DNA from: Candidatus Omnitrophota bacterium
Lineage (GTDB): Bacteria; Omnitrophota; Gorgyraeia; Tantalellales; Tantalellaceae
Reading direction: 5' to 3'
Length of the DNA stretch: 64,000 nt
Assembly: GCA_014728045.1 (NCBI GenBank)
Contig: WJMH01000012.1
Coordinates: 63,239-127,238, forward strand
This document shows, piece after piece, positions 1-64,000 of the stretch (positions are counted from its first letter, which is position 1; every line of letters begins with the position of its first letter). Under the pieces are notes generated by a model. The model saw nothing but the letters and a program-made list of their open reading frames with translations. It had not been told where the DNA came from and searched no databases. The position numbers were made by a program, and so were the translations under genes.

Positions 1-2
1 AG

Positions 3-911
3 ATGGACCAAGAAACGTTTATTCAGAGGCTGGCCAAGCAGAAGACATCCTATCTATTCATTGCTTTGCCCGCCATCCTTTTCTTTATCTTCCAGCTGGC
101 CCCCGTATTCATTTCCTTTTTCTGGTCTTTTACCAAGTATGATGTTGTACACGCGCCGCGTTTCGTGGGACTTGCCAACTACAAGAACATACTCTTCGAC
201 GATCCCCTTTTCTGGAAGGCGATCAGGAACACGGTTTTGTATGTTATAGGCGTTGTGCCGATCGGTGTGTGCATATCGCTCATGCTGGCGGTGGCCATAG
301 ACCAGAAGATCAAGTTCAAGAACTTCTTTAAATCGATCTTCTTTCTTCCGACGGTGACCGCAATAGTGGCCGTATCGGTCATATGGAAATGGTTGTACGC
401 GGGTGAGAAATACGGTCTGTTCAATTATTTTCTTCTGAAACTGGGGTTCCAGCCGATAGACTGGCTCGCCAGTCCCACCTGGACGCTGCCCTCGATAATG
501 ATAATGTCCATATGGGCCGGTGTGGGATACAACATGATTCTTTTTCTGGCGGGGCTCCAGACCATACCGCATGTCATGTACGAGGCGGCCGAGATCGACG
601 GGGCTGGTTTCTGGAAAAAGTTCTTCAACGTGACGCTTCCGCTTTTGAAGCCGACCATAGTATTCGTAAGCATGATGAGCTTCATATTCAGTTTTCAGGT
701 CTTCGAGCAGGTGTACATAATGACCGGCGGGCAGGGAGGAATAGGAGGAGTACTTAACAGTGGCCTTACCATAGTCGCGTACCTTTATGATAAGGGTTTC
801 CAGAAATTCCAGATGGGTTACGCCTCGGCTCTGGCATATATAATTTTTCTTTTGATCTTCATCCTTACGATGATCAATAAGAGGCTTATGAAAAGTAACG
901 TGGAATATTGA
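3..911 (+). CDS. carbohydrate ABC transporter permease (MalF/UgpA-type)
   Basis: Six TM segments. EAA loop 'EAAEIDGAGFWKKFFNVTLPLLKP' typical of sugar ABC permeases. ATG lies at nt 3, so the N-terminus may be complete. Confidence 0.85.
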   Translation: MDQETFIQRLAKQKTSYLFIALPAILFFIFQLAPVFISFFWSFTKYDVVHAPRFVGLANYKNILFDDPLFWKAIRNTVLYVIGVVPIGVCISLMLAVAIDQKIKFKNFFKSIFFLPTVTAIVAVSVIWKWLYAGEKYGLFNYFLLKLGFQPIDWLASPTWTLPSIMIMSIWAGVGYNMILFLAGLQTIPHVMYEAAEIDGAGFWKKFFNVTLPLLKPTIVFVSMMSFIFSFQVFEQVYIMTGGQGGIGGVLNSGLTIVAYLYDKGFQKFQMGYASALAYIIFLLIFILTMINKRLMKSNVEY

Positions 912-939
912 TATTGTTACGGAAAGGGAACAACAAAAC

Positions 940-1788
940 ATGGGACATGAAGTAGGTATCAGGAAAGATTCACTCACCGTAAAGACATTCATATACATGT
1001 TTCTGATAGCCGGTGCTCTGACGATGGCAGTTCCGTATGTGTGGATGTTCATCACTTCCATCAAACCGTTGTCGGAGATACAGTCCTATCCTCCCAGCTT
1101 CATCGTGAAGAATCCGACACTGGAGCCGTACAGGGACCTTTTCAAGATGGTTCCCATGGTAAGGTATCTGTTCAACAGCCTTTTTGTCGCCGGGTCGATA
1201 ACCCTGTTCAATGTTTTCGCGACCTCTCTTGCCGGTTACGCCTTCGCCAAGCACAAGTTCTGGGGCAGGGACAAGCTTTTCTTCATATTCCTGGGTTCAC
1301 TGATGATACCCTGGCAGGTCAATATCATCCCGGGGTTCGTCATAGTCAAGAAACTCGGCTGGCTAAACACCTACAGGGGGCTTATAATACCCTCGATGGC
1401 ATGGTGCGCTTTCGGTATATTCCTCAACAGGCAGTACATATACAGTATACCCGACGACCTGATCGACGCGGCCAAGATAGACGGCTGCAGTGAATTCATG
1501 ATTTACCGGAACGTGATACTTCCTCTTATCAAACCGGTCGTGGCGACACTGGCCATATTCACGTTCCTGCAGCAGTGGAACAATTTTGTATGGCCGCTGG
1601 TCATAATACATACAAGCGACATGAGGACGATACCTCTGGCGCTGGCTGTACTTACCGGACAGTTCGGCGCGAATTTCGCGATGGTGATGGCAGGAGCCGT
1701 TATTGCCACACTGCCCATGCTCGTCGTATATCTGATGTTCCAGAAGTACATAATCAAAGGTATAGCGATGACGGGCCTTAAAGGATAA
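940..1788 (+). CDS. carbohydrate ABC transporter permease (MalG/UgpE-type)
   Basis: EAA motif 'DAAKIDGCSEFMIYRNVILPLIKP' and TM topology. Immediately downstream of the first permease. Confidence 0.85.
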   Translation: MGHEVGIRKDSLTVKTFIYMFLIAGALTMAVPYVWMFITSIKPLSEIQSYPPSFIVKNPTLEPYRDLFKMVPMVRYLFNSLFVAGSITLFNVFATSLAGYAFAKHKFWGRDKLFFIFLGSLMIPWQVNIIPGFVIVKKLGWLNTYRGLIIPSMAWCAFGIFLNRQYIYSIPDDLIDAAKIDGCSEFMIYRNVILPLIKPVVATLAIFTFLQQWNNFVWPLVIIHTSDMRTIPLALAVLTGQFGANFAMVMAGAVIATLPMLVVYLMFQKYIIKGIAMTGLKG

Positions 1789-1803
1789 AATAGAAAGGAT
1801 AAA

Positions 1804-3426
1804 ATGAAAAAACTCTCTTTATACTTCGTTTTTCTGATAATGATTTCACTTGTCGCGGCAGGCTGCGGCGGAGAGGCAAAGATGGAAGAGCCGGAGGCCG
1901 CTTCTGTCGAAGAGGTGACCGTCGAGACCGTTGAGGTGACCGAAGAAGGACCTCTGGTATATCTGGATGTCACTGATGCCGAAGCCTCAAGCTTTGACAA
2001 AACACCGGACTGGGCGCCCGAACCGAACCCGATGGCTCCCGTGGACGGGGATATGCTCACCCGCTGGTCAAGCGATTATACCGAAGGCGACCAGTGGATC
2101 TATTTCGATCTTGGGAGTAAAAAGGTCGTAAGTAACGTTATTGTTCGCTGGGAAAGGGCCTACGCCACCGATTACCAGATACTGGTATCCAACGACGCTG
2201 AGAACTGGACGATAGTATATGAGGTCAAGAACAGCCGCGGCGGGGACGTGGAAGCCGAGTTCGCTCCGGTCAAGTGCCGTTATGTTATGATTCTCGGCCA
2301 GGAAAGGGTCAACGAGGACTGGGGCATATCCATGTGGGAAGTCGAGATCTATGGTCCGCAGGATCGGAATCCTGAAGCCGACGTGACCAAACAGGAGTAT
2401 CTTTCCAGGGGTGACGACCTGAGCAAGAAGAAAGAGGCCGAAAAGGTTCTTTCAGGGCTTGCGGCCAAACCCGTGCCCATAAGCGAGCAGGAATTCCAGG
2501 AGGGTGTCGTATATACTTCCTGGATGGCCGAGGAGTTTACCAAACCTGTTTCCGACCTTACTCTGGCGGAGCTAAAAAAGATAGGGTATGATACGATAGC
2601 GATAATGGTACCCGCTTATCAGGAGGAGCTTAATTCCACTGAGATATTCACCAACGACTATCCGGGCGGCGACACGCCCACTGACGAGGCGCTCGTCCAT
2701 GCCATAAAGACATGCCACAGGATCGGTCTTAGGGTATTGCTGAAACCCCACGTTGATCCCAGAACGGACGAGGCGAGGATAAACATCATGCCTTCGGAGA
2801 AGTGGTTCGACAGTTACGAGAAGTTCGCTCTCAGATACGCCCGCATGGCGCAGGAGAACGGTGTTGAAATTTATTCTGTGGGTACCGAACTGGAGGCGAC
2901 CACTTTCTCGGCGTGGGCGCACAGGTGGGACCAGATCATCGCCAAGGTCAAGGAAGTATATGACGGTCTGCTGACGTATTCAGCGAACTGGACCGAATAC
3001 AAGGAGGTCCCTTTCTGGGACAAGATGGATTTCATAGGGTTGGACGCGTATTTCCCGCTGGCTGAGGTGGATAACCCTTCCCAGGAAGACTTGGTGCTGG
3101 CATGGGAGGCGATCGCCGATGAAATAGAGACCTGGCTCGGTGAAAGAGGGCTTACCGGAAAGGGCGTGATCCTAACGGAGATAGGATATCCTTCGGCTGA
3201 GGGTGCAGCGCGCCAGCCGTGGGTGGCAATATCCAGTGTCGAGGATCAGCAGGCCCAGGCGGACTGTCTTGACGCCACTTTCGAGGTGTTGACAAAAAGG
3301 CCCTGGTTCAAAGGTTATTATATCTGGCAGTACTTTCCGCAGGAAAGATGGAGCCCTCTCGGGTTCACCGTCAAGGGAAAGAAAGCCGAAGAAATAATTA
3401 AAAAGTGGCTTGAAAAAGTCGAATAA
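1804..3426 (+). CDS. lipoprotein: F5/8 type C (discoidin/CBM32-like) domain fused to a TIM-barrel clan GH-A-like glycoside hydrolase
   Basis: Signal peptide plus lipobox 'AAGCGG'. Discoidin-like block 'WSSDY...WIYFDLG...WEVEIYG'. C-terminal barrel with candidate acid/base 'VGTELE' and nucleophile 'LTEIGYPS'. Paralog of 5111-6244. Confidence 0.55.
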   Translation: MKKLSLYFVFLIMISLVAAGCGGEAKMEEPEAASVEEVTVETVEVTEEGPLVYLDVTDAEASSFDKTPDWAPEPNPMAPVDGDMLTRWSSDYTEGDQWIYFDLGSKKVVSNVIVRWERAYATDYQILVSNDAENWTIVYEVKNSRGGDVEAEFAPVKCRYVMILGQERVNEDWGISMWEVEIYGPQDRNPEADVTKQEYLSRGDDLSKKKEAEKVLSGLAAKPVPISEQEFQEGVVYTSWMAEEFTKPVSDLTLAELKKIGYDTIAIMVPAYQEELNSTEIFTNDYPGGDTPTDEALVHAIKTCHRIGLRVLLKPHVDPRTDEARINIMPSEKWFDSYEKFALRYARMAQENGVEIYSVGTELEATTFSAWAHRWDQIIAKVKEVYDGLLTYSANWTEYKEVPFWDKMDFIGLDAYFPLAEVDNPSQEDLVLAWEAIADEIETWLGERGLTGKGVILTEIGYPSAEGAARQPWVAISSVEDQQAQADCLDATFEVLTKRPWFKGYYIWQYFPQERWSPLGFTVKGKKAEEIIKKWLEKVE

Positions 3427-3447
3427 AACAAGAAGGAGGATGTTAAC

Positions 3448-4038
3448 ATGAAGAAAGTAGCATTAACTCTAGCGGTATTAGGCCTTCTGTTCGCTGGTAC
3501 GGCCGTACATGCACAGGAACAAACTGTTCTTTTCAGTTTTGAGGATGGTTTGCAGGGATGGGAGATCCCGGACTGGGCCTACGAGAAACCTGATCACGTC
3601 CAGAAGGAGATAAGCCCTTCTGCTGATTTCGCCAGCGAAGGCGCTCAGAGCCTGAAGATGGACGTGGAATACCCGGGCGGAAGATGGACAGGCGGGATAG
3701 TCGAGATAATGCAGTATTTCGACTGGACCGATTACAGCAAAATAGCCTGTGACATATATCTTCCCAAGGATGCTCCTCTGGGGCTGAGGGCTAAGATGAT
3801 ACTGACCGTGGGGGACAGCTGGAAATGGGTGGAGATGAGCCGTTCTTTCGGTCTCGTTCCCGGCCAATGGGTCACCCTTACGGCGGATATAACCCCGGGA
3901 AGCATTGACTGGAGAAGGATCCAGGTCGATGAATCTTTCCGCGCTGATATAAGAAAGATAGATATAAGGGTTGAGTCCAATAACAGGCCGGCTTATACCG
4001 GTCCGATCTATATCGATAACGTTCGCGTTATCAAGTGA
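3448..4038 (+). CDS. secreted beta-sandwich (CBM-like) protein, paralog A
   Basis: Signal peptide 'MKKVALTLAVLGLLFAGTAVHA'. About 45% identity by eye to the product of 4197-4913 over 'YLPKDAPLGL...DNVRV'. Confidence 0.4.
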   Translation: MKKVALTLAVLGLLFAGTAVHAQEQTVLFSFEDGLQGWEIPDWAYEKPDHVQKEISPSADFASEGAQSLKMDVEYPGGRWTGGIVEIMQYFDWTDYSKIACDIYLPKDAPLGLRAKMILTVGDSWKWVEMSRSFGLVPGQWVTLTADITPGSIDWRRIQVDESFRADIRKIDIRVESNNRPAYTGPIYIDNVRVIK

Positions 4039-4080
4039 TCCGGTTGACCTGTCATTATTGGGAAAGACCATGAAGCAAGA

Positions 4081-4123
4081 GGGCAGAGACCGGTGGATAG
4101 ACCGGTCTCTGCCTGCTGTTTTG
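4081..4123 (+). terminator. hairpin, possible intrinsic terminator or attenuator between the two CBM-like paralogs
   Basis: Perfect 13-bp stem GGGCAGAGACCGG/CCGGTCTCTGCC with a 6-nt loop, followed by TGCTGTTTTG. Confidence 0.4.
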
Positions 4124-4196
4124 ATGTGTTAACAGCTCCTTTTTGCAAGGCTATTAATAAAACAGGCAAGGTAGGGAAAAGGAAAGGAAAAAGAGA

Positions 4197-4913
4197 ATGA
4201 GTAAAATTCGTTTTAATGTTCCGGTTCTACTGGTGGCAACACTTCTTGTATTTACCGTTATGATAGCCGGTTGCGGCCCCCAGAAAGAGGAAGGTCCCGC
4301 CACCGGAGGTAAGACGATAAAAATATCGAAGAAAGCCGCCTCCCAGACCCAGATGCCGGAAAGGCCGACGCCTTCCACGGCGCCTATTACCGAGACAAGG
4401 ATCTACTACGATTTCGAAAGCGACCTTAACGGATGGGAAGTACCCATGTGGGCGCAGGGCAAGAGGGATCATATCGCCAAGAGCGCGGAGGTTTCCACGG
4501 AAGTGGCCTCCCACGGCAAAGGGAGCATGAAGATAGAGGCGGATTTCCCGGGAGGCATGTGGTCGGCGGCCCTGGTCGAGATACAGCAGTATCTTGACAT
4601 GAGCAATTACCGGGTGATAAGGGCAGATGTCTATCTTCCCCCGGATGCGCCGATGGGGCTTAACGCCAAGCTCATAATCACGGTGGGCGAGACCTGGAAG
4701 TTCGTCGAAATGAGCCGCAGTTATCCCTTGATACCGGGCGAATGGGTGACGATAAACGCCAGCATAGAACCAGGAAGCTACGACTGGAAGAGAGTGGTCC
4801 CGGACGAGAAATTCGCCGAGGATGTACGCAAAATAGCCGTAAGGATAGAATCTAACAAGAAACCTAAGTACACCGGTTCTGTATTCGTGGATAATATCAG
4901 GGTTGGCAGATAG
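4197..4913 (+). CDS. secreted or membrane-anchored beta-sandwich (CBM-like) protein, paralog B
   Basis: N-terminal hydrophobic anchor with lipobox-like 'IAGCG', a Pro/Thr-rich linker, and a C-terminal domain paralogous to 3448-4038. Confidence 0.4.
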   Translation: MSKIRFNVPVLLVATLLVFTVMIAGCGPQKEEGPATGGKTIKISKKAASQTQMPERPTPSTAPITETRIYYDFESDLNGWEVPMWAQGKRDHIAKSAEVSTEVASHGKGSMKIEADFPGGMWSAALVEIQQYLDMSNYRVIRADVYLPPDAPMGLNAKLIITVGETWKFVEMSRSYPLIPGEWVTINASIEPGSYDWKRVVPDEKFAEDVRKIAVRIESNKKPKYTGSVFVDNIRVGR

Positions 4914-5110
4914 TATCCGCTGATAGATATATCCATTTTGGTCGGTTTGCTGTTACGGAACGGACTTGTTAGCCCGGGGAGAGGTCCTGTAAGGATCTTT
5001 CGTGATCTGTGATATATTCTTTTTTTTGCCCGGTTAGTTTCTACATTTATAATCCGGGCGGAAGAAGTTTAAAAAACGTTTGAAAAATCATTCTACGAAA
5101 GGAAAAGATC

Positions 5111-6244
5111 ATGCCTAAGAAAAAATCCCAAGAGAAACCGAAAGAGAAAGGACAGGCCAAAACAGCGGCAAAAAAATCTTCCAAAAACCTTTTTCTGAAG
5201 GTGTTGATACCCGTTGTCGCGGTCGTAGTGGTTGCCGCGGCCGCATTCACACTTATCAAATTTGTGCCGCAGGGCACCGGAGTAAGGGCGGAGTTCCAGA
5301 AGGGGATAGGATACGTAACCTGGTCGCAGGGAGGCTACCTTACCGAAAATTCTGACGAGTCCCTAGCAAAGGCCAGCCAGATCGGGACCGAGTGGGTCAG
5401 CATTCTGGTCACCTGGTACCAGACGACGCCCTGGTCAGGTGATATACAGAGGACCTCCAAGACCCCTTCCGACGAAGCGGTGGTGCATGCCATACGCAAG
5501 GCACACGAGCTGGGTCTGAAGGTATGCCTCAAGATGCACCTGGATCTGTTGGATACCTCCGACGGCAGCTGGAGAGGCGAGATAGGCAGCATGAGGGAAT
5601 CCGAATGGGACGATTGGTTCAGGAAATATACCGAATATATCATGTATTACGCAAAGATGGCCGAAGAAGAGGATGTCGAGATGCTTTGCGTGGGGACGGA
5701 GCTGTCGACCACCGCCACAGCCAAGGGATATATGTGGGAAGACCTGATCAGGACCGTGAGGGGTTCTTTCTCGGGACTATTGGTATACGCGGCGCACTGG
5801 GACCGGTATCTTGATATCCGGTTCTGGCATATGCTCGACTTTGTCGGGATAAACGCGTATTTCCCGCTTACCGAAGAGATGGCCCCCAGTTACGATGAAT
5901 TGCGCGAGGGTTGGAGCAAATGGGTCGCGGAGATCGAGGATTTCCAGGAAAGAGTGGGTAAACCGATCATTTTCCCGGAGGCCGGTTGTAATTCCGCCGA
6001 CGGCGCGGCTATACGACCATGGGAACACATCCCAAGGAGCGAAGTAAATCTTCAGCTGCAGGCGGATTATTACAGGGCCCTCCTGGAGGAATTCTGGGAC
6101 AAGGAATGGTTCTACGGCCTGTACTGGTGGTACTGGGGCACTAACGCTAGCATGGGCGGTAAATATAACCGGGGTTTTACGCCGCAGAACAAGCCGGCCG
6201 AAGAGGTCATACAGAAATGGTACTCCAAACCGGTTTCGAAGTAA
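5111..6244 (+). CDS. membrane-anchored TIM-barrel glycoside hydrolase (clan GH-A-like), paralog of the 1804-3426 catalytic domain
   Basis: Lys-rich N-terminus plus one TM helix. 'VGTELSTT' and 'IIFPEAGCNS' align to 'VGTELEAT' and 'ILTEIGYPS' in the paralog. Shared 'NAYFPL' motif. Confidence 0.5.
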   Translation: MPKKKSQEKPKEKGQAKTAAKKSSKNLFLKVLIPVVAVVVVAAAAFTLIKFVPQGTGVRAEFQKGIGYVTWSQGGYLTENSDESLAKASQIGTEWVSILVTWYQTTPWSGDIQRTSKTPSDEAVVHAIRKAHELGLKVCLKMHLDLLDTSDGSWRGEIGSMRESEWDDWFRKYTEYIMYYAKMAEEEDVEMLCVGTELSTTATAKGYMWEDLIRTVRGSFSGLLVYAAHWDRYLDIRFWHMLDFVGINAYFPLTEEMAPSYDELREGWSKWVAEIEDFQERVGKPIIFPEAGCNSADGAAIRPWEHIPRSEVNLQLQADYYRALLEEFWDKEWFYGLYWWYWGTNASMGGKYNRGFTPQNKPAEEVIQKWYSKPVSK

Positions 6245-6287
6245 ACTATCCAGCGTGTCGCTTGAAAATATGTGAAGGAGTATTCAC

Positions 6288-7547
6288 ATGAGGGAGTTCA
6301 TAGCAAAGGAGAATAGGCTCTCCGAGAAGGAGAGAAGGAACCTGAGCATTCTCGATGCCATACGCAGAGGAGGGGAGATATCCAGGGCGGAGATATCCAA
6401 AGTGACCGATCTGAATATCGTTACCGTTTCAAATTATGTCAGCAAGTACATAAAGAACAAGATCGTCTTTGAAACGGGTCTTGATATCTCCACCGGCGGA
6501 AGAAGGCCGGAGCTTCTCAAGCTGAACGGAGATTACGCCTACAGTATAGGCATAGACCTTGGTTCGCCTCATCTTACCATTGACGCGGCGGTCGTGGGGG
6601 TCCTGATGGATATGACCGGCAAGGTGATCGCCCAGGAGAAGGTCCCCAAGGAAAAGGAATCTTTCGAAAAGCTCACCGAGAGAGTGCTCGGCATGGTCGA
6701 CGACCTCATACGCAAATCAGGTGTTTCCCCTTCGGACATAAAGGGTATAGGCGTAGGCATATGGGGTGTTATCGACCGTTACCGGGGGATGGTGCGTTAC
6801 GCGGTCGAGAACGAACAGATCGTAAGTTATACTAACCTCCTGAGCCAGCTGGAGGCCAGGTTTGACGCCCCGACGCTTATCGAGCATGATGCCACATTGG
6901 CAGCTTTCGGGGAAAGATGGTCGGGTATTGGTGCCGGGAGTTCTGCATCCAACCTGATTTTTCTGTGTTCCGATTCAAGCTGCGGGCTCGTCATAAAAGG
7001 GGATCTCTACTACGGAGCTACGAAGAGCGCAGGGGAGCTCAATCTGAATCCTCCTTATCCTGGGGAGGAATCAAGCCCGGACAAATGCTGGGCGAGTTAT
7101 GATTACGGATGCTGTCTGCGTTCCAGGGGGCTGGACCTTGGTATACCCGACCGGATCAGGAGTTATCTCGGGGAGCATCCCGGGGAAGGCAAGGCAATAA
7201 TGGAGGCCTGCGGCGGGGATGCTGAAAGAATAGATTTCAGGACCGCAATAGAGGCTGCCGAAAAAGGGGACGACCTTGCAAGACTGACCCTTGAGGATGC
7301 AGGGGACTATCTCGGCACCAAAATAGCTTTTTTGATAAACCTTTTTAACCCCGAGGTGGTCGTCGTCGGCAGGGGCATTGAGAAAGCGGGAGATATATTC
7401 TTCTCTTCGGTGCGCAGGGCCGTTAGAAAGTGGGGTTACGAAGAATCGGTAAAGGTCGTCAAGATACTACCGACCAGCCTGGGCGATAACGTTGTCAGTG
7501 TCGGCGCCGGAGCCCTGGTCATACAGAATCTATTCGCTGAAGTGTAA
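6288..7547 (+). CDS. ROK-family transcriptional regulator (NagC/XylR/Mlc-like)
   Basis: N-terminal winged HTH 'ISRAEISKVTDLNIVTVSNYV' followed by a sugar-kinase-like ROK fold with Gly-rich and Cys-containing segments. Confidence 0.7.
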   Translation: MREFIAKENRLSEKERRNLSILDAIRRGGEISRAEISKVTDLNIVTVSNYVSKYIKNKIVFETGLDISTGGRRPELLKLNGDYAYSIGIDLGSPHLTIDAAVVGVLMDMTGKVIAQEKVPKEKESFEKLTERVLGMVDDLIRKSGVSPSDIKGIGVGIWGVIDRYRGMVRYAVENEQIVSYTNLLSQLEARFDAPTLIEHDATLAAFGERWSGIGAGSSASNLIFLCSDSSCGLVIKGDLYYGATKSAGELNLNPPYPGEESSPDKCWASYDYGCCLRSRGLDLGIPDRIRSYLGEHPGEGKAIMEACGGDAERIDFRTAIEAAEKGDDLARLTLEDAGDYLGTKIAFLINLFNPEVVVVGRGIEKAGDIFFSSVRRAVRKWGYEESVKVVKILPTSLGDNVVSVGAGALVIQNLFAEV

Positions 7548-7563
7548 AGAGAAGGAGAGGAAC

Positions 7564-8799
7564 GTGTTGCTAAAAAAGATAATAACATCATTAATTCTGT
7601 CCGTTTTTGTTTTTTCATTATCCGGTTGTGGCGCAGGCGCGGAGAAAAAGGACCAGATAGTCATGTGGCTTGTAGGGTCCGAAGGCCAGGCCCAGACCAT
7701 AACCCAGCTCAGCAAGAAGTTCACCGAAAAGACCGGTGTCGAGGTCCTGTGCCAGGCCATATCCTGGGGCGATGCCCACAGCAAGTACCTTACTTCCATA
7801 GCCGGCGAAGTTACTCCCGACATAGGGACCATGGGGCTGACATGGGGCATGGAGTTCGGCGAACTGGGTGCCATGGTCAATTTGCGTGAAACTTACCCGG
7901 AAGACGTCGAAGAGCTTGAGACTAAGATATTCCCCAGCATCCTTGAATCCACCAGAGTGGGCGATAAAGTATACGGCATACCTTTTGACCTGTCGGTGCA
8001 GATCATGTACTACAGGAAAGATATGATACCGGAGCCACCCAGGACCTGGGATGATCTTCTCCAGACGATAAAGGGGCTGAAGTCAAAAGAGAAGGGAATG
8101 GTGTATGACTGGGGATCGCTTGAGTGGATAGGTTATTCTCCCTTCCTCTGGCAGTCGGGAGGAAGTTACTACAATGATGATTTCACTCAGGTGACGCTGG
8201 ATACCCCCGAGGCCGCGGAGGCCATGGGTTATTTTGCCAGTTTATATAAGGCGGGTATGCCGAAAACACAGGTTCCGCTCGAGCAGGGAATGAGGACGGG
8301 GGATTATCCTCTGGCGATATCGGGTAACTGGAAGATCGTGAGCCTTACCGTGGGTGCTCCCGAGCTGGAAGGCAAATGGGGCATAGCCATGCTTCCCAAG
8401 GGACCCACCGGCAAGCGCACCGCTTTCATCGGCGGAAGGATACTCGGTATATTCTCAAGATCCAAAATGAAGGACGAGGCATGGGAATTCATCAAGTTCC
8501 TTTTCAAGCCCGAGAACCAGATCAGGATATATGAGGATTCACTCGAGACAGAAGATTCGTATCTTCCTCCCAACATGGATACCTGGAGCGACCTGCCGAT
8601 GGACCAGGAATTTAAGCGCGTTCTGGTGAGCCAGGCCAAGGACGCCAAGGGACCACCGCCTGTTCTGGCCTGGGATTCAAGCACGAGATTCATTAACCAC
8701 GCCATACAGATGGTGGTATTAAAGGGCGCAGATCCGGCCGAACAGCTCGAGAAAGCTACTGTAAATATGCAGAAAGAACTTGAACAGAGAGGCAGATGA
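7564..8799 (+). CDS. ABC transporter extracellular solute-binding lipoprotein (family 1, sugar-type)
   Basis: GTG start after RBS GGAGAGG (the ORF track starts at 7492 inside the ROK gene). Lipobox 'LSGCGAG'. Typical SBP length and composition. Confidence 0.75.
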   Translation: MLLKKIITSLILSVFVFSLSGCGAGAEKKDQIVMWLVGSEGQAQTITQLSKKFTEKTGVEVLCQAISWGDAHSKYLTSIAGEVTPDIGTMGLTWGMEFGELGAMVNLRETYPEDVEELETKIFPSILESTRVGDKVYGIPFDLSVQIMYYRKDMIPEPPRTWDDLLQTIKGLKSKEKGMVYDWGSLEWIGYSPFLWQSGGSYYNDDFTQVTLDTPEAAEAMGYFASLYKAGMPKTQVPLEQGMRTGDYPLAISGNWKIVSLTVGAPELEGKWGIAMLPKGPTGKRTAFIGGRILGIFSRSKMKDEAWEFIKFLFKPENQIRIYEDSLETEDSYLPPNMDTWSDLPMDQEFKRVLVSQAKDAKGPPPVLAWDSSTRFINHAIQMVVLKGADPAEQLEKATVNMQKELEQRGR

Positions 8800-8822
8800 T
8801 CTAAGCGCGCATCACTTATCCA

Positions 8823-8855
8823 AAGGGCGGCTTTCTAAGCCGCCCTTTTTTTATA
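8823..8855 (+). terminator. intrinsic terminator after the uptake locus
   Basis: AAGGGCGGC-TTTCTAA-GCCGCCCTT followed by T8. Confidence 0.75.
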
Positions 8856-8988
8856 AATTACCTAGAAAAAACAACTTACAAAATACGTTAGTCAATAAAA
8901 AGCTAGTTTTTTTAGTTGATGTTAGGCTAAAAAATTGTTATTATGCATTAGGAGATAAAATATTCAGTAAAAGGCAAATTACGCATTT

Positions 8989-11715
8989 TTGGAAAGGCAG
9001 GATATGCACGGTGTAAGAGGAAGATCATGGTTCAGGATCGTAAGTCTTGTACTTGTACTCACGTTAATATTTTTTGATATAGCACAGGCGAGCCAGATAA
9101 ATATCCCCGAAGCAGCAGAAAAACTTTCCGCGGAACTCCCTTTTCAGACCGAGATAATGTCAAATGAAAAGGAAGCTGTCCGTAGATCGCTGTTCGCGGA
9201 TATGAAACTGCTCGCATCAGCGCAGAATATCGCCAAATATCTTCTTGAGGACAGGCTGCCACTGGAACATCTCGAAGCGGTAATATCACGTGAAACGGGC
9301 CAGATCATAGGTGGGATAGATCTATCCAAGGTCAATTTTTCCCCAGATAAGAAGGTCGTCATAATCCCGTGCGTCTGTTCGGGACATAAATGCCTAATAC
9401 AGGTGGCACTTAAGGATGAACTTCCCCGGGATGGGCTCTCTGGTCAGAAATGGGTAGCATCTGCCAAGTATTTGATCTATGTTTCTTTCGGGGAAAAAGA
9501 AGAGTCAAAAAAGACAAAAAGCGAAAAGACCCCCCCGGCAAAGACCCCCCCTGATAATACCGGTTCCAGGAAGGGAAAACATAATCTAACCGCCCGTAAT
9601 TGCTACAGGGCGATGTACTGCTTAAGGCCGGTCACGATCGCTGTGACCGTGGTATTCGGATGGATCTATCTGGTCCACGGCATGACCGACCCCATGAAGT
9701 TGCTTTCATGGGCGATCATCAACGTTCTGGCCTTTACGACCGCCTATTACTGGTACATGGGAAGGGATATACGTTCTTCCATGATAGAAGTGGGGGTTCC
9801 GGAAGACAAGGCTCTTGATGAGCCGGTCTCCAACACCGAAGGGTTTCTGCATCATGCTTTCAACCATCTCAGTAAAATGGAACAGAGCAGCGTGCTCAAG
9901 CACGAGGTCCTGAAGTGGCATCCTCTCGGGATGGTCTTCATGACGCCTATTCCGAGCTTGCTTCTGGCCCCTTATTTCTGGTTCGCGATCGACAGGTTCT
10001 ATAATATCTCTTCGATGTACGCGGGGATAGACCATAATAATCCCGAGAGCATTTACGAGTACGCCCAGCTGGGTTACCCCAAAATAAGGGCTTTCGCTAT
10101 CGAGAGGTCCTGGCAGATAGAAGATATAGACAAAATGGGCAGGCTTTTCGTTCTAGCCTACGGCAGGGACAGTGAACTGGCCGAGCCGGCTATTCATAAG
10201 CTGTTCAATTCCGGTAATGTCGAGAAGATAAGGGAATACTCCAAACAGTGTATGATGGCCTATGCCGACAAGGTCTTTGATGTATGCCATGTAAGGGCCA
10301 TACTCGTCAGGGACTGCATGCAGGGTGAAATCAAAGAAAAACTGGCGGAGAAGCTGGCCGAGCATGTGACCACCTGGGAGGATTTTAAGAGGGTCGTGGC
10401 CCTTATAGATCACCATTATGAGCGGAAAGCTCCTTGTTTCACGAAGCTGCACGCGATGGCAGAAACACCGGGTGAGATAGAAAAACTTTTTCTCGGTGAA
10501 AGGATCTTCTCTAAATTCGGGAAAATACGACGCCACAAGGAAGTCCATGTAGATCCCAAATATGAAAGAGATGCTTCATATAAACTGGCACGCGCGGTTG
10601 CTGAAGTCTACGGCATGAGTGAACTTACCGGCGGCCAGCTGGAAGATGTACTTATTGCCGTCAAGGACGTTGTTTCGTTCCACCAGGCCAGGAAACCCGC
10701 GTATACATTCGTAGAGGAACTCGCCGAAAACCCGAACGACCTTAAAAGGAGCATACTGGCCCAGGGAGGGCTTATCCCCAGCCGGAAGAGCGAAGCGGAA
10801 CAGAAGCCCATTCCCGGGGAAGAAGAGGTGGAGCTTCCGGCCAACAACAACCGGGAAAAACTTATCAATGCCTGTAACGACATGGTCGCGATCCTTGCCT
10901 TGAGAAGCGATATAACCAGAGAATTCATGGGGAACGAAACTAATACGGACATTGTTTTCACGGCCGAGGCGCTGCTGGCTGATCTTGAGAGGATACGAGA
11001 GACGGGGGAGGCCCCGATCCTTTTTACGGAAGCTGTCATGGAGGTCGAGAGGACCTTGAGGGAGAATCTGCGGGAATTTGAGTCAGCGGGTCTTGTCTCA
11101 TCCATCATAACGCTCGCAAGAAAGGCCAGGAGAGAGGACAGAAACCTTATTATCGGCGTTGAGACCGCCTGGATACCGGGTTCGGAGCGGGCCACAATGC
11201 AGCACATGGCGATAAATCCCCTTATCACCGATATCAAATCCCTGGGATCGAAACTTAGGTCCATCGGCCTTGATAACGTTATCATAGTGCATGATAAAAG
11301 GGATTATCTTGCCCACCAAGTCATATGGCAGACCACAAAGGATGGCCCCAATAGCGATTATTCCAATGTGGTCATACTTGCTTCTCAGGATACCATAAAC
11401 TCTAAGGCTTTCGATCCTTTACGCAGCACCCGGACGGAGCAAAAGGCTTTTCTTGCCGGTGTCGACCACAGCGAGCTTGACGCTTTCACCGAGAAGAGTA
11501 CTGAAGATTACACGCAGATAAGGATACGCTTGGTGCAGATGCTGGCGCTCGCTCTTGAGTTGGCATCCGGGCAGAGTGCGCCGGAGCTCCCGATCATACG
11601 CGAATATAACAAGACGCTCAGGACTGTCATATTCCTTCCCGGGGCGGAGCCGATGGATTTCAGGGAATTGCAGAGGCTTTACAGAGCGCAGCAGAAAGCC
11701 CTTGAGGCGGCGTAA
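8989..11715 (+). CDS. large orphan membrane protein (908 aa), function unknown
   Basis: Signal or anchor helix, then about 190 aa of extracytoplasmic region with a 'KTPPAKTPP' repeat, then 3-4 TM helices, then roughly 560 aa of helical cytoplasmic region. No catalytic motif recognised. Preceded by a 130-bp AT-rich region. Confidence 0.55.
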   Translation: MERQDMHGVRGRSWFRIVSLVLVLTLIFFDIAQASQINIPEAAEKLSAELPFQTEIMSNEKEAVRRSLFADMKLLASAQNIAKYLLEDRLPLEHLEAVISRETGQIIGGIDLSKVNFSPDKKVVIIPCVCSGHKCLIQVALKDELPRDGLSGQKWVASAKYLIYVSFGEKEESKKTKSEKTPPAKTPPDNTGSRKGKHNLTARNCYRAMYCLRPVTIAVTVVFGWIYLVHGMTDPMKLLSWAIINVLAFTTAYYWYMGRDIRSSMIEVGVPEDKALDEPVSNTEGFLHHAFNHLSKMEQSSVLKHEVLKWHPLGMVFMTPIPSLLLAPYFWFAIDRFYNISSMYAGIDHNNPESIYEYAQLGYPKIRAFAIERSWQIEDIDKMGRLFVLAYGRDSELAEPAIHKLFNSGNVEKIREYSKQCMMAYADKVFDVCHVRAILVRDCMQGEIKEKLAEKLAEHVTTWEDFKRVVALIDHHYERKAPCFTKLHAMAETPGEIEKLFLGERIFSKFGKIRRHKEVHVDPKYERDASYKLARAVAEVYGMSELTGGQLEDVLIAVKDVVSFHQARKPAYTFVEELAENPNDLKRSILAQGGLIPSRKSEAEQKPIPGEEEVELPANNNREKLINACNDMVAILALRSDITREFMGNETNTDIVFTAEALLADLERIRETGEAPILFTEAVMEVERTLRENLREFESAGLVSSIITLARKARREDRNLIIGVETAWIPGSERATMQHMAINPLITDIKSLGSKLRSIGLDNVIIVHDKRDYLAHQVIWQTTKDGPNSDYSNVVILASQDTINSKAFDPLRSTRTEQKAFLAGVDHSELDAFTEKSTEDYTQIRIRLVQMLALALELASGQSAPELPIIREYNKTLRTVIFLPGAEPMDFRELQRLYRAQQKALEAA

Positions 11716-11740
11716 GCCCGAGCGGGATGTTTGAGGATAA

Positions 11741-11777
11741 TAAAAAAAGGAGGCTTGTACAAGCCTCCTTTTTTTAT
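11741..11777. terminator. bidirectional intrinsic terminator between convergent genes
   Basis: A7-GGAGGCTTGTACAAGCCTCC-T8. Confidence 0.8.
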
Positions 11778-11793
11778 TATATAAGCGGGTATT

Positions 11794-12696
11794 TTAGAAA
11801 AGTATCTGCACCTTCGCGATGTATTCCCACGCTGCGCTAACGCGCCTGAACCTTTCGCTGGTTCCGTCGCCGCGTCCCCATGCGGTCTGTCCAAGCTGAA
11901 GCTCGAGGTTAAGACTGGACTGAGCTCCTTTTTTAACACTGGAGAAGCCTTTTCCCAGGAGGTTTATAATGGGGCCGGCGCGCCAGGTAATGGTGTCTTT
12001 ACGCACTCCCGTTCCCTGATGGGAAAGCCTCACATCCAGCTCGCCTTTCAACATGAGCCAGTCAAAGGGGGAGATGCCGCCTTCGAGGAACATGGGAAAA
12101 TAATTCGCGAAATCTGCATTGACCCCCGTATCGATCTGCCAGAAATAACCGAACTCACCGGACACGTAAGCAGGTTTTTTGAACACTGTGAAGGATTTTC
12201 CCACAAGGCCCCGCAGTTCCACGCCGTTACCGTATTCAAACAGGTCGGGCTGTTGGACCACATCGGGGTTTCCCGGATGGATGTAGAACTTGAGCTGTCC
12301 GGCAGCCACGACGGGTTTATCCATGAATTTGTATTTTATGCCGGGTTGTATCTGCTTGAAGCCTTCGTGCTTGGCTTTTTGGCTATTGAACTGCGCGGTG
12401 CTGAAATCGTTCTTCCAGTGGCTCCAGGTATAGGGGATATTGAGCAGGATGTTCAGGTTATCGTTGAAGCCGAACTCAAATTTCTGCTCGAGGTCGTATA
12501 TCTCCGATATCCCGCCGTGGTCCCAACGGCTCCTGTCACCGTTCTCATCGAACGCTCTTTTGGAGACAAAATAACGGAAAAACGTTTCTGTCCAGAGCTT
12601 GTTCTTTTTTAGTGTCCATGGTCCCGCGTGGGAGACCTCAGGCATCAGAAGAGCGACAAAGAGTGCCGCAGTAATGAAGAAAGCCGTTCTTTTCAT
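11794..12696 (-). CDS. outer-membrane beta-barrel protein (putative porin or channel)
   Basis: Signal peptide 'MKRTAFFITAALFVALLMPEVSHA'. Alternating amphipathic strands. C-terminal '...KVQILF' ends in Phe, typical of OMP beta-barrels. Confidence 0.5.
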   Translation of the reverse strand: MKRTAFFITAALFVALLMPEVSHAGPWTLKKNKLWTETFFRYFVSKRAFDENGDRSRWDHGGISEIYDLEQKFEFGFNDNLNILLNIPYTWSHWKNDFSTAQFNSQKAKHEGFKQIQPGIKYKFMDKPVVAAGQLKFYIHPGNPDVVQQPDLFEYGNGVELRGLVGKSFTVFKKPAYVSGEFGYFWQIDTGVNADFANYFPMFLEGGISPFDWLMLKGELDVRLSHQGTGVRKDTITWRAGPIINLLGKGFSSVKKGAQSSLNLELQLGQTAWGRGDGTSERFRRVSAAWEYIAKVQILF

Positions 12697-12725
12697 TGAA
12701 ATACCCCCTTGATTTATTCCCGAAA

Positions 12726-12992
12726 TTATCTGCTTAATCCGAAAAGAGCCGCGAACCAGGCCATAATGCTTGCCTGGCCTTTTTGTTCATCAAGTATGGA
12801 TTTAACGTCATTGGGCGAGAGGATGCCTTTTTCGGTCATGATGGCGCCGATTTCCTTGTGCTGCTGGTGCTTTTGTTCGTATTCCTTTTGTATGCGCAGC
12901 GCCTCTTTTACCTCATCCTCTGATGCAAGACCGCGTCCCACAGCGATTTCGCCGAATTTCTTGGTCTTCTTTTTCCTTAAAAATTCAAACAT
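12726..12992 (-). CDS. small protein with two tandem MshEN/GspE-N-like (putative c-di-GMP-binding) motifs and a C-terminal hydrophobic tail
   Basis: 'KFGEIAVGRGLASEDEVKEALRIQ' and 'EIGAIMTEKGILSPNDVKSILDEQ' both fit the 24-residue RLGxxLxxxGxIxxxxLxxALxxQ pattern. Lies upstream of the OMP in the same minus-strand operon. Confidence 0.45.
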   Translation of the reverse strand: MFEFLRKKKTKKFGEIAVGRGLASEDEVKEALRIQKEYEQKHQQHKEIGAIMTEKGILSPNDVKSILDEQKGQASIMAWFAALFGLSR

Positions 12993-13163
12993 ACATGCCT
13001 TTTTATAATAGTAATAAAAAATATATTATTTGCCAAATAGTATATATGTTTTAAAGCCTTAAGTCAAGAAAAGCCTGCTCAAGCGCCTTTTGAAAAGAAG
13101 GGTTGACTTAAACGCATATTATAATATATTATTCTATGACTATAGGCTGGAAGAGGTGATCAA

Positions 13164-14003
13164 ATGAGTTACATAAAGACGGGTTTATTGCTGGTCGTAA
13201 TGACCTTCATTCTGATGTGGGTCGGAAGTCTCGTGGCAGGCCCCAGAGGCGTTATTATAGCTTTTATTGTAGCCATGGTGCTCAACGGGGTCAGTTACTG
13301 GTACAGTGACAAGATAGTGCTGAAGATGTACAACGCCAGGCCGTTATCATCCCGGGAGAACGCCGATATCTATTCGGTGGTGGAAGAGCTCAGCTCCAGG
13401 GCAGATATACCCGCACCCAGGGTATATATAACGGACGTTGCCGTTCCCAACGCTTTCGCGACCGGAAGAGACCCCGACAATGCCGCTTTATGCCTTACCA
13501 GGGGGCTTGTGGAATTACTGGACAAGGAGGAGCTTAAGGGCGTCATCTCCCACGAGCTTTCGCATATCAAACACCGAGATACCCTTATCATGACGGTCAC
13601 CGCGGCCATGGCGAGCGCGATAATGATGGCTGTTTACATGGCCAGATGGGCGGCCATTCTCGGCGGGTTTTCCAGGGAGAGGAATGACTCGGGTAACATC
13701 ATAGGATTATTGGCCGTAAGCATATTTGCCCCGATAGCCGCCCTTATAGTCCAGCTGGCCATATCCCGTTCGCGGGAATACGCCGCTGATACAAGGGGAG
13801 CCGAGATAGCCGGTTCCCCCGAGGGGCTCGCCAGGGCCCTGGAACAGATGGCCCGGGGCAATGAACGCACCAGATTCGACGCGGCGCCCCAGACTCAACA
13901 CCTGTTCATCGTCAAGCCGTCCGCGAATAATTTCGTTGCCAACCTGTTCAGCACGCATCCGCCTGTGGCCGAACGGGTCAAAAGACTCAGGAGCATGGCC
14001 TAA
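13164..14003 (+). CDS. htpX: HtpX-like M48 zinc metalloprotease
   Basis: Two N-terminal TM helices. Zincin motif 'HELSHIKHRD'. Two further TM helices. Length typical of HtpX. Confidence 0.85.
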   Translation: MSYIKTGLLLVVMTFILMWVGSLVAGPRGVIIAFIVAMVLNGVSYWYSDKIVLKMYNARPLSSRENADIYSVVEELSSRADIPAPRVYITDVAVPNAFATGRDPDNAALCLTRGLVELLDKEELKGVISHELSHIKHRDTLIMTVTAAMASAIMMAVYMARWAAILGGFSRERNDSGNIIGLLAVSIFAPIAALIVQLAISRSREYAADTRGAEIAGSPEGLARALEQMARGNERTRFDAAPQTQHLFIVKPSANNFVANLFSTHPPVAERVKRLRSMA

Positions 14004-15607
14004 TGCGTGGATCCAAATTTATTCTGATATTGATAGCTGTTATGCTGTTTCTGTATTTTTTCGGGCTGGGGGATATGCCCCTTACCGATCCGGATGAGAC
14101 TTTTTACGCCCAGACGGCAAAGGAGATGCTCGAAGCTGATGAGTGGGTCACTCCCATGATATTCGGCAAGCCGCAGTTCGAAAAACCCGTGCTTTACTAT
14201 CTTCTTATAGTTCTGAGTTATATGGTTTTCGGGGTTGGTGAGTTCGCAGCGAGATTCCCTTCGGCGGTTTTCGGTATTCTGGGCGTTCTGGGGGTTTATT
14301 TTTTCGGAAGGCTCCTTTTTTCGCCGCTCTGCGGGTTCCTTTCGGGGATGGTCATGGCGACCTGCGTACAGTATCTCGTCCTCGCCAGAGGTTGCGTAAC
14401 GGACATGGTGCTCTTGGTCTTTATCCTGTACACGCTTTTATTCTTTCTGATGGGATGGATGGGTAAGGGCAGGGGATATTTCTATCTCGCTTCGGTAGCT
14501 GCGGCCCTGGCGGTACTCACGAAGGGTCCGATCGGTCTATTTCTCCCCGGTCTCACGGTATTATTATTCATCCTTTTGACCAGGCAGTGGAAAAGGTTCC
14601 CGGAGATACCGCTTTTGCGGTGCATTCTCCTGCTTCTGCTGGTAAGTTTGCCCTGGTATATCGCGGTTTACCGTATGCACGGGTCGGCCTTTGTTGATGA
14701 ATTCTTCGGTTTTCATAACGTTACGCGTTTTCTGGTTCCGGAGCACAGGATAGGCACGTCGCCGTACTTCTACATACCGGTCATCCTGGGAGGGTTCTTC
14801 CCCTGGAGCACTTTTCTTCTTTTCGGTGCGTGGAACATGTGGAGACACCCCCATCCAGGATCAGCGGACTCGCGGGCAGGGAATTACAGGCTGTTCCTCT
14901 TATTATGGTTTCTTGTGGTGTTCCTTTTCTTCTCTTCATCCAGCACGAAACTCGTCACTTACATTTTTCCGCTTTTTCCGGTACTAGCGTTAGTTGCCGG
15001 GAGGTTTTGGGAGAGGTTCATCACTAGCTCGGACGAGGATGAACGAACGTCTTTTTTCATGAAGATATCCTTCTGGATCCTCGTTGGATCATCCCCGGTC
15101 GCGGCTGCCGGCGCCGTTTTTCTGGTTAGATATGAATACGCGACCACCTCAGCAGTCCAGGGCACGATAATGGCCTCCGTTCTTTATCTTCTGGCCATTA
15201 TCGTTTCGGCACTTTTCTTTCTCAAAAGGCGCAGAATGGCCTCTTTCGGCGCCATCGCTTCTTCGGTATTGGTCTGCGCTTTACCCGTGGTCTGGTTCAT
15301 TCTCCCGGTCGTGGGTGTACATGAATCCAGCAAGGAACTTTCTCTTAAGGTCAGGGAGCTCGCCTCTTCCGATGAAGCGGTGGGGGGCGAATGTGATCAC
15401 CGCCGTGGGATAGCCTTCTACTCGGGCAGGACCGATATGACGGATATACATCCTCATCAGGCCCTCAGGGATTTTTTCTCCAGGAAGGAGAGAGTGTGGG
15501 GTATAATACAGCAGAAGCATTACCGTAACCTGAAGGCAGAGATGCCCGGAAAGGTGTCCGAGCCGGTGGCCAGTTCGGGAGAATATGTTCTTATAACGAA
15601 TGAATAG
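14003..15607 (+). CDS. ArnT/PMT-family (GT39/GT83) polyprenyl-phosphate-sugar-dependent glycosyltransferase
   Basis: Multi-TM protein with N-terminal 'DPDETFYAQTAKEM' loop motif characteristic of ArnT/PMT enzymes. Start overlaps the htpX stop (TAATG). Confidence 0.75.
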   Translation: MRGSKFILILIAVMLFLYFFGLGDMPLTDPDETFYAQTAKEMLEADEWVTPMIFGKPQFEKPVLYYLLIVLSYMVFGVGEFAARFPSAVFGILGVLGVYFFGRLLFSPLCGFLSGMVMATCVQYLVLARGCVTDMVLLVFILYTLLFFLMGWMGKGRGYFYLASVAAALAVLTKGPIGLFLPGLTVLLFILLTRQWKRFPEIPLLRCILLLLLVSLPWYIAVYRMHGSAFVDEFFGFHNVTRFLVPEHRIGTSPYFYIPVILGGFFPWSTFLLFGAWNMWRHPHPGSADSRAGNYRLFLLLWFLVVFLFFSSSSTKLVTYIFPLFPVLALVAGRFWERFITSSDEDERTSFFMKISFWILVGSSPVAAAGAVFLVRYEYATTSAVQGTIMASVLYLLAIIVSALFFLKRRRMASFGAIASSVLVCALPVVWFILPVVGVHESSKELSLKVRELASSDEAVGGECDHRRGIAFYSGRTDMTDIHPHQALRDFFSRKERVWGIIQQKHYRNLKAEMPGKVSEPVASSGEYVLITNE

Positions 15608-15616
15608 GTAGAATAT

Positions 15617-16321
15617 ATGAACGATAGCCCCAGCGTATCCTTTGTCTTACCCATGTACAATGAGAGCGCCAATATCACCGCGTCCATACGCAAGATCAAG
15701 TCCATCGCCCCGGAGATGACCCCGGATCACGAGATAATCATAGCCGATGACGCATCCACGGATGGAAGCGCCGATATCGTTGAAAGTATCTCGCGGAAGG
15801 ACTCAAGCGTAAAGCTTATCAGGCTGCCGGAGAATACGATGTTCGGAGGTGCGTTCGCCGCGGGTTTCAAAGCAGCCAGCAAGGACGTTATCATGTACAT
15901 GGACGCGGATATGCCCGTCGGGGAGGAAGATATAAAAAGGTCCTTTCCCCTGATAAAGAATGCCCACATAGTTACTGGCTACAGCAAGGTAAAAAAAGGG
16001 GACACCCTCAAGAGGAAGATAATATCTGTCGGGTACAATCTTCTGGTCAGATCGCTTTTTCGTCTGGATATACGTGATATCAATTCCGGCTATAAGATAG
16101 TCAGGAGGGAACTGGTGGAGGATATGCAATTCATCTCCCGCAGCCCTTTCGTGGACGTTGAGCTTTTCCTGCACGCCAAAAGAAAAGGCGCCAGAGTGGA
16201 ACAGTATCCTCTGGTCTTTACCTCCCGTCCGGGAGGTAAGTCCTACATCGCCAGGATCCCCGTAATATGGGCGACCTTCTGCGATATGATCAAGGTGAGG
16301 GCCCTTACCCTGAAAGGTTGA
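15617..16321 (+). CDS. GT2 polyprenyl-phosphate glycosyltransferase (ArnC/DPM1-like)
   Basis: 'SFVLPMYNESANI', 'IIADDASTDGS' and 'YMDADM' (DXD) motifs of GT2 family. Confidence 0.8.
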   Translation: MNDSPSVSFVLPMYNESANITASIRKIKSIAPEMTPDHEIIIADDASTDGSADIVESISRKDSSVKLIRLPENTMFGGAFAAGFKAASKDVIMYMDADMPVGEEDIKRSFPLIKNAHIVTGYSKVKKGDTLKRKIISVGYNLLVRSLFRLDIRDINSGYKIVRRELVEDMQFISRSPFVDVELFLHAKRKGARVEQYPLVFTSRPGGKSYIARIPVIWATFCDMIKVRALTLKG

Positions 16322-16325
16322 ACGC

Positions 16326-17180
16326 ATGAAAGCGCTTATCATAAACGCCGATGATGTCGGCCTCTCAAAAGAGATAAATGAAGCAGCAAGAAAGTGTTAT
16401 CTTGAAAAAGTGATAACGGGGGTGAGCTTACTTGCCTGCGGGGAGAGCTTCAGTGATGCCGCAAGCATGCTGCATGGGGTGGGCAGGACTAACGTGGGCG
16501 CTCATCTTGTTCTTACCGGGGACTTTAAACCCTGCACCAGTGATCTTTCCCGTATAAGGACGCTCGTCCCCGGAGGGCGGTTCCCTGCCGGCTATAAGGC
16601 GTTCGCCGCGAGGTATTTGCTGGGAGCGGTTTCCGCTGACGAAGTGTATGAAGAGACCACCGCGCAGGTAAAAAAAATAAAAGAGGCGGGGCTTCAGGTT
16701 ACGCATATAGACAGCCACGAGCATGTTCACATGTTCCCGGAGATTCTCCGGACAGTTATCGCGGTGGCGCTCGATAACGGTATCCCTTATGTAAGGCTTC
16801 CCAGGGAGAGTTCGAAAGTGGTTATCACCGCCTTTTCACCAAAGGACCTTTTGCGCCACGCGGGGCTCAAGGTCTTCGCCTCCCATGCGCGAAGAGCGAT
16901 GAACGCTTTAGAGGTCTATCATAACGATTATTTCTGGGGACATTTCCATGCGGGCAGGCTCGATAACGGTATCCTCAGTTTTATCGTAAATAACCTCGGC
17001 GAGGGGATCAATGAACTTGCTGTCCATCCGGGCGTTTTAACCCCGGAACTGGAGGAAAGGTCCTCCTGGCACCGTAATTCCCAGAAAGAGCTCACTGCCC
17101 TGATAGGGGGAAGTTGGAGAAGGTCCCTGGCAGACAGCGGGGTGCGGACGATATCCCATCTTGAAACGATGCATATCTAG
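16326..17180 (+). CDS. YdjC/ChbG/HpnK-family carbohydrate deacetylase
   Basis: 'MKALIINADDVGLS...' N-terminus and 'HIDSHEHVH' metal-binding block typical of YdjC-like deacetylases. Confidence 0.75.
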   Translation: MKALIINADDVGLSKEINEAARKCYLEKVITGVSLLACGESFSDAASMLHGVGRTNVGAHLVLTGDFKPCTSDLSRIRTLVPGGRFPAGYKAFAARYLLGAVSADEVYEETTAQVKKIKEAGLQVTHIDSHEHVHMFPEILRTVIAVALDNGIPYVRLPRESSKVVITAFSPKDLLRHAGLKVFASHARRAMNALEVYHNDYFWGHFHAGRLDNGILSFIVNNLGEGINELAVHPGVLTPELEERSSWHRNSQKELTALIGGSWRRSLADSGVRTISHLETMHI

Positions 17181-17199
17181 ACCGGGATCCGGCTTGGAT

Positions 17200-17236
17200 A
17201 AAAAAAGCGCCCGCTTACTGTAAGCGGGCGCTTTTA
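17200..17236. terminator. bidirectional intrinsic terminator
   Basis: A7-GCGCCCGCTTA-CTG-TAAGCGGGCGC-T4, between convergent genes. Confidence 0.8.
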
Positions 17237-17255
17237 CCTTAGGTGATTAAGGTTA

Positions 17256-17459
17256 TTATTCAGATTTGATCAAAGCTATGACTGCCAGAAGCAGAATGCA
17301 TGCGGTTCCCGAAAGCATTCCCACGGCGGTGAAACCCTCGCCGAAAAAGGGCAGTTCCGTAAAACCCATTATGCTTTCTTCACCGATGAATCTTGCTATA
17401 ACAGTGTAGGCGAAAAGAACAGTGCCTATTATCGCTAAAAGGTTGCCGAGTGTTTTCAT
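17256..17459 (-). CDS. small two-TM membrane protein, unknown
   Basis: 67-aa ORF with two hydrophobic helices and a good context. Weak support. Confidence 0.3.
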   Translation of the reverse strand: MKTLGNLLAIIGTVLFAYTVIARFIGEESIMGFTELPFFGEGFTAVGMLSGTACILLLAVIALIKSE

Positions 17460-17574
17460 GATTCCTTACCCCCCCTTATTGTCTGTCAACTCAATATGGT
17501 CGCTTATCCCTTAATGGCAAATATACCATGTACGAAAATCAAAGTCAAAACAATAATGGAGCTTGGATGGATGA

Positions 17575-17661
17575 TGGTGCGGGCGAAGGGACTCGAACCC
17601 CCATGGAGTTTCCCCCATATGGACCTGAACCATACGCGTCTGCCAATTCCGCCACGCCCGC
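17575..17661 (-). tRNA. tRNA-Leu (anticodon CAG)
   Basis: Reverse complement folds as a cloverleaf: acceptor GCGGGCG/CGCCCGC, anticodon loop TTCAGGT, long variable arm, TTCGAGT T-loop, encoded CCA. Confidence 0.85.
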
Positions 17662-17693
17662 ACATCAATTGGTATTGACAATTAATCTAGAGG

Positions 17694-17722
17694 ATTATAC
17701 TATAAATGGAGATTACCGTCAA
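17694..17722 (-). promoter_or_regulatory. sigma70-like promoter for tRNA-Leu (TTGACG-N17-TATAAT on the minus strand)
   Basis: -35 is the complement of 17717-17722; -10 is the complement of 17694-17699. Predicted TSS about 25 nt upstream of the tRNA 5' end. A TTGACA-N17-TACTAT element on the + strand (17675-17703) overlaps it and faces smpB. Confidence 0.4.
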
Positions 17723-17806
17723 TTACGGTATAAATATATAGTGAAATATTTATCTTCACATATGGATGATAAATGAGTTTAATTATGTTATAATAAAGCT
17801 AGAATC

Positions 17807-18265
17807 ATGCCAAAAGAAAACACAAGTGTGGTAACTAACCGTCAGGCATACCGCGATTTTCATATAGAGAAGACTTATGAAGCCGGGTTGGAGCTCTTTG
17901 GTAATGAAGTAAAATCCCTGAGGACGGGAAACGCGAACTTAAAGGGTAGTTTCTGCAGGATAGAAGGGGGCGAGATATTCGTTCACAACATGCATATAAG
18001 CCCTTATGACTTCTCTTCCGATGAAACCGACCCTGTGAGGCCGAGAAAGCTCCTGCTGCACCGAGCGCAGATAAGGAGTCTTGGTATAAAGCTCGCGCAG
18101 CAGGGTTATACCCTGGTACCTCTAAAGGTTTATTTCAAGCGGGGGTACGCCAAGATGGAGATAGGGCTCGGCAAGGGTAAGAAACTTTACGATAAAAGGC
18201 AGGCCCTTAAGGAAAAACAGGTAAAGCGCGAAATGGACCGCATAATGCGGCATAAGAGAAGATAG
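17807..18265 (+). CDS. smpB: SsrA-binding protein SmpB
   Basis: Full-length similarity to SmpB ('GNEVKSLRTGNANLKGSFC...', C-terminal basic tail 'KRQALKEKQVKREMDRIMRHKRR'). Confidence 0.9.
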   Translation: MPKENTSVVTNRQAYRDFHIEKTYEAGLELFGNEVKSLRTGNANLKGSFCRIEGGEIFVHNMHISPYDFSSDETDPVRPRKLLLHRAQIRSLGIKLAQQGYTLVPLKVYFKRGYAKMEIGLGKGKKLYDKRQALKEKQVKREMDRIMRHKRR

Positions 18266-18276
18266 CTCTTTGATAT

Positions 18277-18662
18277 GGGGGTGACAGGACTCGACGTGTT
18301 CTTTAGGTCTTGGAGCAGCATGCAGAGGTTCCAGGTGGCCTCTTTAAAAACCTGGAAAACAATAAACGCAGACTACAATCCAGTAGCCGAAGCCGAGTCT
18401 ATCTTGGCTGAGGATGCGTTAAATGTTCCCTCTATGATGGGAACTGGTTCATTAGTTGGCGCCTTGGCCATCTAAATAGGACCTAAACTAACAAGGACTG
18501 CTGTAGTGATTTCTCCTAGCTTCAGCCAGTATCAGGAGAATGCTCCCGGAAGGTTCCCCGTCTATCGGGTCTTCCCGGAAAAGATCAATAGGTAGACTAA
18601 GCATGTAGATACTCCTCGGTCAAAGTTCCCGGACCCGGGTTCGAATCCCGGCACCTCCACCA
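18277..18662 (+). ncRNA. ssrA: tmRNA (ssrA)
   Basis: 5' GGGGGUGACAGGACUCGACG and 3' GGUUCGAAUCCCGGCACCUCCACCA form a tRNA-like acceptor and T-arm. Resume codon GCA lies about 95 nt from the 5' end. Tag ORF runs to UAA at 18476-18478. Immediately follows smpB. Confidence 0.85.
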
Positions 18663-18709
18663 ATTTTTCCAAGCATAAAGCCGATTTCCATCAGGGAGTC
18701 GGCTTTTTT
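18644..18709 (+). repeat. 66-bp direct repeat, copy 1 (tmRNA 3' end plus terminator)
   Basis: Identical to 20207-20272 ('AATCCCGGCACCTCCACCAATTTTTCCAAGCATAAAGCCGATTTCCATCAGGGAGTCGGCTTTTTT'). Confidence 0.85.
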
Positions 18710-18710
18710 A
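18676..18710 (+). terminator. intrinsic terminator of ssrA
   Basis: AAGCCGA-N14-TCGGCTT followed by T6. A second copy sits at 20239-20272 inside the downstream repeat. Confidence 0.6.
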
Positions 18711-20206
18711 TAAATCATTATAACGATGTATGCATAATTACGCATTTTACGTAATCCTGGGGATGCAGGTTAGGACTTGAGGGGTGAACAAAAATGGAGT
18801 GTATTCCAAATTAGTTGATCTATTTTGGAAATAATCGAGATTAGATATGCTGGATCGCTTTTTATGCGGAAAAAACAAGTAAATCTTGCATTTTTATAAG
18901 TTTTAAGTATACTTAAAATATATATAAAAAATAAAGGAGTTTTAAGTATGATTAAAGAATATATTAAAAGAAAACACTATCTTGATAAGGTTTCTTCTTT
19001 TATTGATAAAGATATCATTAAGGTGATCGTCGGACAGCGCCGAGTAGGGAAAAGTTACTTGTTATACCAGATAATGGATATCATCAGGGATAAAGGTGTG
19101 AAAGCCGGAAATATAATTTATATAAATAAAGAACTACATGATTTCGATGATATTAATACTTATAAAGACCTTTTGGAGTACATAGAGGGAAGGATAAAAA
19201 ATAAAAGAAAACATTATGTTTTTCTTGATGAGGTTCAGGAAATAGAAAAATTTGAAAAAGCTTTGGAAAGTATGCAGGCCTCAGGCAAGTATGATATTTA
19301 CTGCACAGGCAGTAACGCGAATCTACTTTCCGGTGAATTGGCTACTCACCTTAGCGGGCGATATGTCGAAATTAAAGTTTATGGTCTTTCATATCCTGAA
19401 TTCCTTAATTTTCATAAATTGAATAATGATCAGGAATCTCTTTTAAAGTACATCAGGTACGGTGGCCTTCCGTTCTTGATCAATCTGGAGTTCAAGGATG
19501 AGATCATCTATGAATACCTTAAGAATATTTACAGTACGATCCTTTTCAAGGACATCGTGAAAAGACATTCGATACGGAATGTAGCATTCTTAGAACGCCT
19601 GGTTGAATATCTGGCCGATAATACGGGTTCTTTGGTTTCGGCGAAAAGCATAAGTGATTTTTTAAAATCCCAGAAGATAAAACTTTCCCCCAATATTGTA
19701 TTGGATTACTTATCCTTCTTATCGTCTGCTTTTTTTGTGTTTAAAGTCCAAAGGTCTGATGTAGCAGGCAAAAAGATATTTGAGATCGGCGAAAAATATT
19801 ATTTCGAAGATCTTGGGTTAAGACATTCTGTAGTCGGATATAAACAGGTAGATATCAATAAAGTCCTGGAAAATCTTGTTTTTCTTCATCTAAAGATCTC
19901 CGGATACAAGATAACTGTGGGAAAGTTAAAAGATAAAGAAATCGATTTTGTATGCACTAGAGGCGGGGAAAAGTTATATGTACAGGTAGCATATCTAATA
20001 GATAGCCAGAAGATCATAGACAGGGAATTCGGAAATCTTTTAAAAATAGAAGATAATTATCCGAAACTTGTAGTTTCAATGGACGAGGTGGGGGGAGATA
20101 AATACAAAGGAATTGAGCAGGTTAATATAAGAAAGTTCTTAGGTAGTTTACTTTAGAAAACAGAAAAAACGTGGTGAAATGCCCCAGTTGAGCACGAAAA
20201 TAGGAA
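18710..20206 (+). mobile_element. AT-rich islet inserted at the tmRNA 3' end, bounded by 66-bp direct repeats; no integrase
   Basis: Duplication of the tmRNA terminus and lower GC than the flanks. Single cargo gene. Confidence 0.5.
18948..20156 (+). CDS. AAA-family ATPase with C-terminal DUF4143 (COG1373-type)
   Basis: Walker A 'GQRRVGKSYLL'. Walker B 'VFLDEVQ'. C-terminal block '...KEIDFVCTRGGEKLYVQVAY...' resembling DUF4143, possibly a PD-(D/E)xK-like fold. Confidence 0.7.
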   Translation: MIKEYIKRKHYLDKVSSFIDKDIIKVIVGQRRVGKSYLLYQIMDIIRDKGVKAGNIIYINKELHDFDDINTYKDLLEYIEGRIKNKRKHYVFLDEVQEIEKFEKALESMQASGKYDIYCTGSNANLLSGELATHLSGRYVEIKVYGLSYPEFLNFHKLNNDQESLLKYIRYGGLPFLINLEFKDEIIYEYLKNIYSTILFKDIVKRHSIRNVAFLERLVEYLADNTGSLVSAKSISDFLKSQKIKLSPNIVLDYLSFLSSAFFVFKVQRSDVAGKKIFEIGEKYYFEDLGLRHSVVGYKQVDINKVLENLVFLHLKISGYKITVGKLKDKEIDFVCTRGGEKLYVQVAYLIDSQKIIDREFGNLLKIEDNYPKLVVSMDEVGGDKYKGIEQVNIRKFLGSLL

Positions 20207-20272
20207 AATCCCGGCACCTCCACCAATTTTTCCAAGCATAAAGCCGATTTCCATCAGGGAGTCGGCTTTTTT
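20207..20272 (+). repeat. 66-bp direct repeat, copy 2
   Basis: Identical to 18644-18709. Confidence 0.85.
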
Positions 20273-20351
20273 CTGTATATTATTAGTGCGCGCAAAGATC
20301 CAACAGCCATCGGGCGGATACAAGAAACAAATGGCGTTAGCTCCGTGAAAG

Positions 20352-21980
20352 ATGTTATACTTATATGACATGAAAAGCGGCAGAAGATTGTTGTTCCAGT
20401 TCCTCGTAATAACGCTTATCTATCTCGTGTTCGCTTTACCTAAGATGGATCAGCCGGTCACTGATGATGAGATCTACGAAATAAATAATGTCCGGCTTAT
20501 CATTGCCGGGGAAAAACCCGTAGAGTTCATTCCTTCGATTTACAACTGGGCGCTTGTTCCTTTTGTGAGGGGCTTCAACGAGCGGGTTCTGTCCGTCAGG
20601 ATGCTGGGATTATTGTGCGCATTTGCCTCTTTGGGACTTCTTCTGGTCCTTGCCAGAGGAGTCTTCGGAGAACATGATCCCAGGGTCATGGCCGCGGGCG
20701 TGTTCCTGGCCACGAGCCCCTTGTTCGTTCAGGGCAGTCTGCTCGTCCATGTTGACAGCACGTTGCTCGTAACGGCGGTTTTGTTATGGATGGTATGCCT
20801 GACGGAATTTCTGGAGGGGGGCACATTTATCCGGCGGCTCCTTCTTCTCGCGTCACTGACATTCACGCTTTTGTGCAAGTTCAGCACGCCACTATTGATA
20901 CTTCCGTTCACCCTGGGCTTTGTGTTTCTGAAAAGAAGAAAACTATTTTTCAATTATTTCCTGATCTGCGTGTTGTCGGTGTTCTCATTCTGTGCTTTAT
21001 GGTGGCTTCTCTGCCAGTTGAACACGCTTTCCTTCGGCGCTCCCTTCATCGGACTTCTTGAAAGGGGCAGGATGTATTTATCCGCGGCGGGACTTAAAAC
21101 CATACTTAATAACATGGTGATATTCTGCGCGTGGGCCTCGCCGTATCTGGTGATCGGTTCGTTTTTAATGGTTCTCTCGCTCATTAGGGATCACCCCCTC
21201 ATCAGAGACAAGCTTCTTCTTGTCGGTATTACGGCTTGTTCTATTCTGCTATATCTTGCAGTAAGCCCTATAAACCATGGATTCCCCAAATATATCCTTC
21301 CGGGGATACCTCTTATAGGCTTATTCCTCTCCGGGAATTATCTGAGAGGTATCGGCCGGGAGCGATCCAAATACCTCGCTTTGCTTCTGGGGTGCGCGGC
21401 GTATTTGATAATGATGCAGTACGATCCCGTATATCTCATAAGATTCAAATTAAGGGACATTCTGGCTTATGGAGGCGGAACGGGCATATTATACGGGCAG
21501 CTCTTTTGGCAGTCTTTGGTGTATTTGCTGCCGCTGCTTTTGTTTTTCTTTTTACGTAGGCGCATTAGGGTTCCTTTGGGCGCGGCTCTGGTCATTTTAA
21601 TAATATCCTTTAATGTTTCACTCGCGTCAAAACAGGCCCTGGCCCGGTATCAGACCAATTACAGCTATGGACAGGAGGGAGCAGAAGAACTTGAGGCTTT
21701 TCTTGATAAGAATGTGCGTGAAAGAGACAAGATAATTGCAACAAAAGAGGTGCTTTATCTCTTGGGTCGGACAGATAGTTTTTATTCGGTCAGCTTCTGG
21801 AGAAACCCTGAAGACTTTTTAGATGCCCTCAAAAGATCCCGATTCCTGGTCGTAAGCACACCTTCCCACAGCATGTATTTTTTCAGAAATGTCCTGAATG
21901 CTCCCGAAGTGCGGGATTACCTGGATAAGAACTATCGCGTTAAACGGATGGGCACTTTCATTATATACCAGAGAAGATAA
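20352..21980 (+). CDS. polytopic membrane protein, probable ArnT/PMT-like glycosyltransferase
   Basis: About 12 TM helices. N-terminal 'PKMDQPVTDDEIYEINNV' loop resembles the DE-x-Y motif of GT39/GT83. C-terminal soluble domain. Confidence 0.4.
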   Translation: MLYLYDMKSGRRLLFQFLVITLIYLVFALPKMDQPVTDDEIYEINNVRLIIAGEKPVEFIPSIYNWALVPFVRGFNERVLSVRMLGLLCAFASLGLLLVLARGVFGEHDPRVMAAGVFLATSPLFVQGSLLVHVDSTLLVTAVLLWMVCLTEFLEGGTFIRRLLLLASLTFTLLCKFSTPLLILPFTLGFVFLKRRKLFFNYFLICVLSVFSFCALWWLLCQLNTLSFGAPFIGLLERGRMYLSAAGLKTILNNMVIFCAWASPYLVIGSFLMVLSLIRDHPLIRDKLLLVGITACSILLYLAVSPINHGFPKYILPGIPLIGLFLSGNYLRGIGRERSKYLALLLGCAAYLIMMQYDPVYLIRFKLRDILAYGGGTGILYGQLFWQSLVYLLPLLLFFFLRRRIRVPLGAALVILIISFNVSLASKQALARYQTNYSYGQEGAEELEAFLDKNVRERDKIIATKEVLYLLGRTDSFYSVSFWRNPEDFLDALKRSRFLVVSTPSHSMYFFRNVLNAPEVRDYLDKNYRVKRMGTFIIYQRR

Positions 21981-22268
21981 ATAAGCAGCATTCAGATACT
22001 GACCGGCAAACAGGATTTTTGCTTTCATATTTATACATACCCCGGGTTATTTTGACTATTGATATAAAAGTGGAAAAAAGTCAGTGAAAAGGGGAATTAA
22101 GCACTTTGTTATCAATATTCACTTCAAATATACTGGTTATATAATAATACGACAATATACGAACATGTGCCTCCGGCAACTACTTGCGTAGGGGAGTGAT
22201 TTTTGAGGGGCCATGGGAAGAGGAGATAATATGCTTGATCTGAACAAGAAGATCATGAAGCCCGAAAA

Positions 22269-24320
22269 GTGCCTGAGGTGTTCAAAGTGAACATGAGAAT
22301 GAGCATAAGGAAAAAACTGGCGATCTTGATCCTGACAGCGATTCTCTTGACCACGGGAACGGGTATCGGTTTAGGTTATTTCTTCGGTTTCAGGCTTTTG
22401 CGGAATACCATAGCCATGGATTACGTTAAGATGTCCGATCTTCTCAGCGAACATATGAGCCTTAAGATCAACGACCTGGTAAAGGAAATGACCGTATATT
22501 TATCAGCGCCCCAGATGATCCGTCAGATAAAGGAAACGAACAGGCAATACACGGACGGGGATTCAACTGACAAGATGTTCGCATATATGGACAAGCAGTG
22601 GCAGTTAGTTCCGGAAGATGACACATTTTTCCAGCGTTACATAAGTAGCGAAACAGGGACGGAACTTAAAGTCATAACGCAGAAGGATCCCGAACTGGAG
22701 GAAGTGCTGCTAACCGACAGAAAAGGCGGACTGGTCGCATCTTCGGGCATAACGAGCGATTTTTATCAGGGTGATGAAACTTGGTGGCAGAAAGCTTTTT
22801 CCGGCGGAGAGGGCAAGGTTTTCATAGAGGGCATTACCTACGATGAGTCGGTCGGCAAACTGGCGCTTTCGATAGCGATCCCGCTGAAAGAGGGGAAAGA
22901 ACTCCTAGGTGTCGCCAAGGTGGTGGTAAATTCGAAAAGATTCCTTGAACCCCTGGAAAGATTCCACATAGGGAAGACGGGTCACGCGGTTCTGACGGAT
23001 GATGAGGGTGTTATCATATACCACATTGGCATGGAGCCTTTTGAGAACAGGATTTTGGATGAGAAAGCATTCCGAAAGTTTGTTTCCACTCCCCAGAAGT
23101 GGGCGGTGATACGCTCACCGCATATCCACGAAAGAGATATGCTCTTGGCTTTTTCCAGGATCGATAACAGCTATCTGGAGCAAAGCGGCCTGGGGCTGAT
23201 AATACTGATCGACAAGGAAACGCGTGAAGCCTATATGCCATTGCGCAAACTTATTCTGCAGATGTTCCTTGTCACGGGTATGTTGATCCTTTTTTGGATA
23301 CCTCTCGGACTTCTTTTCGGGAACTTCCTCGTCAAACCCTTAAGAAAACTCCATGAAGCTACCGAACATGTTCAAAGAGGGGAAATGGACTACCCGATAC
23401 ACGTAAGAACCGGTGATGAGATAGAACAGCTTGCCAGTTCCTTCAAGTACATGGTATCAAGGATAAGGGCCAGGGAAAGTGAACTTAAGGATGTTAACGA
23501 GTCCCTGGAGCAAAAAATAGAGGACAGGACGCATGAACTCAAAAGATCCCAGCAGAAATTGCAACAGAAGAACAAGGAGCTTGAGGAGAAGGTGAAAGAG
23601 CTGGAGCAGACCCAGAAGATGCTGGTCCAGACCGAGAAACTTTCTTCTCTGGGAAAGCTCATCGGCGAAATGGCCCATGAGGTCAATAACCCCCTGCAGG
23701 CGATATACGGCAGGGCCCAGCTTTCTCTCATGGAGGAGATAGAGAGTGATCAGCTCAAAAAAAACTTCAAGATCATAGAAGAGCAGTGTTCCCGGGCCAA
23801 GGATATCATTAGGCGCCTTTTGGATTTTTCCAAGCCTTCAAAAGGAGAAACGACCCAGATAAATATAACTGATGTCATGGAAGATACGCTGAAACTGATA
23901 GAGCACCAGTATTCGCTTGAGAACGTGAACATTAAAAAAAACTATTCATCAGAAGACCTGCAGGTGGAGGTGGACAAGAACCAGATAGAGGAGGTATTCT
24001 TCAACATAGTGAAGAATTCCTCCGAAGCGATGGATAGGGGAGGGGACATAGCGGTAACCACCACTAAAGAAGGCGATATGGCGCGTGTCGAAATACGGGA
24101 TACCGGGCCGGGCATGTCCGATGATGAGCTCGAAAAGATATTTGACCCCTTTTATACTACCAAGGAGAAGGGGACCGGTCTGGGGCTTTCCATCTGTTTC
24201 GGTATAGTGAAGGATCACGGTGGTAACCTTAAATATGAGAGTGAACCCGGCAAGGGAACAACGGCCACAGTCTTTTTGCCGCTGAAAGGGAAAAGTCATG
24301 AAGAGAATACTTCTGGTTGA
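22269..24320 (+). CDS. sensor histidine kinase (periplasmic Cache-like sensor, HAMP, coiled coil, HisKA, HATPase_c)
   Basis: Two TM helices flank about 290 aa of periplasmic domain. H-box 'HEVNNPL'. N, G1 and G2 boxes ('DTGPGM', 'GTGLGL'). The true start may be the ATG at 22293. Confidence 0.85.
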   Translation: MPEVFKVNMRMSIRKKLAILILTAILLTTGTGIGLGYFFGFRLLRNTIAMDYVKMSDLLSEHMSLKINDLVKEMTVYLSAPQMIRQIKETNRQYTDGDSTDKMFAYMDKQWQLVPEDDTFFQRYISSETGTELKVITQKDPELEEVLLTDRKGGLVASSGITSDFYQGDETWWQKAFSGGEGKVFIEGITYDESVGKLALSIAIPLKEGKELLGVAKVVVNSKRFLEPLERFHIGKTGHAVLTDDEGVIIYHIGMEPFENRILDEKAFRKFVSTPQKWAVIRSPHIHERDMLLAFSRIDNSYLEQSGLGLIILIDKETREAYMPLRKLILQMFLVTGMLILFWIPLGLLFGNFLVKPLRKLHEATEHVQRGEMDYPIHVRTGDEIEQLASSFKYMVSRIRARESELKDVNESLEQKIEDRTHELKRSQQKLQQKNKELEEKVKELEQTQKMLVQTEKLSSLGKLIGEMAHEVNNPLQAIYGRAQLSLMEEIESDQLKKNFKIIEEQCSRAKDIIRRLLDFSKPSKGETTQINITDVMEDTLKLIEHQYSLENVNIKKNYSSEDLQVEVDKNQIEEVFFNIVKNSSEAMDRGGDIAVTTTKEGDMARVEIRDTGPGMSDDELEKIFDPFYTTKEKGTGLGLSICFGIVKDHGGNLKYESEPGKGTTATVFLPLKGKSHEENTSG

Positions 24321-24666
24321 TGATGAGAAACAGATCCTGGAGACCATGCGCAGATTCCTGGAGAAGAAGGGTTTCGAGACAGTGACCGCTTCCAGCGGGA
24401 AGGAGGCGCTGGAGGTAGTGGATTCCGGAGAGAAGCCCGATGTGGGGGTCTTTGACATAAAGATGCCGGGGATGAACGGTTTTGAATGCCTGAAGAAGAT
24501 CAGGGAAAAGGGTATTGATTTTCCTGTGATATTCCTGACGGGCTCGCTTAACAAGATGGCGCATATGGATGAGCTTAGAGCTGTCGGGTGTACTACCGAA
24601 GACATGGTGCACAAGCCCATAGACATGAACGTAATCATGGAAGAGATAAACAAAAAAACTGGTTAA
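24298..24666 (+). CDS. single-domain response regulator (receiver only)
   Basis: 'ILLVDDE', phospho-acceptor 'VFDIKMPGMNG', 'FLTG'. Overlaps the kinase stop. Confidence 0.8.
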   Translation: MKRILLVDDEKQILETMRRFLEKKGFETVTASSGKEALEVVDSGEKPDVGVFDIKMPGMNGFECLKKIREKGIDFPVIFLTGSLNKMAHMDELRAVGCTTEDMVHKPIDMNVIMEEINKKTG

Positions 24667-24674
24667 AAAGGGAG

Positions 24675-25052
24675 ATGGAAAAGATGAAGGCGAAGATACT
24701 TGTTGTCGATGACGAAAAAACCATCCGGGATATACTGGAAACCTTTCTTGAGAAAAAAGGGTATGAAGTGGCCACCGCCGCAACAGCGGAGGAATGCCTG
24801 GAGAAGCTCAAGAACGAGAAGCCTAAGATAATACTTCTGGACATAAGGCTGCCGGGCATGAGCGGGGTAGAGGCCATAAAGAAGATACGCCGGATCGACG
24901 AAAATGTCGGGGTGATCATGGCAACGGCCGTGCTTGACGAGGAAGTCGCGAAAAAGACCATCGAAATGGGCGCAGCCGACTATATCGTGAAGCCCTTTGA
25001 TCTTGATTACCTGGAAAAGACGCTCACTGTTAAACTGGCCAGCATGGTCTAG
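24675..25052 (+). CDS. single-domain response regulator (receiver only)
   Basis: 'ILVVDDEK', 'LLDIRLPGMSG', 'IMATA'. Start taken at 'MEKMKAKIL'; the ORF track begins upstream at 24588. Confidence 0.8.
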   Translation: MEKMKAKILVVDDEKTIRDILETFLEKKGYEVATAATAEECLEKLKNEKPKIILLDIRLPGMSGVEAIKKIRRIDENVGVIMATAVLDEEVAKKTIEMGAADYIVKPFDLDYLEKTLTVKLASMV

Positions 25053-25208
25053 AGGCCACTCGAGGACGAGGCGAATCGCGTTTTTCGGATAAAAGTGATC
25101 AGAATGGACTTACCGGACGGACTTTATATAAATAGCATGGAAATCCGGGATCTCTTGGGGTGAGGAGAAGTTGTATTTGTTTTTTTGTGATGAACTTGAG
25201 GAGTTAAA

Positions 25209-27350
25209 ATGAGTGAAAAAGTAAAAGATCCTGTATGCGGCATGGAAATAGAGAAAAAAGAGGCTGTGAAGGCGGAAAAAGATGAGAAGACATATTACTT
25301 CTGCAGCGAGGACTGTAAGAAAGCTTTTTTGTCCGAAGGGGAAGAAGGCGGATCTGGTAAAGGGCACCAGCATCATGGAGAAGGTGACCACGCTTCGCAC
25401 CACGCCCATATGGTGAAGGACTTCCGGAAAAGATTCTGGATCTCGCTGGGAGCGAGTGTGCCCGTACTGGTCTTATCGCCCCTGATCCAGTCGTTCCTGG
25501 GATACAGCTTGGAATTCACGGGTGATTCTTTAGTCCTTCTCGGCATTTCGACGTTCATTTATTTTTACGGCGGCTGGCCTTTTTTGAAGGGGCTTTTTGA
25601 CGAATTCAGGAAAAGACAGCCGGGTATGATGACCCTGATAGCTCTTGCCGTTTCGGTCGCTTACTTTTACAGCGCATCGGTGGTTCTGGGCGTGAGGGGC
25701 AAGGTCTTTTTCTGGGAGCTGGTGACCCTGATCGATGTAATGCTCCTGGGCCACTGGATAGAGATGCGGTCGGTAATGGGCGCTTCAAAAGCCCTTGAGG
25801 AATTGGCCAAGCTTATGCCCCAGGAAGCCCATCGCCTGGAAGAGGGAGATTCAACGGAGGACGTTAAGATAGCGGAACTTGAAAAGGGTGACAAAGTGCT
25901 TGTCAAGCCCGGGGAAAAGGTGCCGGTTGACGGAAAGGTCCTGGAGGGCTCTTCCGACGTCAATGAAGCTATGCTTACCGGCGAATCTAAACCCGTTGAC
26001 AAAAAGAAGGGGGATAAGGTGATGGGAGGGTCCGTCAACGGAAGCGGTTCCCTCACTGTCAAGGTGGAGAAGACCGGCGAGGACTCCTATCTTTCTCAGG
26101 TCGTTGATATGGTTAAAAAGGCCAGCGAAAGTAAATCCAGGGCTCAGGGTTTCGCCGACAAGGCCGCTTTCTGGCTTACCGTGATAGCCATAACCGCCGG
26201 GGTGTTAACACTGGCCGGCTGGCTTATCTACGGCAAGGAATTCGTTTTTGCTCTTGAACGCATGGTGACGGTGATGGTCATTACCTGTCCCCACGCTCTG
26301 GGGCTTGCCATACCGCTGGTGATAGCGGTCATAACCGGGATCTCCGCGAGTAACGGTCTTCTTATCAGGAACAGGACGCAGTTCGAATCGGCAAAAGACC
26401 TCCAGATGATAGTTTTTGACAAGACCGGAACGCTTACAAAGGGCCAGTTCGGTGTCTCCGATATTGTTTCCGTCGGCGAGTGGGACGAGAATGATCTCTT
26501 GGCCAGGGCGGGCGCAATTGAAGTGAACTCCGAGCATACGATAGCCCGGGGTATAGTGAATAAGACCAAAGAGAAGGAGCTTTCGCTGGAAAAGGCTGAA
26601 AAGTTCAAGGCCCTTCCGGGCAAAGGGGCCAAAGCCCTCGTCTCCGGAGAGGAGATCTATGTGGGTAACAGGGGTGTCCTCAAAGAAGCCGGAGCAGATC
26701 CGGGAAAGGCCGATAAAGAAGCTGAGCGGCTGGCCTCGGAGGGTAAGACAGTGGTATTGGTCGCCTCCGGCGGAAATGTGCAGGGAGTGATAGCGCTTTC
26801 TGACGAAATAAGGGAAGGCTCCAGGGACGCGGTAAAGGCCCTGAAAGAACGCGGGCTGGAAGTGGCGATGATCACCGGGGACAATGAACAGACCGCAAGT
26901 TACGTTGCCGGCGAACTGGGTCTGGATGATTATTTTGCAGAGGTCCTGCCGGATAAAAAATCCGAGAAGATAAAAGAGCTGCAAGATCGGGGCAAGATGG
27001 TAGCAATGGTCGGTGACGGCGTTAATGACGCTCCCGCGCTGGCTCAGGCCGATGTAGGTATAGCAATAGGCGCGGGTACGGATGTCGCGGTGGAGTCGGC
27101 CGATATCGTGCTAGTTGAGAGCGATCCGGGAAGTGTTCTTGATATCCTTTCGCTGTCGCGCATTGCACGGAGAAAAACAGTGCAGAACCTGGCGTGGGCT
27201 ACCGGTTATAATATTTTCGCTATTCCGCTCGCCGCCGGAGTTCTTTACGGGTACGGCATAATACTGCCGCCGGCTGTCGGCGCGCTTATCATGTCTATGA
27301 GCACGGTGATAGTCGCGGTCAACGCCAAACTCGTTTCATTCAATAAATGA
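25209..27350 (+). CDS. P1B-type heavy-metal ATPase, CopB-like (N-terminal YHS/TRASH domain, His-rich stretch, CPH motif)
   Basis: 'DPVCGMEI...YYFCSEDC' (YHS domain). 'HQHHGEGDHASHHAH'. TM 'CPH'. 'DKTGTLT', 'GDGVNDAPAL'. Confidence 0.85.
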   Translation: MSEKVKDPVCGMEIEKKEAVKAEKDEKTYYFCSEDCKKAFLSEGEEGGSGKGHQHHGEGDHASHHAHMVKDFRKRFWISLGASVPVLVLSPLIQSFLGYSLEFTGDSLVLLGISTFIYFYGGWPFLKGLFDEFRKRQPGMMTLIALAVSVAYFYSASVVLGVRGKVFFWELVTLIDVMLLGHWIEMRSVMGASKALEELAKLMPQEAHRLEEGDSTEDVKIAELEKGDKVLVKPGEKVPVDGKVLEGSSDVNEAMLTGESKPVDKKKGDKVMGGSVNGSGSLTVKVEKTGEDSYLSQVVDMVKKASESKSRAQGFADKAAFWLTVIAITAGVLTLAGWLIYGKEFVFALERMVTVMVITCPHALGLAIPLVIAVITGISASNGLLIRNRTQFESAKDLQMIVFDKTGTLTKGQFGVSDIVSVGEWDENDLLARAGAIEVNSEHTIARGIVNKTKEKELSLEKAEKFKALPGKGAKALVSGEEIYVGNRGVLKEAGADPGKADKEAERLASEGKTVVLVASGGNVQGVIALSDEIREGSRDAVKALKERGLEVAMITGDNEQTASYVAGELGLDDYFAEVLPDKKSEKIKELQDRGKMVAMVGDGVNDAPALAQADVGIAIGAGTDVAVESADIVLVESDPGSVLDILSLSRIARRKTVQNLAWATGYNIFAIPLAAGVLYGYGIILPPAVGALIMSMSTVIVAVNAKLVSFNK

Positions 27351-27484
27351 TATCTGGCCGTACGCGTCACTCGCGAGGTCTGTTCTTACTACATTAAATA
27401 TTTAACTATTTGTTCGGCAGATGATAGAATAAAGCCGCTGTCCGGACCCGAAGGGTCACGTAGTGTTCAAAGGGGTGTTACTGA

Positions 27485-28303
27485 ATGAATAAAAAGGACT
27501 TGGGCGCGTTAAAGGAAAAGGCGCGGCAATACCGGAAGCAGATCCTCAAGGTCGTATCCGCTGCCGGCAGCGGACATCCGGGAGGGTCCCTCTCAGCAGT
27601 TGAGATACTCACCAGCCTTTACTGCTACAAGATGAGGCACGATCCCGCGCGGCCCGGCTGGCGCATGAGGGACAGGTTCATCATGTCCAAGGGGCATGCT
27701 TCACCGGCTCTATATGTCACGCTGGCGGACCGGGGGTTTTTCTCCGAGGAAGAACTGGCTACATTCAGGAAGATCGACAGCCGTCTTCAGGGGCATGTGC
27801 ACACGAGCGTTCCGGGTGTTGAGCTTTCAACCGGGTCCCTGGGCCAGGGGCTTTCGGTCGCGAACGGTGTCGCCCTGGCGGCCAAGATCCGGAAGAAGGA
27901 TTTTAAGGTTTATTGTCTACTGGGCGACGGTGAGATCCAGGAAGGCCAGATATGGGAAGCGGCCATGACCGCGCCCCAGCATGAACTGGATAACCTGTGC
28001 GCGATCCTAGACGCCAATGGACTGCAACAGAACGAACCGGTCGCCAAGGTGAAGGACCTGGAACCATTGGCGGACAAATGGAAGGATTTCGGCTGGAACG
28101 TTCTGGAGGTTGACGGCCACGACCTGGGCGAGTTGACCGATGCCCTGGACCAAAGCGGGTTGGTCAAGGGCAGGCCCACTTTTATCATTGCCCGGACGGT
28201 CAAGGGCAAGGGGGTTTCCTTCATGGAGGGTAAGACCGAATGGCACGGTAAAGCGCCCGAAAAGGAGGAGCTGGAAAAGGCTCTCGAAGAACTCGGGTTT
28301 TAG
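27485..28303 (+). CDS. tkt: transketolase, N-terminal (TPP-binding) subunit
   Basis: 'GSGHPGGSLS', 'GDGEIQEGQIWEA', about 270 aa, followed directly by the C-terminal subunit gene. Confidence 0.85.
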   Translation: MNKKDLGALKEKARQYRKQILKVVSAAGSGHPGGSLSAVEILTSLYCYKMRHDPARPGWRMRDRFIMSKGHASPALYVTLADRGFFSEEELATFRKIDSRLQGHVHTSVPGVELSTGSLGQGLSVANGVALAAKIRKKDFKVYCLLGDGEIQEGQIWEAAMTAPQHELDNLCAILDANGLQQNEPVAKVKDLEPLADKWKDFGWNVLEVDGHDLGELTDALDQSGLVKGRPTFIIARTVKGKGVSFMEGKTEWHGKAPEKEELEKALEELGF

Positions 28304-28317
28304 CGGGAAGGTACCGG

Positions 28318-29268
28318 ATGGAACAGAAGAAAGCTACAAGGGATGCTTTCGGGGAAGCTATTCTCCGGATGGGCAGGGAAAACGAGGATATCGTGGTGCT
28401 TTCGGCCGATCTTGAGGATTCGACGCGGACAGAATCTTTCAAGAACGAATTCCCCGAAAGGTTCTTCAATCTAGGCATAGCAGAACAGGACCTTTTGGGT
28501 ACGGCCGCGGGGCTTTCCATGGAAGGCCTAATACCCTTCGCATGTTCTTTCGCGGTTTTTATCACTAACCAGGCTTACGGTATACTCCGCATCTCGATCT
28601 GCTATGACAACAGGAACGTTAAGATCATCGGTTCCCATGCAGGTATAACCGTGGGTCCTGATGGGGCGACCGCCCAGTGCCTGGAGGACCTGGCGATAAC
28701 CCGCGTTTTGCCGAACCTCACGGTTCTCTCGCCCTGTGACGCGGTAGAGGCGACCAAAGCGACAGAAGCCATGGCAGGTATAAGAGGTCCGGTTTATATG
28801 CGTCTTGGAAGAACGGCTTTTCCGGTGATAACCGCTGAGCGGGACGCGTTCGAGATAGGTAAGGCCAACGTTATGCGTGAGGGTAAGGATGTCGCGGTGT
28901 TAGCAACAGGGCTTATGGTATCGGAATCACTGAAGGCGGCCCGCATGCTCTCCGAGGAAGGTATTGAGGCACGGGTTATCAATATCCATACCGTTAAACC
29001 CATTGATGAGGATGAGATAATACGCGCGGCCCGTGAGACCGCAGCGGTGGTAACGGCAGAAGAGCACCAGGTGCACGGAGGTCTGGGCAGCGCTGTCGCG
29101 GAAGTACTCGCCTGTCATTCCCCGGTCCCGGTTGAAATGATAGCGGTCAGGGATATCTTCGGCGAATCGGGGCAGCCGGAAGAACTTCTTGCTAAATACC
29201 ATCTTACCGACACGGATATAGCCGAAGCCTGCAGGAGGGTTCTCCGGAGGAAGAAAGAAATTGGATAA
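28318..29268 (+). CDS. tkt: transketolase, C-terminal (pyrimidine-binding) subunit
   Basis: Typical split-transketolase second half ('FNLGIAEQDLLGTAAGLS', C-terminal domain). Confidence 0.85.
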   Translation: MEQKKATRDAFGEAILRMGRENEDIVVLSADLEDSTRTESFKNEFPERFFNLGIAEQDLLGTAAGLSMEGLIPFACSFAVFITNQAYGILRISICYDNRNVKIIGSHAGITVGPDGATAQCLEDLAITRVLPNLTVLSPCDAVEATKATEAMAGIRGPVYMRLGRTAFPVITAERDAFEIGKANVMREGKDVAVLATGLMVSESLKAARMLSEEGIEARVINIHTVKPIDEDEIIRAARETAAVVTAEEHQVHGGLGSAVAEVLACHSPVPVEMIAVRDIFGESGQPEELLAKYHLTDTDIAEACRRVLRRKKEIG

Positions 29269-29313
29269 ATCGAGCGAGGTCCAGTTATTAAGCTGAACGG
29301 AATGTAATCGGAG

Positions 29314-29889
29314 GTGAAAATGAAAGTTCCTTTACAGATCAGTTTCAGAGGTATACCCGCCAGTGATGATATCAAGGCCCTGGTGGAGGAGAAGACGGGC
29401 AAACTGGAAGAGGTGTGTGACCATATCAATAGCTGCAGGGTCGCCATTGAAAAGACGCAGGAGCACCAGGAAAGAGGAAACCCCTACAGGGTGCGCCTTG
29501 ATATCACCGTCACGCCCGGTCATGAAATAGCCGTAAGGAGAGAGCCCAGCAGGGGGGACCTTCATAAACCTCTTGAATTCGTCGTCCGTGACGCTTTCCA
29601 CGCCGCGCGGGGACAGCTGATCGAACTTACCGACCGCCAGAGGCGCGAGGTGAAAACCCATCCGCACCAGCAGGCCAACGCGCTGGTCTCCAAGGTCTTC
29701 ACCGACCAGGGATACGGTTTCTTGGAGACTATAGACGGACGGGAAATATATTTTCACCAGAACAGTGTTCTGAATAACGGTTTTGAACGCTTGAAACCGG
29801 GGACCGCTGTTCGTTACGTCGAGGAAGAGGGCCAGAAGGGGCCCCAGGCGAGCACGGTGCATATCATTGAACAGATATCCGACCTTTAA
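29314..29889 (+). CDS. fusion protein: ribosome hibernation factor-like (HPF/RaiA, S30AE) domain plus cold-shock (CSD/OB) domain
   Basis: N-terminus aligns with short HPF ('VPLQISFRGIPASDDIKALVEEKTGKLEE...'). C-terminus matches the CSD consensus ('GYGFLETIDGREIYFHQNSV...GFERLKPGTAVRYVEEEGQKGPQASTVHI'). Confidence 0.6.
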   Translation: MKMKVPLQISFRGIPASDDIKALVEEKTGKLEEVCDHINSCRVAIEKTQEHQERGNPYRVRLDITVTPGHEIAVRREPSRGDLHKPLEFVVRDAFHAARGQLIELTDRQRREVKTHPHQQANALVSKVFTDQGYGFLETIDGREIYFHQNSVLNNGFERLKPGTAVRYVEEEGQKGPQASTVHIIEQISDL

Positions 29890-29897
29890 TCTCAAAT

Positions 29898-30626
29898 ATG
29901 AAGATAAGATTTCTGGGCACCAGAGGCTATATAAAGCCCCGGTCGTCATCGCATAAGATGCACAGCTGCATGATGGTGTCCTATTACACTACACGCCTTT
30001 TGGTGGACTGCGGCGAGGACTGGCTCGGACGGGTTGAGGAACTCTCCCCGGACGCTATAGTTCTCACGCACGCGCATCCTGACCACGCGTGGGGGCTTAA
30101 ACGATGTGCGCCCTGCCCCGTGCATGCTACCGCCGAAACCTGGGAGGAGATTAAGGATTTTGATGTCGCAGAGAATAACCGCAGGAAGATCTCCCCTGGA
30201 AGGAAGAAGACCATTGGCAGGCTGAGCGTTAAAGCTTTTACCGTCGAACATTCCACGCGCTGCCCCGCGGTCGGATACAGGATAGAAGCGGGTGATAGCA
30301 AGATATTTTACGCGCCCGATCTGGTCTATATCCATGACAGGGAAAAAGCGCTTAAGGGGATAGATCTTTACATCGGTGACGGGGCCACCCTCAAAAGCCC
30401 AATGGTCAGAAAAAGAGGGAACAGGCTCATCGGGCATGTTCCGGTTAGAACGCAGCTTACCTGGTGCGCTAAGGAAAATGTCCCCCGAGCAGCTATCACG
30501 CACTGCGGCTCCGGTATCGTTAAAGCCGACCCCCGAAAGCTCGCCAATGATCTGAGAAAAATGGCTGATGAAAGAGGCGTCGAAGCTTTTATAGCAAAAG
30601 ACGGCATGGAACTTGTGCTGAGGTGA
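29898..30626 (+). CDS. MBL-fold metallo-hydrolase
   Basis: 'HAHPDHAWGL' HxHxDH motif. Confidence 0.7.
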   Translation: MKIRFLGTRGYIKPRSSSHKMHSCMMVSYYTTRLLVDCGEDWLGRVEELSPDAIVLTHAHPDHAWGLKRCAPCPVHATAETWEEIKDFDVAENNRRKISPGRKKTIGRLSVKAFTVEHSTRCPAVGYRIEAGDSKIFYAPDLVYIHDREKALKGIDLYIGDGATLKSPMVRKRGNRLIGHVPVRTQLTWCAKENVPRAAITHCGSGIVKADPRKLANDLRKMADERGVEAFIAKDGMELVLR

Positions 30627-30824
30627 GCGGTATCGTCCCTTCCCGGAAAGAGGTGCTTTACCCCCCAGGAGTATTCCGGCGCGCGGTAGAATAAAGTCAG
30701 TAAAAAGTGGATTCTGCCAATTGCCTGCGGGTAAGTAATCTATAATAATATTATTAAAAGATTTTCAGCGGCGGATTGATCATTTTGGGATGTTAACGGA
30801 TCTATCGATAGGGGTGTATAAGGG

Positions 30825-31517
30825 ATGAAAGAGAATATCAAGATAGTTCAGCACGGAAGCGGGACGTTTTCCGACAGAAGCCATGCGGGCAAGATGCTGG
30901 CGGAAGCTCTAAAGGATTACGATCTGGAGGATCCGTTGATATTGGGCATACCAAGGGGCGGAGTGGTAGTGGCCGAGGAAGTTGCCGATTCGCTCGGTTC
31001 GCAACTCGATATAGTCCTTTCGAGCAAACTGGCAGCACCGGTCAATCCGGAACTGGCCATCGGTGCCGTCAGTGAAACCGGAAAGGTATTTATGGATCCC
31101 CGCCTCTCTTCGAGAGAATGGCCCGAAGGGTATATCGAGTCGGAGAAGAGAGAAAAAATGGGAAAGATCGAGCGCCGCAGGGAGATTTTCCGTAAGGCAA
31201 GGCCCAAAGCGCGGATGGAAGGAAGGACCCTGGTGGTGGTCGATGACGGCCTGGCCACGGGTTCCACGATGGAAGCGGCTCTGTGGGGAGCACGGCAGGA
31301 AAGGCCTTCAAAACTCATAGCCGCTGTTCCCGTCGCATCGGAAAGCGCCCTGGGAAGGATAAGCGAGGCTGCCGACCAGGTCCTGTGTGTCCGCCTTCCG
31401 AGCCTCTTCATGGCGGTAAGCCAGTTTTACGCGAACTTTCCGCAGACCACCGATGAGGAAGTTATTGAAATACTCAAAAAAGCTAGTACGAAGGAGAAGA
31501 AAGGCAATGGACCTTGA
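30825..31517 (+). CDS. phosphoribosyltransferase-domain protein
   Basis: PRPP-binding loop 'LVVVDDGLATGSTM'. Confidence 0.65.
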   Translation: MKENIKIVQHGSGTFSDRSHAGKMLAEALKDYDLEDPLILGIPRGGVVVAEEVADSLGSQLDIVLSSKLAAPVNPELAIGAVSETGKVFMDPRLSSREWPEGYIESEKREKMGKIERRREIFRKARPKARMEGRTLVVVDDGLATGSTMEAALWGARQERPSKLIAAVPVASESALGRISEAADQVLCVRLPSLFMAVSQFYANFPQTTDEEVIEILKKASTKEKKGNGP

Positions 31518-31911
31518 TAAGAGGGCAATGGATATTTTCAGGAGGACCGGATACGCATTTATAGCCACTTCTTCCAACGGAGTTTCTCACCTGGCCGTTA
31601 CAAGCGGACTTGATTTCACCGGTCGAGGCGGAATAGTGGTAAGTGAATGGTTCTGCCCGAGAACTCTTGAGAACCTGGAGGTTAATCCCTGGCTCTCTAT
31701 CGTTATTTGGGACCCCGAGGAGGATAAGGGGGTACAGATATATGGACGCAAAAAAGATCTAAAGGAAACAGAGGTGCTTGACGGTCAACCGGCGACGATG
31801 GAGAGGAACCGGCATATTCCGCAAGTCAATAGCTCCCTCTCCATAGAGGTCGAGCGCGTGAGCGAATTCGTCAAAGGACCGCACAGTGACGACCGTATAA
31901 GGGGGAAGTGA
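31507..31911 (+). CDS. small FMN-binding split-barrel (PNPOx-like) protein, tentative
   Basis: Start taken at 'MDLDKRAMD', overlapping the upstream stop. Size and composition only; weak. Confidence 0.3.
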   Translation: MDLDKRAMDIFRRTGYAFIATSSNGVSHLAVTSGLDFTGRGGIVVSEWFCPRTLENLEVNPWLSIVIWDPEEDKGVQIYGRKKDLKETEVLDGQPATMERNRHIPQVNSSLSIEVERVSEFVKGPHSDDRIRGK

Positions 31912-32570
31912 TGAAAAATAATATAATAGAGATAAATGTCGATAAGGGCGTGCTCAAGGGCGAATTGAACATACCGGAGAGAGCCCGACAGTTAATACTT
32001 TTTGCGCACGGAAGCGCCAGCGGATGGCAGAGCCCGAGGAACAGACATGTTGCTTCCCGTTTCCAGAAGGAAGGATATGCCACCTTGCTTTTTGACCTTC
32101 TTACCGGAGAGGAAGCGCGTGAGGATGCGGTAAACGCCAATTTCAGGTTCAATATAGCTCTTTTGTCGCAGAGGATGAAACAGGCCACGCGGTGGGCATC
32201 CGCTTTGCCGGAGGCTTCCGGTGTGGAGATAGCCTATTTCGGTTCAAGTACGGGTGTAGCCGCGGCTATAATCTCTGCTGTCGAGCTTGAAGGGAAGATC
32301 ACCTCTCTGGTATCAAGAGGTGGAAGGTCCGATATGGCAGAAGAACATTTACCGAACCTTAAAAGCCCCATTCTTTTCGTGGTAGGAGGCAATGACCCCG
32401 TGGTGATGGATATTAACCGCAGGTCCGCCAAGAAGTTGACCTGCGAAAACAGTATAGAGGTAATAGAAGGGGCATCCCATCTATTTGAGGAGCCCGGGGC
32501 GCTGGACAGGGTCGCGGAACTGGCAGCCGACTGGTATGCTCGGCACCCCGGGACCGTAAAGAGTAAATAA
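31908..32570 (+). CDS. alpha/beta hydrolase (dienelactone hydrolase family)
   Basis: 'ILFAHGSASG', nucleophile elbow 'GSSTG', C-terminal 'ASHLFEEPG'. Confidence 0.6.
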   Translation: MMKNNIIEINVDKGVLKGELNIPERARQLILFAHGSASGWQSPRNRHVASRFQKEGYATLLFDLLTGEEAREDAVNANFRFNIALLSQRMKQATRWASALPEASGVEIAYFGSSTGVAAAIISAVELEGKITSLVSRGGRSDMAEEHLPNLKSPILFVVGGNDPVVMDINRRSAKKLTCENSIEVIEGASHLFEEPGALDRVAELAADWYARHPGTVKSK

Positions 32571-32680
32571 CACGCTTGGAACCGGGAAAATTCTCCGGTG
32601 TCTAAGAGGATATCGATAATATGCTTTTTCCGGTATCCGCCTTTGCGAAGAAACCGGAACAAAAGAAAAGGAGCGTTCTA

Positions 32681-33052
32681 ATGAAGAATAAGTTTTTTAT
32701 TTTGGTATTCATAATAGCTGTAATGGTCGCGTTCTTGAGCCCGGCGGTGATTTCATCAGCGGACGATGATTCATCAAGGCTCCTGAAAAGAGGACTTTTG
32801 GGGGCCGGAGCAGGCGCGGCGGGCAGCGCCGCCGGCGGCGGCAACGTCGGCACAGGTGCTTTGGTCGGAGCGGGAGTGAACGTTGTCGGAGGAGCCTTGC
32901 TGGATTCAATGACCGGCGAAAAAGTAAGGGACGCCGACGAAGTTCAGAAAATGGATCCCCAGGCCGCCTACAAGAGGGGATACAAGGACGGTTACAATAA
33001 CGGCTACAAAGCGGGCTACAAAGAAGGTATACAGGAAAATATGCCGAAATAG
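32681..33052 (+). CDS. secreted glycine-rich (glycine-zipper-like) small protein
   Basis: Signal peptide. 'GLLGAGAGAAGSAAGGGNVGTGALVGAGVNVVGGALL'. Tyr/Lys-rich C-terminal repeats 'GYKDGYNNGYKAGYKEG'. Confidence 0.35.
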   Translation: MKNKFFILVFIIAVMVAFLSPAVISSADDDSSRLLKRGLLGAGAGAAGSAAGGGNVGTGALVGAGVNVVGGALLDSMTGEKVRDADEVQKMDPQAAYKRGYKDGYNNGYKAGYKEGIQENMPK

Positions 33053-33242
33053 GTTTAGTCTGGCAGCTTACGGGTGAAAGGATCCTGAAGTATTACCCGG
33101 CACGGCCGCTTCTGTCCGGAAAAGCTCATCCGGAACGTGCTTTCCAGATGTTAAACTTGACAGAACTGGCCTGCCCATTATAGTTAATATTATGGGAAGG
33201 GCCCCCATTATTTATTTCGGATGCGGGTAATAGACGTAATAT

Positions 33243-33692
33243 ATGGAGAAAGATAAATTCAATATCACAGAAGCTGTGGTCCGGAGGGCTGATGCCGGGG
33301 ACCAGGAATACATAAACGAGAAGCTTGAAAAATATCTTTTGGATCGGGAAGACCCCGATTGGCGCAACTTCTATGTGGTCAAATATAAAGATAGAACCGT
33401 CGGTTTCGGAAGGATTATAGATCACGGTGCGTATCTGGAACTTGCTTCTATCGGGGTGGATTATTATTTTCGGGGAAAAGACATAGGGACCAGATTGACA
33501 AGGTTCCTTGTAAAAGAGGCGAAGAAAACGGCGCCTGGTAAGGAAGTTTATCTTGTAACGCACATACCGGGGTATTTCAGAAGGGCCGGCTTCAAAGAAA
33601 TAAAAGGCCCGGGTCCCGAAGAACTGGAGTATAAGCGCCATAATAAATGCAAGCTTGACGCTTCGCGGATTAAGATCATGAAACTATCCTGA
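33243..33692 (+). CDS. GNAT-family N-acetyltransferase
   Basis: Acetyl-CoA-binding-like block 'RGKDIGTRLTRFLVKEAKK' and overall GNAT length. Confidence 0.55.
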   Translation: MEKDKFNITEAVVRRADAGDQEYINEKLEKYLLDREDPDWRNFYVVKYKDRTVGFGRIIDHGAYLELASIGVDYYFRGKDIGTRLTRFLVKEAKKTAPGKEVYLVTHIPGYFRRAGFKEIKGPGPEELEYKRHNKCKLDASRIKIMKLS

Positions 33693-33711
33693 ACCGGCAA
33701 AGGAGGTCGAT

Positions 33712-34002
33712 ATGGGTTTACGCGAGGAACAGAAAAACAAGGTCGAAGCTCAGATCAAGGAATGGGACGCCAAGATCGAAGAACTCAAAGCTAAAGCCGC
33801 ACAGGTCACATCCGATAACAAGATCGAATACTTCAGGCAGATAGAAAAGCTGGAGAACAAGAGGGACGCGGTAAAGAAGGATCTGGAGGAAATGGTCTCT
33901 TCGGGTGAGGACAAGGTGGAGCTGTTCAAGGAAAAACTTGATGCCGCCGTGGAGGAGGCCAAAGGCATACTGGAAGGTATCGCTTCAATGTTCGGCAGGT
34001 GA
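33712..34002 (+). CDS. small coiled-coil protein, unknown
   Basis: Heptad-rich, highly charged 96-aa ORF. Confidence 0.3.
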   Translation: MGLREEQKNKVEAQIKEWDAKIEELKAKAAQVTSDNKIEYFRQIEKLENKRDAVKKDLEEMVSSGEDKVELFKEKLDAAVEEAKGILEGIASMFGR

Positions 34003-34031
34003 GCGCACCGTTCATCATCCGGGGATTTATC

Positions 34032-34655
34032 ATGGTACAAGATAAAAAAAGCACTTTTGGCACAAGATTGCGCAGGTACCTGATCTCAGGTATCGCTACG
34101 GTTCTGCCCCTGTTTATAACCTTTTACATAATAGGGTTCCTATTTCACCTAGCCAACAGGTTCATGGGAAGATATATCAACGATTTTCTCGTGGCGAATT
34201 ACGGATTTTCAATACCGGGACTGGGGTTGTTGCTTCTTGTTGCCGTAACGGTATTTATCGGGGCTTTCGTGAGCAATTTCGTAGGGCGAAAGCTTTTCAG
34301 CCTTGCTGAAAGATTCTTCTACAAAACCCCGGTCGTGGCGAACATATACCCATCGGCCAAGAAACTTTCCGACTTTCTTTTCAAGGAGGAAGAAAAAAAG
34401 AAGTTCAGGAAAGTGGTGCTGGTGGAATATCCCGCACCAGGTTCTTATTCAATAGGATTTCTGACCAATAAGGGCATAGATGAGTTCAACCGCAAGACCG
34501 GCAAAGAGCTGATCACGGTACTGGTGCCGCTATCGCCCATGCCGTATTCCGGGCTGCTTCTTATCTTACCTAAAGAAAAGCTGCTGGAAGTGGATATGAC
34601 GATAAACGAGGCCCTTAAACTGGTCGTTTCCAGCGGAGTTGTTGTCCCTGAATAA
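34032..34655 (+). CDS. DUF502-family membrane protein
   Basis: Two N-terminal TM helices 'ISGIATVLPLFITFYIIGFLF', then a soluble domain. Start chosen at the internal Met of the ORF. Confidence 0.5.
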   Translation: MVQDKKSTFGTRLRRYLISGIATVLPLFITFYIIGFLFHLANRFMGRYINDFLVANYGFSIPGLGLLLLVAVTVFIGAFVSNFVGRKLFSLAERFFYKTPVVANIYPSAKKLSDFLFKEEEKKKFRKVVLVEYPAPGSYSIGFLTNKGIDEFNRKTGKELITVLVPLSPMPYSGLLLILPKEKLLEVDMTINEALKLVVSSGVVVPE

Positions 34656-34687
34656 ATAAAGCCCTGAAAAGCTAGAAAGGTTTAAAC

Positions 34688-36940
34688 ATGTGGACGAAAT
34701 GGCTTCCATGGAGACTCATAATAAGGATATTGGCCAAGGAGCACGGGTTTATAGACCCGTTCCAGCTTCTCTCGCGTCTTACCACAATGGCGCAGCCTTC
34801 GGAAGTTCTGGCGCCGGTGGAACTCTTGCGTCTTGCGGCAGTACTTCATGCCAGGGGGCTTATAAACAGCCAGGTCATACAGAATAACCTTGACTGGTTA
34901 TGGCCTTACTGGGTGCAGAAACAGTTCGATCCCGCCAGCAGGTCATTTGTCCCGAGAGCTTTTTCCCTTACGCATATCAATCTCACTCACAGGAACTGGA
35001 CAGCCGTAGGTATACCCGGCGTGGAACAGATGCCTATAGTCGACCCCAGGGGGCTGGTAACCCCTCTTTATGACGGGTGGTCCATTGACAGCTGGCTTGT
35101 TGGCGAAGACGGCTACAGGTTAGTCCCTTCAAGAGCGCTCCGGGTGTGCCAGAAGCTTGAAATGCTGGAGAACCTGTCGGTCATGACCGATTCCGTGGAG
35201 GGGAAGAACTACCTCACCCAGAGGGTGGAGGTCGAGAACGAAAAAGGAGAGAACATTTGCAGGATAAGGCTCACTGGCAGCACTGAAAAGGAAGCTTATC
35301 TTGTGGTCTCCTTGAGGCCCTGTAACCCGGAAGGTATAAGCTTTATTCACGAGGTATCCATGATCCCATCGGGATGGCTGGTCAACAAGAAGAACAGGAT
35401 CGTTTTCGAGAACACACCGGACGGCCGGATCTTCTCCGAATATGCCCGGGGGGATGTTTTCAATGATCTATTCAGATGGGACCAGAAGCAAAATATAACC
35501 TGTAATGTGGGGCTCTGCACCGCCGCGGCGCTTTTCAAGATCGAACCCGGCGGTGAAAGAGATATAACCGTGAGCGTGCCTCTGGGAGAGGAAGAGGACA
35601 GATCCGGTAAGGGCGTTGGGATCATCCAGGAAAAATGGAAGGATACTGTCTCGGGGGTCACCAGACTTGAAATTCCCGATGAAAAAATAAAATATCTCTA
35701 TGATGCATCAATAAGGAACCTCATACTGCTTTCTCCTGAGAAGATCTACGCGGGTCCCTTTACCTATAAGCAGTTCTGGTTCAGGGACGCGGCCTACGCT
35801 CTTAACGCCATGCTGTCGGTGAACCTGAAAGAAAGGGCGCGTAATATCATTGACGCTTTTCCAAAGATGCAGACCCCTACGGGTTATTTCAGGTCCCAGG
35901 ACGGCGAATGGGATTCCAACGGGCAGGTCCTCTGGTCGATGAAAAGATACTCGGAACTTACCGGCAGGGCGCCCGAAGAGTCCTGGCGCAGGTCCATAGC
36001 CAGCGCCGTCAGGTGGATACACCGGAAAAGATCATCCAGGAAGCAGGATCCCAAATGCTCGGGGCTTTTCCCCGCGGGTTTCAGCGCCGAACATTTCGGT
36101 CCGAATGATTTTTACTACTGGGACGACTTCTGGGGAGTGGCGGGCCTCGAGGCGGGAGAGCTTATGGCCGGGATGACCGGCAACAAGGCCCTTGCCGAGG
36201 AGTGCCGCGTTGAAAAGGGATCTTTCCTCAAGGCGATAAACGAAAGCATCTCCAAAACGCAGAAGGAAGAGGGCATATCGACCGTTCCGGCCTCTCCCTT
36301 CAGGCGCATGGATTCAAGCGCAGTGGGTACGATGGTCGCGGGTTACCCCCTTAAGATATACGGTCCGCGGGAGAAGGCCATACTGGATACCGCTGATTTC
36401 CTCATTGAAAAGGATTTCTTGAACGGGCTTTTCTTCCATGAAATAGCTCATTCGGGTGTGAACATATATTTGAGCCTGCAGATAGCACAGGTCCTCCTGA
36501 GGGCGGGGGATACAAGGTTCATCGGCATCATGGACGCGGCAGGCGAGATCGCCTCCGACACCGGCCAGTGGCCCGAAGCCATACATCCCTGGACAGGCGG
36601 GGGATGCATGGGTGACGGACAGCATTTATGGGCGGCCGCAGAGTGGGTGATGATGGTACGCAACTGTTTCATAACAGAAGAAAAGGATAAGCTCGTCCTC
36701 TGTTCCGGGATCCGGGACGAATGGCTGGCCGAGGGCAACAGGCTCTTTTTCGGACCCGCTCCGACGCCTTTCGGAGATTGCAGTATAGAGATCGCCTGTT
36801 TCGGGGGAAAGATCAGCGTAGGACTTGACGCGGACTGGCGGGGGAAGAGGCCGGAAGTGGAAGTACGGTTACCCGGCCGGCCCGCCGTGCACATGGGCGA
36901 GGGGAGCGATACCGTCCAGATAGAGGCAGGTGCGGAATGA
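34688..36940 (+). CDS. (alpha/alpha)6-barrel glycoside hydrolase (GDE/GH63/GH15-like)
   Basis: 'FWFRDAAYALNAML', 'YYWDDFWGVAGL', 'QWPEAIHPWTGGGCMGDGQHLWAAAEW' resemble amylo-1,6-glucosidase and GH63 barrels. Confidence 0.5.
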   Translation: MWTKWLPWRLIIRILAKEHGFIDPFQLLSRLTTMAQPSEVLAPVELLRLAAVLHARGLINSQVIQNNLDWLWPYWVQKQFDPASRSFVPRAFSLTHINLTHRNWTAVGIPGVEQMPIVDPRGLVTPLYDGWSIDSWLVGEDGYRLVPSRALRVCQKLEMLENLSVMTDSVEGKNYLTQRVEVENEKGENICRIRLTGSTEKEAYLVVSLRPCNPEGISFIHEVSMIPSGWLVNKKNRIVFENTPDGRIFSEYARGDVFNDLFRWDQKQNITCNVGLCTAAALFKIEPGGERDITVSVPLGEEEDRSGKGVGIIQEKWKDTVSGVTRLEIPDEKIKYLYDASIRNLILLSPEKIYAGPFTYKQFWFRDAAYALNAMLSVNLKERARNIIDAFPKMQTPTGYFRSQDGEWDSNGQVLWSMKRYSELTGRAPEESWRRSIASAVRWIHRKRSSRKQDPKCSGLFPAGFSAEHFGPNDFYYWDDFWGVAGLEAGELMAGMTGNKALAEECRVEKGSFLKAINESISKTQKEEGISTVPASPFRRMDSSAVGTMVAGYPLKIYGPREKAILDTADFLIEKDFLNGLFFHEIAHSGVNIYLSLQIAQVLLRAGDTRFIGIMDAAGEIASDTGQWPEAIHPWTGGGCMGDGQHLWAAAEWVMMVRNCFITEEKDKLVLCSGIRDEWLAEGNRLFFGPAPTPFGDCSIEIACFGGKISVGLDADWRGKRPEVEVRLPGRPAVHMGEGSDTVQIEAGAE

Positions 36941-38226
36941 ACATACTGATGATGACCAATACATACGTGCCCATTGTGGGCGGTATAGAACGGTCAATCG
37001 AGGACTTTTCCTCTGAATACCGGTCCATGGGACATAAGGTTCTCATAGTCGCCCCGAGTTTCAAAAATATGCCTGAAGAGGAAGAGGGGGTCTTTAGGAT
37101 CCCCGCCATACAGAACTTCAACGGAACCGATTTTTCGGTAGAGGTGCCTGTTCCCGGAAGATTGGAAGGTGTGCTTGAGCGGTTCTCTCCTGATATTGTC
37201 CATTCGCACCATCCTTTTCTCGTGGGTGACACGGCCCTGAGGATATCCGCCAATCGCAAGATACCCATAGTTTTTACTCACCACACGCGTTATGAGATGA
37301 ACACACATTATGTGCCCGGTGATTCGGAGGCTCTTAAGAAATTCGTCGTGGAGCTCTCGGTCGGCTATTGCAATCTTTGCGACGAGGTGATAGCGCCCAG
37401 TGAAAGCATAGAAGATCTTTTGAGGGAGCGCGGCGTGGAGACGGAAATAGTTACCATACCAACCGGCATAAAAGTGTCTGAATTCTCCCGAGGTGACGGG
37501 GATGCCTCCAGAAAGAAGCTCGGTATACCGCCTGAAGCCTTCTGTGTCGGATACCTGGGCAGGATAGCCCAGGAGAAGAACATGCTTTATCTGATGGATG
37601 AGGTCGCGCCTTTTCTGAGTGATGAGGCGCGAGCGCATTTTCTGCTCGTGGGTGGCGGGGACCTTGTTGATGAACTGAAGGAGAAGGCTCGCAGCATGGG
37701 TATTTCACAGAGGACGCATTTTGCGGGTTTACTCAAAGGGCAGGATAAGATCGATGCATATCATGCCATGGATGTACTGGTCTTCTCCTCCAAGAGCGAG
37801 ACGCAGGGGTTGGTCCTTGCCGAAGCCATGGCCTCGGGAGTGCCTGTTATAGGGATCGACGCCCCGGGAGTGCGGGAAGTCATAGATTCCGGGAACAACG
37901 GATTTCTGGTGGGGAACGGCGAAAGAGGCTCTTTCGCGGGGAGGCTCAAAGAGTTGCTTGAAATGGATGAGAGAAGCAGGGATTCTTTCCGCAAAGCCGC
38001 TTTTTCAACGGCTGAGAAGTTCGCTTACACGAAAAGCGTCGAAAGGACCCTGGATACATATAAGCGGGCCATAGCGCGTAAACGCCCACGCAGGAATACT
38101 GACCGGAGCACGTGGGCTTCTTCAAAAAGAGCGATACAGAAAGAGATGCAGATAATAACCAACGTGGTCAAATCCGCGGGGGCGATATTCAATCCCAAAA
38201 AGGATGAACATGAAGCCGGAAAGTGA
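36937..38226 (+). CDS. GT4-family glycosyltransferase
   Basis: GT-B fold. 'GGIERSIEDF', C-terminal 'ETQGLVLAEAMASGVPVIG' (E-x7-E region). Confidence 0.75.
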   Translation: MNILMMTNTYVPIVGGIERSIEDFSSEYRSMGHKVLIVAPSFKNMPEEEEGVFRIPAIQNFNGTDFSVEVPVPGRLEGVLERFSPDIVHSHHPFLVGDTALRISANRKIPIVFTHHTRYEMNTHYVPGDSEALKKFVVELSVGYCNLCDEVIAPSESIEDLLRERGVETEIVTIPTGIKVSEFSRGDGDASRKKLGIPPEAFCVGYLGRIAQEKNMLYLMDEVAPFLSDEARAHFLLVGGGDLVDELKEKARSMGISQRTHFAGLLKGQDKIDAYHAMDVLVFSSKSETQGLVLAEAMASGVPVIGIDAPGVREVIDSGNNGFLVGNGERGSFAGRLKELLEMDERSRDSFRKAAFSTAEKFAYTKSVERTLDTYKRAIARKRPRRNTDRSTWASSKRAIQKEMQIITNVVKSAGAIFNPKKDEHEAGK

Positions 38227-39865
38227 CAACGGACAGAAAATACTTAAAGGAAAAAGTATCAGTAAAGGATATTCAACAGGCAGTGCTTTTCTCTACCAGG
38301 ACATTCTTTCAAGGAACCTCCATTATTACAGCATAGAGAAGGAGGATGTCTCCAGGGAGCTCGCCAGGATAAAAGAGGCCTTCGGAAGAGTTCTTGAGGA
38401 CATTGAAAGCCTGGAGAAGAACGTTAAGGACGAGCTTGGCAGGGAACAGGCGGGTATCTTTAAAGCCCACGCTGAGATACTCAAGGACAAGGTTCTGCTC
38501 GAAGACATAGAGAAGGAACTTAAGACCGAACTGGTGAACGCAGAGCACGCCGTAAAGAACGTTTTCCGAAGGTGGGCGAACAAGTTCCGCGCCGCCAAGA
38601 ACGAAATGGTGAAGAGCAAGGCGGAAGATATGGAGGACCTGAGCAGGAAGGTCCTTTGCTCTTTCATGAGATGCGAAGTGAATATCCTGGAGAACATACC
38701 GCCGGGAAGCGTGATAGTGGCCAGGAGGCTACTGCCTTCCGATACGGTCAGGCTAAAAAGAAAGAACGTGAATGGCATAGTGGTCGAACAGGGAAGCCCT
38801 GTTTCCCACAGCGCGATCATAGCCAGATCGCTGGGTATACCCGGGGTCGCCGAGGTAAAGGGTGCTTTGGGGGAGATAAATCGCGGCGATGAACTTATCC
38901 TCGACGGGTATAAAGGTACGGTGATAAAGAACCCAACCGGCAAGGAAAAGACTTTTTACGGGGAAGTGATCGATAAAGAGAAAAAAGTGCAGGAAAAGCT
39001 CATAAAAAAAGCCGGGAATATAGCAAAAACACGCGACGAAAAGCTCATAAAGGTCTATGCTAATATCGCTTCTGTTGAAGATGTCAAGGTGGCGGTGAGC
39101 AGGGGCTGCGACGGTATAGGCCTGTTGAGGATAGAGCAGCTTTACATGTATTCCAAGATACTTCCCGATGAGAAGTATCTGGTCAAGAACCTTTCAAGGA
39201 TACTTAAACCCGCAGAAAATAAGCTCGTCACTCTGAGACTTCTGGATATAGGCGCTGATAAGCAGCTGCCATATATCGACATAGAGGATGAGCCCAGCCC
39301 AGTACTGGGTCTCAGGGGCGTCAGACTGCTTTTAAAGTACAAGAACCTGCTAATGACACAGCTGAAGGCCGCGTATATACTATCCAAGGACCACCAGATA
39401 AGGCTTCTGGTTCCGATAGTCACGTTCCATCAGGAGATAGAAGAGCTCAGGCAGATCGCCACTGAATGCAAGAGGCAGTTGAAGATCCGTTATGGCCTGA
39501 AGCGCAAAGATATCCCCATAGGGGCCATGATAGAGACCCCGGCTGCCGTGGAGAACATAGAAAAGATCGCCGATGTTTCCGATTTTCTGAGCATAGGCAC
39601 CAACGACCTTGTGCAGTACTCGGTGGCGGCGGGGCGGGACAACCCGAACGTGTCGGAGTATTACGAAAAAGGGTCTGACCTTGCAATGAAATACATACAC
39701 AGGGTACGCAGATCAGCGGCGAGGCATGGAATAGAATGCAGCGTCTGCGGGGAGATGGCCAGTGAACTGAAATGGATAAAACCGCTTATCGATGTCGGTA
39801 TCAATGTCCTGAGCGTTTCCCCTTATCTGATACCTTTGATAAAGGACAGTATAAGAAAGATATGA
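38204..39865 (+). CDS. PEP-utilising enzyme, Enzyme I (PtsI)-like paralog without GAF domain
   Basis: N-terminal '[16 protein letters not shown]', phospho-His region '[19 protein letters not shown]', '[11 protein letters not shown]', 'CGEMA'. Architecture matches EI; overlaps the GT4 stop. Confidence 0.7.
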
Positions 39866-39908
39866 AGACCCTGCTATTAGCGGGAACCGCGAAGAATATG
39901 GAGGCCGG

Positions 39909-40997
39909 ATGAATAGAAGCGCTGTTCGGGTGACGATCGGCATCCTGGGGGTGATCGCTCTTGTCGCCTTTTTTAACGGACGCCGGACCAATACCGCAAC
40001 AGGTGGAAGGAGAGGGATTAATATGGATAAAGCGACTTTTGCCGGAGGATGTTTCTGGTGTATGGAGCCCGCCTTCGAACAGCTGGACGGGGTCTCTGAG
40101 GTGATCGCCGGCTATACAGGCGGCAGAGTGAAGGATCCCACTTATGAAGAGGTTTCCGGAGGGGACACCGGCCATTACGAGGCGGTACAGGTTATTTACG
40201 ATCCTTCGAGAGTTTCATACCGGCAGCTGCTCGATGTGTTCTGGAAACAGATAGATCCGACCGATACCGGCGGACAGTTCGCCGACAGGGGAGCGCAGTA
40301 TAAGACCGCCGTTTTTTATCATGATGAGGAGCAGAAGCGCCTTGCCGAAGAGTCCAGAGATGAACTTGAGGCCTCTGGCAAGTTCCAGGAACCTGTCGCC
40401 ACGAAGATAATCGAAGCTTCCGAATTCTATGAAGCCGAGGAATACCACCAGGACTATTACAGGAAGAACCCGCGGGCGTACGGCTCCTACAAGAAAGGGT
40501 CCGGGAGGAAAGATTATCTTGAAGAGAAATGGGGAGGCGAGAAAAAGACCCGGGATTACGAAAAACCCTCGAAGGCTGAACTTAAGGAGAAGCTGACAGC
40601 TCTCCAGTGCAGTGTGACGCAGGAAGGGGCCACTGAAAGGCCTTTCCAGAACGAGTACTGGGACAACAAAAAGCCGGGTATTTACGTGGATGTCGTTTCC
40701 GGAGAGCCGCTTTTCAGTTCCCTCGACAAGTTCGAGTCGGGCACGGGATGGCCGAGTTTTACCAGGCCGCTGGAACCCGGTAACATCGTGGAGGTAGAGG
40801 ATAGAGGCCTTTTGACCGTAAGGACGGAGGTAAGGAGCAGAAAGGCTGATTCTCATCTCGGTCATGTCTTCGAGGACGGTCCCGAGCCCACAGGTCTGAG
40901 GTACTGCATAAATTCGGCAGCACTCAGGTTCATCCCCAAGGAGGACTTGGAAAAAGAGGGCTACGGAGAATACAAGGAGCTGTTCGATCAGAAATGA
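39909..40997 (+). CDS. msrAB: membrane-anchored bifunctional methionine sulfoxide reductase MsrA-MsrB
   Basis: N-terminal TM, MsrA '[10 protein letters not shown]', MsrB 'GWPSF' and '[10 protein letters not shown]'. Confidence 0.85.
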
Positions 40998-41308
40998 AGA
41001 AATGCCCCCGATGCAAGAGGACCTATGACGCTTCTTGGGATGTTTGCCTGTACTGCCGCGAGGAACTCGCTCCGGCGGAAGAGATAGCGGGCGAATATTA
41101 TCTGGGCGACCTGGTCTCGCCCAGAGACAGGTTCCTCATCGTCATGTATTCGCTTTTACTCATCCTGATGACGCCACTATTGATCCTGCTCATCTATATA
41201 ACCTATTTCAGTAATCTGGAACTGGGTTTCCGCAAGAGCGAGGAGGGCCAGCTCCGCCAGGCCATTTATTTCGAGGAAGAGGAGGAGAAAAAGAAGGCAG
41301 ATAAGTGA
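40994..41308 (+). CDS. small zinc-ribbon plus TM protein, unknown
   Basis: '[18 protein letters not shown]', followed by a hydrophobic helix and an acidic tail. Confidence 0.35.
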
Positions 41309-41390
41309 GGCGGCCTGAAATGGACTTCACGGCCATCAGGCGCGCAGTTTGTTCTTTATCCTTTAGCATTTATACATTATAATATCAACC

Positions 41391-42194
41391 ATGACTTCAA
41401 CCAGAAATAGACCCATAGGCATATTCGATTCCGGTATAGGCGGTCTTACGGTCGTAAGGAGCGTCAGAAGATACCTGCCGGATGAGGATATCGTATATTT
41501 CGGGGATACCGCACGTGTGCCTTACGGTAATAAATCTAAATCGACGGTTATACGCTTCTCCCGTGAAGTAATGGATTTTATGATCTCTAAAAAGGTCAAA
41601 ATGGTGATAGTCGCGTGCAACACCGCATCCAGTCTCAGTCTGGCCTCGCTGAAGAGGAATTACAAGATACCTGTCATCGGTGTTATCACCCCCGGTGCGG
41701 AAGAGGCTATCAAGTTTTCCAGTAACAGGAGGATCGGGGTAATAGGTACCAACTCGACCGTTGCCAGCGGAGCCTATCAGAAGGCCATAAACAAGATAGA
41801 CCGCAGATACAAGGTCTTCAGCAAGAGCTGTCCTCTTTTCGTGCCGCTGGTGGAGAACAGGTTCTTTGCTGACCCCATTACCCGGCACGTGGCGCGCCTT
41901 TATCTGAACGGCCTTAAGAAGAAGAACATCAGCTCTCTAATACTGGGATGTACGCATTATCCGCTGCTTAAAGGTATTATCGGGCAGGTCATGGGCGAAG
42001 TAAAACTGGTAGATTCATCTATAGCCGTGGCCAAGTACGCCAAAAGATCCCTTAAACAGAACGATCTCCGTCCGCAAAGGCGCCGCCGGAAAGGCAAAGC
42101 CAGATTCTACGTCAGCGACGACCCGGAAGGGTTCAAAAGGTCCGCTGGCATATTCCTTAGAAAAAGCATAAAGGTGAGCAAGGTAACCATATGA
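41391..42194 (+). CDS. murI: glutamate racemase
   Basis: 'IGIFDSGIGGLTV', 'VVACNTAS', 'LGCTHYPLL'. Confidence 0.85.
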   Translation: MTSTRNRPIGIFDSGIGGLTVVRSVRRYLPDEDIVYFGDTARVPYGNKSKSTVIRFSREVMDFMISKKVKMVIVACNTASSLSLASLKRNYKIPVIGVITPGAEEAIKFSSNRRIGVIGTNSTVASGAYQKAINKIDRRYKVFSKSCPLFVPLVENRFFADPITRHVARLYLNGLKKKNISSLILGCTHYPLLKGIIGQVMGEVKLVDSSIAVAKYAKRSLKQNDLRPQRRRRKGKARFYVSDDPEGFKRSAGIFLRKSIKVSKVTI

Positions 42195-43039
42195 GCACGA
42201 GGCAAGTGGATGTCGCCAGAGTCTCCGATGCCGTGGAGGAACTGTTCCTCAGGGCCAACACGGTCCTGAGGAAAGACGTGACAAAGGCGTTGAAAGACCT
42301 ATACGAAAAGGAACAGAAGCCTCTTCCGAAAAAGATGCTGGGAGTTCTTCTTGAGAATCGCGACATAGCCGAAAAGAAGAATATACCCATCTGCCAGGAT
42401 ACCGGTGTTGCGGTCGTTTTCTTGAAGGTCGGCAGGAGCGTGGCCTTTACTGGCGGGGAACTTATGGATGCGGTGGATGCGGGTGTCCGCCGTGCATACG
42501 AAAAGGGCGGTCTTCGCAAGTCCGTCGTCGAAGATCCGGTTCTCAGGGGGAATACCGGTACTAATACGCCCGCTTTCGTGCATGCCGAGATCGTTCCCGG
42601 GGACAAGATCGGGATAACGGCCATGCCCAAGGGGTTCGGCAGCGAGAATAAAAGCGTGCTCTGCATGCTAGACCCTACAAGTGGAGAGGATGCCATAACC
42701 GATCTTTGCGTCGAGTCCGTCCGAAGCACCGGTCCTGATGCCTGCCCTCCTTATGTTCTTGGTGTGGGTATAGGCGCTACGGCGGATCTATGCTGTCTTC
42801 TCGCCAAAAAGGCTCTCTTAAGAGATGTTGATTCAAGTAATCCGGCCCAACACCTGGGGCGGCTTGAACAAGCTATCAAGGAGGAAGTGAACCGGCTCGG
42901 GATAGGGGTGATGGGGCTTGGAGGGATTTCAACGGTCATGGGCGTTAATATCGAAGCGGCCCCGACTCATATAGCCGGCCTTCCCGTGGCCATAAACCTG
43001 TCGTGCCATGCACTTCGCAGCGCGGATATGGTCATTTAA
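42191..43039 (+). CDS. class I fumarate hydratase / Fe-S hydro-lyase, alpha (catalytic) subunit
   Basis: 'CQDTGVAVVF' motif and size of the split FumA/TtdA type. Confidence 0.8.
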   Translation: MSTRQVDVARVSDAVEELFLRANTVLRKDVTKALKDLYEKEQKPLPKKMLGVLLENRDIAEKKNIPICQDTGVAVVFLKVGRSVAFTGGELMDAVDAGVRRAYEKGGLRKSVVEDPVLRGNTGTNTPAFVHAEIVPGDKIGITAMPKGFGSENKSVLCMLDPTSGEDAITDLCVESVRSTGPDACPPYVLGVGIGATADLCCLLAKKALLRDVDSSNPAQHLGRLEQAIKEEVNRLGIGVMGLGGISTVMGVNIEAAPTHIAGLPVAINLSCHALRSADMVI

Positions 43040-43048
43040 AAGGGTAAC

Positions 43049-43585
43049 ATGAAAAGAATAAGCGCTCCATTACAGAAAGATCAGATAAAAGACCTGAAGC
43101 CTGGTGAAGAGGTCCTCTTGGCGGGGACGGTTTATACGGCGCGCGACCAGGCGCATAAGCGCATGGCACTTGCTCTGGAGAAGAAAGAGGCCCTGCCGCT
43201 TGAACTTGACGGGCAAGTCATCTTCTACTGCGGGCCAACGCCTCCGGGCGAAAGGGTCATAGGCTCCTGCGGGCCCACCACATCCAGTCGGATGGATCCG
43301 TTCACTCCGGCCATCCTGCGGGCGGGCGTTAAAGGCCTGATAGGAAAGGGGAAGCGTTCCCCTGAAGTCGCAAGAGCCATAAAGGAGAAGGGAGCGGTGT
43401 ATTTTATCGCACCCGGCGGCGCGGGCGCGTACCTCAGCGAGAGAGTGAGGCAGAGCCGTGTGGTCGCTTTCGAAGGCCTGGGGACCGAGGCGATATACAT
43501 GCTCGAGGTGGAGGATTTTCCTCTGGTGGTCGGTATAGACAGCCAGGGAAGGGATATTTACGCGAAGGAAGAAGGGGAACAATGA
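43049..43585 (+). CDS. class I fumarate hydratase / Fe-S hydro-lyase, beta subunit
   Basis: Swivelling beta/beta/alpha domain ('[13 protein letters not shown]', 'GPTTSSRMD'). Adjacent to the alpha subunit gene. Confidence 0.8.
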
Positions 43586-44304
43586 GAAGAGGCGGAAGAA
43601 CAGCGGTAAGTTTAAGAAAGGTCAATGTAGTTACCGATTATATCAAGTATCCGGAAGGTTCCTGTCTTTTTGAGCTGGGCAACACGCGCGTCATCTGCAC
43701 GGCCAGCATCGAGGACGGGGTGCCGTTATTTTTGAGGGGGCAGGGAACCGGATGGATAACCTCCGAATATTCGATGCTGCCAAGGTCCTGCCAGAAGCGG
43801 ATCTCCAGAGAATCCACCAAAGGCAGAAAGAGCGGCAGGACCCACGAGATACAGCGGCTTATAGGCCGTTCCCTGAGGGGAGTGGTGGACCTGGACGCTT
43901 TGGGTGAACGGACCATATGGATGGATTGCGACGTGATACAGGCTGACGGGGGCACGCGGTGCGCCAGCATAACGGGCAGCTTCATAGCTCTCTGCATGGC
44001 GCTGGAGAAGTTAAAAAAGCGCGGTATTTTTGACAGGCTTCCTCTGAGGCATTTCCTTGCGGCGGTGAGCGTGGGTGTTGTGGACGGCAAGAGCCTGCTT
44101 GACCTTGATTATGATGAAGATTCCCGGGCGGAGGTAGACATGAACGTTGTAATGACCGATTCGGGCAAGTTCGTGGAAGTCCAGGGTACCGCCGAAAGGG
44201 AGCCCTTCAGCCAGTCGGTGATGGATGAATTGATGAAACTAGCCAGGAGAGGCGTGAAAAAACTCATCAAAGAACAGAAGTTAGCACTGAAAGGAGTGGT
44301 TTGA
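43582..44304 (+). CDS. rph: ribonuclease PH
   Basis: '[42 protein letters not shown]...' is a full-length RNase PH match. Confidence 0.9.
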
Positions 44305-44915
44305 TGCTGGAGATACTTGTGGCTACGCATAACAAGAACAAAAGGCGCGAGATAAGCGCGCTTCTGAGCGGATATAGAAAGAAGACCAAGGTCAAGAACC
44401 TGGATGACCTTAATACCCAGCCTCCCATGATAGTTGAGAACGGCAAGACGTTCCGCCAGAACGCCGTGAAAAAAGCGGTAACTGTTTCAAAATATTTCAA
44501 CGGTCTGGTGGTTGCGGACGATTCCGGTCTTGAGGTGAACGCCCTGGGCGGTAAACCCGGGGTACGTTCGGCGAGGTTCGCCAGGGCCAAAGCCACCGAT
44601 CTTGAGAATAACCAGAAGCTTTTGAAGCTTCTTGAGAAGATGCCTAAAAAGGATCGCAAGGCCAGGTTCGTATGCAATATCGCGCTTGCCGCAGGTGGCA
44701 TCCTTCTTGAAACTTTTGAAGGTACAATTGACGGCAGGATAGTAAGCAGCCCCAGGGGCGAGAACGGGTTTGGTTACGATCCGCTTTTCGTGCCCGAAGA
44801 CCATGACAAGACCTTCGCTGAGATGGCGCCCGCGTACAAGAACAAGATCAGCCACAGGGGAAGGGCTCTGCGTAAGATGAAGAGAGTGCTCAAAAAATAC
44901 GTGGAGGCGAACTAG
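44301..44915 (+). CDS. rdgB: non-canonical purine NTP pyrophosphatase (RdgB/Ham1)
   Basis: '[10 protein letters not shown]', '[10 protein letters not shown]', 'GYDPLF'. Translationally coupled to rph. Confidence 0.85.
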
Positions 44916-44918
44916 CCT

Positions 44919-46532
44919 TTATTTGGTCCATCTGGGCTCTTCCAGAGTTCCCGTCAGGCGTGTTTTTCCCAGGAACCTTCCGAAACTCACGATAGCGTTC
45001 CTGAGCGCTGTCGTCCATTCCTGATCCTCTGCGGAAGGGTCGAGGAGGCGGTTCTCGAAAACCAGATCGAGTCTGCCGTCAAAGTCCACGTACCCTTCGC
45101 TGTTTATGGTTATGTCTTCACCGTGAAGGATCAGGTCATCCGTTTCGACGCGGCGGTTCTTTATCCTGAAACTCATTGACGCGCTGTCGATCTTTACCGG
45201 TTTTATGGCCGGGACCACTGCCTGCGCGGCTATATACACGTCTCCGAGTAGGGGGGTGAGTATAGGCATTGGCCCCAGGTCCGCTTCGGAGATCTTCACG
45301 CTGCCACTTCCGGAAAAAGTACTGGTCTCTTTCGCGTATCCGCTCAGTTCAAGCCCCAGATGGAAATTGCCGTAGATGTTCCCCTTATTACCCGTAAGAT
45401 CGCCCATGAGCCTGCCGAAATCCAGATCGTTAAGGCTTATATCCAGCATGAAGGGAAGATCCCTGTCCGCCAGGTCCATCTTAAGGCCCCCGCCCAGAAC
45501 GCCCCCGTAAATCACGCCGTTAATAAGCGGTATATGCAGCCTGCCGCCTGTCACGGTGGGCTTGGCCGAGAGCTCTTTTATGCGGAGCTTGTCTATTTTA
45601 AGGTCCGTAGCCGAGACGGTAGATCGTATCTGCCAATTTTCCGGGAGCATGCCGGTCACTGCCAGGAAAAGGTTGATCCTTACTCGTCCTTTCATGGGAT
45701 GCGCTCTTGCGAACCTGCCGATCTCACCGGGCATTTCCGGGAAGGACTCCAGCTGGGTATTGACCGTTCCGTTAACGGAAAGCCTGAAATTCTCACCGAG
45801 AAGGTCAAGAGCTTCTCCCTTAAGGTCGAAGCGAAGGGTGTAGAACATGCCCCTGAACTCTTCTATCAGAAGATCCGTCCGGTTCACCACCAATCGAGAA
45901 GTGAAACCGAGGTTACGCGACCGCACGGAAAGATCATAGGCAGACCTTTCTTTCTCTTTTCGAGTGAAATCCGCCAGGTATTCGGTGTCTTTGCATTCAA
46001 AGTGCAGCTTTCCGCTGGTTATGGTCCCCCGATCCATTTCAAGGATACCGAAGATGTCCCGTAAGGTAAGCTCGGTGTTGCCGGCAACTGCTTCCAGTAT
46101 CGAGACAGACTCTATAAGATCGGTATCCGCCGCTTCGGCGTAAGTGGCCGCCTTTCGCGAAAGCGTGCGGAGGGTGAAGTTGGTTATGAGGTCCGTGGAA
46201 TGAAACCCCTCGACCACCAGCGTGGTCTTAAGGCGTTTCTCCCGTAATAGTTTCAGCATATCGACGGTTATCGTGACGCTGTTGATGTCCGCCAGAGTAT
46301 CCTCCGCCTCGTTCACTCCGGATATGGCAACGTGATCCAGAATGACGGATTGGAAGGGGAGGTAACGCACCGAACCTATGCGAACAGGCCTGTTAAGTGC
46401 CTCGGACATAAACCGGGTAGCCTCAAGGCGTATCCTCCTGTGGATATCCTCTTTGTTCACCGAATACACCGTGACCAGAGTTATGGCCGTAAGGAGGATT
46501 AATAATAAAAGGATTTTCAAGAAAGTTCTCAT
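44919..46532 (-). CDS. AsmA-family (outer-membrane assembly) protein, tentative
   Basis: N-terminal anchor 'MRTFLKILLLLILLTAITLV', a long beta-rich periplasmic region, C-terminal '...LTGTLEEPRWTK' typical of AsmA/TamB-like tails. Confidence 0.4.
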   Translation of the reverse strand: MRTFLKILLLLILLTAITLVTVYSVNKEDIHRRIRLEATRFMSEALNRPVRIGSVRYLPFQSVILDHVAISGVNEAEDTLADINSVTITVDMLKLLREKRLKTTLVVEGFHSTDLITNFTLRTLSRKAATYAEAADTDLIESVSILEAVAGNTELTLRDIFGILEMDRGTITSGKLHFECKDTEYLADFTRKEKERSAYDLSVRSRNLGFTSRLVVNRTDLLIEEFRGMFYTLRFDLKGEALDLLGENFRLSVNGTVNTQLESFPEMPGEIGRFARAHPMKGRVRINLFLAVTGMLPENWQIRSTVSATDLKIDKLRIKELSAKPTVTGGRLHIPLINGVIYGGVLGGGLKMDLADRDLPFMLDISLNDLDFGRLMGDLTGNKGNIYGNFHLGLELSGYAKETSTFSGSGSVKISEADLGPMPILTPLLGDVYIAAQAVVPAIKPVKIDSASMSFRIKNRRVETDDLILHGEDITINSEGYVDFDGRLDLVFENRLLDPSAEDQEWTTALRNAIVSFGRFLGKTRLTGTLEEPRWTK

Positions 46533-46593
46533 GACGGAGTAAGTATAACACAGTCAAGACCCGGCGGGCAAGTGGGCGCCAGGCCGGATAAAG

Positions 46594-46622
46594 TAAAAAA
46601 CCCGGCAAAGCCGGGTTTTTTA
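46594..46622 (-). terminator. intrinsic terminator after the minus-strand tRNA cluster (bidirectional hairpin)
   Basis: A6-CCCGGCAAAGCCGGG-T6. Confidence 0.7.
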
Positions 46623-46627
46623 CTGAA

Positions 46628-46704
46628 CTGGCACGCCCGACAGGATTCGAACCTGTGACCCTCTGCTTAGAAGGCAGATGCTCTATCCGGCTGAGCTACG
46701 GGCG
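46628..46704 (-). tRNA. tRNA-Arg (anticodon TCT)
   Basis: Cloverleaf in the reverse complement: anticodon loop CTTCTAA, T-loop TTCGAAT, encoded CCA. Confidence 0.85.
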
Positions 46705-46733
46705 CAATCGGTTAAATAACATATTGACTAATT

Positions 46734-46817
46734 CTGGTGCGGATGGAGGGACTCGAACCCCCACGGTAAAACCACTGGCTCCTAAGGCCAGCGCGTCTGC
46801 CAGTTCCGCCACATCCG
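46734..46817 (-). tRNA. tRNA-Leu (anticodon TAG)
   Basis: Anticodon loop CTTAGGA, long variable arm, TTCGAGT T-loop, CCA. Confidence 0.85.
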
Positions 46818-46827
46818 CTGATATCAT

Positions 46828-46906
46828 AATGGTCGGGAAGGTGGGATTCGAACCCACGACCCCCTGCTCCCAAAGCAGGTACGCTAGCCAAACTGCGCCA
46901 CTTCCC
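46828..46906 (-). tRNA. tRNA-Pro (anticodon TGG)
   Basis: Acceptor CGGGAAG/CTTCCCG, anticodon loop TTTGGGA, CCA. Confidence 0.85.
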
Positions 46907-47002
46907 GTTTGTAACCATATATAGCTCTAAGCACTTGCATTGATGAACAAGATTTATAATTATAACAACGTGATTTTTATAAGTCAACTCGCATTTTTTT
47001 AA

Positions 47003-47031
47003 TTGACTTAAGGCTTTCGAGCACATAGAAT
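47003..47031 (+). promoter_or_regulatory. sigma70-like promoter (TTGACT-N17-TAGAAT) for tRNA-His
   Basis: Hexamers at 47003-47008 and 47026-47031. The tRNA starts about 25 nt downstream. Confidence 0.35.
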
Positions 47032-47056
47032 AAGGATTCGTCTAGGTTATTCTTGT

Positions 47057-47133
47057 GGTGGGCGTAGCTCAGTTGGTAGAGCGCCTGACTGTGGCTCAGG
47101 TTGTCGTGGGTTCAAATCCCATCGCTCACCCCA
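47057..47133 (+). tRNA. tRNA-His (anticodon GTG), with G-1
   Basis: Extra 5' G, anticodon loop CTGTGGC, TTCAAAT T-loop, CCA. Confidence 0.85.
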
Positions 47134-47142
47134 TCTTAACGG

Positions 47143-47172
47143 AAAAGCCGGTCCTTCGGGCCGGCTTTTTTC
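47143..47172 (+). terminator. intrinsic terminator after tRNA-His
   Basis: AAGCCGG-TCCTTCGGG-CCGGCTT followed by T6. Confidence 0.75.
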
Positions 47173-47215
47173 GTTAATCCTTTCAAATACATATGTTCTA
47201 GGGTATAATACCGGC

Positions 47216-48625
47216 ATGTCATTGGAAAATAATATTAATCTTATAAGAAAAATAGAGGATCACCTTTCCGCACAAGTACCTATTCGCCTGGGCGTCAATA
47301 AAAAGAACGAACTTGCGCGGCTTGTCTATGAAATATGCCGCGGGCGTTCAGTGGAGCCGGAACAGGTGTTCATCCGTATAGACCTTGGCGGCATGGTCGA
47401 GAAAGGTAAGAACGGCCTCTTTCGCAGGATAAAAAAAGCTCTTCTCAAGTTGAGATATCCCTCTATGAGAGAGGGGGACGACCCGCATATCATGCCTTTT
47501 ACCGTCGATAAACCGGTGCCGGAGCCGGAGGCCTGGGATTTCAGGATCCTGCCGGAGAAAATATACGTGGAAAGGTCGGTCGAGAGCGTCGAATGGACCG
47601 GGTCTTTTCTCTCGCGCTTCCCGGAGGCAAGCGTGGATATTATAGACGATCCCGGGCAGATCCTGTCATCTTTCACCGGCAAATCCCAGGTCGAGCTTTA
47701 TAACGAAAGGTCCCGGCGGATCCTGGTCACGAAGAATAGATCCGGATACGTGAAACCCTGTCCCTGTACAAAGAACGTCCACAGGTGCGGTTACAACATA
47801 CTCAATCTGGGCTTCGGCTGCCCCATGGACTGTTCGTACTGTTACCTGCAGATGTACAGCAACTCACCATGGCTTGTGTTCCAGGCGAATGTTGATGATT
47901 ATCGCGCGCCGATAGAGGATTTCGATGCAAGGGTCGGCCGCAGGACGCGCATAGGTACGGGTGAATTCACCGATTCTCTCTATCTGGATAAGTATACCTC
48001 GTACTCCTCGTACCTCATACCCTTGTTCAGGCAGATGAGGAACCTTGTTCTTGAACTTAAGACGAAAACGGTCGATATCGAAAACGTTCTCAGGCACGAG
48101 CCCCATGATAACGTGGTGGTCTCCTGGTCCATCAACACAAGGAAGATGGCCCGGAAATACGAGAAAGGCGCCAGTTCGATCGATGAAAGAATACGGGCCG
48201 CTTCACGCGCCGCCGCAAGAGGGTTCAAAGTAGGTTTCCATTTTGACCCGATAATCTATTACGAAGGGTGGGAGGATGAGTACAGGCAAACCGTAGAAGA
48301 ACTGTTCTCGAACAGGGATATCCTAGAGAACACCGAATGGATGAGCCTGGGCACTTTACGTTATACTCCGGGTCTGAAGCAGGTCGCCGAGCAGAGGTTC
48401 GGGGAGAACCGGATGTATTACGCCGGGGAATTCTTTCTCGGCGCGGACGGAAAACTCAGGTATCCCGCCAGGCTCAGGAGCCTCATGTATAATAAAATGA
48501 TAGAATGGATAAGGGCTTATCCGACATCCGCCTGGATCTACCTGTGCATGGAGCCTGATGAGATATGGGGGGATACTCTGCTGGAGAAAAGCGATTATTC
48601 TTATGGTGCCAAGATAAGGGGGTAA
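47216..48625 (+). CDS. radical SAM protein of the SplB / DNA-photolyase-like (COG1533) type with about 100-aa N-terminal extension
   Basis: 'GFGCPMDCSYCYLQ' (CxxxCxxC with the YCY signature of the SplB family) preceded by 'CPCTKNVHRCGYN'. Confidence 0.5.
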   Translation: MSLENNINLIRKIEDHLSAQVPIRLGVNKKNELARLVYEICRGRSVEPEQVFIRIDLGGMVEKGKNGLFRRIKKALLKLRYPSMREGDDPHIMPFTVDKPVPEPEAWDFRILPEKIYVERSVESVEWTGSFLSRFPEASVDIIDDPGQILSSFTGKSQVELYNERSRRILVTKNRSGYVKPCPCTKNVHRCGYNILNLGFGCPMDCSYCYLQMYSNSPWLVFQANVDDYRAPIEDFDARVGRRTRIGTGEFTDSLYLDKYTSYSSYLIPLFRQMRNLVLELKTKTVDIENVLRHEPHDNVVVSWSINTRKMARKYEKGASSIDERIRAASRAAARGFKVGFHFDPIIYYEGWEDEYRQTVEELFSNRDILENTEWMSLGTLRYTPGLKQVAEQRFGENRMYYAGEFFLGADGKLRYPARLRSLMYNKMIEWIRAYPTSAWIYLCMEPDEIWGDTLLEKSDYSYGAKIRG

Positions 48626-48627
48626 AA

Positions 48628-49332
48628 ATGCGTTCAGTGAAGATATTGTTATCGGTCATGTTTTTTGCGGTCAATTGTTCTTTGGCTATCTCCCAGCCGG
48701 CCAGTCCGGAACCCGGAGAGATCGTGAAACTTCCTGAGCCCAGTCATGAAGGCAACGTGTCGGTGGAGGAGGCGATATACCAGCGCAAGTCAACAAGGAA
48801 TTTCTCGGACAGGGCGCTCACGCTAGATGAGGTTTCGCAGCTTCTCTGGGCCGCCGGGGGGAGTACCCATGATGGTCTGACCGGCCCGACCAGGTCCTAT
48901 CCTTCCGCCGGCGCTATTTATCCTCTTGAGATATACATTGTCGTAGGGGACGTGGTCGGTCTCAATAAGGGCATATATTCGTATGACTGGAGGAGACACC
49001 AGCTCGAACTGGTTAAAAAAGGCGATCTTCGCGATGAACTTTACAAGGCGGCTTTGTCCCAGAGAATGGTGCGCACGGCACCTCTTACGCTGGTGGTCAC
49101 TGCCCAGCATGCCAAGACCGCAAGAAGGTACGGCCAGCGAGGCGTCAACAGGTATGTGAGCATGGATACCGGTCACCTCGGACAGAATGTCCACCTGCAG
49201 GCGGAAAGCATGGGTCTGGGAACGGTTATGGTGGGCGCTTTCGTGGACAAAGAGGTAAGCAGGGTCCTGGGGACCGAAGAAGAGATGCCGGTTTACATTA
49301 TGCCGGTGGGGTATCCCTTGAAAAGATCATGA
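48628..49332 (+). CDS. SagB/ThcOx-type nitroreductase-family dehydrogenase with signal peptide
   Basis: Signal peptide 'MRSVKILLSVMFFAVNCSLAIS'. 'STRNFSDRALTLDEVSQLLWAAGG' and 'YPSAGAIYPLEIYIVVGD' match the SagB-type dehydrogenase domain. Confidence 0.55.
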   Translation: MRSVKILLSVMFFAVNCSLAISQPASPEPGEIVKLPEPSHEGNVSVEEAIYQRKSTRNFSDRALTLDEVSQLLWAAGGSTHDGLTGPTRSYPSAGAIYPLEIYIVVGDVVGLNKGIYSYDWRRHQLELVKKGDLRDELYKAALSQRMVRTAPLTLVVTAQHAKTARRYGQRGVNRYVSMDTGHLGQNVHLQAESMGLGTVMVGAFVDKEVSRVLGTEEEMPVYIMPVGYPLKRS

Positions 49333-50435
49333 TAAGAGCCGATCTTAAGCGCATAGACGCCGCTATAAGCGAACTGGCAAGGGAAATAGATTTTTATCCC
49401 CTGCTCACGCCCGTCAACCGTCTGGAGGAACAGGAGAAGTTCTTCTTGAACCTGGCGAGGGAGAAGGAATATAATCCCCGGTTCATTTATAAAAAGAAGG
49501 ATTTCACCGGAGAGAAGGACACTCTCCGGAGGATGCGCGATAGCCTGAGGGAAGAGGATCTTCTGGAGGGCATCTTCCGCCGCAAGATCGATTTCATGCT
49601 GACCGAGCAGGAGCTATTGGATTGCGGGGACTGGTCTTTCGGCGAAGTGGCGAAAAAGCTGCACGGCACCCCCGAAGAGGGCTGCATCGAAAAAGCGGCG
49701 GCCATACTGGAAAATAGCCTTCAAAGTGATTACGCCTTTCCCGAGGAAAGCGTTACCCCGGAAGAGATGGCGGGGGAACTCAGCGAATATATGCGCGGGA
49801 AAGGCCTTGAATGGAAGGTCAGGATAACCGATAAGATCATACCCAAGATAACCGTATCGGGCAAGGACAGGACGCTGTATATTAACTCCCGGATAAGATA
49901 TACCCGGGCCGAGGTGCAGAGATTAAAAGTGCATGAGATAGAGGTTCATGTATACAGGGGCGCTAACGGAGCTGTTCAGCCCTACAGGATATTCACCGAA
50001 GGCCTTGCCGGCTACAACGAGACCGAAGAGGGCCTGGCCGTTATGATGGAAGATGTATCGGGTTGTCTTGAAGTGGATACGCGCCAGATGAAGCTCTATG
50101 CCGGACGCTCTCTGTCTACGCATCTTTGCATGAGGGGCTCGTTCTACGAGGCTTACAGGGGTCTGGAAAGGTATTTTCCGGGTTATATGGCTTACCGTCT
50201 TGTCGAAAGGGCCAAAAGGGGCATTTCGGACACTTCGCTGAAAGGATGTTTGACGAAAGGATCACATTATATCAGCGGATGGATAAAACTTCGCAAGTAT
50301 GTTGAACAACACAAGGATTTGAGTATAATCTATGTTGGGAAGGTCAGAATGGAAGACGCCGGATCGTTAGAAGAACTTTTGCGTGAGAATCTGCTGAAAC
50401 CGGCGCAGTATTTCCCGGATTTCAGATGCGGATAA
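49329..50435 (+). CDS. DUF1704 / 'QEGLA-motif' family protein (MATCAP-like putative metallopeptidase)
   Basis: 'TEEGLAVMMEDVSG' (QEGLA-type motif) and 'VHEIEVHVYRG' (putative metal-binding H-E-x-x-x-H). Confidence 0.55.
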   Translation: MIRADLKRIDAAISELAREIDFYPLLTPVNRLEEQEKFFLNLAREKEYNPRFIYKKKDFTGEKDTLRRMRDSLREEDLLEGIFRRKIDFMLTEQELLDCGDWSFGEVAKKLHGTPEEGCIEKAAAILENSLQSDYAFPEESVTPEEMAGELSEYMRGKGLEWKVRITDKIIPKITVSGKDRTLYINSRIRYTRAEVQRLKVHEIEVHVYRGANGAVQPYRIFTEGLAGYNETEEGLAVMMEDVSGCLEVDTRQMKLYAGRSLSTHLCMRGSFYEAYRGLERYFPGYMAYRLVERAKRGISDTSLKGCLTKGSHYISGWIKLRKYVEQHKDLSIIYVGKVRMEDAGSLEELLRENLLKPAQYFPDFRCG

Positions 50436-51895
50436 GAGTTCCTGAAATGAAGAAAATAAGCGAATATCTTATTGAGAAATACGGCAAGTGGGGGTGGCTC
50501 GGGCAAAGAGCGCACGACGCCTGCGGGATAAACCGCATCCTTCCGCTGGATCTTATCATATGTTGTGATCACGGCAGGGAACTGCCCGTTTATTTCAGGC
50601 CGGAGGATGTTTATTCCGTGGAGGGCGGGACTGGTATACGCAGGGACTGGTCGAACGAGGACCTTAATGACAGCCTCAAGGGGGATCTTGGTCGCAGGAT
50701 AAGACGCAGGTTGGTGACGCAAGGCGGGAAAGTTAATCTGATCTGTTACAGGTCGGTAAGACGTCTTGAGAATGGAAAAGGCAGGTACAGAAATAATCCG
50801 CGCCTTCTCGCGGTCGCCCAGAGGATAAAAAAACGTTTCGACAACAAAGCTCTTCTGCACAGGAGCTTGCCCGGGCTTTCTCTTCCGCAGATACCCGGCA
50901 TCGTGGACAGGATCAGCAGGGCGGATTTCAAGAGGCTTCGAGAGGACCTCGAGCTTCCTTTCGTTATACAGTTCCCATACGGCTCCAGCGGGCACTATAC
51001 CTTTTTGATAAAAAGGCCGAAAGACCTGAAGAGCCTGGTGGAGCATCATCCTGAAGCCACCGCTCTCATCAGAAAGTATATTGACGGGTTTTCACTGAAC
51101 GTCAACGCTGTCGTACTTTCTTCCGGGAACGGCCCCAGAGTAATGTGTTCAGCCCCTTCGGTGCAGATGACAGGTATCCCCGAGTGCAGCAATTCCCCGG
51201 CGTCCTTCTGCGGGAACGATTATTCCGCGGCAAGGGACCTTGACCCTGCTCTTGTGCGTCAGGTCAAGAGCTATATGGAAACGATCGGCCGGTGGATGGC
51301 TTCTTCCGGGTTCAGGGGTCTTTTCGGCATGGATTTCGTGGTAAAGGACGGGACGGCATATCCGGTCGAGATAAACCCCAGGTTCCAGAACTCGACCTCT
51401 CTTTTGACGGTGCTTCATTCTTTATCAGCTAATCGAAAAGGAACGCTTTTCCTGTTGCACATAGCCGAATTCCTGCAGGATAAAGACGTTCTCCTAAGGC
51501 GTTATATAAAAGATTTTCCCGCAGAGGAACTCATGCGTCCGGTCGAGGGAAGCCAGCTTATCATACATAACCGTCTGGAAAAGAGACTGGTGACCGGTGA
51601 TCTCTTCCCGGGTGTCTACCGCCGGCAAAGAAAGGGCCTTAAGCACCTCAAGCAAGGCGCCTCACTGTGGGACTGCTCAGGGCCGGATGAATTTCTGCTG
51701 ACTTCGGGGGTGCCGGCTCCTTCACTTAGGGTAGAACCCAACGCGCCGGTCCTGAAGATACAGTCCCGGGGGAACCTGCTGGATATTTCCAATAAGAGGC
51801 GTCTTACTCCCGAGACCGCGAAAATAGTATCGCTAGTATACGAAAGGCTTTCGTTGAAAAAACCGGGCCGGGTAAAAACCGCCGAGCCCGCATGA
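50426..51895 (+). CDS. ATP-grasp-fold ligase (RimK / alpha-L-glutamate-ligase-like)
   Basis: 'FVIQFPYGSSGHYTFLI' flexible-loop region, 'GLFGMDFVVKDGTAYPVEINPRFQNS' (ATP-grasp E-x-N catalytic block). Confidence 0.55.
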   Translation: MRIRVPEMKKISEYLIEKYGKWGWLGQRAHDACGINRILPLDLIICCDHGRELPVYFRPEDVYSVEGGTGIRRDWSNEDLNDSLKGDLGRRIRRRLVTQGGKVNLICYRSVRRLENGKGRYRNNPRLLAVAQRIKKRFDNKALLHRSLPGLSLPQIPGIVDRISRADFKRLREDLELPFVIQFPYGSSGHYTFLIKRPKDLKSLVEHHPEATALIRKYIDGFSLNVNAVVLSSGNGPRVMCSAPSVQMTGIPECSNSPASFCGNDYSAARDLDPALVRQVKSYMETIGRWMASSGFRGLFGMDFVVKDGTAYPVEINPRFQNSTSLLTVLHSLSANRKGTLFLLHIAEFLQDKDVLLRRYIKDFPAEELMRPVEGSQLIIHNRLEKRLVTGDLFPGVYRRQRKGLKHLKQGASLWDCSGPDEFLLTSGVPAPSLRVEPNAPVLKIQSRGNLLDISNKRRLTPETAKIVSLVYERLSLKKPGRVKTAEPA

Positions 51896-51917
51896 TCTCA
51901 AAAGAAAAGGAAATCGC

Positions 51918-53495
51918 ATGATTGAACGTGACCCCAGATACTACGTCACAGGTTATGACGGGAGAGATCCCTATAAAGCCCCTTTTTACATCAACGCGTT
52001 AAGTTTTGACGGGGAGGAAGGGGGTTTCAACTGTTCCCTTATAGAGAAGTTCAACGAATTCATCAGGGGACATCGGATATCTTCATCCTGCCGCCTTGAA
52101 GGTTCTTTCAAAAAAGATTCCGTAAAGGTGCCTTCCAGGATAGTTGTGGTCAACGCTTCTCACGATGACCTGCCCACCTCTTATGAGACGGCCAGGATCT
52201 TTAATGATTTCTGCAGGGAGAAAGGCTATGCCGCCGAGGCCGTTGTGGTGAACACCCGGGAACACCTGCTTAAGGAGGTCAATGTCGATCCTGAGGAGAC
52301 TTTACTGGTCAGCCAGTGTGTTGACAAGAATGTATACAACGTTGCTCTGGCAGAAGAGCTGGCCCAGAAAGGTACGGTCACCGTCCCCGGCAGGGTCACC
52401 GCCCCGGGAAGCGTGTTCTCCGATAAGGACAGCACCTATCGGTTGCTTTCCGAGGAGGGAAGCGATTGGAGCAAGGTAGCAAGATATGTAAAGGTGCCCG
52501 TGGAGGGAAAGAGCGTCGAAGAGGTTGTTGATGAACTTTTCCAGGCGGTGGACGAGCTTGAACAGTTGACCGGGGATATTACATTCTTCGTTAAGCCTCA
52601 TGAAGGCGGCGGCGGACTGGGGGGTTTTCGCATAACCAAGGTGAAGGAGGGGTACATAATACCGGATCTATCCAAGGTTTCCGGGGACCTCTCCGAAATA
52701 CACCCGACCTTCATTGATTTCGACCTTTCCAGCGAGGCCAAATTAAGGGAGCTTTTGTGGATATACAGGCTTTTCGCAGGCAATGATAAAATGTCGGAAA
52801 ACTATTTGAAGGTTAAACTTCCCGTTATGAACAAGGACCAGACCGAAGCTATCGGTATCCTGAAAGAGTACCTCGCCGGCAGCGAGATAAAAAGGCACAA
52901 AAAACTTGCCGGTATGGTGCTCAGTCCGGAGAAAGCCCGCAGCACGCTGGTGGAGGCGATAAAGATCTTCGAAAAGAAGTTCTACAGAAGATATGTGCCG
53001 CTTGTTAACGAGCATATAGATTTCGGATTATGGGGATTGAGGGCCCATTACAGGCTTTCCACCGAAGGGCCCAGACTGGAGACGATGTATCACCGAATTT
53101 TCCAGCTCGGGTTCACCGAGGAAGGCCTGGGGTACGTGGGGTCGGATAATATCTCTAATAAACAGACCGGGGATCTTGAGATCACCAGGCTGGGACCGGT
53201 TAACCCGATAATGCTCGAGGCCATAGGAGGAGAGCAGGCGCTTTTTGATTCGCTGTTAAAGGGCGCAGAAGCTTTGGCCGAACTCAATGATCTTCTTGCG
53301 GATGAGGAGAAAGGATCCGTTCCGCTCAGGCTGCAGTTGGACCTGGCGACGATATCCCGCCGTATCGGAGAGGGCAATGCCGATACCGCACGGGGATTAT
53401 GCCTGGCCTCGCGCTGGTCTGATTTCGTGCGTAACGCCCGCCAGTGGCTTGAGGACAGCCTTGTGTATTATACAAAAGTAAAGGAGTCCGGTTGA
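51918..53495 (+). CDS. second ATP-grasp-like protein (tentative)
   Basis: 'ITFFVKPHEGGGGLGGFRI' Gly-rich loop reminiscent of ATP-grasp. The remainder is divergent. Confidence 0.35.
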   Translation: MIERDPRYYVTGYDGRDPYKAPFYINALSFDGEEGGFNCSLIEKFNEFIRGHRISSSCRLEGSFKKDSVKVPSRIVVVNASHDDLPTSYETARIFNDFCREKGYAAEAVVVNTREHLLKEVNVDPEETLLVSQCVDKNVYNVALAEELAQKGTVTVPGRVTAPGSVFSDKDSTYRLLSEEGSDWSKVARYVKVPVEGKSVEEVVDELFQAVDELEQLTGDITFFVKPHEGGGGLGGFRITKVKEGYIIPDLSKVSGDLSEIHPTFIDFDLSSEAKLRELLWIYRLFAGNDKMSENYLKVKLPVMNKDQTEAIGILKEYLAGSEIKRHKKLAGMVLSPEKARSTLVEAIKIFEKKFYRRYVPLVNEHIDFGLWGLRAHYRLSTEGPRLETMYHRIFQLGFTEEGLGYVGSDNISNKQTGDLEITRLGPVNPIMLEAIGGEQALFDSLLKGAEALAELNDLLADEEKGSVPLRLQLDLATISRRIGEGNADTARGLCLASRWSDFVRNARQWLEDSLVYYTKVKESG

Positions 53496-55198
53496 ATTCG
53501 GTCTACATAACAATATTTTCTATTCTGGTCTTGTGGGCGGCTTATCACTTTTACGGTAATTACATAGCCAGGAAGGTGTTCCGTGCCAGGAGGGACAACC
53601 CCGTGCCCAGCGAAGAGCTGAGAGACGATGTGGACTACGTGCCCACGAACAGGGAAGTGCTTTTCGGTCACCATTTCGCTTCGATAGCGGGTACCGGCCC
53701 CATTGTAGGACCCGCCATAGCCGTTATCTGGGGATGGGTGCCCGCGCTTATCTGGATACTGGTTGGTTCAATTTTCGCGGGCGCGGTTCATGACTACGCT
53801 TCCTTGATGATGTCCACCCGGAAAAAAGGCGTATCCATCGGTGAGCTCTCAAAAGGGGTCATCAGCCCACGGGTCAGGACGCTTTTTCTTTTCGTTATAC
53901 TGTTCGCCCTGTGGATAGTCGTCGCCATATTCGGGATGGTGATGGCGGTAATATTCAAGATGTACCCGCAAGCGGTGTTCCCGGTGTGGATACAGATACC
54001 GATAGCGGTATCTGTGGGATGGCTGGCGTACCGCAAAAAGTGGAATATGACGGTAATGTCCATCGTCGCGGTGGTCCTTATGTACGCGTCCATAATTGTC
54101 GGGGTCAGCATGCCGCTCAGCATGCCCGGACTTTTCGGTCTTACGCCCATGGCCATGTGGATAATAGTGCTTTTTATCTACGCGTACATAGCCTCGGTGT
54201 TGCCTGTCTGGACACTTTTACAACCACGCGATTACGTTAATTCGCACCAGCTGATAGTTGGTATAATTCTTATAGTGCTTGGTATCTTTTTCGCGCATCC
54301 GGTGATGGTCGCCCCGGCCGTACAGCTCGCGCCCGACGGGGCTCCGCCCATACTGCCGTTCCTTTTTATAACCATCGCCTGCGGGGCCATCAGCGGTTTT
54401 CATTCGCTGGTCAGTTCCGGCACCAGCTCAAAACAGCTGAAGAACGAGGAGGATGTTCATTTTGTGGCATACGGCGGCATGCTCGCAGAGGGCCTTGTCG
54501 GAGTGCTTGTTGTGGTGGCAGTGGCCGCGGGGATAGGTATTTTCGCGAAAACAGCCACCGGTGAGGTGCTGAGTGGAAGCGCCGCGTGGGAGTATCATTA
54601 CTCGAGCTGGGAAGCGGCTCGGGGGCTTACCGCGAAGGTAGCCGCTTTCGTTAACGGCTCGGCCAACATGCTTACGGCCCTGGGGATCCCGCTTGAGTAC
54701 GGACAGGCCGTTATTGGCGTTCTCATCGCTTCTTTTGCCGGTACTACTCTCGATACGGCCACCCGTATACAAAGGTACGTGGTGACGGAGCTGGCGGTCG
54801 ATTATAAAATCAAACCTATGCAGAAAAGGTATCCCGCGACTGCTCTTGTTGTCCTTGCCGCGGCGGCTCTTGCCTTCAGTGAAGGAAGCGGCAAGGGGGC
54901 GCTGCTTTTATGGCCGCTTTTCGGTATAAGCAACCAGCTTCTGGCGGGACTGGTTCTGCTTGTTGCGACGATATACATCATCAAGGAGGAGAGGACCAAT
55001 GCCTGGACAACAGGCGTACCGATGATATTCATGATAATCACATCCAGCTGGGCGATGACGGTAGGGCTTGTTAATTTCTATAATACGGGATCGCATCTCA
55101 GGTTCGTTATCGGCAGCATGCTGTTCCTGTTGGAGATATGGATGATAATCGAGGCGGTTTTATACCTTCAAAGAAGAAAGAAAGGCGAGCGCCTGTAG
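53492..55198 (+). CDS. cstA: carbon starvation protein A (CstA-family peptide/pyruvate transporter)
   Basis: Polytopic membrane protein. N-terminus 'VLWAAYHFYGNYIARKVF' and overall CstA architecture. Stop overlaps the downstream tRNA by about 10 nt. Confidence 0.8.
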   Translation: MNSVYITIFSILVLWAAYHFYGNYIARKVFRARRDNPVPSEELRDDVDYVPTNREVLFGHHFASIAGTGPIVGPAIAVIWGWVPALIWILVGSIFAGAVHDYASLMMSTRKKGVSIGELSKGVISPRVRTLFLFVILFALWIVVAIFGMVMAVIFKMYPQAVFPVWIQIPIAVSVGWLAYRKKWNMTVMSIVAVVLMYASIIVGVSMPLSMPGLFGLTPMAMWIIVLFIYAYIASVLPVWTLLQPRDYVNSHQLIVGIILIVLGIFFAHPVMVAPAVQLAPDGAPPILPFLFITIACGAISGFHSLVSSGTSSKQLKNEEDVHFVAYGGMLAEGLVGVLVVVAVAAGIGIFAKTATGEVLSGSAAWEYHYSSWEAARGLTAKVAAFVNGSANMLTALGIPLEYGQAVIGVLIASFAGTTLDTATRIQRYVVTELAVDYKIKPMQKRYPATALVVLAAAALAFSEGSGKGALLLWPLFGISNQLLAGLVLLVATIYIIKEERTNAWTTGVPMIFMIITSSWAMTVGLVNFYNTGSHLRFVIGSMLFLLEIWMIIEAVLYLQRRKKGERL

Positions 55199-55265
55199 CT
55201 CAGCTGGATAGAGCAACTGGCTTCGAACCAGTAGGTCGCAGGTTCAAGTCCTGCCGGGCGCGCCA
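55189..55265 (+). tRNA. tRNA-Arg (anticodon TCG)
   Basis: Acceptor GCGCCTG/CGGGCGC (one GU pair), anticodon loop CTTCGAA, T-loop TTCAAGT, CCA. Confidence 0.8.
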
Positions 55266-55281
55266 TAAAAAGGGGACAATA

Positions 55282-56934
55282 ATGAAAGTGACCATAGCGC
55301 AGATAGATCCGGTCATAGGAGATATTGACGGCAACCTTAAAAAGATCGTGGATGTTTTCTGTGACCATGCCAAGCGAACGGATCTTGTAGTCTTTCCGGA
55401 GCTATCTGTTACCGGATATCCTCCGCGTGACCTTTTGGAAAAGCCGGGTTTCATAGAAAAGGCGCAGGAAGCCCTGCGCGAACTCGAGCAGATCTCAGGC
55501 AAATATCCGACCAGTGGCATGATCGTCGGTTCGCCTGTACCTACCGGTAAAAAAACAGGCAAGGGGCTTTACAATTCAGCCGTTCTGATACATGGGGGAA
55601 AGGTGCTCGGCTCCAGCAGCAAGACGCTTCTTCCCGCCTATGATGTGTTTGACGAGACGCGCTACTTTGAGCCCGCTCCCGAGCCGGCTGTTATTCCATT
55701 CAAGGGGGAGATGCTGGGCATCTCCGTTTGCGAGGACATGTGGACGGCGGATGAGCTCTGGCCGAGAATGGTTTACGGGTGCGACCCGATCGAGAAACTT
55801 AAAGAAAACGGAGCGACGATACTCATCAACGTTTCGGCATCGCCTTTTTACGCGGGCAAGGAAAAGATCAGGTATGACCTTATAAAAAGCCATGCGATCA
55901 AACACGGCAAGCCTTTCATTTTCGTGAACCAGGTGGGTGGTAACGATGAGCTTGTCTTTGACGGCAGGAGCCTTTCGGTGGACGCGCAGGGTGAACCGCT
56001 CGCCGTGCTTTCACCTTTTACCGAACAAATCAAGACGGTGGATACATCTGGTCGGGCCAGCGAGGGAAGTTACTCCCCCCAGGATGAGATAGAATCCGTT
56101 TACCAGGCCCTGGTGCTGGGACTGACCGATTACATGTCCAAATGCGGTTTCAGGGAGGCGGTAATAGGCCTCTCGGGCGGGATAGATTCGGCCGTTGTCA
56201 GCTGTATAGCCGCCGACGCCATAGGGCCGGAGAACGTGCTGGGCATCACCATGCCTTCGGAATATACCTCAGAGGAAACCGAGAATTATTCTAAGCAGCT
56301 TGCCTCGAACCTGGGTATATCCTTCAGGGTGATACCAATTAACGATATATATACCTCCTATCTAAAAGCTCTTAAGAACGACATTGAGCCGGAGGATGAG
56401 ACAGACCTGGGTATAACCTTCCAGAACATACAGGCGAGGGTAAGGGGTAATATCCTGATGGCCTTTTCCAATCGGTACGGTCATCTTTTGCTCAGTACGG
56501 GCAATAAAAGCGAACTGGCCGTTGGATACTGCACGCTCTACGGTGATATGGCAGGAGGTCTTGCCCTTATATCCGATGTCCCCAAGACGATGATATACAA
56601 AATGGCTGGATATATAAACAGGAAAAAGAAGCTTATCCCGCAAGAGATAATCGACAGGCCTCCTTCTGCTGAGCTGAAGCCGGGGCAGCTGGACCAGGAT
56701 ACCCTGCCGCCTTATGATAAACTTGATGAGGTGCTTTACCGGTATCTGGACGAGGGAGAGTCCCCGAGAAAACTTATCTCCAGCGGTCTGGACGGAAAGC
56801 TCGTGAACTGGGTGGTAAGGAGCGTCAGCAGGAACGAGTATAAAAGAAGGCAGGCCCCTCCCGGGATCAAAGTGACCAGCAAGGCCTTCGGTTCAGGCAG
56901 GAGAATGCCAATTGCCGCCAGGTACACCGAATAA
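55282..56934 (+). CDS. nadE: glutamine-dependent NAD+ synthetase
   Basis: N-terminal CN-hydrolase domain ('MKVTIAQIDPVIGD') and C-terminal NAD synthetase P-loop 'SGGIDSAVV'. The ORF track start at 55138 runs through the tRNA and is rejected. Confidence 0.9.
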   Translation: MKVTIAQIDPVIGDIDGNLKKIVDVFCDHAKRTDLVVFPELSVTGYPPRDLLEKPGFIEKAQEALRELEQISGKYPTSGMIVGSPVPTGKKTGKGLYNSAVLIHGGKVLGSSSKTLLPAYDVFDETRYFEPAPEPAVIPFKGEMLGISVCEDMWTADELWPRMVYGCDPIEKLKENGATILINVSASPFYAGKEKIRYDLIKSHAIKHGKPFIFVNQVGGNDELVFDGRSLSVDAQGEPLAVLSPFTEQIKTVDTSGRASEGSYSPQDEIESVYQALVLGLTDYMSKCGFREAVIGLSGGIDSAVVSCIAADAIGPENVLGITMPSEYTSEETENYSKQLASNLGISFRVIPINDIYTSYLKALKNDIEPEDETDLGITFQNIQARVRGNILMAFSNRYGHLLLSTGNKSELAVGYCTLYGDMAGGLALISDVPKTMIYKMAGYINRKKKLIPQEIIDRPPSAELKPGQLDQDTLPPYDKLDEVLYRYLDEGESPRKLISSGLDGKLVNWVVRSVSRNEYKRRQAPPGIKVTSKAFGSGRRMPIAARYTE

Positions 56935-56947
56935 ATGGTCCTGGCAG

Positions 56948-56976
56948 TTGCAATTTTACGGCTTTCATGATATAAA
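56948..56976 (+). promoter_or_regulatory. sigma70-like promoter (TTGCAA-N17-TATAAA) upstream of the GH130 gene
   Basis: Hexamers at 56948-56953 and 56971-56976; RBS GGAG 8 nt before the ATG. Confidence 0.35.
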
Positions 56977-57019
56977 ATGCTCTACCTGAAAATATACCTC
57001 GACAAGAAAAGGAGTCATC

Positions 57020-57970
57020 ATGGCGAACGAAAGTGTCCTGAAAAGGTATAAGGGCAACCCCATAATCACCGCCAGCGCGGTACCCAGGGCCAACAGTATA
57101 CATAACAGCGCTGTAGTCCCTTTTGAAGACGGATATGCGGGGATATTCCGCGTGGACGAAATAGACTTCAATTTCACCATGCACGTGGGTTTCAGCAAGG
57201 ACGGTATCAAGTGGGATATAGAACCGGATATACTGAAGATGGAGTGCGACGACGAATATCTCAGGATAACCGACAGGACCTATGATCCCAGGCTTACAAA
57301 GATAGGCGATACGTATTATTTCACCTGGTGTCTGGATTCGCCCCAGGGGCCAGTGATAGGAATGGCAACCACCAAGGATTTCAAAAGGTTCGAACAGAAA
57401 GAGAACCTGACGCTGCCGGCGAACAGGAACTGCGTTATCTTCCCCCGGAAGATAAACGGTAAGTATGCCATGCTCAGCAGGCCGAGCGACAGAGGGCACA
57501 CTCCCTTCGGGGACATGTTCTTCTCCTCGAGCCCTGACCTTGTCAACTGGGGCTGTCACCGTTTCGTTTTCGGTACCACCAGGAGCAGCTGGCAATCCAC
57601 TAAGATAGGCCCCGGTCCGGCGCCGATAGAGACCGAGCATGGGTGGCTTCTGATCTACCACGGCGTTTGGACGAGCTGTAACGGCTACCTTTATTACGCC
57701 GGCGGGGCGATACTGGACCTTGAAGAACCCTGGAAGGTCCTTTACAGGACAAAGGATTACCTCCTTGCCCCTTCGGAACCGTATGAAAGGGTGGGGGATG
57801 TCCCTAACGTTGTCTTCCCCAGTTCGGCGATAGTCAATGACGGCACGATCCGTATTTATTACGGATGCGCCGATACATGTATATCCATAGCCGAGGGGGA
57901 GATCGAAGAAGTGATCGATTATATAAAGACCCATAGCTATGAAGCCACGGGAGGCTATAAAAGGGCTTGA
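57020..57970 (+). CDS. GH130-family glycosidase / beta-mannoside phosphorylase
   Basis: 'NPIITASAVP...NSAVVPFEDGYAGIFRVD' N-terminus and 5-bladed propeller-sized protein typical of GH130. Confidence 0.7.
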   Translation: MANESVLKRYKGNPIITASAVPRANSIHNSAVVPFEDGYAGIFRVDEIDFNFTMHVGFSKDGIKWDIEPDILKMECDDEYLRITDRTYDPRLTKIGDTYYFTWCLDSPQGPVIGMATTKDFKRFEQKENLTLPANRNCVIFPRKINGKYAMLSRPSDRGHTPFGDMFFSSSPDLVNWGCHRFVFGTTRSSWQSTKIGPGPAPIETEHGWLLIYHGVWTSCNGYLYYAGGAILDLEEPWKVLYRTKDYLLAPSEPYERVGDVPNVVFPSSAIVNDGTIRIYYGCADTCISIAEGEIEEVIDYIKTHSYEATGGYKRA

Positions 57971-58054
57971 GGGTTGAAGATACGTTATTAATATTATATT
58001 TATACTTGAATTTTTTTTTGACCCTGTGATATAATACGCTTCTAAAATAACGGT

Positions 58055-58130
58055 GCCCGCATAGCTCAGCTGGTAGAGCAACTGACTCTTAATCAGTGGG
58101 TCCAAGGTTCGAGCCCTTGTGCGGGTACCA
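58055..58130 (+). tRNA. tRNA-Lys (anticodon CTT)
   Basis: Anticodon loop CTCTTAA, T-loop TTCGAGC, CCA. Confidence 0.85.
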
Positions 58131-58164
58131 TCTTTTTCTTTATAAGAAATTGTACGCAAGTCGA

Positions 58165-58240
58165 GCGGGTGTAGCTCAGTTGGTAGAGCATCACGTTGCC
58201 AACGTGATTGTCGTCGGTTCGAGCCCGATCACCCGCTCCA
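58165..58240 (+). tRNA. tRNA-Gly (anticodon GCC)
   Basis: Acceptor GCGGGTG/CACCCGC, anticodon loop TTGCCAA, CCA. Confidence 0.85.
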
Positions 58241-58336
58241 TTTTTAGAAGACCTCTCTAGTTCAGGAGCTTTCCAGAAAAAATGTTTTAGGTGCGAATAT
58301 ATATTATTGTGGGATAAATAATAAATTAGGAGTGGC

Positions 58337-58810
58337 ATGAACATTATAGATTTACTCTCAAAAGACGCGATATCCGTGGACCTCCAATCGACCGAAAAGG
58401 AGGAGATAATCTCGGAACTGGTAGAACTGCTCGTTTCTTCAGGTTCCATCAAGAAACCGGACAAGGATCTGGTCCTGAAAAAACTTCAGGAAAGGGAGAT
58501 GCTCGGCTCTACGGGTATAGGAAAAGGGGTTGCTATTCCGCATGCCAAGTGCGCCAAGGTAAAGAAAATGGTAGCCGCTCTGGGGATCTCGAAGGAAGGA
58601 ACGGACTTCAAATCCCTGGACGGGGAAGCGACACATATTTTCTTTCTCCTTATAGCGCCGGGCGAGACTCCCGGTCCCCATCTTAAGGCGCTGGCCAAGA
58701 TATCACGTCTTTTGGACGACAAGTTCGTCAGGGACAGGCTGCTTTCGGCTTCATCGCCGCAGGAGATATTGAAGATAGTCAAAGACGAAGAACTTAAAAA
58801 AGTAGCCTGA
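58337..58810 (+). CDS. ptsN: PTS EIIA(Ntr)-type nitrogen regulatory protein
   Basis: 'GVAIPHAKC' active-site His region and EIIA fructose/Ntr-type fold length. Confidence 0.75.
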   Translation: MNIIDLLSKDAISVDLQSTEKEEIISELVELLVSSGSIKKPDKDLVLKKLQEREMLGSTGIGKGVAIPHAKCAKVKKMVAALGISKEGTDFKSLDGEATHIFFLLIAPGETPGPHLKALAKISRLLDDKFVRDRLLSASSPQEILKIVKDEELKKVA

Positions 58811-58829
58811 TCAGGATACAAGGATAAGC

Positions 58830-60080
58830 ATGAAGCGGCTAAAGTGGTTATATCCCGGGATGCTCATAAAGCGGTGGATATTCCTTACGGTCTTCGGGAT
58901 ACTTCTGGTCTCGATGGGGTTTGTGATAGTCATACTTGAACGCAACCCCGAGAACAAGGCCATAGCGGGCCTTGTCATTATCTCCGGTATACTTTGCGTG
59001 ATAATAGCCGTAAAGAGGATACTCAAGTCGCTCATGGCGGCCCTGGTGCCGGAGCCGGGACGGGCCGAGAACCTGCTGGTAGAGAAGATATATGAAAAAC
59101 GCATCCTGGAAAAAGGTCCCAAGATAGTCGTTGTCGGCGGCGGGACCGGGCTGTCCACCCTCTTGACGGGGCTTAAGCAGAAGACGAGCAACATTACCGC
59201 TATCGTCACGGTAGCCGATGACGGGGGCTCTAGTGGCAGACTGCGGGAAGAGTTCGACGTTCTGCCGCCGGGGGATATACGCAACTGTCTGGTGGCCCTT
59301 TCCGATTCAGAGGATTTGCTGGGCGCTCTTTTCCAGTTCAGGTTCAGTGAGGGCAGAGAGCTCAGGGGACATAATTTCGGGAATCTTTTCATTACCGCTC
59401 TTTCACAGGTTACGGGGGATTTCGCCAGGGCGATCAGGGAATCCAGCAAGGTCTTGGCCATAAGGGGCAACGTGGTGCCCGCTACTCTTGAAAAGGTCAG
59501 GCTTGTTGCCAAAAGGGAGGACGGCAAGGAGACGGTGGGGGAAAGCCGCATACGCGAAGAGGGCAACAGCCCCATCAACCGCCTGACGCTTACGCCTGAC
59601 GGGTGCGAAGCCGCAAGGGAATCCGTCGAGGCGATAAGAGAGGCCGATGCCATTATACTCGGCCCGGGCAGTCTTTACACGAGCGTAATGCCCAATCTGC
59701 TCATTGAAGGGATAAAGCGAGAGATAATCAGGTCAAAAGTGCCCAAGATATACATATGCAACGTAATGACCGAAGCGGGGGAGACGGACTATTATTCTGT
59801 AAGCGACCACGTGAGGGCGATCATAAAGCATACGCATCCGGCGATAATCAATTACTGCGTAGGGAATGTTTCACGGATCCCCAAGCCGTTGTATGAGAAA
59901 TACGCGAAGGAGAACAAGTTCCCGGTGAAGCTTGATGAGAACGACGAACGGTGGCTCAGACAAGAGAACATAACATTGGTCAAAGCGCACATAGCCAGCA
60001 TGAAAGAATTCGTCAGGCACGACACGCATAAATTGAGCGACGTGATCGTAAGGATATTGAACGAACACAAGAAAAAATGA
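58830..60080 (+). CDS. YvcK/CofD-family (UPF0052, gluconeogenesis factor-like) protein with N-terminal two-TM anchor
   Basis: 'KIVVVGGGTGLSTLL', 'VTVADDGGSSGRLR', 'GDIRNCLVAL' preceded by two hydrophobic helices. Confidence 0.75.
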   Translation: MKRLKWLYPGMLIKRWIFLTVFGILLVSMGFVIVILERNPENKAIAGLVIISGILCVIIAVKRILKSLMAALVPEPGRAENLLVEKIYEKRILEKGPKIVVVGGGTGLSTLLTGLKQKTSNITAIVTVADDGGSSGRLREEFDVLPPGDIRNCLVALSDSEDLLGALFQFRFSEGRELRGHNFGNLFITALSQVTGDFARAIRESSKVLAIRGNVVPATLEKVRLVAKREDGKETVGESRIREEGNSPINRLTLTPDGCEAARESVEAIREADAIILGPGSLYTSVMPNLLIEGIKREIIRSKVPKIYICNVMTEAGETDYYSVSDHVRAIIKHTHPAIINYCVGNVSRIPKPLYEKYAKENKFPVKLDENDERWLRQENITLVKAHIASMKEFVRHDTHKLSDVIVRILNEHKKK

Positions 60081-60087
60081 GGAACGC

Positions 60088-62097
60088 GTGAAAGCGGCAA
60101 AGTTCGCAATGGCGTTTCATTGCTATCAACCGGTCTTTAACTTTGTATCGGAATTTGAGAATGCGTATGAAAAGGCGTATCTGCCCCTTGTTGATACCCT
60201 GGGAGGATATCCCCGGGTCAGGGCGTCATTGCATTTTTCAGGTAATATGCTCGAATGGCTGGACGGGCGGCACCCGGATTATCTGGATAAGCTCAGGCTG
60301 CTGCTCGATCGGGACCAGATAGAGATACTGGGTGGAGGCTGTTACGAGCCGGTAATGGCCATAATACCCGAGCGGGACAGGGTGGAACAGCTCAGGCTGA
60401 CAGAAACCCTTATCCAAAGGCTCTTTGGAGTGAAGCCGGAAGGCGCATGGCTCGCCGAAAGGGTGTGGGACCCCTCCCTTGCGGACACACTTAGCGGAGC
60501 GGGGATCAAATACACGATAGTTGACGACCACCACCTGGAAATGGCGGGTTTCGGTGAAAAGGTGTTCGCGCCGTGCTTTACCAGCGGTGAAAAGGGCAGG
60601 GTGGCTTTATTCGCCTGCCTGAAAGCGCTCAGATATTCGATACCTTTCAGGCCTCCGCGGGCATCGATAGGGTACATGAAGAGTATCGCTGCCGCAAGAG
60701 GTGATGAACCCACGTGTTTCTTCTTCGCCGATGACGGCGAGAAGTTCGGTGCCTGGCCGCATACGTACAGATGGGTTCACAAGAGGGGATGGCTCAAGAG
60801 TTTTTTCGCTCTTTTACAGGATAATGCGTCATGGCTTGAGACGGTCAGATATTCTGATGTTCTCTCCAGCGTCGAATGCGAGGAAGTGGGCAATGTGCCG
60901 CCTTCAAGTTACGCAGAGATGATGGGCTGGAGCGGCGGGGACTTCAGGAACTTCCTCGGGAAATACCCCGAGGCGGACAGGATGCACAAAAGGATGCTTT
61001 CTGTGAGCGATGCTATAAACGCGCATGGAATCGCCTGCGAGAGAACCCGGGCCGCGAGGAAAGAGCTTTTCAAGGCACAGTCGAACTGTGCTTACTGGCA
61101 CGGCACTTTCGGCGGACTTTACCTGCCGCATCTTCGAAGCGGTGTGTACAGGCATCTGATAAGGGCGCAGGACATGATAGAGCCACCTGAAAGGGAAAAG
61201 CTCCGGAATTTCCAGTGCGTGGAAGTGGACCTCGGCTCCGCGGGCAGTGAGACCCTGCTGGGAAGCGGGCATCTGGACATTTATATAAGTCCCGGTGAAG
61301 GAGCTTCGGTAAGAGAGCTCGCCCACAAGGCTTCAAGCAGTAACCTGGTCAACACACTGACGCGTGTAAAGGAAAAGTACCATGATAAGCTGGGCAGGGG
61401 TTTTTCGCTCAGGGTGAGGAAGGCCAGAAGGGCCATTTTCCGGGGAGAGCACGCTGATATACATGACGTTCTAGGCGCGGCCGAGAAAGGCCTTAAAAAA
61501 CACCTGATCTATGATAATTATCGGAGGGGATCTTTTCTCTCGCATGTTTTCCTGGAAAAATTCCCGTGGAAGGACCTGGCTTCGGGTAGATCCGGATGCA
61601 GCAGCTTCCTCAAGGGGGGATATTCCTCCTCCGTGAGAACGCATAGTGGATTCATTACATGCGACCTTGCAAGGAGAAGCGTTGTCCCTTCAGCCGGTGG
61701 GGCATCTTGCGAGGTGGGGATGGCTAAACGCGTGATGCTTGGAGAAGGGCCGGCCGTGATGTTCTCTGAGAGGCTTGAAAAATATTCCTCCGGCAGATAT
61801 GATTTGAGGCATGCGGTGGAATTCAATTTTCTTGTCTGGGATAAAAAGGTGATTTCGCGTCAAAGGTTATTGCGAACGGATGCTTTATCGCTGAAAGACA
61901 TGTACTCGGGCACGGTGCTCGATTTTTACATGGACAAAAAATATACGGTCTATGCCAGACCGGTTTATACGGTCAACGAGACCGAAATAGGACTTAAGAA
62001 AATGTTCCAGGGGATATCCGTCTTCATAGGGAATGATATCGTCCTGGACGATCAGAGAGGATCGGATCGGATAAAAGTGACCATAGCGATAGGATAG
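60088..62097 (+). CDS. GH57-family alpha-glucan-active enzyme (amylase / glucanotransferase / branching type)
   Basis: 'AFHCYQPVFNF', 'HFSGNMLEWL', 'ILGGGCYEPVMAIIPERD', 'FFADDGEKFGAWPH' are conserved GH57 blocks. Confidence 0.7.
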   Translation: MKAAKFAMAFHCYQPVFNFVSEFENAYEKAYLPLVDTLGGYPRVRASLHFSGNMLEWLDGRHPDYLDKLRLLLDRDQIEILGGGCYEPVMAIIPERDRVEQLRLTETLIQRLFGVKPEGAWLAERVWDPSLADTLSGAGIKYTIVDDHHLEMAGFGEKVFAPCFTSGEKGRVALFACLKALRYSIPFRPPRASIGYMKSIAAARGDEPTCFFFADDGEKFGAWPHTYRWVHKRGWLKSFFALLQDNASWLETVRYSDVLSSVECEEVGNVPPSSYAEMMGWSGGDFRNFLGKYPEADRMHKRMLSVSDAINAHGIACERTRAARKELFKAQSNCAYWHGTFGGLYLPHLRSGVYRHLIRAQDMIEPPEREKLRNFQCVEVDLGSAGSETLLGSGHLDIYISPGEGASVRELAHKASSSNLVNTLTRVKEKYHDKLGRGFSLRVRKARRAIFRGEHADIHDVLGAAEKGLKKHLIYDNYRRGSFLSHVFLEKFPWKDLASGRSGCSSFLKGGYSSSVRTHSGFITCDLARRSVVPSAGGASCEVGMAKRVMLGEGPAVMFSERLEKYSSGRYDLRHAVEFNFLVWDKKVISRQRLLRTDALSLKDMYSGTVLDFYMDKKYTVYARPVYTVNETEIGLKKMFQGISVFIGNDIVLDDQRGSDRIKVTIAIG

Positions 62098-62376
62098 TTG
62101 ATGGAGATCAGAAAAGAAATAGTCGTTAAGAACAAGACCGGGCTTCACGCCAGGCCCGCTGCCTTGTTCGTTCAGATAGCTAATAAATACCAGAGCGACA
62201 TAACGATAATCAAGGATGACCAGGAGGTCAACGGGAAATCCATAATGGGTATACTTATGCTCGCCGCGGAAAAGGGTTCAAAGGTGACCATAGTGGCCAA
62301 TGGTGAGGATGCTGAGCATGCCGTTAAGGAGTTGGAAGAGATACTGCTTAACGACATGGAGCCTGAAAAATTCTGA
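62098..62376 (+). CDS. ptsH: phosphocarrier protein HPr
   Basis: '[13 protein letters not shown]' with active His, 92 aa. Confidence 0.85.
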
Positions 62377-62410
62377 ATAACAGGTGGCAGGAAGAAGAGG
62401 GGACTAATCT

Positions 62411-64000
62411 GATGGCTGATAATAAGAAGTCTTCCAAGAAGAAACAGATCCAGCTTAAGGGGATCCCGGCAGCGCCCGGTATCGCGATAGGAAAAGCTCA
62501 TGTTTTCGGCACGGAGGACATGATACCCCAGGAACGCAAGATATCCGAATCAGAGGTATCCGGCGAGATAGACAGGTTCAAGCGGGCTCTTGCCGAGACC
62601 AGGAAAGAGGTCCTTGCCATTGAAAGAAGGATCTCCAAGGAAATGGGGGTAGAGCACGGGAGTATATTCAGGGCGCATCTTCTGGTTCTCGAGGACAGCG
62701 TGCTCGTGCAGGAGGTCATCTCCCGCCTTAAAAAGAGGAAAAAGAATATCGAGACCATCTTCGCGGAAGTGCTCAATAAGTACATAAGCGTTCTGTCTTC
62801 GGCCAAGGACGAATACCTCAGGGACAGGGTAAGCGATATAACCGATGTGGGAAAAAGGATACTTCGCAACCTGATCGGAGCCGAAGAAAGGAGCATGGAA
62901 GGGCTTCACGATAAATCCATTATAATCTCCTATGACCTTTCTCCTTCGGATACTGCAATGATGCACAAAGGCCGGGTGATAGGCTTCGCTACCGATATTG
63001 GCGGCAGGACCTCACATACCGCCATCATGGCGAAATCCCTGGAGATACCCGCAGTGGTCGGGCTGGAATCCATTACCGACGTGGTCAAGAACGGCGACCA
63101 GGTGATACTTGACGGTACGCACGGTGTGGTCATAGTCAACCCCACCAAGAGATTTCTTGACAAATACCATAAGGAGAAGAAGAAGCTCGAGAATCTTGAA
63201 AAGGAACTCGTCGAGCTTAAGACCCTCCCCAGCGAAACGACCGATAACAAGAAGGTCACCGTTGCGGGTAATATAGAGCTTCCCGAGGACGTGGCAAGTG
63301 TCATCTCCCACGGCGCCGAAGGCATAGGTCTTTACAGGACCGAATATTTCTATATGAACCGGCGGGATCTGCCCAGCGAAGAGGAACAGTTCAACGCCTA
63401 CAAATCCGTGGCCCTCAGGATAAAACCCCATTGTGTCGTTATAAGGACCCTTGACCTGGGCGGGGATAAGTTCCTTTCGCAGCTTGAGGTCCCGAGGGAG
63501 ATGAACCCGTTCTTGGGGTGGAGGGCGATACGCTTCTGCCTCGCCAGACCTGATATCTTCAAAGCCCAGCTGAGGGCGATACTCAGGGCCTCGGCGTTCG
63601 GTAACCTTAAGCTGATGTATCCGATGATATCCGGTGTCGGGGAGCTCAGGCAGGCAAATATGCTCCTTTCGGAGGTTAAGGAAGATCTGCGCAAGGAAAA
63701 GGTCAAGTTCAATAAGGATATCCCGGTCGGGGCGATGATAGAAGTGCCCTCGGCTGCCATTACCAGTGACGTGCTGGCCAAGGAAGTCGATTTTTTCAGT
63801 ATCGGCACCAACGATCTGATCCAGTATTCACTGGCTGTTGACAGGGTGAACGAAAAGATAGCCTATCTTTATGAGCCCACTCATCCGGCTGTTCTTAACC
63901 TCATAAAGCAGGTGATAGACAACGGGCACAGTGAGAACATACCCGTGGCCCTGTGCGGTGAGATGGCGGGGGATATTTCGCTTACCATGATACTGCTCGG
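62411..64000 (+). CDS. ptsI: PTS Enzyme I (3'-truncated by window end)
   Basis: '[16 protein letters not shown]', '[21 protein letters not shown]', '[18 protein letters not shown]', 'CGEMAG'. Confidence 0.85.

What the first reader, a model, noticed from the sequence alone, without database searches (positions are those of the whole stretch)
38204..39865. Second, divergent Enzyme I paralog coupled to a glycoside hydrolase and a GT4 glycosyltransferase
- **Two Enzyme I genes.** The canonical ptsH-ptsI pair lies at 62098-64000. A second full-length EI-like gene (38204-39865) retains the phospho-His ('[18 protein letters not shown]') and the PEP-binding '[10 protein letters not shown]' and 'CGEMA' blocks, but lacks a GAF domain, so it is not a PtsP/EI-Ntr type.
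- **Coupling.** It overlaps the stop of a GT4 glycosyltransferase, which in turn overlaps the stop of an (alpha/alpha)6 glycoside hydrolase (34688-36940).
- **What it suggests.** PEP-dependent phosphotransfer coupled directly to a glycosyltransferase/hydrolase pair, rather than to PTS permeases (none are present in this window), is unusual. It could point to PEP-driven regulation or phosphorylation linked to synthesis and turnover of a glycoside, for example a glucosyl- or mannosyl-glycerate-type compatible solute, given the GH63/GDE-like hydrolase.
Basis: partly seen in the sequence, partly recalled or inferred. Interest (0 to 1): 0.5.

Follow-up and report, generated by a model that had tools for sequence, protein, structure and literature searches.

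The report
Divergent Enzyme I coupled to glycosyltransferase
This Omnitrophota genome carries, besides its ordinary HPr-linked Enzyme I, a second intact Enzyme I from a deep and apparently undescribed branch of the family that is never found next to HPr, is repeatedly translationally coupled to a GT4 glycosyltransferase, and in sister lineages is fused to a c-di-GMP synthase, which suggests a PEP-sensing regulator of a sugar-containing cell product rather than a sugar-uptake enzyme.

Summary
ORF 38204-39865 is a full-length, GAF-less Enzyme I (EI) with every catalytic residue intact. It overlaps the stop of a GT4 gene, which overlaps the stop of a 750-aa gene that models as a GH15-like (alpha/alpha)6 enzyme. 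A canonical HPr-EI pair lies at 62098-64000.

New findings:
- The paralog belongs to a monophyletic clade ('EI-X'; 100/100 NJ bootstraps, stem 0.31). It is about 30% identical to PtsI, PtsP, FryA and PtsA.
- No HPr gene occurs in 23 EI-X loci, against 49 of 72 canonical EI loci.
- The same GT4 orthogroup lies within one gene upstream in 8 of 21 EI-X contexts, against 0 of 72 canonical ones. These cases span three separate GT4 and EI-X lineages, and five junctions overlap by 4-23 nt.
- Sister EI-X proteins carry an N-terminal helical domain and/or an intact GGDEF domain.

The linkage is facultative. Most GH15-like/GT4 modules have no EI, and deep EI-X members are orphans.

Best reading: a regulatory PEP-sensing EI branch, analogous to EI-Ntr, tied to a glycoconjugate module. 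The phospho-acceptor and the module's substrate are unknown. The GH63/glucosylglycerate idea is not supported. It is a new variant of a known kind, of moderate interest.

The parts
38204..39865 (+). EI-X: a full-length Enzyme I paralog (553 aa; the likelier start is ATG 38210) with N-terminal HPr-binding-type, phospho-His and PEP-binding domains
   Evidence: ORF. Pfam and NCBIfam (TIGR01417 436 bits, above the 341.7 cut-off). Best PDB match is S. carnosus EI 2hro, 274 bits. Catalytic residues are conserved. The clade has 100/100 bootstrap support.
38795..38848 (+). Phospho-histidine loop [18 protein letters not shown] (His202, equivalent to E. coli His189). This is the clade-typical GSxxSH loop in place of the canonical GGxTSH.
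36937..38226 (+). GT4 retaining glycosyltransferase (429 aa) with a conserved C-terminal amphipathic tail. Its stop overlaps the EI-X start by 17-23 nt.
   Evidence: Pfam Glyco_transf_4 and Glycos_transf_1. Nearest PDB relatives are MshA, BshA, archaeal GlgA and PimA/B. The tail is conserved across the whole orthogroup. Junction.
34688..36940 (+). GH15-like (alpha/alpha)6 glycoside hydrolase/phosphorylase-fold protein (750 aa) from a large uncharacterised family. ATGA overlap with the GT4 gene.
33999..34655 (+). DUF502 membrane protein, 32 nt upstream of the GH-like gene. It is conserved at this position in the window clade and stays next to EI-X in L089, where GH/GT4 are elsewhere.
   Evidence: Pfam. 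tblastn. Contexts.
62098..62376 (+). HPr, the only HPr-like gene in the window (His15 and Ser46 motifs present) and the candidate phospho-acceptor for both EIs.
   Evidence: 126 bits on the HPr profile.
62412..64000 (+). Canonical Enzyme I (cut by the window end), immediately downstream of HPr.
   Evidence: TIGR01417 620 bits. It falls in the HPr-linked clade with E. coli PtsI.
58337..58810 (+). EIIA of the PTS_EIIA_2 (Ntr/fructose) type, part of the canonical regulatory PTS cluster GH130-EIIA-YvcK/CofD-GH57-HPr-EI.

Best explanation
The gene encodes an active Enzyme I of a deep, separate branch of the EI family, called EI-X here.

Shown:
- It has the full three-domain EI architecture and the complete PEP/Mg2+/phospho-His catalytic set.
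- It forms a strongly supported clade apart from PtsI, PtsP and the multidomain EIs.
- Unlike ordinary EI, it is never encoded next to HPr.
- In Omnitrophota and relatives it is repeatedly placed directly after a GT4 glycosyltransferase, usually overlapping it. That GT4 belongs to a widespread GH15-like/GT4 glycoconjugate module.
- In sister lineages it is fused to an N-terminal helical domain and an intact GGDEF diguanylate cyclase.

Inferred:
- EI-X autophosphorylates from PEP on His202, so its phosphorylation state reports the PEP:pyruvate ratio.
- Through the genome's HPr, an unlinked HPr-like carrier, or direct contact, it tunes the GT4/GH15-like module, balancing synthesis against turnover of an alpha-glycoside or membrane glycoconjugate.
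- In the fusion proteins it tunes c-di-GMP synthesis instead.

On this reading it works like EI-Ntr: a regulatory PTS branch in an organism without PTS permeases, but with a different input and output wiring.
For: - Domain architecture and curated-model score.
- Catalytic residues (E. coli H189, R296, R332, K340, R358, E431, N454, D455, R465, C502) are at least 96% conserved across 126 EI-X sequences.
- Phylogeny: EI-X is monophyletic in 100/100 bootstraps with a stem of 0.31. Identity is about 42% within the clade and 31% to canonical EI. E. coli PtsP, FryA and PtsA are 33-40% identical to PtsI but only 25-30% to EI-X.
- The HPr profile finds 0 hits in 23 EI-X loci (289 kb) against 49 of 72 canonical loci.
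- GT4 lies within one gene upstream in the window, L001, L003, L082, L084, L085, L087 and L172, against 0 of 72 canonical loci. Called gene coordinates overlap by 4-23 nt in the window, L082, L084, L085 and L172. In L087 an EEP gene sits in between.
- EI-linked GT4s lie in three separate GT4 lineages.
- L172 has one GT4 copy paired with EI-X and another copy in the GH module.
- Fusions: 27 of the top 120 hits have N-terminal extensions, and 9 have a GG[DE]EF motif plus an RxxD I-site.
- No PTS permease was seen in the window.
- Precedent for regulatory PTS branches controlling exopolysaccharide output, GlmS and LpxD: PMC13104625, PMC5024086, PMC4635465.
Against: - Everything about function rests on gene context. 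No phosphotransfer, interaction or expression data exist.
- The linkage is facultative. Only 2 of 80 GH15-like loci carry EI-X. L002, whose GT4 is sister to an EI-linked one, lacks it. L081, L089, L170, L171 and L173 lack an upstream GT4, and the deep members L090-L097 are orphans.
- Nearly all genes in this region are on the + strand, so co-orientation alone says little.
- The eight linked cases are not phylogenetically independent. There are at most three independent events, so p = 2e-6 is inflated.
- The window protein itself has no sensory domain.
- L-LDH, FBP aldolase and a PGP/PpaX-like HAD also recur nearby, so EI-X may simply sit in a central-metabolism neighbourhood.
- The trees are NJ on simple distances, not ML.
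Confidence: 0.5

Rival explanations
1. EI-X is an ordinary, functionally redundant PtsI duplicate that feeds the same HPr. Its position after the GT4 is inherited synteny with no functional meaning.
For: - It passes the generic EI model TIGR01417 and keeps the HPr-binding subdomain.
- Only one HPr is visible in the window.
- The linkage is facultative.
- The region is almost uniformly + strand.
Against: - Long stem, 100/100 bootstrap support and only about 30% identity to every known EI type.
- 11 clade-fixed signature positions, including the phospho-His loop.
- Never HPr-adjacent, whereas 49 of 72 canonical EI loci have an HPr-profile hit.
- The adjacency recurs in three separate GT4 lineages, with overlapping stop/start codons.
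- Signalling-domain fusions are restricted to this clade.
Confidence: 0.2
2. EI-X has a metabolic role. It is the PEP-dependent phosphoryl donor of a short chain that phosphorylates a small molecule or a lipid-linked sugar made by the GT4, analogous to EI/HPr-DhaM-DhaL-DhaK. This would yield a phosphorylated glycoside or phosphoglycolipid that HAD or phosphodiesterase enzymes later process.
For: - Phosphate-handling genes recur in the neighbourhood: a PGP/PpaX-like HAD and a Phosphodiest+EEP protein between GT4 and the GGDEF-EI in L087.
- The tight overlaps with GT4 suggest stoichiometric co-production.
- The DhaM N-terminal region is itself EI-like (NCBIfam hit NF008478).
Against: - No EIIA, EIIB, DhaM or DhaL-like acceptor domain was seen in any EI-X locus.
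- The N-terminal subdomain is the protein (HPr)-binding type.
- The GGDEF fusions point to signalling rather than catalysis of a pathway step.
Confidence: 0.12
3. One reading: the GH + GT4 pair makes and degrades a soluble compatible solute (a glucosyl-/mannosyl-glycerate type or another alpha-glucoside such as trehalose), and EI-X regulates it according to PEP supply.
For: - The window clade lacks the lipid-type partner genes and has only DUF502 and sometimes a HAD phosphatase.
- GH15 includes trehalases and glucoamylases, and there is a faint hit to archaeal GH15 trehalase TreH2.
- In L081, EI-X sits next to an OtsA-like GT20 instead of GT4.
- The GT4's nearest solved relatives, MshA and BshA, use small-molecule acceptors.
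Against: - No GpgS/MpgS-type (GT81/GT78/GT55) synthase is present.
- Across the family the GH is often fused to a GtrA membrane domain and flanked by an ACP+PlsC acyltransferase, patatin, a phosphodiesterase/EEP protein and DUF3108.
- The GT4 carries a conserved amphipathic C-terminal tail typical of membrane association.
Confidence: 0.13

Closest known systems
EI-Ntr (PtsP) of the nitrogen-related regulatory PTS
   Same: A second, paralogous Enzyme I with purely regulatory use of PEP-dependent phosphorylation, found in organisms or branches without PTS permeases. The family accepts N-terminal sensory domains. Its downstream effects include envelope and glycan synthesis (exopolysaccharide, GlmS, LpxD; PMC13104625, PMC5024086, PMC4635465).
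   Different: There is no GAF domain. The PtsP model scores 299 bits against a cut-off of 583. EI-X is 28% identical to E. coli PtsP and lies in a separate clade. It is not linked to rpoN/ptsO/ptsN-type genes. The sensory add-ons in this clade are a novel helical domain and GGDEF, not GAF.
Canonical Enzyme I (PtsI; groups T and R of Comas et al. 2008, PMC2405797)
   Same: The same three domains, the same catalytic residues, and a score above the TIGR01417 cut-off. The best PDB matches are staphylococcal and E. coli EI.
   Different: About 30% identity and a separate clade on a long stem. It has 11 fixed signature differences, including GGxTSH to GSxxSH and RTLD to RLLD. It is never adjacent to ptsH. 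Its gene partner is a GT4 instead.
Multiphosphoryl transfer proteins with EI domains (E. coli FryA, PtsA)
   Same: EI domains embedded in larger multidomain proteins, which shows that EI tolerates fusions.
   Different: Those are fused to HPr and EIIA domains and sit beside EIIB/EIIC permease genes. EI-X fusions carry GGDEF or a helical domain, and no PTS domain is nearby. Identity is 25-27%.
GH15 glucoamylase / glucodextranase / trehalase family (for the 750-aa partner)
   Different: There is no sequence-level match to the Pfam or NCBIfam GH15 models. The protein has an extra C-terminal beta-sandwich and an N-terminal helical region. GtrA fusions are frequent. Activity and substrate are unknown, and GH65/GH94 phosphorylases match almost as well.
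PTS-c-di-GMP cross-talk in Vibrio (EI and EIIA-Glc effects on biofilm; PMC3509428)
   Same: It connects PTS phosphorylation state with biofilm and c-di-GMP-type outputs.
   Different: There the link works through separate proteins. Here, in sister lineages, EI and a GGDEF cyclase form one polypeptide. No such fusion was found in the searched literature.

Membership tests
PTS Enzyme I (PEP-protein phosphotransferase, TIGR01417) | Three-domain architecture: N-terminal HPr-binding helical subdomain, phospho-His swivel domain, and C-terminal PEP-binding TIM barrel | tested here: met
   PF05524 (15-137), PF00391 (165-238), PF02896 (272-552). Full-length alignment to S. carnosus EI 2hro.
PTS Enzyme I (PEP-protein phosphotransferase, TIGR01417) | Score above the curated family cut-off | tested here: met
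   436.3 bits against a cut-off of 341.7. The window's canonical EI scores 619.8 even though truncated.
PTS Enzyme I (PEP-protein phosphotransferase, TIGR01417) | Phospho-His and PEP/Mg2+ catalytic residues (E. coli H189, R296, R332, K340, R358, E431, N454, D455, R465, C502) | tested here: met
   All are present in the window protein and at least 96% conserved in the EI-X clade.
PTS Enzyme I (PEP-protein phosphotransferase, TIGR01417) | PEP-dependent autophosphorylation and phosphotransfer to HPr | not testable with these tools
   This needs biochemistry. Only one HPr gene is visible, 22 kb away beside the canonical EI.
PTS Enzyme I (PEP-protein phosphotransferase, TIGR01417) | Typical genomic association with ptsH (common but not strictly defining) | tested here: not met
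   0 of 23 EI-X loci have an HPr-profile hit, against 49 of 72 canonical loci.
EI-Ntr (PtsP) | N-terminal GAF domain | tested here: not met
   No GAF in Pfam, and the EI N-domain starts at residue 15.
EI-Ntr (PtsP) | Membership of the PtsP sequence family or clade | tested here: not met
   NF008283 scores 298.9 against a cut-off of 583. Identity to E. coli PtsP is 28%, and PtsP falls outside the EI-X clade.
Multidomain EI (FryA/PtsA-type MTP) | Fused HPr and/or EIIA domains, with adjacent EIIB/EIIC genes | tested here: not met
   No such domains. Identity to FryA and PtsA is 25-27%, and both fall outside the clade.
GH15 (for ORF 34688-36940) | beta-sandwich + (alpha/alpha)6 catalytic barrel fold | tested here: met
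GH15 (for ORF 34688-36940) | Match to the GH15 sequence family models | tested here: not met
   No Pfam hit. There is only a faint 14.8-bit NCBIfam hit to archaeal trehalase TreH2, whose cut-off is 1000.
GH15 (for ORF 34688-36940) | Catalytic general acid/base glutamate pair in structurally equivalent positions | tested here: inconclusive
   Invariant acidic residues exist (D367, E407, D409, E468, D479, E630, D643, E652), but no residue-level superposition was possible.
GT4 glycosyltransferase (for ORF 36937-38226) | GT-B fold with Glyco_transf_4 N-domain and Glycos_transf_1 C-domain | tested here: met
   PF13439 114.6 bits and PF00534 110 bits. PDB relatives are MshA, BshA and PimA. No equivalog-level NCBIfam model passes, so donor and acceptor are unknown.

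The most novel reading that the evidence does not exclude
EI-X is a fourth major lineage of Enzyme I that has left the classical EI-HPr-EII chain. It uses PEP-dependent autophosphorylation as a metabolic sensor wired directly, by physical contact or a non-HPr acceptor, to a GT4 enzyme of an uncharacterised GH15-like/GT4 glycoconjugate module, and in fused forms to a diguanylate cyclase. That would be a one-protein link from glycolytic state to c-di-GMP and cell-surface or storage glycan synthesis in Omnitrophota and neighbouring candidate phyla.
Probability: 0.25. Interest if true: 0.75.

Novelty: new variant of a known kind. Interest (0 to 1): 0.55.

Why it matters
- **For PTS research.** Enzyme I is one of the best-studied bacterial signalling enzymes, and its known branches (PtsI, PtsP, MTP-type) all feed HPr-like carriers. 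A deep, catalytically intact branch that has dropped the HPr linkage, pairs with a glycosyltransferase and fuses to GGDEF would widen the known outputs of PEP sensing. It would also give a concrete, testable entry into regulation in Omnitrophota, a phylum that is largely uncultured.
- **For glycobiology.** The work flags a very large family (more than 4,500 homologues) of GH15-like proteins with no annotation. They form a conserved module with GT4, acyltransferase, GtrA and patatin genes, and they also occur in cultured Proteobacteria, where the biochemistry could be done.

Tried and rejected
- **Metagenome scan with the single EI-X sequence.** No confirmed relative. It was useful as a control set but not for counting EI-X loci.
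- **Exact-sequence look-ups of P0022 and P0221.** Not on record, so no context was obtained for a 52%-identity EI-X or for the Marinobacter fonticola GH15-like gene.
- **Homologue search with the fusion N-terminal domain.** No hits. Its profile against the PDB and Foldseek with its AF2 model also gave no significant match, so the domain stays unassigned.
- **The 87-aa ORF directly upstream of EI-X in L089 as a possible cryptic HPr.** Rejected: no GxHARPA motif, no Pfam hit and no HPr-profile hit.
- **The GT4 C-terminal tail as an EI-specific docking or phospho-acceptor element.** Rejected: the tail is conserved in all GT4 orthologues whether or not they are EI-linked.
- **The recurring HAD as a beta-phosphoglucomutase, which would have suggested a GH65-type phosphorylase system.** Rejected: the best hits are phosphoglycolate phosphatase and PpaX, both below threshold, and the beta-PGM models score only 28-56 bits.
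- **Promoter and terminator scan of 33-41.5 kb.** Counts were not above shuffled expectation, so the operon limits are not defined.
- **Literature searches for EI-GGDEF fusions, Omnitrophota PTS and EI paralog phylogeny.** No description of this clade or fusion was found. The library lacks most subscription journals, so the absence is not proof.
Full report
**1. The observation**

- The first junction is an ATGA overlap.
- At the second junction the GT4 stop is TGA 38224-38226 and the EI gene starts at ATG 38204. ATG 38210 is more plausible because AAGGA lies six bases upstream. The overlap is therefore 17-23 nt.
- The three quoted motifs are present at aa 198-215, 463-472 and 515-519.
- Pfam finds the three EI domains and no GAF. 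NCBIfam TIGR01417 gives 436 bits against a cut-off of 341.7, while the PtsP model gives 299 against 583.
- A canonical HPr (62098-62376) is followed by a second EI starting at 62412 and cut by the window end. The two EIs are 31% identical.
- Upstream of HPr lie GH57, a CofD/YvcK-like gene, an EIIA of the PTS_EIIA_2 type and GH130.
- No PTS permease appeared among the larger ORFs of the window. Sugar use looks ABC-based, with GH113 x2, a ROK-family protein and a solute-binding protein.
- The window matches a Candidatus Omnitrophota MAG at 100% identity (P0001).

**2. What the EI paralog is**

A homologue search returned 3,716 hits. I built an NJ tree on 540 columns from these sequences:
- the top 120 homologues;
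- ordinary EI genes recovered from 80 metagenome loci;
- both window EIs;
- E. coli PtsI and PtsP, and later FryA and PtsA.

All homologues recovered with the paralog, plus eight metagenome EIs and a second EI from locus L172, form one clade of 126 tips. The clade is separated from everything else in 100/100 bootstraps on a stem of 0.31 substitutions per site. Mean identity is about 42% within each clade and 31% between them. E. coli PtsP, FryA and PtsA are 33-40% identical to PtsI but only 25-30% identical to this clade. I call the clade EI-X.

The catalytic set (E. coli H189, R296, R332, K340, R358, E431, N454, D455, R465, C502) is at least 96% conserved in EI-X. Eleven positions are fixed differently from canonical EI, including the phospho-His loop (GGxTSH to GSxxSH) and RTLD to RLLD. 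So this is an enzyme under selection for PEP-dependent autophosphorylation, not a decaying copy.

The published EI phylogeny (Comas et al. 2008, PMC2405797) recognises groups Ntr, R, T and the multidomain groups, and describes nothing like this clade. I found no other description.

**3. Gene context**

Ordinary EI genes sit by HPr. An HPr profile built from 45 sequences hits 49 of 72 canonical EI loci, but none of 23 EI-X loci (289 kb) and nothing in window 25-48 kb.

Exact-sequence look-ups and tblastn show the following contexts (percentages are identity to the window EI):

| EI-X member | Locus | Context |
|---|---|---|
| Window | - | DUF502-GH-GT4-EI |
| L001, L003 | genome loci | GH-GT4-EI (DUF502 also upstream in L003) |
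| P0005, 71% | L082 | HAD-DUF502-GH-GT4-EI |
| P0018, 62% | L084 | GH-x-GT4-EI |
| P0021, 56% | L085 | HAD-DUF502-GH-GT4-EI |
| P0037, 44%, GGDEF-EI fusion | L087 | GH-x-GT4-phosphodiesterase/EEP-[GGDEF-EI] |
| P0050, 47% | L172 | GT4-EI, with a separate patatin-GtrA-GH-acyltransferase-GT4 module 4.5 kb downstream and a second EI-X upstream |
| P0008, 69% | L081 | No GT4; transposase and group II intron RT upstream, OtsA-like GT20 downstream |
| P0058, 45% | L089 | No GH/GT4; keeps DUF502 and HAD |
| P0030 | L170 | No upstream GT4 |
| P0038 | L171 | No upstream GT4 |
| P0069 | L173 | No upstream GT4 |
| Deep members, 35-39% | L090-L097 | Orphans in varied contexts |

That gives 8 of 21 EI-X contexts with this GT4 orthogroup within one gene upstream, against 0 of 72 canonical EI loci (Fisher p = 2e-6, uncorrected for shared ancestry). 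In the GT4 tree the EI-linked copies fall in three separate lineages. Stop/start overlaps of 4-23 nt recur in the window, L082, L084, L085 and L172. This argues for a real functional tie, most directly between GT4 and EI-X.

The tie is facultative, however. Of 80 species-representative loci carrying the GH homologue, about 65 keep GH followed by GT4, but only L001 and L003 have the EI. L002, whose GT4 is sister to an EI-linked one, lacks it.

**4. Signalling-domain fusions**

Among the top 120 EI-X hits:
- 93 are plain EI;
- 11 carry an N-terminal helical domain of about 130 aa;
- 9 carry a GGDEF domain with an intact GG[DE]EF motif and RxxD I-site, 6 of them together with the helical domain;
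- 7 carry other extensions, including degenerate GGDEF.

The helical domain models as an all-alpha bundle (pTM 0.71) with no significant PDB fold or sequence match. Repeated acquisition of signalling domains at the N-terminus parallels the GAF domain of PtsP and supports a regulatory reading. The window protein itself has no such domain.

**5. The partner genes**

*The 750-aa 'GH'.*
- It has no Pfam, NCBIfam or PDB sequence match.
- It has more than 4,530 homologues, all labelled hypothetical. They occur in Omnitrophota, Planctomycetota and Proteobacteria, including cultured Marinobacter fonticola, and many carry an N-terminal GtrA membrane domain.
- Its AlphaFold model (pLDDT 81.8, pTM 0.86) shows a beta-sandwich, an (alpha/alpha)6 barrel and a C-terminal beta-sandwich.
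- Foldseek matches GH94, GH65, GH15, GH116, GH95 and GH78 enzymes.
- Invariant WFRD, GEWD and WPE motifs are consistent with an active carbohydrate site.
- It is therefore a GH15-like hydrolase or phosphorylase of unknown specificity.

*The GT4.* It is a generic retaining GT-B enzyme. The nearest solved relatives are MshA, BshA, archaeal GlgA and PimA/B, and no equivalog model passes. It has a conserved amphipathic C-terminal tail that is not specific to EI-linked copies.

*Other partners.* In most loci the pair travels with a PP-binding + PlsC-type acyltransferase (between GH and GT4 in about 40 loci), patatin, GtrA, a phosphodiesterase + EEP protein and DUF3108. This points to a membrane-linked glycoconjugate. 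The window clade lacks these genes and has only DUF502 and sometimes a PGP/PpaX-like HAD. A true L-LDH and an FBP aldolase also recur nearby.

The substrate is unresolved. A soluble alpha-glucoside cannot be excluded, but glucosyl- or mannosylglycerate has no specific support.

**6. Most likely mechanism**

Shown: an intact EI of a separate clade that is uncoupled from ptsH, is recurrently and tightly coupled to a GT4, and is prone to signalling-domain fusions, in a genome whose visible PTS is regulatory only.

Inferred:
- EI-X autophosphorylates on His202 from PEP, so it reads the PEP:pyruvate ratio.
- It passes the signal through HPr, an unlinked carrier or direct contact, and so adjusts the activity of the GT4/GH15-like module. 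In the fusions it adjusts c-di-GMP synthesis instead.

Regulatory PTS branches are already known to control exopolysaccharide output, GlmS and LpxD (PMC13104625, PMC5024086, PMC4635465). EI-X would therefore work like EI-Ntr without being a member of that family.

Confidence by step:
- High (about 0.9) that EI-X is a distinct, active EI clade.
- Moderate (about 0.5) that the GT4 coupling is functional.
- Low (about 0.25) for any specific route of signal transfer.

**7. Caveats**
- Trees are NJ with simple distance correction.
- Taxon sampling of 'canonical' EI comes from a pattern-based metagenome scan plus E. coli paralogs.
- Contexts extend only 7-10 kb either side.
- The linked cases represent about three independent lineages.
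- The region is almost uniformly + strand.
- No experimental data exist.
- The literature library omits most subscription journals.

**8. Verdict**

The finding is a new variant of a known kind: a new EI branch with unusual wiring. Interest is moderate, at 0.55. If the direct EI-to-GT4 or EI-to-GGDEF coupling were demonstrated, it would be considerably more interesting.

Noticed in passing
window 57020-64000: The canonical PTS genes are also interleaved with carbohydrate-active genes: GH130 (57020-57970), EIIA_2/Ntr-type (58337-58810), CofD/YvcK-like (58830-60080), GH57 amylase/4-alpha-glucanotransferase-like (60088-62097), HPr (with both the His15 and Ser46 motifs) and EI. It looks like a regulatory PTS tied to glucan or mannan metabolism.
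   Followed up: partly
window 1804-8799: Two GH113 genes, a ROK-family protein and an ABC solute-binding protein. This suggests mannan-type sugar use through ABC uptake rather than PTS permeases.
   Followed up: partly
window 8989-11715; 20352-21980; 51918-53495: Three large ORFs (908, 542 and 525 aa) with no Pfam hit at all.
   Followed up: no
window 18001-20000: GC content drops to 0.39 from about 0.50 elsewhere, around an AAA_14/DUF4143 ATPase gene (18948-20156). This may be an inserted element.
   Followed up: no
window 34688-36940 and loci L001-L080: The GH15-like protein belongs to a family of more than 4,530 homologues, all annotated hypothetical and without a Pfam model. Many are fused to an N-terminal GtrA domain. 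They form a conserved module with a PP-binding+PlsC acyltransferase, GT4, patatin, a phosphodiesterase/EEP protein and DUF3108. The family is also present in Proteobacteria, including cultured Marinobacter fonticola (P0221).
   Followed up: partly
L087 7001-9583; L170 9001-11598; L171 9001-11205; L173 9001-11181: Sister EI-X proteins are fused to an N-terminal all-alpha domain of about 130 aa (no PDB fold match) and/or a GGDEF domain. GGEEF and the RxxD I-site are intact in L087 and L170 and degenerate in L171. I found no published description of an EI-GGDEF fusion.
   Followed up: partly
L172 2656-4365, 7739-10776 and 13635-19776: One Omnitrophota contig (JADGBB010000020.1) carries two EI-X paralogs 4.6 kb apart and two copies of the GT4 orthologue. 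One copy overlaps the EI-X start and the other lies in a patatin-GtrA-GH-acyltransferase-GT4 module.
   Followed up: partly
L081 2935-10575: In one close relative (69% identity) EI-X has lost the GH/GT4 context. It is flanked by a transposase and a group II intron reverse transcriptase upstream, and by an OtsA-like GT20 (trehalose-phosphate-synthase-like, below threshold) downstream.
   Followed up: partly
L085 1085-2734; L172 11712-13370; L082 1749-2393; L089 5954-6691: A true L-lactate dehydrogenase and a PGP/PpaX-like HAD phosphatase recur near EI-X. PpaX is the pyrophosphatase of the Bacillus hprK operon, but the match here is below the curated cut-off.
   Followed up: partly
window 47216-51895: A spore-photoproduct-lyase-like radical SAM protein (47216-48625) and an ATP-grasp protein (50426-51895) lie in one co-directional run with unannotated ORFs.
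   Followed up: no

Follow-up and report, generated by a model that had tools for sequence, protein, structure and literature searches.

A co-directional gene block between conserved tRNA genes

Six genes (g1 to g6) lie one after another on the + strand of the window, by which we mean the whole 64,000-nucleotide stretch of DNA that was analysed. The radical SAM gene g1 (47216-48625) comes first and is separated by a 2-nt gap from g2 (48628-49332), for which a further ATG lies upstream at 48565. An ATGA overlap joins g2 to g3 (49329-50435; 368 aa), which in turn overlaps g4 (50426-51895; 489 aa) by 10 nt. A gap of 22 nt leads to g5 (51918-53495; 525 aa), and g5 overlaps g6 (53492-55198), which has a TTG start, by 4 nt. 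The initial annotation had described these six ORFs with their abutting or overlapping junctions correctly. Its family assignments likewise hold for all six proteins, g5 being recognizable as an ATP-grasp protein by structure only, and every motif it had pointed out is present (CPMDCSYC in g1, HEIEVH and EEGLA in g3, E-I-N in g4 and a GGGGLGG loop in g5).

The block is bracketed by tRNA genes. A cluster of tRNA-Arg(tct), tRNA-Leu(tag) and tRNA-Pro(tgg) on the - strand (46629-46907) is part of a conserved backbone synteny, the same set being found upstream in other Omnitrophota loci. It is followed by tRNA-His(gtg) on the + strand (47058-47133), an intrinsic terminator hairpin that can be seen in the sequence (47146-47172; GCCGGTCC-TTCG-GGCCGGC then T6) and a promoter-like element (TTCAAA-16-TATAAT; 47182-47209). 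On the other side, tRNA-Arg(tcg) (55189-55265, + strand) is a conserved backbone marker whose position is kept in other Omnitrophota loci; the last 10 nt of g6 (cstA), including the TAG stop codon, fall within this gene. The flanking tRNAs and the tRNA-His terminator are thus real. The proposal that the block is a cassette acquired at a tRNA hotspot is unsupported: GC is flat, neither att-like repeats nor an integrase were found, and a tRNA bracket of the same kind recurs throughout the Omnitrophota.

The conserved unit is g3-g4-g5

We compared the gene neighbourhoods of about 70 related loci, with the assessable loci serving as denominators. The six-gene type of arrangement was found again in more than 20 other genomes and is therefore more than a product of chance. 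The functional unit, however, is not the six-gene block but the three-gene module g3-g4-g5 (49329-53495), the only genes that stay together in constant order in seven phyla. Order and strand are the same in loci from Omnitrophota, Auribacterota, Chlamydiota, Thermodesulfobacteriota, Elusimicrobiota, KSB1 and Nitrospinaceae; g4 adjoins g5 in 52/53 assessable loci, and g3 lies beside the g4-g5 pair in 44 of 51. When 7,076 ORFs were clustered, g3, g4 and g5 were the sole families common to several lineages. Stops and starts within the triad often overlap, that between g3 and g4 doing so in several phyla, and the flanks of the triad are unrelated between phyla. The constant order bears out the earlier suggestion that DUF1704/MATCAP proteins are functionally tied to ATP-grasp ligases, and together with the unrelated flanks it excludes, for g3-g4-g5, mere adjacency of unrelated genes. 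As an account of the whole block, such adjacency is very improbable, although it is true for g1 relative to the triad and probably for g2. Five Omnitrophota loci and locus L065 lack the peptidase gene, and at locus L055 g5 is present alone. The loci without MATCAP show that g3 is dispensable, which fits a role in turnover but makes an obligate cycle less likely.

In this genome the triad sits within the conserved chromosomal backbone of the Omnitrophota, and g1, g2 and g6 are its local neighbours there, outside the conserved module. The initial annotation had instead envisaged all six genes as one Omnitrophota pathway, in which g4 and g5 make, g1 and g2 tailor, g3 cleaves and CstA re-imports a peptide-like molecule. 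We consider this improbable. The tight co-directional packing with overlapping junctions and no internal terminators above chance level is what such a pathway would predict, and the gene order persists across numerous Omnitrophota genomes, including those whose identity is as low as about 50%. However, tRNAs and housekeeping genes (AsmA, NadE, GH130) are just as syntenic within the phylum, so that synteny at this level is uninformative. Beyond the Omnitrophota, the radical SAM gene adjoins the triad at none of 19 loci and CstA at none of 27, while the lone g2-like match (1/19) is a paralogue with 25% identity at a distance of 8 kb. Co-conservation elsewhere, which had been expected of all six genes, therefore holds for g3-g4-g5 in seven phyla and fails for g1, g2 and g6, and the claim of a single six-gene system fails with it.

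Distant relatives of g4 adjoin, or are fused to, radical SAM domains elsewhere, which favours a joint pathway, but g1 itself is found elsewhere among unrelated neighbours, and one Omnitrophota genome (L075) keeps the tRNAs, g1, tRNA-Arg(tcg), NadE and GH130 and lacks g2-g6. Because of this genome we regard g1 as a backbone gene, encoding a radical SAM enzyme of the SPL type that is probably DNA-repair-like; what lies between g1 and tRNA-Arg(tcg) differs from genome to genome. The protein belongs to the SPL family (PF20903, 2.9e-24) and aligns over 288 residues with Geobacillus spore photoproduct lyase (4rh0, 5.8e-20), its CxxxCxxC cluster motif CPMDCSYC (47819-47842, + strand) falling on GCMGHCHYCYLQ of SPL. 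It differs from SplB in scoring far below the TIGR04070 equivalog cut-off (112 against 400), in an additional N-terminal region of 110 aa that matches no family, and in its host, which we take not to be a spore former. No SPASM, RRE or other RiPP domain was found in g1, and the view of it as a peptide-tailoring enzyme is not sustained. 

The g2 product is a small protein of the nitroreductase fold (PF00881, 1.5e-29) with a SagB domain (TIGR03605; 136 bits against a cut-off of 78). Its signal-peptide-like N-terminus (48628-48696, + strand), with a hydrophobic stretch conserved in 13 orthologues, suggests that it is exported and thus appears to act in another compartment than the cytoplasmic g3-g5 proteins, none of which has such an N-terminus. 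It is present in 10/15 Omnitrophota loci and missing from the other five. CstA (g6; PF02554, 9e-145) is present in 18 and absent from 3 of 21, at a distance from g5 ranging from -1 to 482 nt; at most it may serve this lineage as an accessory transporter of peptides or amino acids. Within the block, conservation is highest for CstA and g5 (85% and 79% identity, respectively, in L006). The precursor-peptide ORF whose search had been suggested was not found. It is possible that the tight packing from g1 to g6 in Omnitrophota reflects a lineage-specific functional extension of the triad.

Two probable ligases and a carboxypeptidase homologue

All three proteins of the triad look catalytically competent from their conserved residues. 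The g3 product belongs to the MATCAP family (PF08014, 4.3e-45) and matches human MATCAP/KIAA0895L (7z5g) at 1.2e-13 in phmmer. Its HExxxH metal and catalytic motif HEIEVH (49932-49949, + strand; H202, E203, H207) aligns with HEIGTH of the human enzyme, and EEGLA (50025-50039, + strand; E233-A237), a QEGLA-type motif that likely carries the third metal ligand, aligns with TEEGLA. In a broad alignment H202, E203 and H207 as well as E234, G235, L236 and A237 are invariant, and with HExxxH, EGLA and the RxxRG block retained, g3 looks like an active Zn metallocarboxypeptidase homologue. 

The g4 protein matches ATP-grasp_3 (3.9e-10) and falls in the PylC/PurK/L-amino-acid-ligase structural clade, its nearest folds (PylC, Lal, PGM1, BesA, LdmS, BacD, RizA) all being small-molecule amino-acid ligases. 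In the region of its Mg/ATP-binding block E315-I-N317-PRFQNS (51368-51394, + strand), D303, I316, N317, P318, R319, F320 and Q321 are invariant among 30 homologues and E315 is kept in at least 90%; the retention of D303, E315 and N317 suggests an active enzyme. 

The g5 protein has no match among Pfam and NCBIfam models and forms an isolated family, but its AlphaFold model (pLDDT 89.9) has the ATP-grasp fold. It groups structurally with RimK, LysX-ArgX, DcsG, Ddl and GshB, which are also its nearest folds. The ATP-binding Lys226 and Gly-rich loop (KPHEGGGGLGGFR; 52593-52631, + strand) are conserved, VKPxxGG[GS]G[LV]GGFR being kept in 30/30 aligned homologues, and D475, E485 and N487 of the Mg-binding block D475 … E485-G-N487-ADTARG (53337-53396, + strand) are invariant, so that g5, too, looks active. 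A near-invariant, family-specific loop, DNISNKQTG (53145-53171, + strand), is a candidate substrate-binding element.

Beyond the folds, catalytic residues and cross-phylum linkage of the triad, which are observed, we infer its chemistry, its substrate and the direction of its steps as follows. The two unrelated ATP-grasp proteins g4 and g5 would act as carboxylate-amine ligases, each converting a carboxylate to an acyl-phosphate that is then joined to an amino acid, and together they could form two amide bonds successively or in alternation, independently of the ribosome. The cytoplasmic MATCAP-type peptidase g3, with its intact HExxxH…E, would take the C-terminal residue or residues off again, serving turnover, recycling or regulation. 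The most likely product is a short soluble peptide or amino-acid conjugate made from free amino acids, and we give this ligase-ligase-carboxypeptidase reading a probability of about one half. We lean toward a small molecule because no conserved small ORF or target gene adjoins the triad among the clustered ORFs of the related loci, because an alphaproteobacterial MATCAP protein is paired with small-molecule enzymes (a GshB-like ligase and N-formylglutamate amidohydrolase), and because a gene cluster for peptidoglycan precursors contains a distant relative of g4. Against a free peptide counts that RimK and LysX/ArgX, among the best structural matches of g5, also act on protein C-termini, and that, to our knowledge, all MATCAP enzymes characterised so far act on protein tails and not on free peptides; we know of no substrate or product for any bacterial member of the family.

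The main alternative product is a peptide tail carried by a protein whose gene lies elsewhere, with RimK acting on ribosomal protein S6 and TTL/TTLL acting on tubulin as precedents. In such reversible C-terminal tagging g4 and/or g5 would add amino acids to the target and the MATCAP homologue would erase them, so that writer and eraser would form a bacterial counterpart of the tubulin tyrosination cycle. The MATCAP catalytic site is conserved in g3, and characterised members of the family are protein-tail carboxypeptidases (PMC10499314). Moreover, a self-contained triad spread over phyla is what a universal protein target would lead one to expect, and a LysW-like Zn-ribbon gene adjoins a distant g4 relative. 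Yet the triad has no linked candidate target in any lineage, a LysW-like or poly-acidic tail is absent from every ORF of the window, and neither g4 nor g5 matches the Pfam TTL or RimK families, leaving tagging a serious but rather unlikely explanation. 

We are more doubtful still about envelope or storage-polymer chemistry, in which a peptidoglycan stem peptide or precursor would be extended and trimmed (Van-/Ddl-like), or a cyanophycin-like polymer built and then degraded from its C-terminus in starvation. The top Foldseek matches of g5 are D-Ala-D-Ala ligases, the 'carbon starvation' transporter CstA comes after g5 in Omnitrophota, and a distant g4 relative lies in a Nomurabacteria genome amid FtsW, MurG, MraY-like, FemAB and Mur-ligase genes. 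That protein, however, is just 30% identical to g4 and has neither g3 nor g5 nearby, and in none of the about 70 loci is the triad linked to murein or polymer genes.

Relation to known systems

Several described systems share parts of this design. Iyer and Aravind reportedly noted an association of QEGLA/DUF1704 proteins with ATP-grasp ligases. We find one such module, consisting of an FGase, a long QEGLA protein and a GshB-like ATP-grasp protein, on alphaproteobacterial plasmids (Sinorhizobium pSymB, Aminobacter pANY103b), where the MATCAP-family peptidase directly adjoins the ligase and the pairing is kept despite differing flanks. It differs from the triad in having a single ligase, a classical GSH-S/RimK-type enzyme (PF02955, 1.4e-50), in place of g4 and g5, an N-formylglutamate amidohydrolase, and an additional N-terminal region of 275 aa in the peptidase; at the profile level its ligase does not resemble g5 (hhalign probability 0.3). 

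RimK adds poly-Glu tails to ribosomal protein S6, and LysX/ArgX work with LysK in the system of the amino-carrier protein LysW. LysX and LysK provide a precedent for an ATP-grasp ligase and a metallocarboxypeptidase acting on one C-terminal tail. In contrast to these enzymes, g4 reaches only 16.6 bits where the TIGR00768 cut-off is 143, and g5 does not match at all, g5 being about 230 aa longer than RimK/LysX/ArgX with family-specific insertions; near the triad, a LysW-like gene and the enzymes of that pathway are absent. The L-amino-acid ligases and PylC (BL00235, BacD, RizA, PGM1, BesA, LdmS; PylBCD) have no significant sequence match to g4, which has an invariant N-terminal motif peculiar to it (W22, W24, G26, Q27, R28, H30, D31), and we know of none of these systems that includes a MATCAP-type peptidase. 

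Human MATCAP/KIAA0895L (TMCP1) belongs to PF08014 as does g3 and shares its HExxxH…TEEGLA…RAKRG catalytic core, although only about 25-30% of the residues are identical across the catalytic half and tubulin is absent from the context of g3. As in the tubulin tyrosine ligase cycle, the peptidase is here paired with ATP-grasp ligases that might reverse its action.

A conserved three-gene unit

The six co-directional ORFs that the initial annotation read as one system lie on the + strand at exactly the coordinates it claimed, and their junctions are as tight as it described: the first two are 2 nt apart, the second and third overlap in ATGA, the third and fourth share 10 nt, the fourth and fifth are 22 nt apart, and the last two share 4 nt. 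The six encode a radical SAM enzyme of the spore photoproduct lyase (SPL) type (g1, 47216-48625), a SagB-type nitroreductase-fold protein (g2, 48628-49332), a homologue of the MATCAP/DUF1704 peptidases (g3, 49329-50435), two ATP-grasp proteins (g4, 50426-51895, and g5, 51918-53495) and a CstA-family transporter (g6, 53492-55198). For comparison, the window proteins were mapped onto a neighbourhood set of divergent g5 homologues and 68 loci from species-representative genomes, those outside Omnitrophota being labelled Desulfobacterales/Thermodesulfobacteriota, Elusimicrobiota, Chlamydiota, Auribacterota (Theseobacter), KSB1 and Nitrospinaceae. Outside Omnitrophota, g4 adjoins g5 in 28 of 29 assessable loci and g3 adjoins the pair in 25 of 27; the radical SAM gene is found in 0 of 19 and cstA in 0 of 27. 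The g3 stop overlaps the g4 start in several phyla. Clustering of 7,076 ORFs (at least 35 aa) from the loci left g3, g4, g5 and their shadow ORFs as the only cross-lineage families, the remaining neighbours being lineage-specific. Therefore, the conserved functional unit is the triad g3-g4-g5 (49329-53495), whose range includes the PVC-group phyla Omnitrophota, Auribacterota and Chlamydiota.

The full order (radical SAM, an optional nitroreductase, MATCAP, g4, g5, CstA) is common in Omnitrophota only, with the radical SAM gene kept in 14 of 15 loci, the nitroreductase in 10 of 15, MATCAP in 19 of 24 and CstA in 18 of 21. However, an upstream gene of the AsmA family, four upstream tRNAs, tRNA-Arg(tcg), NadE, GH130 and tRNA-Lys/Gly are retained there in the same way, and since such housekeeping genes and tRNAs are equally syntenic, synteny within this phylum is a poor guide to function. 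g1 is decisively parted from the triad by one Omnitrophota locus (L075), which keeps tRNA-Pro/Leu/Arg, a g1 orthologue (47%), a FecR-like gene, tRNA-Arg(tcg), NadE (58%), GH130 (82%) and the two genes after it (76% and 48%), and from which g2-g6 are absent. Six genes acting as one system are thus not supported, given this locus and the absence of the radical SAM gene and CstA outside Omnitrophota, and the six-gene story shrinks to the triad. As a caution on method, tight operon-like packing conserved within one phylum was no sign of a functional unit here. The one nitroreductase match outside Omnitrophota, in L058, was considered as a linked g2 and rejected: it is a paralogue of 25% identity, lies 8 kb off and is not linked.

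MATCAP is itself dispensable to the arrangement: it is deleted together with g2 in five Omnitrophota loci and is also absent from L065, and in L055 g5 stands without partners. The absence of g3 from several loci makes the peptidase accessory to the g4-g5 ligase pair.

Nor is the block an acquired cassette at a tRNA hotspot, as had been proposed. GC across the region is flat (0.50-0.55), there is no integrase among its ORFs, no att-like direct repeats beyond chance flank the block, and block and tRNA bracket are conserved phylum-wide, the bracket being ancestral to the phylum. The stretch from g1 to tRNA-Arg(tcg) differs in content between genomes, as L075 illustrates, and bears no mobility signature. 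A tRNA-associated genomic island was accordingly rejected, as was an anti-phage defence system, for which PADLOC gave no match to g1-g5. The suggested search for a precursor peptide returned no conserved small ORF, whether in the window itself, in widened intergenic gaps of other loci or among the ORF clusters. The combination of an adjacent precursor gene and a ligase nearest to MdnB/C-type macrocyclases, expected of a graspetide or ATP-grasp RiPP cluster, was not found either, and the window contains no LysW-like or acidic-tailed ORFs. The locus is therefore not a known defence system, RiPP cluster or tRNA island.

Several lineage-specific neighbours deserve mention in their own right. A citrate synthase gene lies directly upstream of MATCAP throughout the Desulfobacterales loci (L003 375-1655, with a 10-nt gap, and about 17 others), which may reflect lineage synteny or point to a carboxylate substrate; animals make β-citrylglutamate with an ATP-grasp enzyme. 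In two unrelated loci the triad has nickel-related genes beside it: one encodes a NikR-type regulator directly upstream of MATCAP (L058 7048-7464), the other a LarC-type nickel-insertion protein upstream of g4-g5 (L065 253-1509). This could be chance or could hint at a metal-binding product. One deltaproteobacterial locus has a 146-aa ORF with an RF-1 domain (GGQ, ArfB-like peptidyl-tRNA hydrolase) between MATCAP and g4 (L053, about 2170-2740).

The ligase pair and the peptidase homologue

By sequence, g4 belongs to the ATP-grasp_3 family; besides the profile match it has the fold and the Mg-binding D / E-x-N residues. Its structure model (pLDDT 91.6) has PylC, PurK/PurD and L-amino-acid/peptide ligases as nearest folds, the nearest ligases being BL00235, PGM1, BesA, an LdmS-like enzyme, BacD and RizA. 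Distant g4-like ATP-grasp_3 proteins (L074 577-4167, L083 6001-8313 and L081 4838-7419) occur in varied settings: in Roseospira the gene has a radical SAM gene and one resembling Orn/Arg decarboxylases as neighbours, proteins of 770 aa join ATP-grasp_3 and a radical SAM domain in one chain, and in Nomurabacteria the gene lies inside a murein gene cluster, beside genes for a LysW-like Zn ribbon and for a PLP enzyme.

The second ligase, g5, had been described as ATP-grasp-like, and this holds by structure model and residues, not by sequence profile. It has zero matches to Pfam and NCBIfam at E <= 0.01, and its own profile search reached no other ATP-grasp family. Its AlphaFold model, built from 30 homologues (pLDDT 89.9, pTM 0.90), is nevertheless a three-domain ATP-grasp with D-Ala-D-Ala ligases as top Foldseek matches, and the ATP-binding Lys, the Gly-rich loop and the D…E-x-N Mg site, which together identify the fold despite the absent profile match, are all invariant. 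Searching 1.84 billion representative proteins with the g5 profile gave only 46 matches, each a family member or a fragment. This small and sharply isolated family is a previously unannotated, sharply delimited addition to the amidoligase repertoire. The two ligases are not paralogues, as BLASTP finds no similarity between them. Neither belongs to the RimK family (TIGR00768 / PF08443), against which g4 scores 16.6 bits with a cut-off of 143.4 and g5 has no match, nor to the tubulin tyrosine ligase family (PF03133), where both a sequence match and TTL/TTLL as closest structure are lacking.

The DUF1704 assignment of g3 is firmly upheld by its profile score (PF08014, residues 43-364, E 4.3e-45, 154.7 bits against a gathering threshold of 27), and the protein aligns with human MATCAP at E 1.2e-13. 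In that alignment HEIEVH corresponds to HEIGTH and NETEEGLA to NPTEEGLA, and the RAKRG…DTS…GC block is kept. The residues H202, E203, H207 and E234-G-L-A, forming the gluzincin-type HExxxH and the downstream (Q/E)EGLA, match human MATCAP and are invariant in the broad g3 alignment, even with proteobacterial QEGLA proteins added. Against the NCBIfam hypothetical equivalog TIGR02421 ('QEGLA motif protein'), g3 scores 164.9 bits, under the cut-off of 338.65; by these scores it is classed as a distant subfamily and not as the proteobacterial QEGLA equivalog.

Local neighbours and signals at the locus

The remaining three genes are local neighbours of the triad. The description of g1 as a SplB-like radical SAM enzyme stands for the broad SPL family (PF20903, E 2.9e-24, 86 bits against a cut-off of 27, with CxxxCxxC) and falls for the SplB equivalog (TIGR04070), where 112.4 bits is far under the cut-off of 400. 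Its alignment to the SPL of Geobacillus spans 288 residues and takes in the cluster motif; one g1 cysteine lines up with the active-site region of SPL. No SPASM or peptide-recognition domain is present, and a more distant g1 homologue has entirely unrelated neighbour genes. For g2, the nitroreductase fold and SagB-type call proved sound (TIGR03605, 136.2 bits against a cut-off of 78.4). Every g2 orthologue starts with a signal-peptide-like segment, and g2 is predicted to be exported; since no signal peptide is found in g3-g5, g2 and the triad would act in different compartments. The g2 segment (48628-48696) and those of orthologues in 13 loci form a conserved Sec-like signal peptide without a twin-arginine motif, which is unusual for a flavoenzyme fold. 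A SagB azoline dehydrogenase of a TOMM/LAP RiPP cluster was rejected for g2, as there is no YcaO partner among the genes at 43.5-58 kb, no conserved small ORF, and export is predicted. The distance from g5 to cstA ranges from -1 to 482 nt, and cstA is missing from some loci.

ARAGORN and Rfam agree on the flanking tRNAs that had been annotated, Arg(tct), Leu and Pro (- strand) and His (+) upstream and tRNA-Arg(tcg) at 55189-55265, and the terminator after tRNA-His is visible as a hairpin and T-run at 47146-47172. Only tRNAs were recovered when riboswitches and other known RNAs were sought in the region, and terminator-like sites within the block show no excess (13 against 11.3 in shuffles). 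A promoter-like TTCAAA-16-TATAAT in the 47182-47216 region ends 6 nt upstream of the g1 ATG, and no Shine-Dalgarno is visible; this spacing suggests that the g1 mRNA may be leaderless.

The cstA stop codon TAG (55196-55198) falls within tRNA-Arg(tcg), among its first 10 nt (55189-55198), an overlap that recurs in other Omnitrophota loci (also L006, L018 and L043). If the two were co-transcribed, the RNase P cut would leave a stop-less cstA mRNA; a promoter-like site within cstA (55055-55084) could drive the tRNA on its own. The upstream tRNA cluster (46629-47133: His, Pro, Leu, Arg-tct) has the same content with flipped orientation or order in L008, L009, L015, L023 and L034, which indicates repeated local inversions among Omnitrophota genomes. 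Elsewhere in the window (18277-18990), ARAGORN gives two overlapping tmRNA predictions with differing tag peptides, one flagged as permuted.

Possible products and known relatives

Folds (as models), catalytic residues and gene linkage are direct results, from which we infer the chemistry. The two ATP-grasp ligases, of different clades, would each form one amide bond through an acyl-phosphate intermediate, after which g3, a predicted cytoplasmic Zn carboxypeptidase, would take off one or more C-terminal residues. A small soluble peptide or conjugate is about twice as likely a product as a protein tail, and neither is demonstrated. The modelled structural relatives of g4, all small-molecule ligases, point to the former, as does the position of a distant g4 relative inside a murein-precursor cluster, and the triad has no linked target or precursor gene. 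By analogy, a GshB-type ligase and an N-formylglutamate amidohydrolase as partners of an alphaproteobacterial MATCAP module would also suit a small product. It is possible, though improbable, that the triad is instead a bacterial writer and eraser of one protein's C-terminal tail, the ligases extending a specific cellular protein by amino acids that the MATCAP homologue strips off again, as a counterpart, possibly the evolutionary source, of the tubulin tyrosination/detyrosination and glutamylation code. The resemblance of the g5 model to RimK and LysX/ArgX would fit such a cycle, as would, by analogy, the known activity of MATCAP enzymes on protein tails (PMC10499314).

Either product, a new non-ribosomal peptide or a reversible protein C-terminal tag, would if true be a novelty among little-studied phyla, Omnitrophota and Elusimicrobiota being examples. 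The triad is compact and self-contained, and its three proteins have confident structure models and clear catalytic residues; widespread and biochemically tractable, it bears on the role of the bacterial relatives of MATCAP, an enzyme known as a tubulin detyrosinase only since 2022.

The pairing of MATCAP/DUF1704 proteins with ATP-grasp enzymes was reportedly noted by Iyer and Aravind in a 2009 amidoligase paper. In the open-access literature we found no paper naming both MATCAP and ATP-grasp, and none relevant for DUF1704 or QEGLA. The pairing, which the initial annotation had named, was seen independently in Sinorhizobium and Aminobacter plasmids. There, an N-formylglutamate amidohydrolase, a 620-628-aa QEGLA/MATCAP protein and a GshB-like ATP-grasp form a module (L077 4415-8216; L079 2463-6207) shared by Sinorhizobium pSymB and an Aminobacter plasmid with differing flanks. 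The Sinorhizobium QEGLA protein begins with 275 residues that resemble neither g4 nor any solved structure. In contrast to this module, the triad has two ligases, neither of RimK or GshB type by sequence, and one of them, g5, comes from an unannotated family. Thus, the MATCAP and ATP-grasp pairing itself is of a predicted kind already known, whereas the two-ligase triad is a new form of it.
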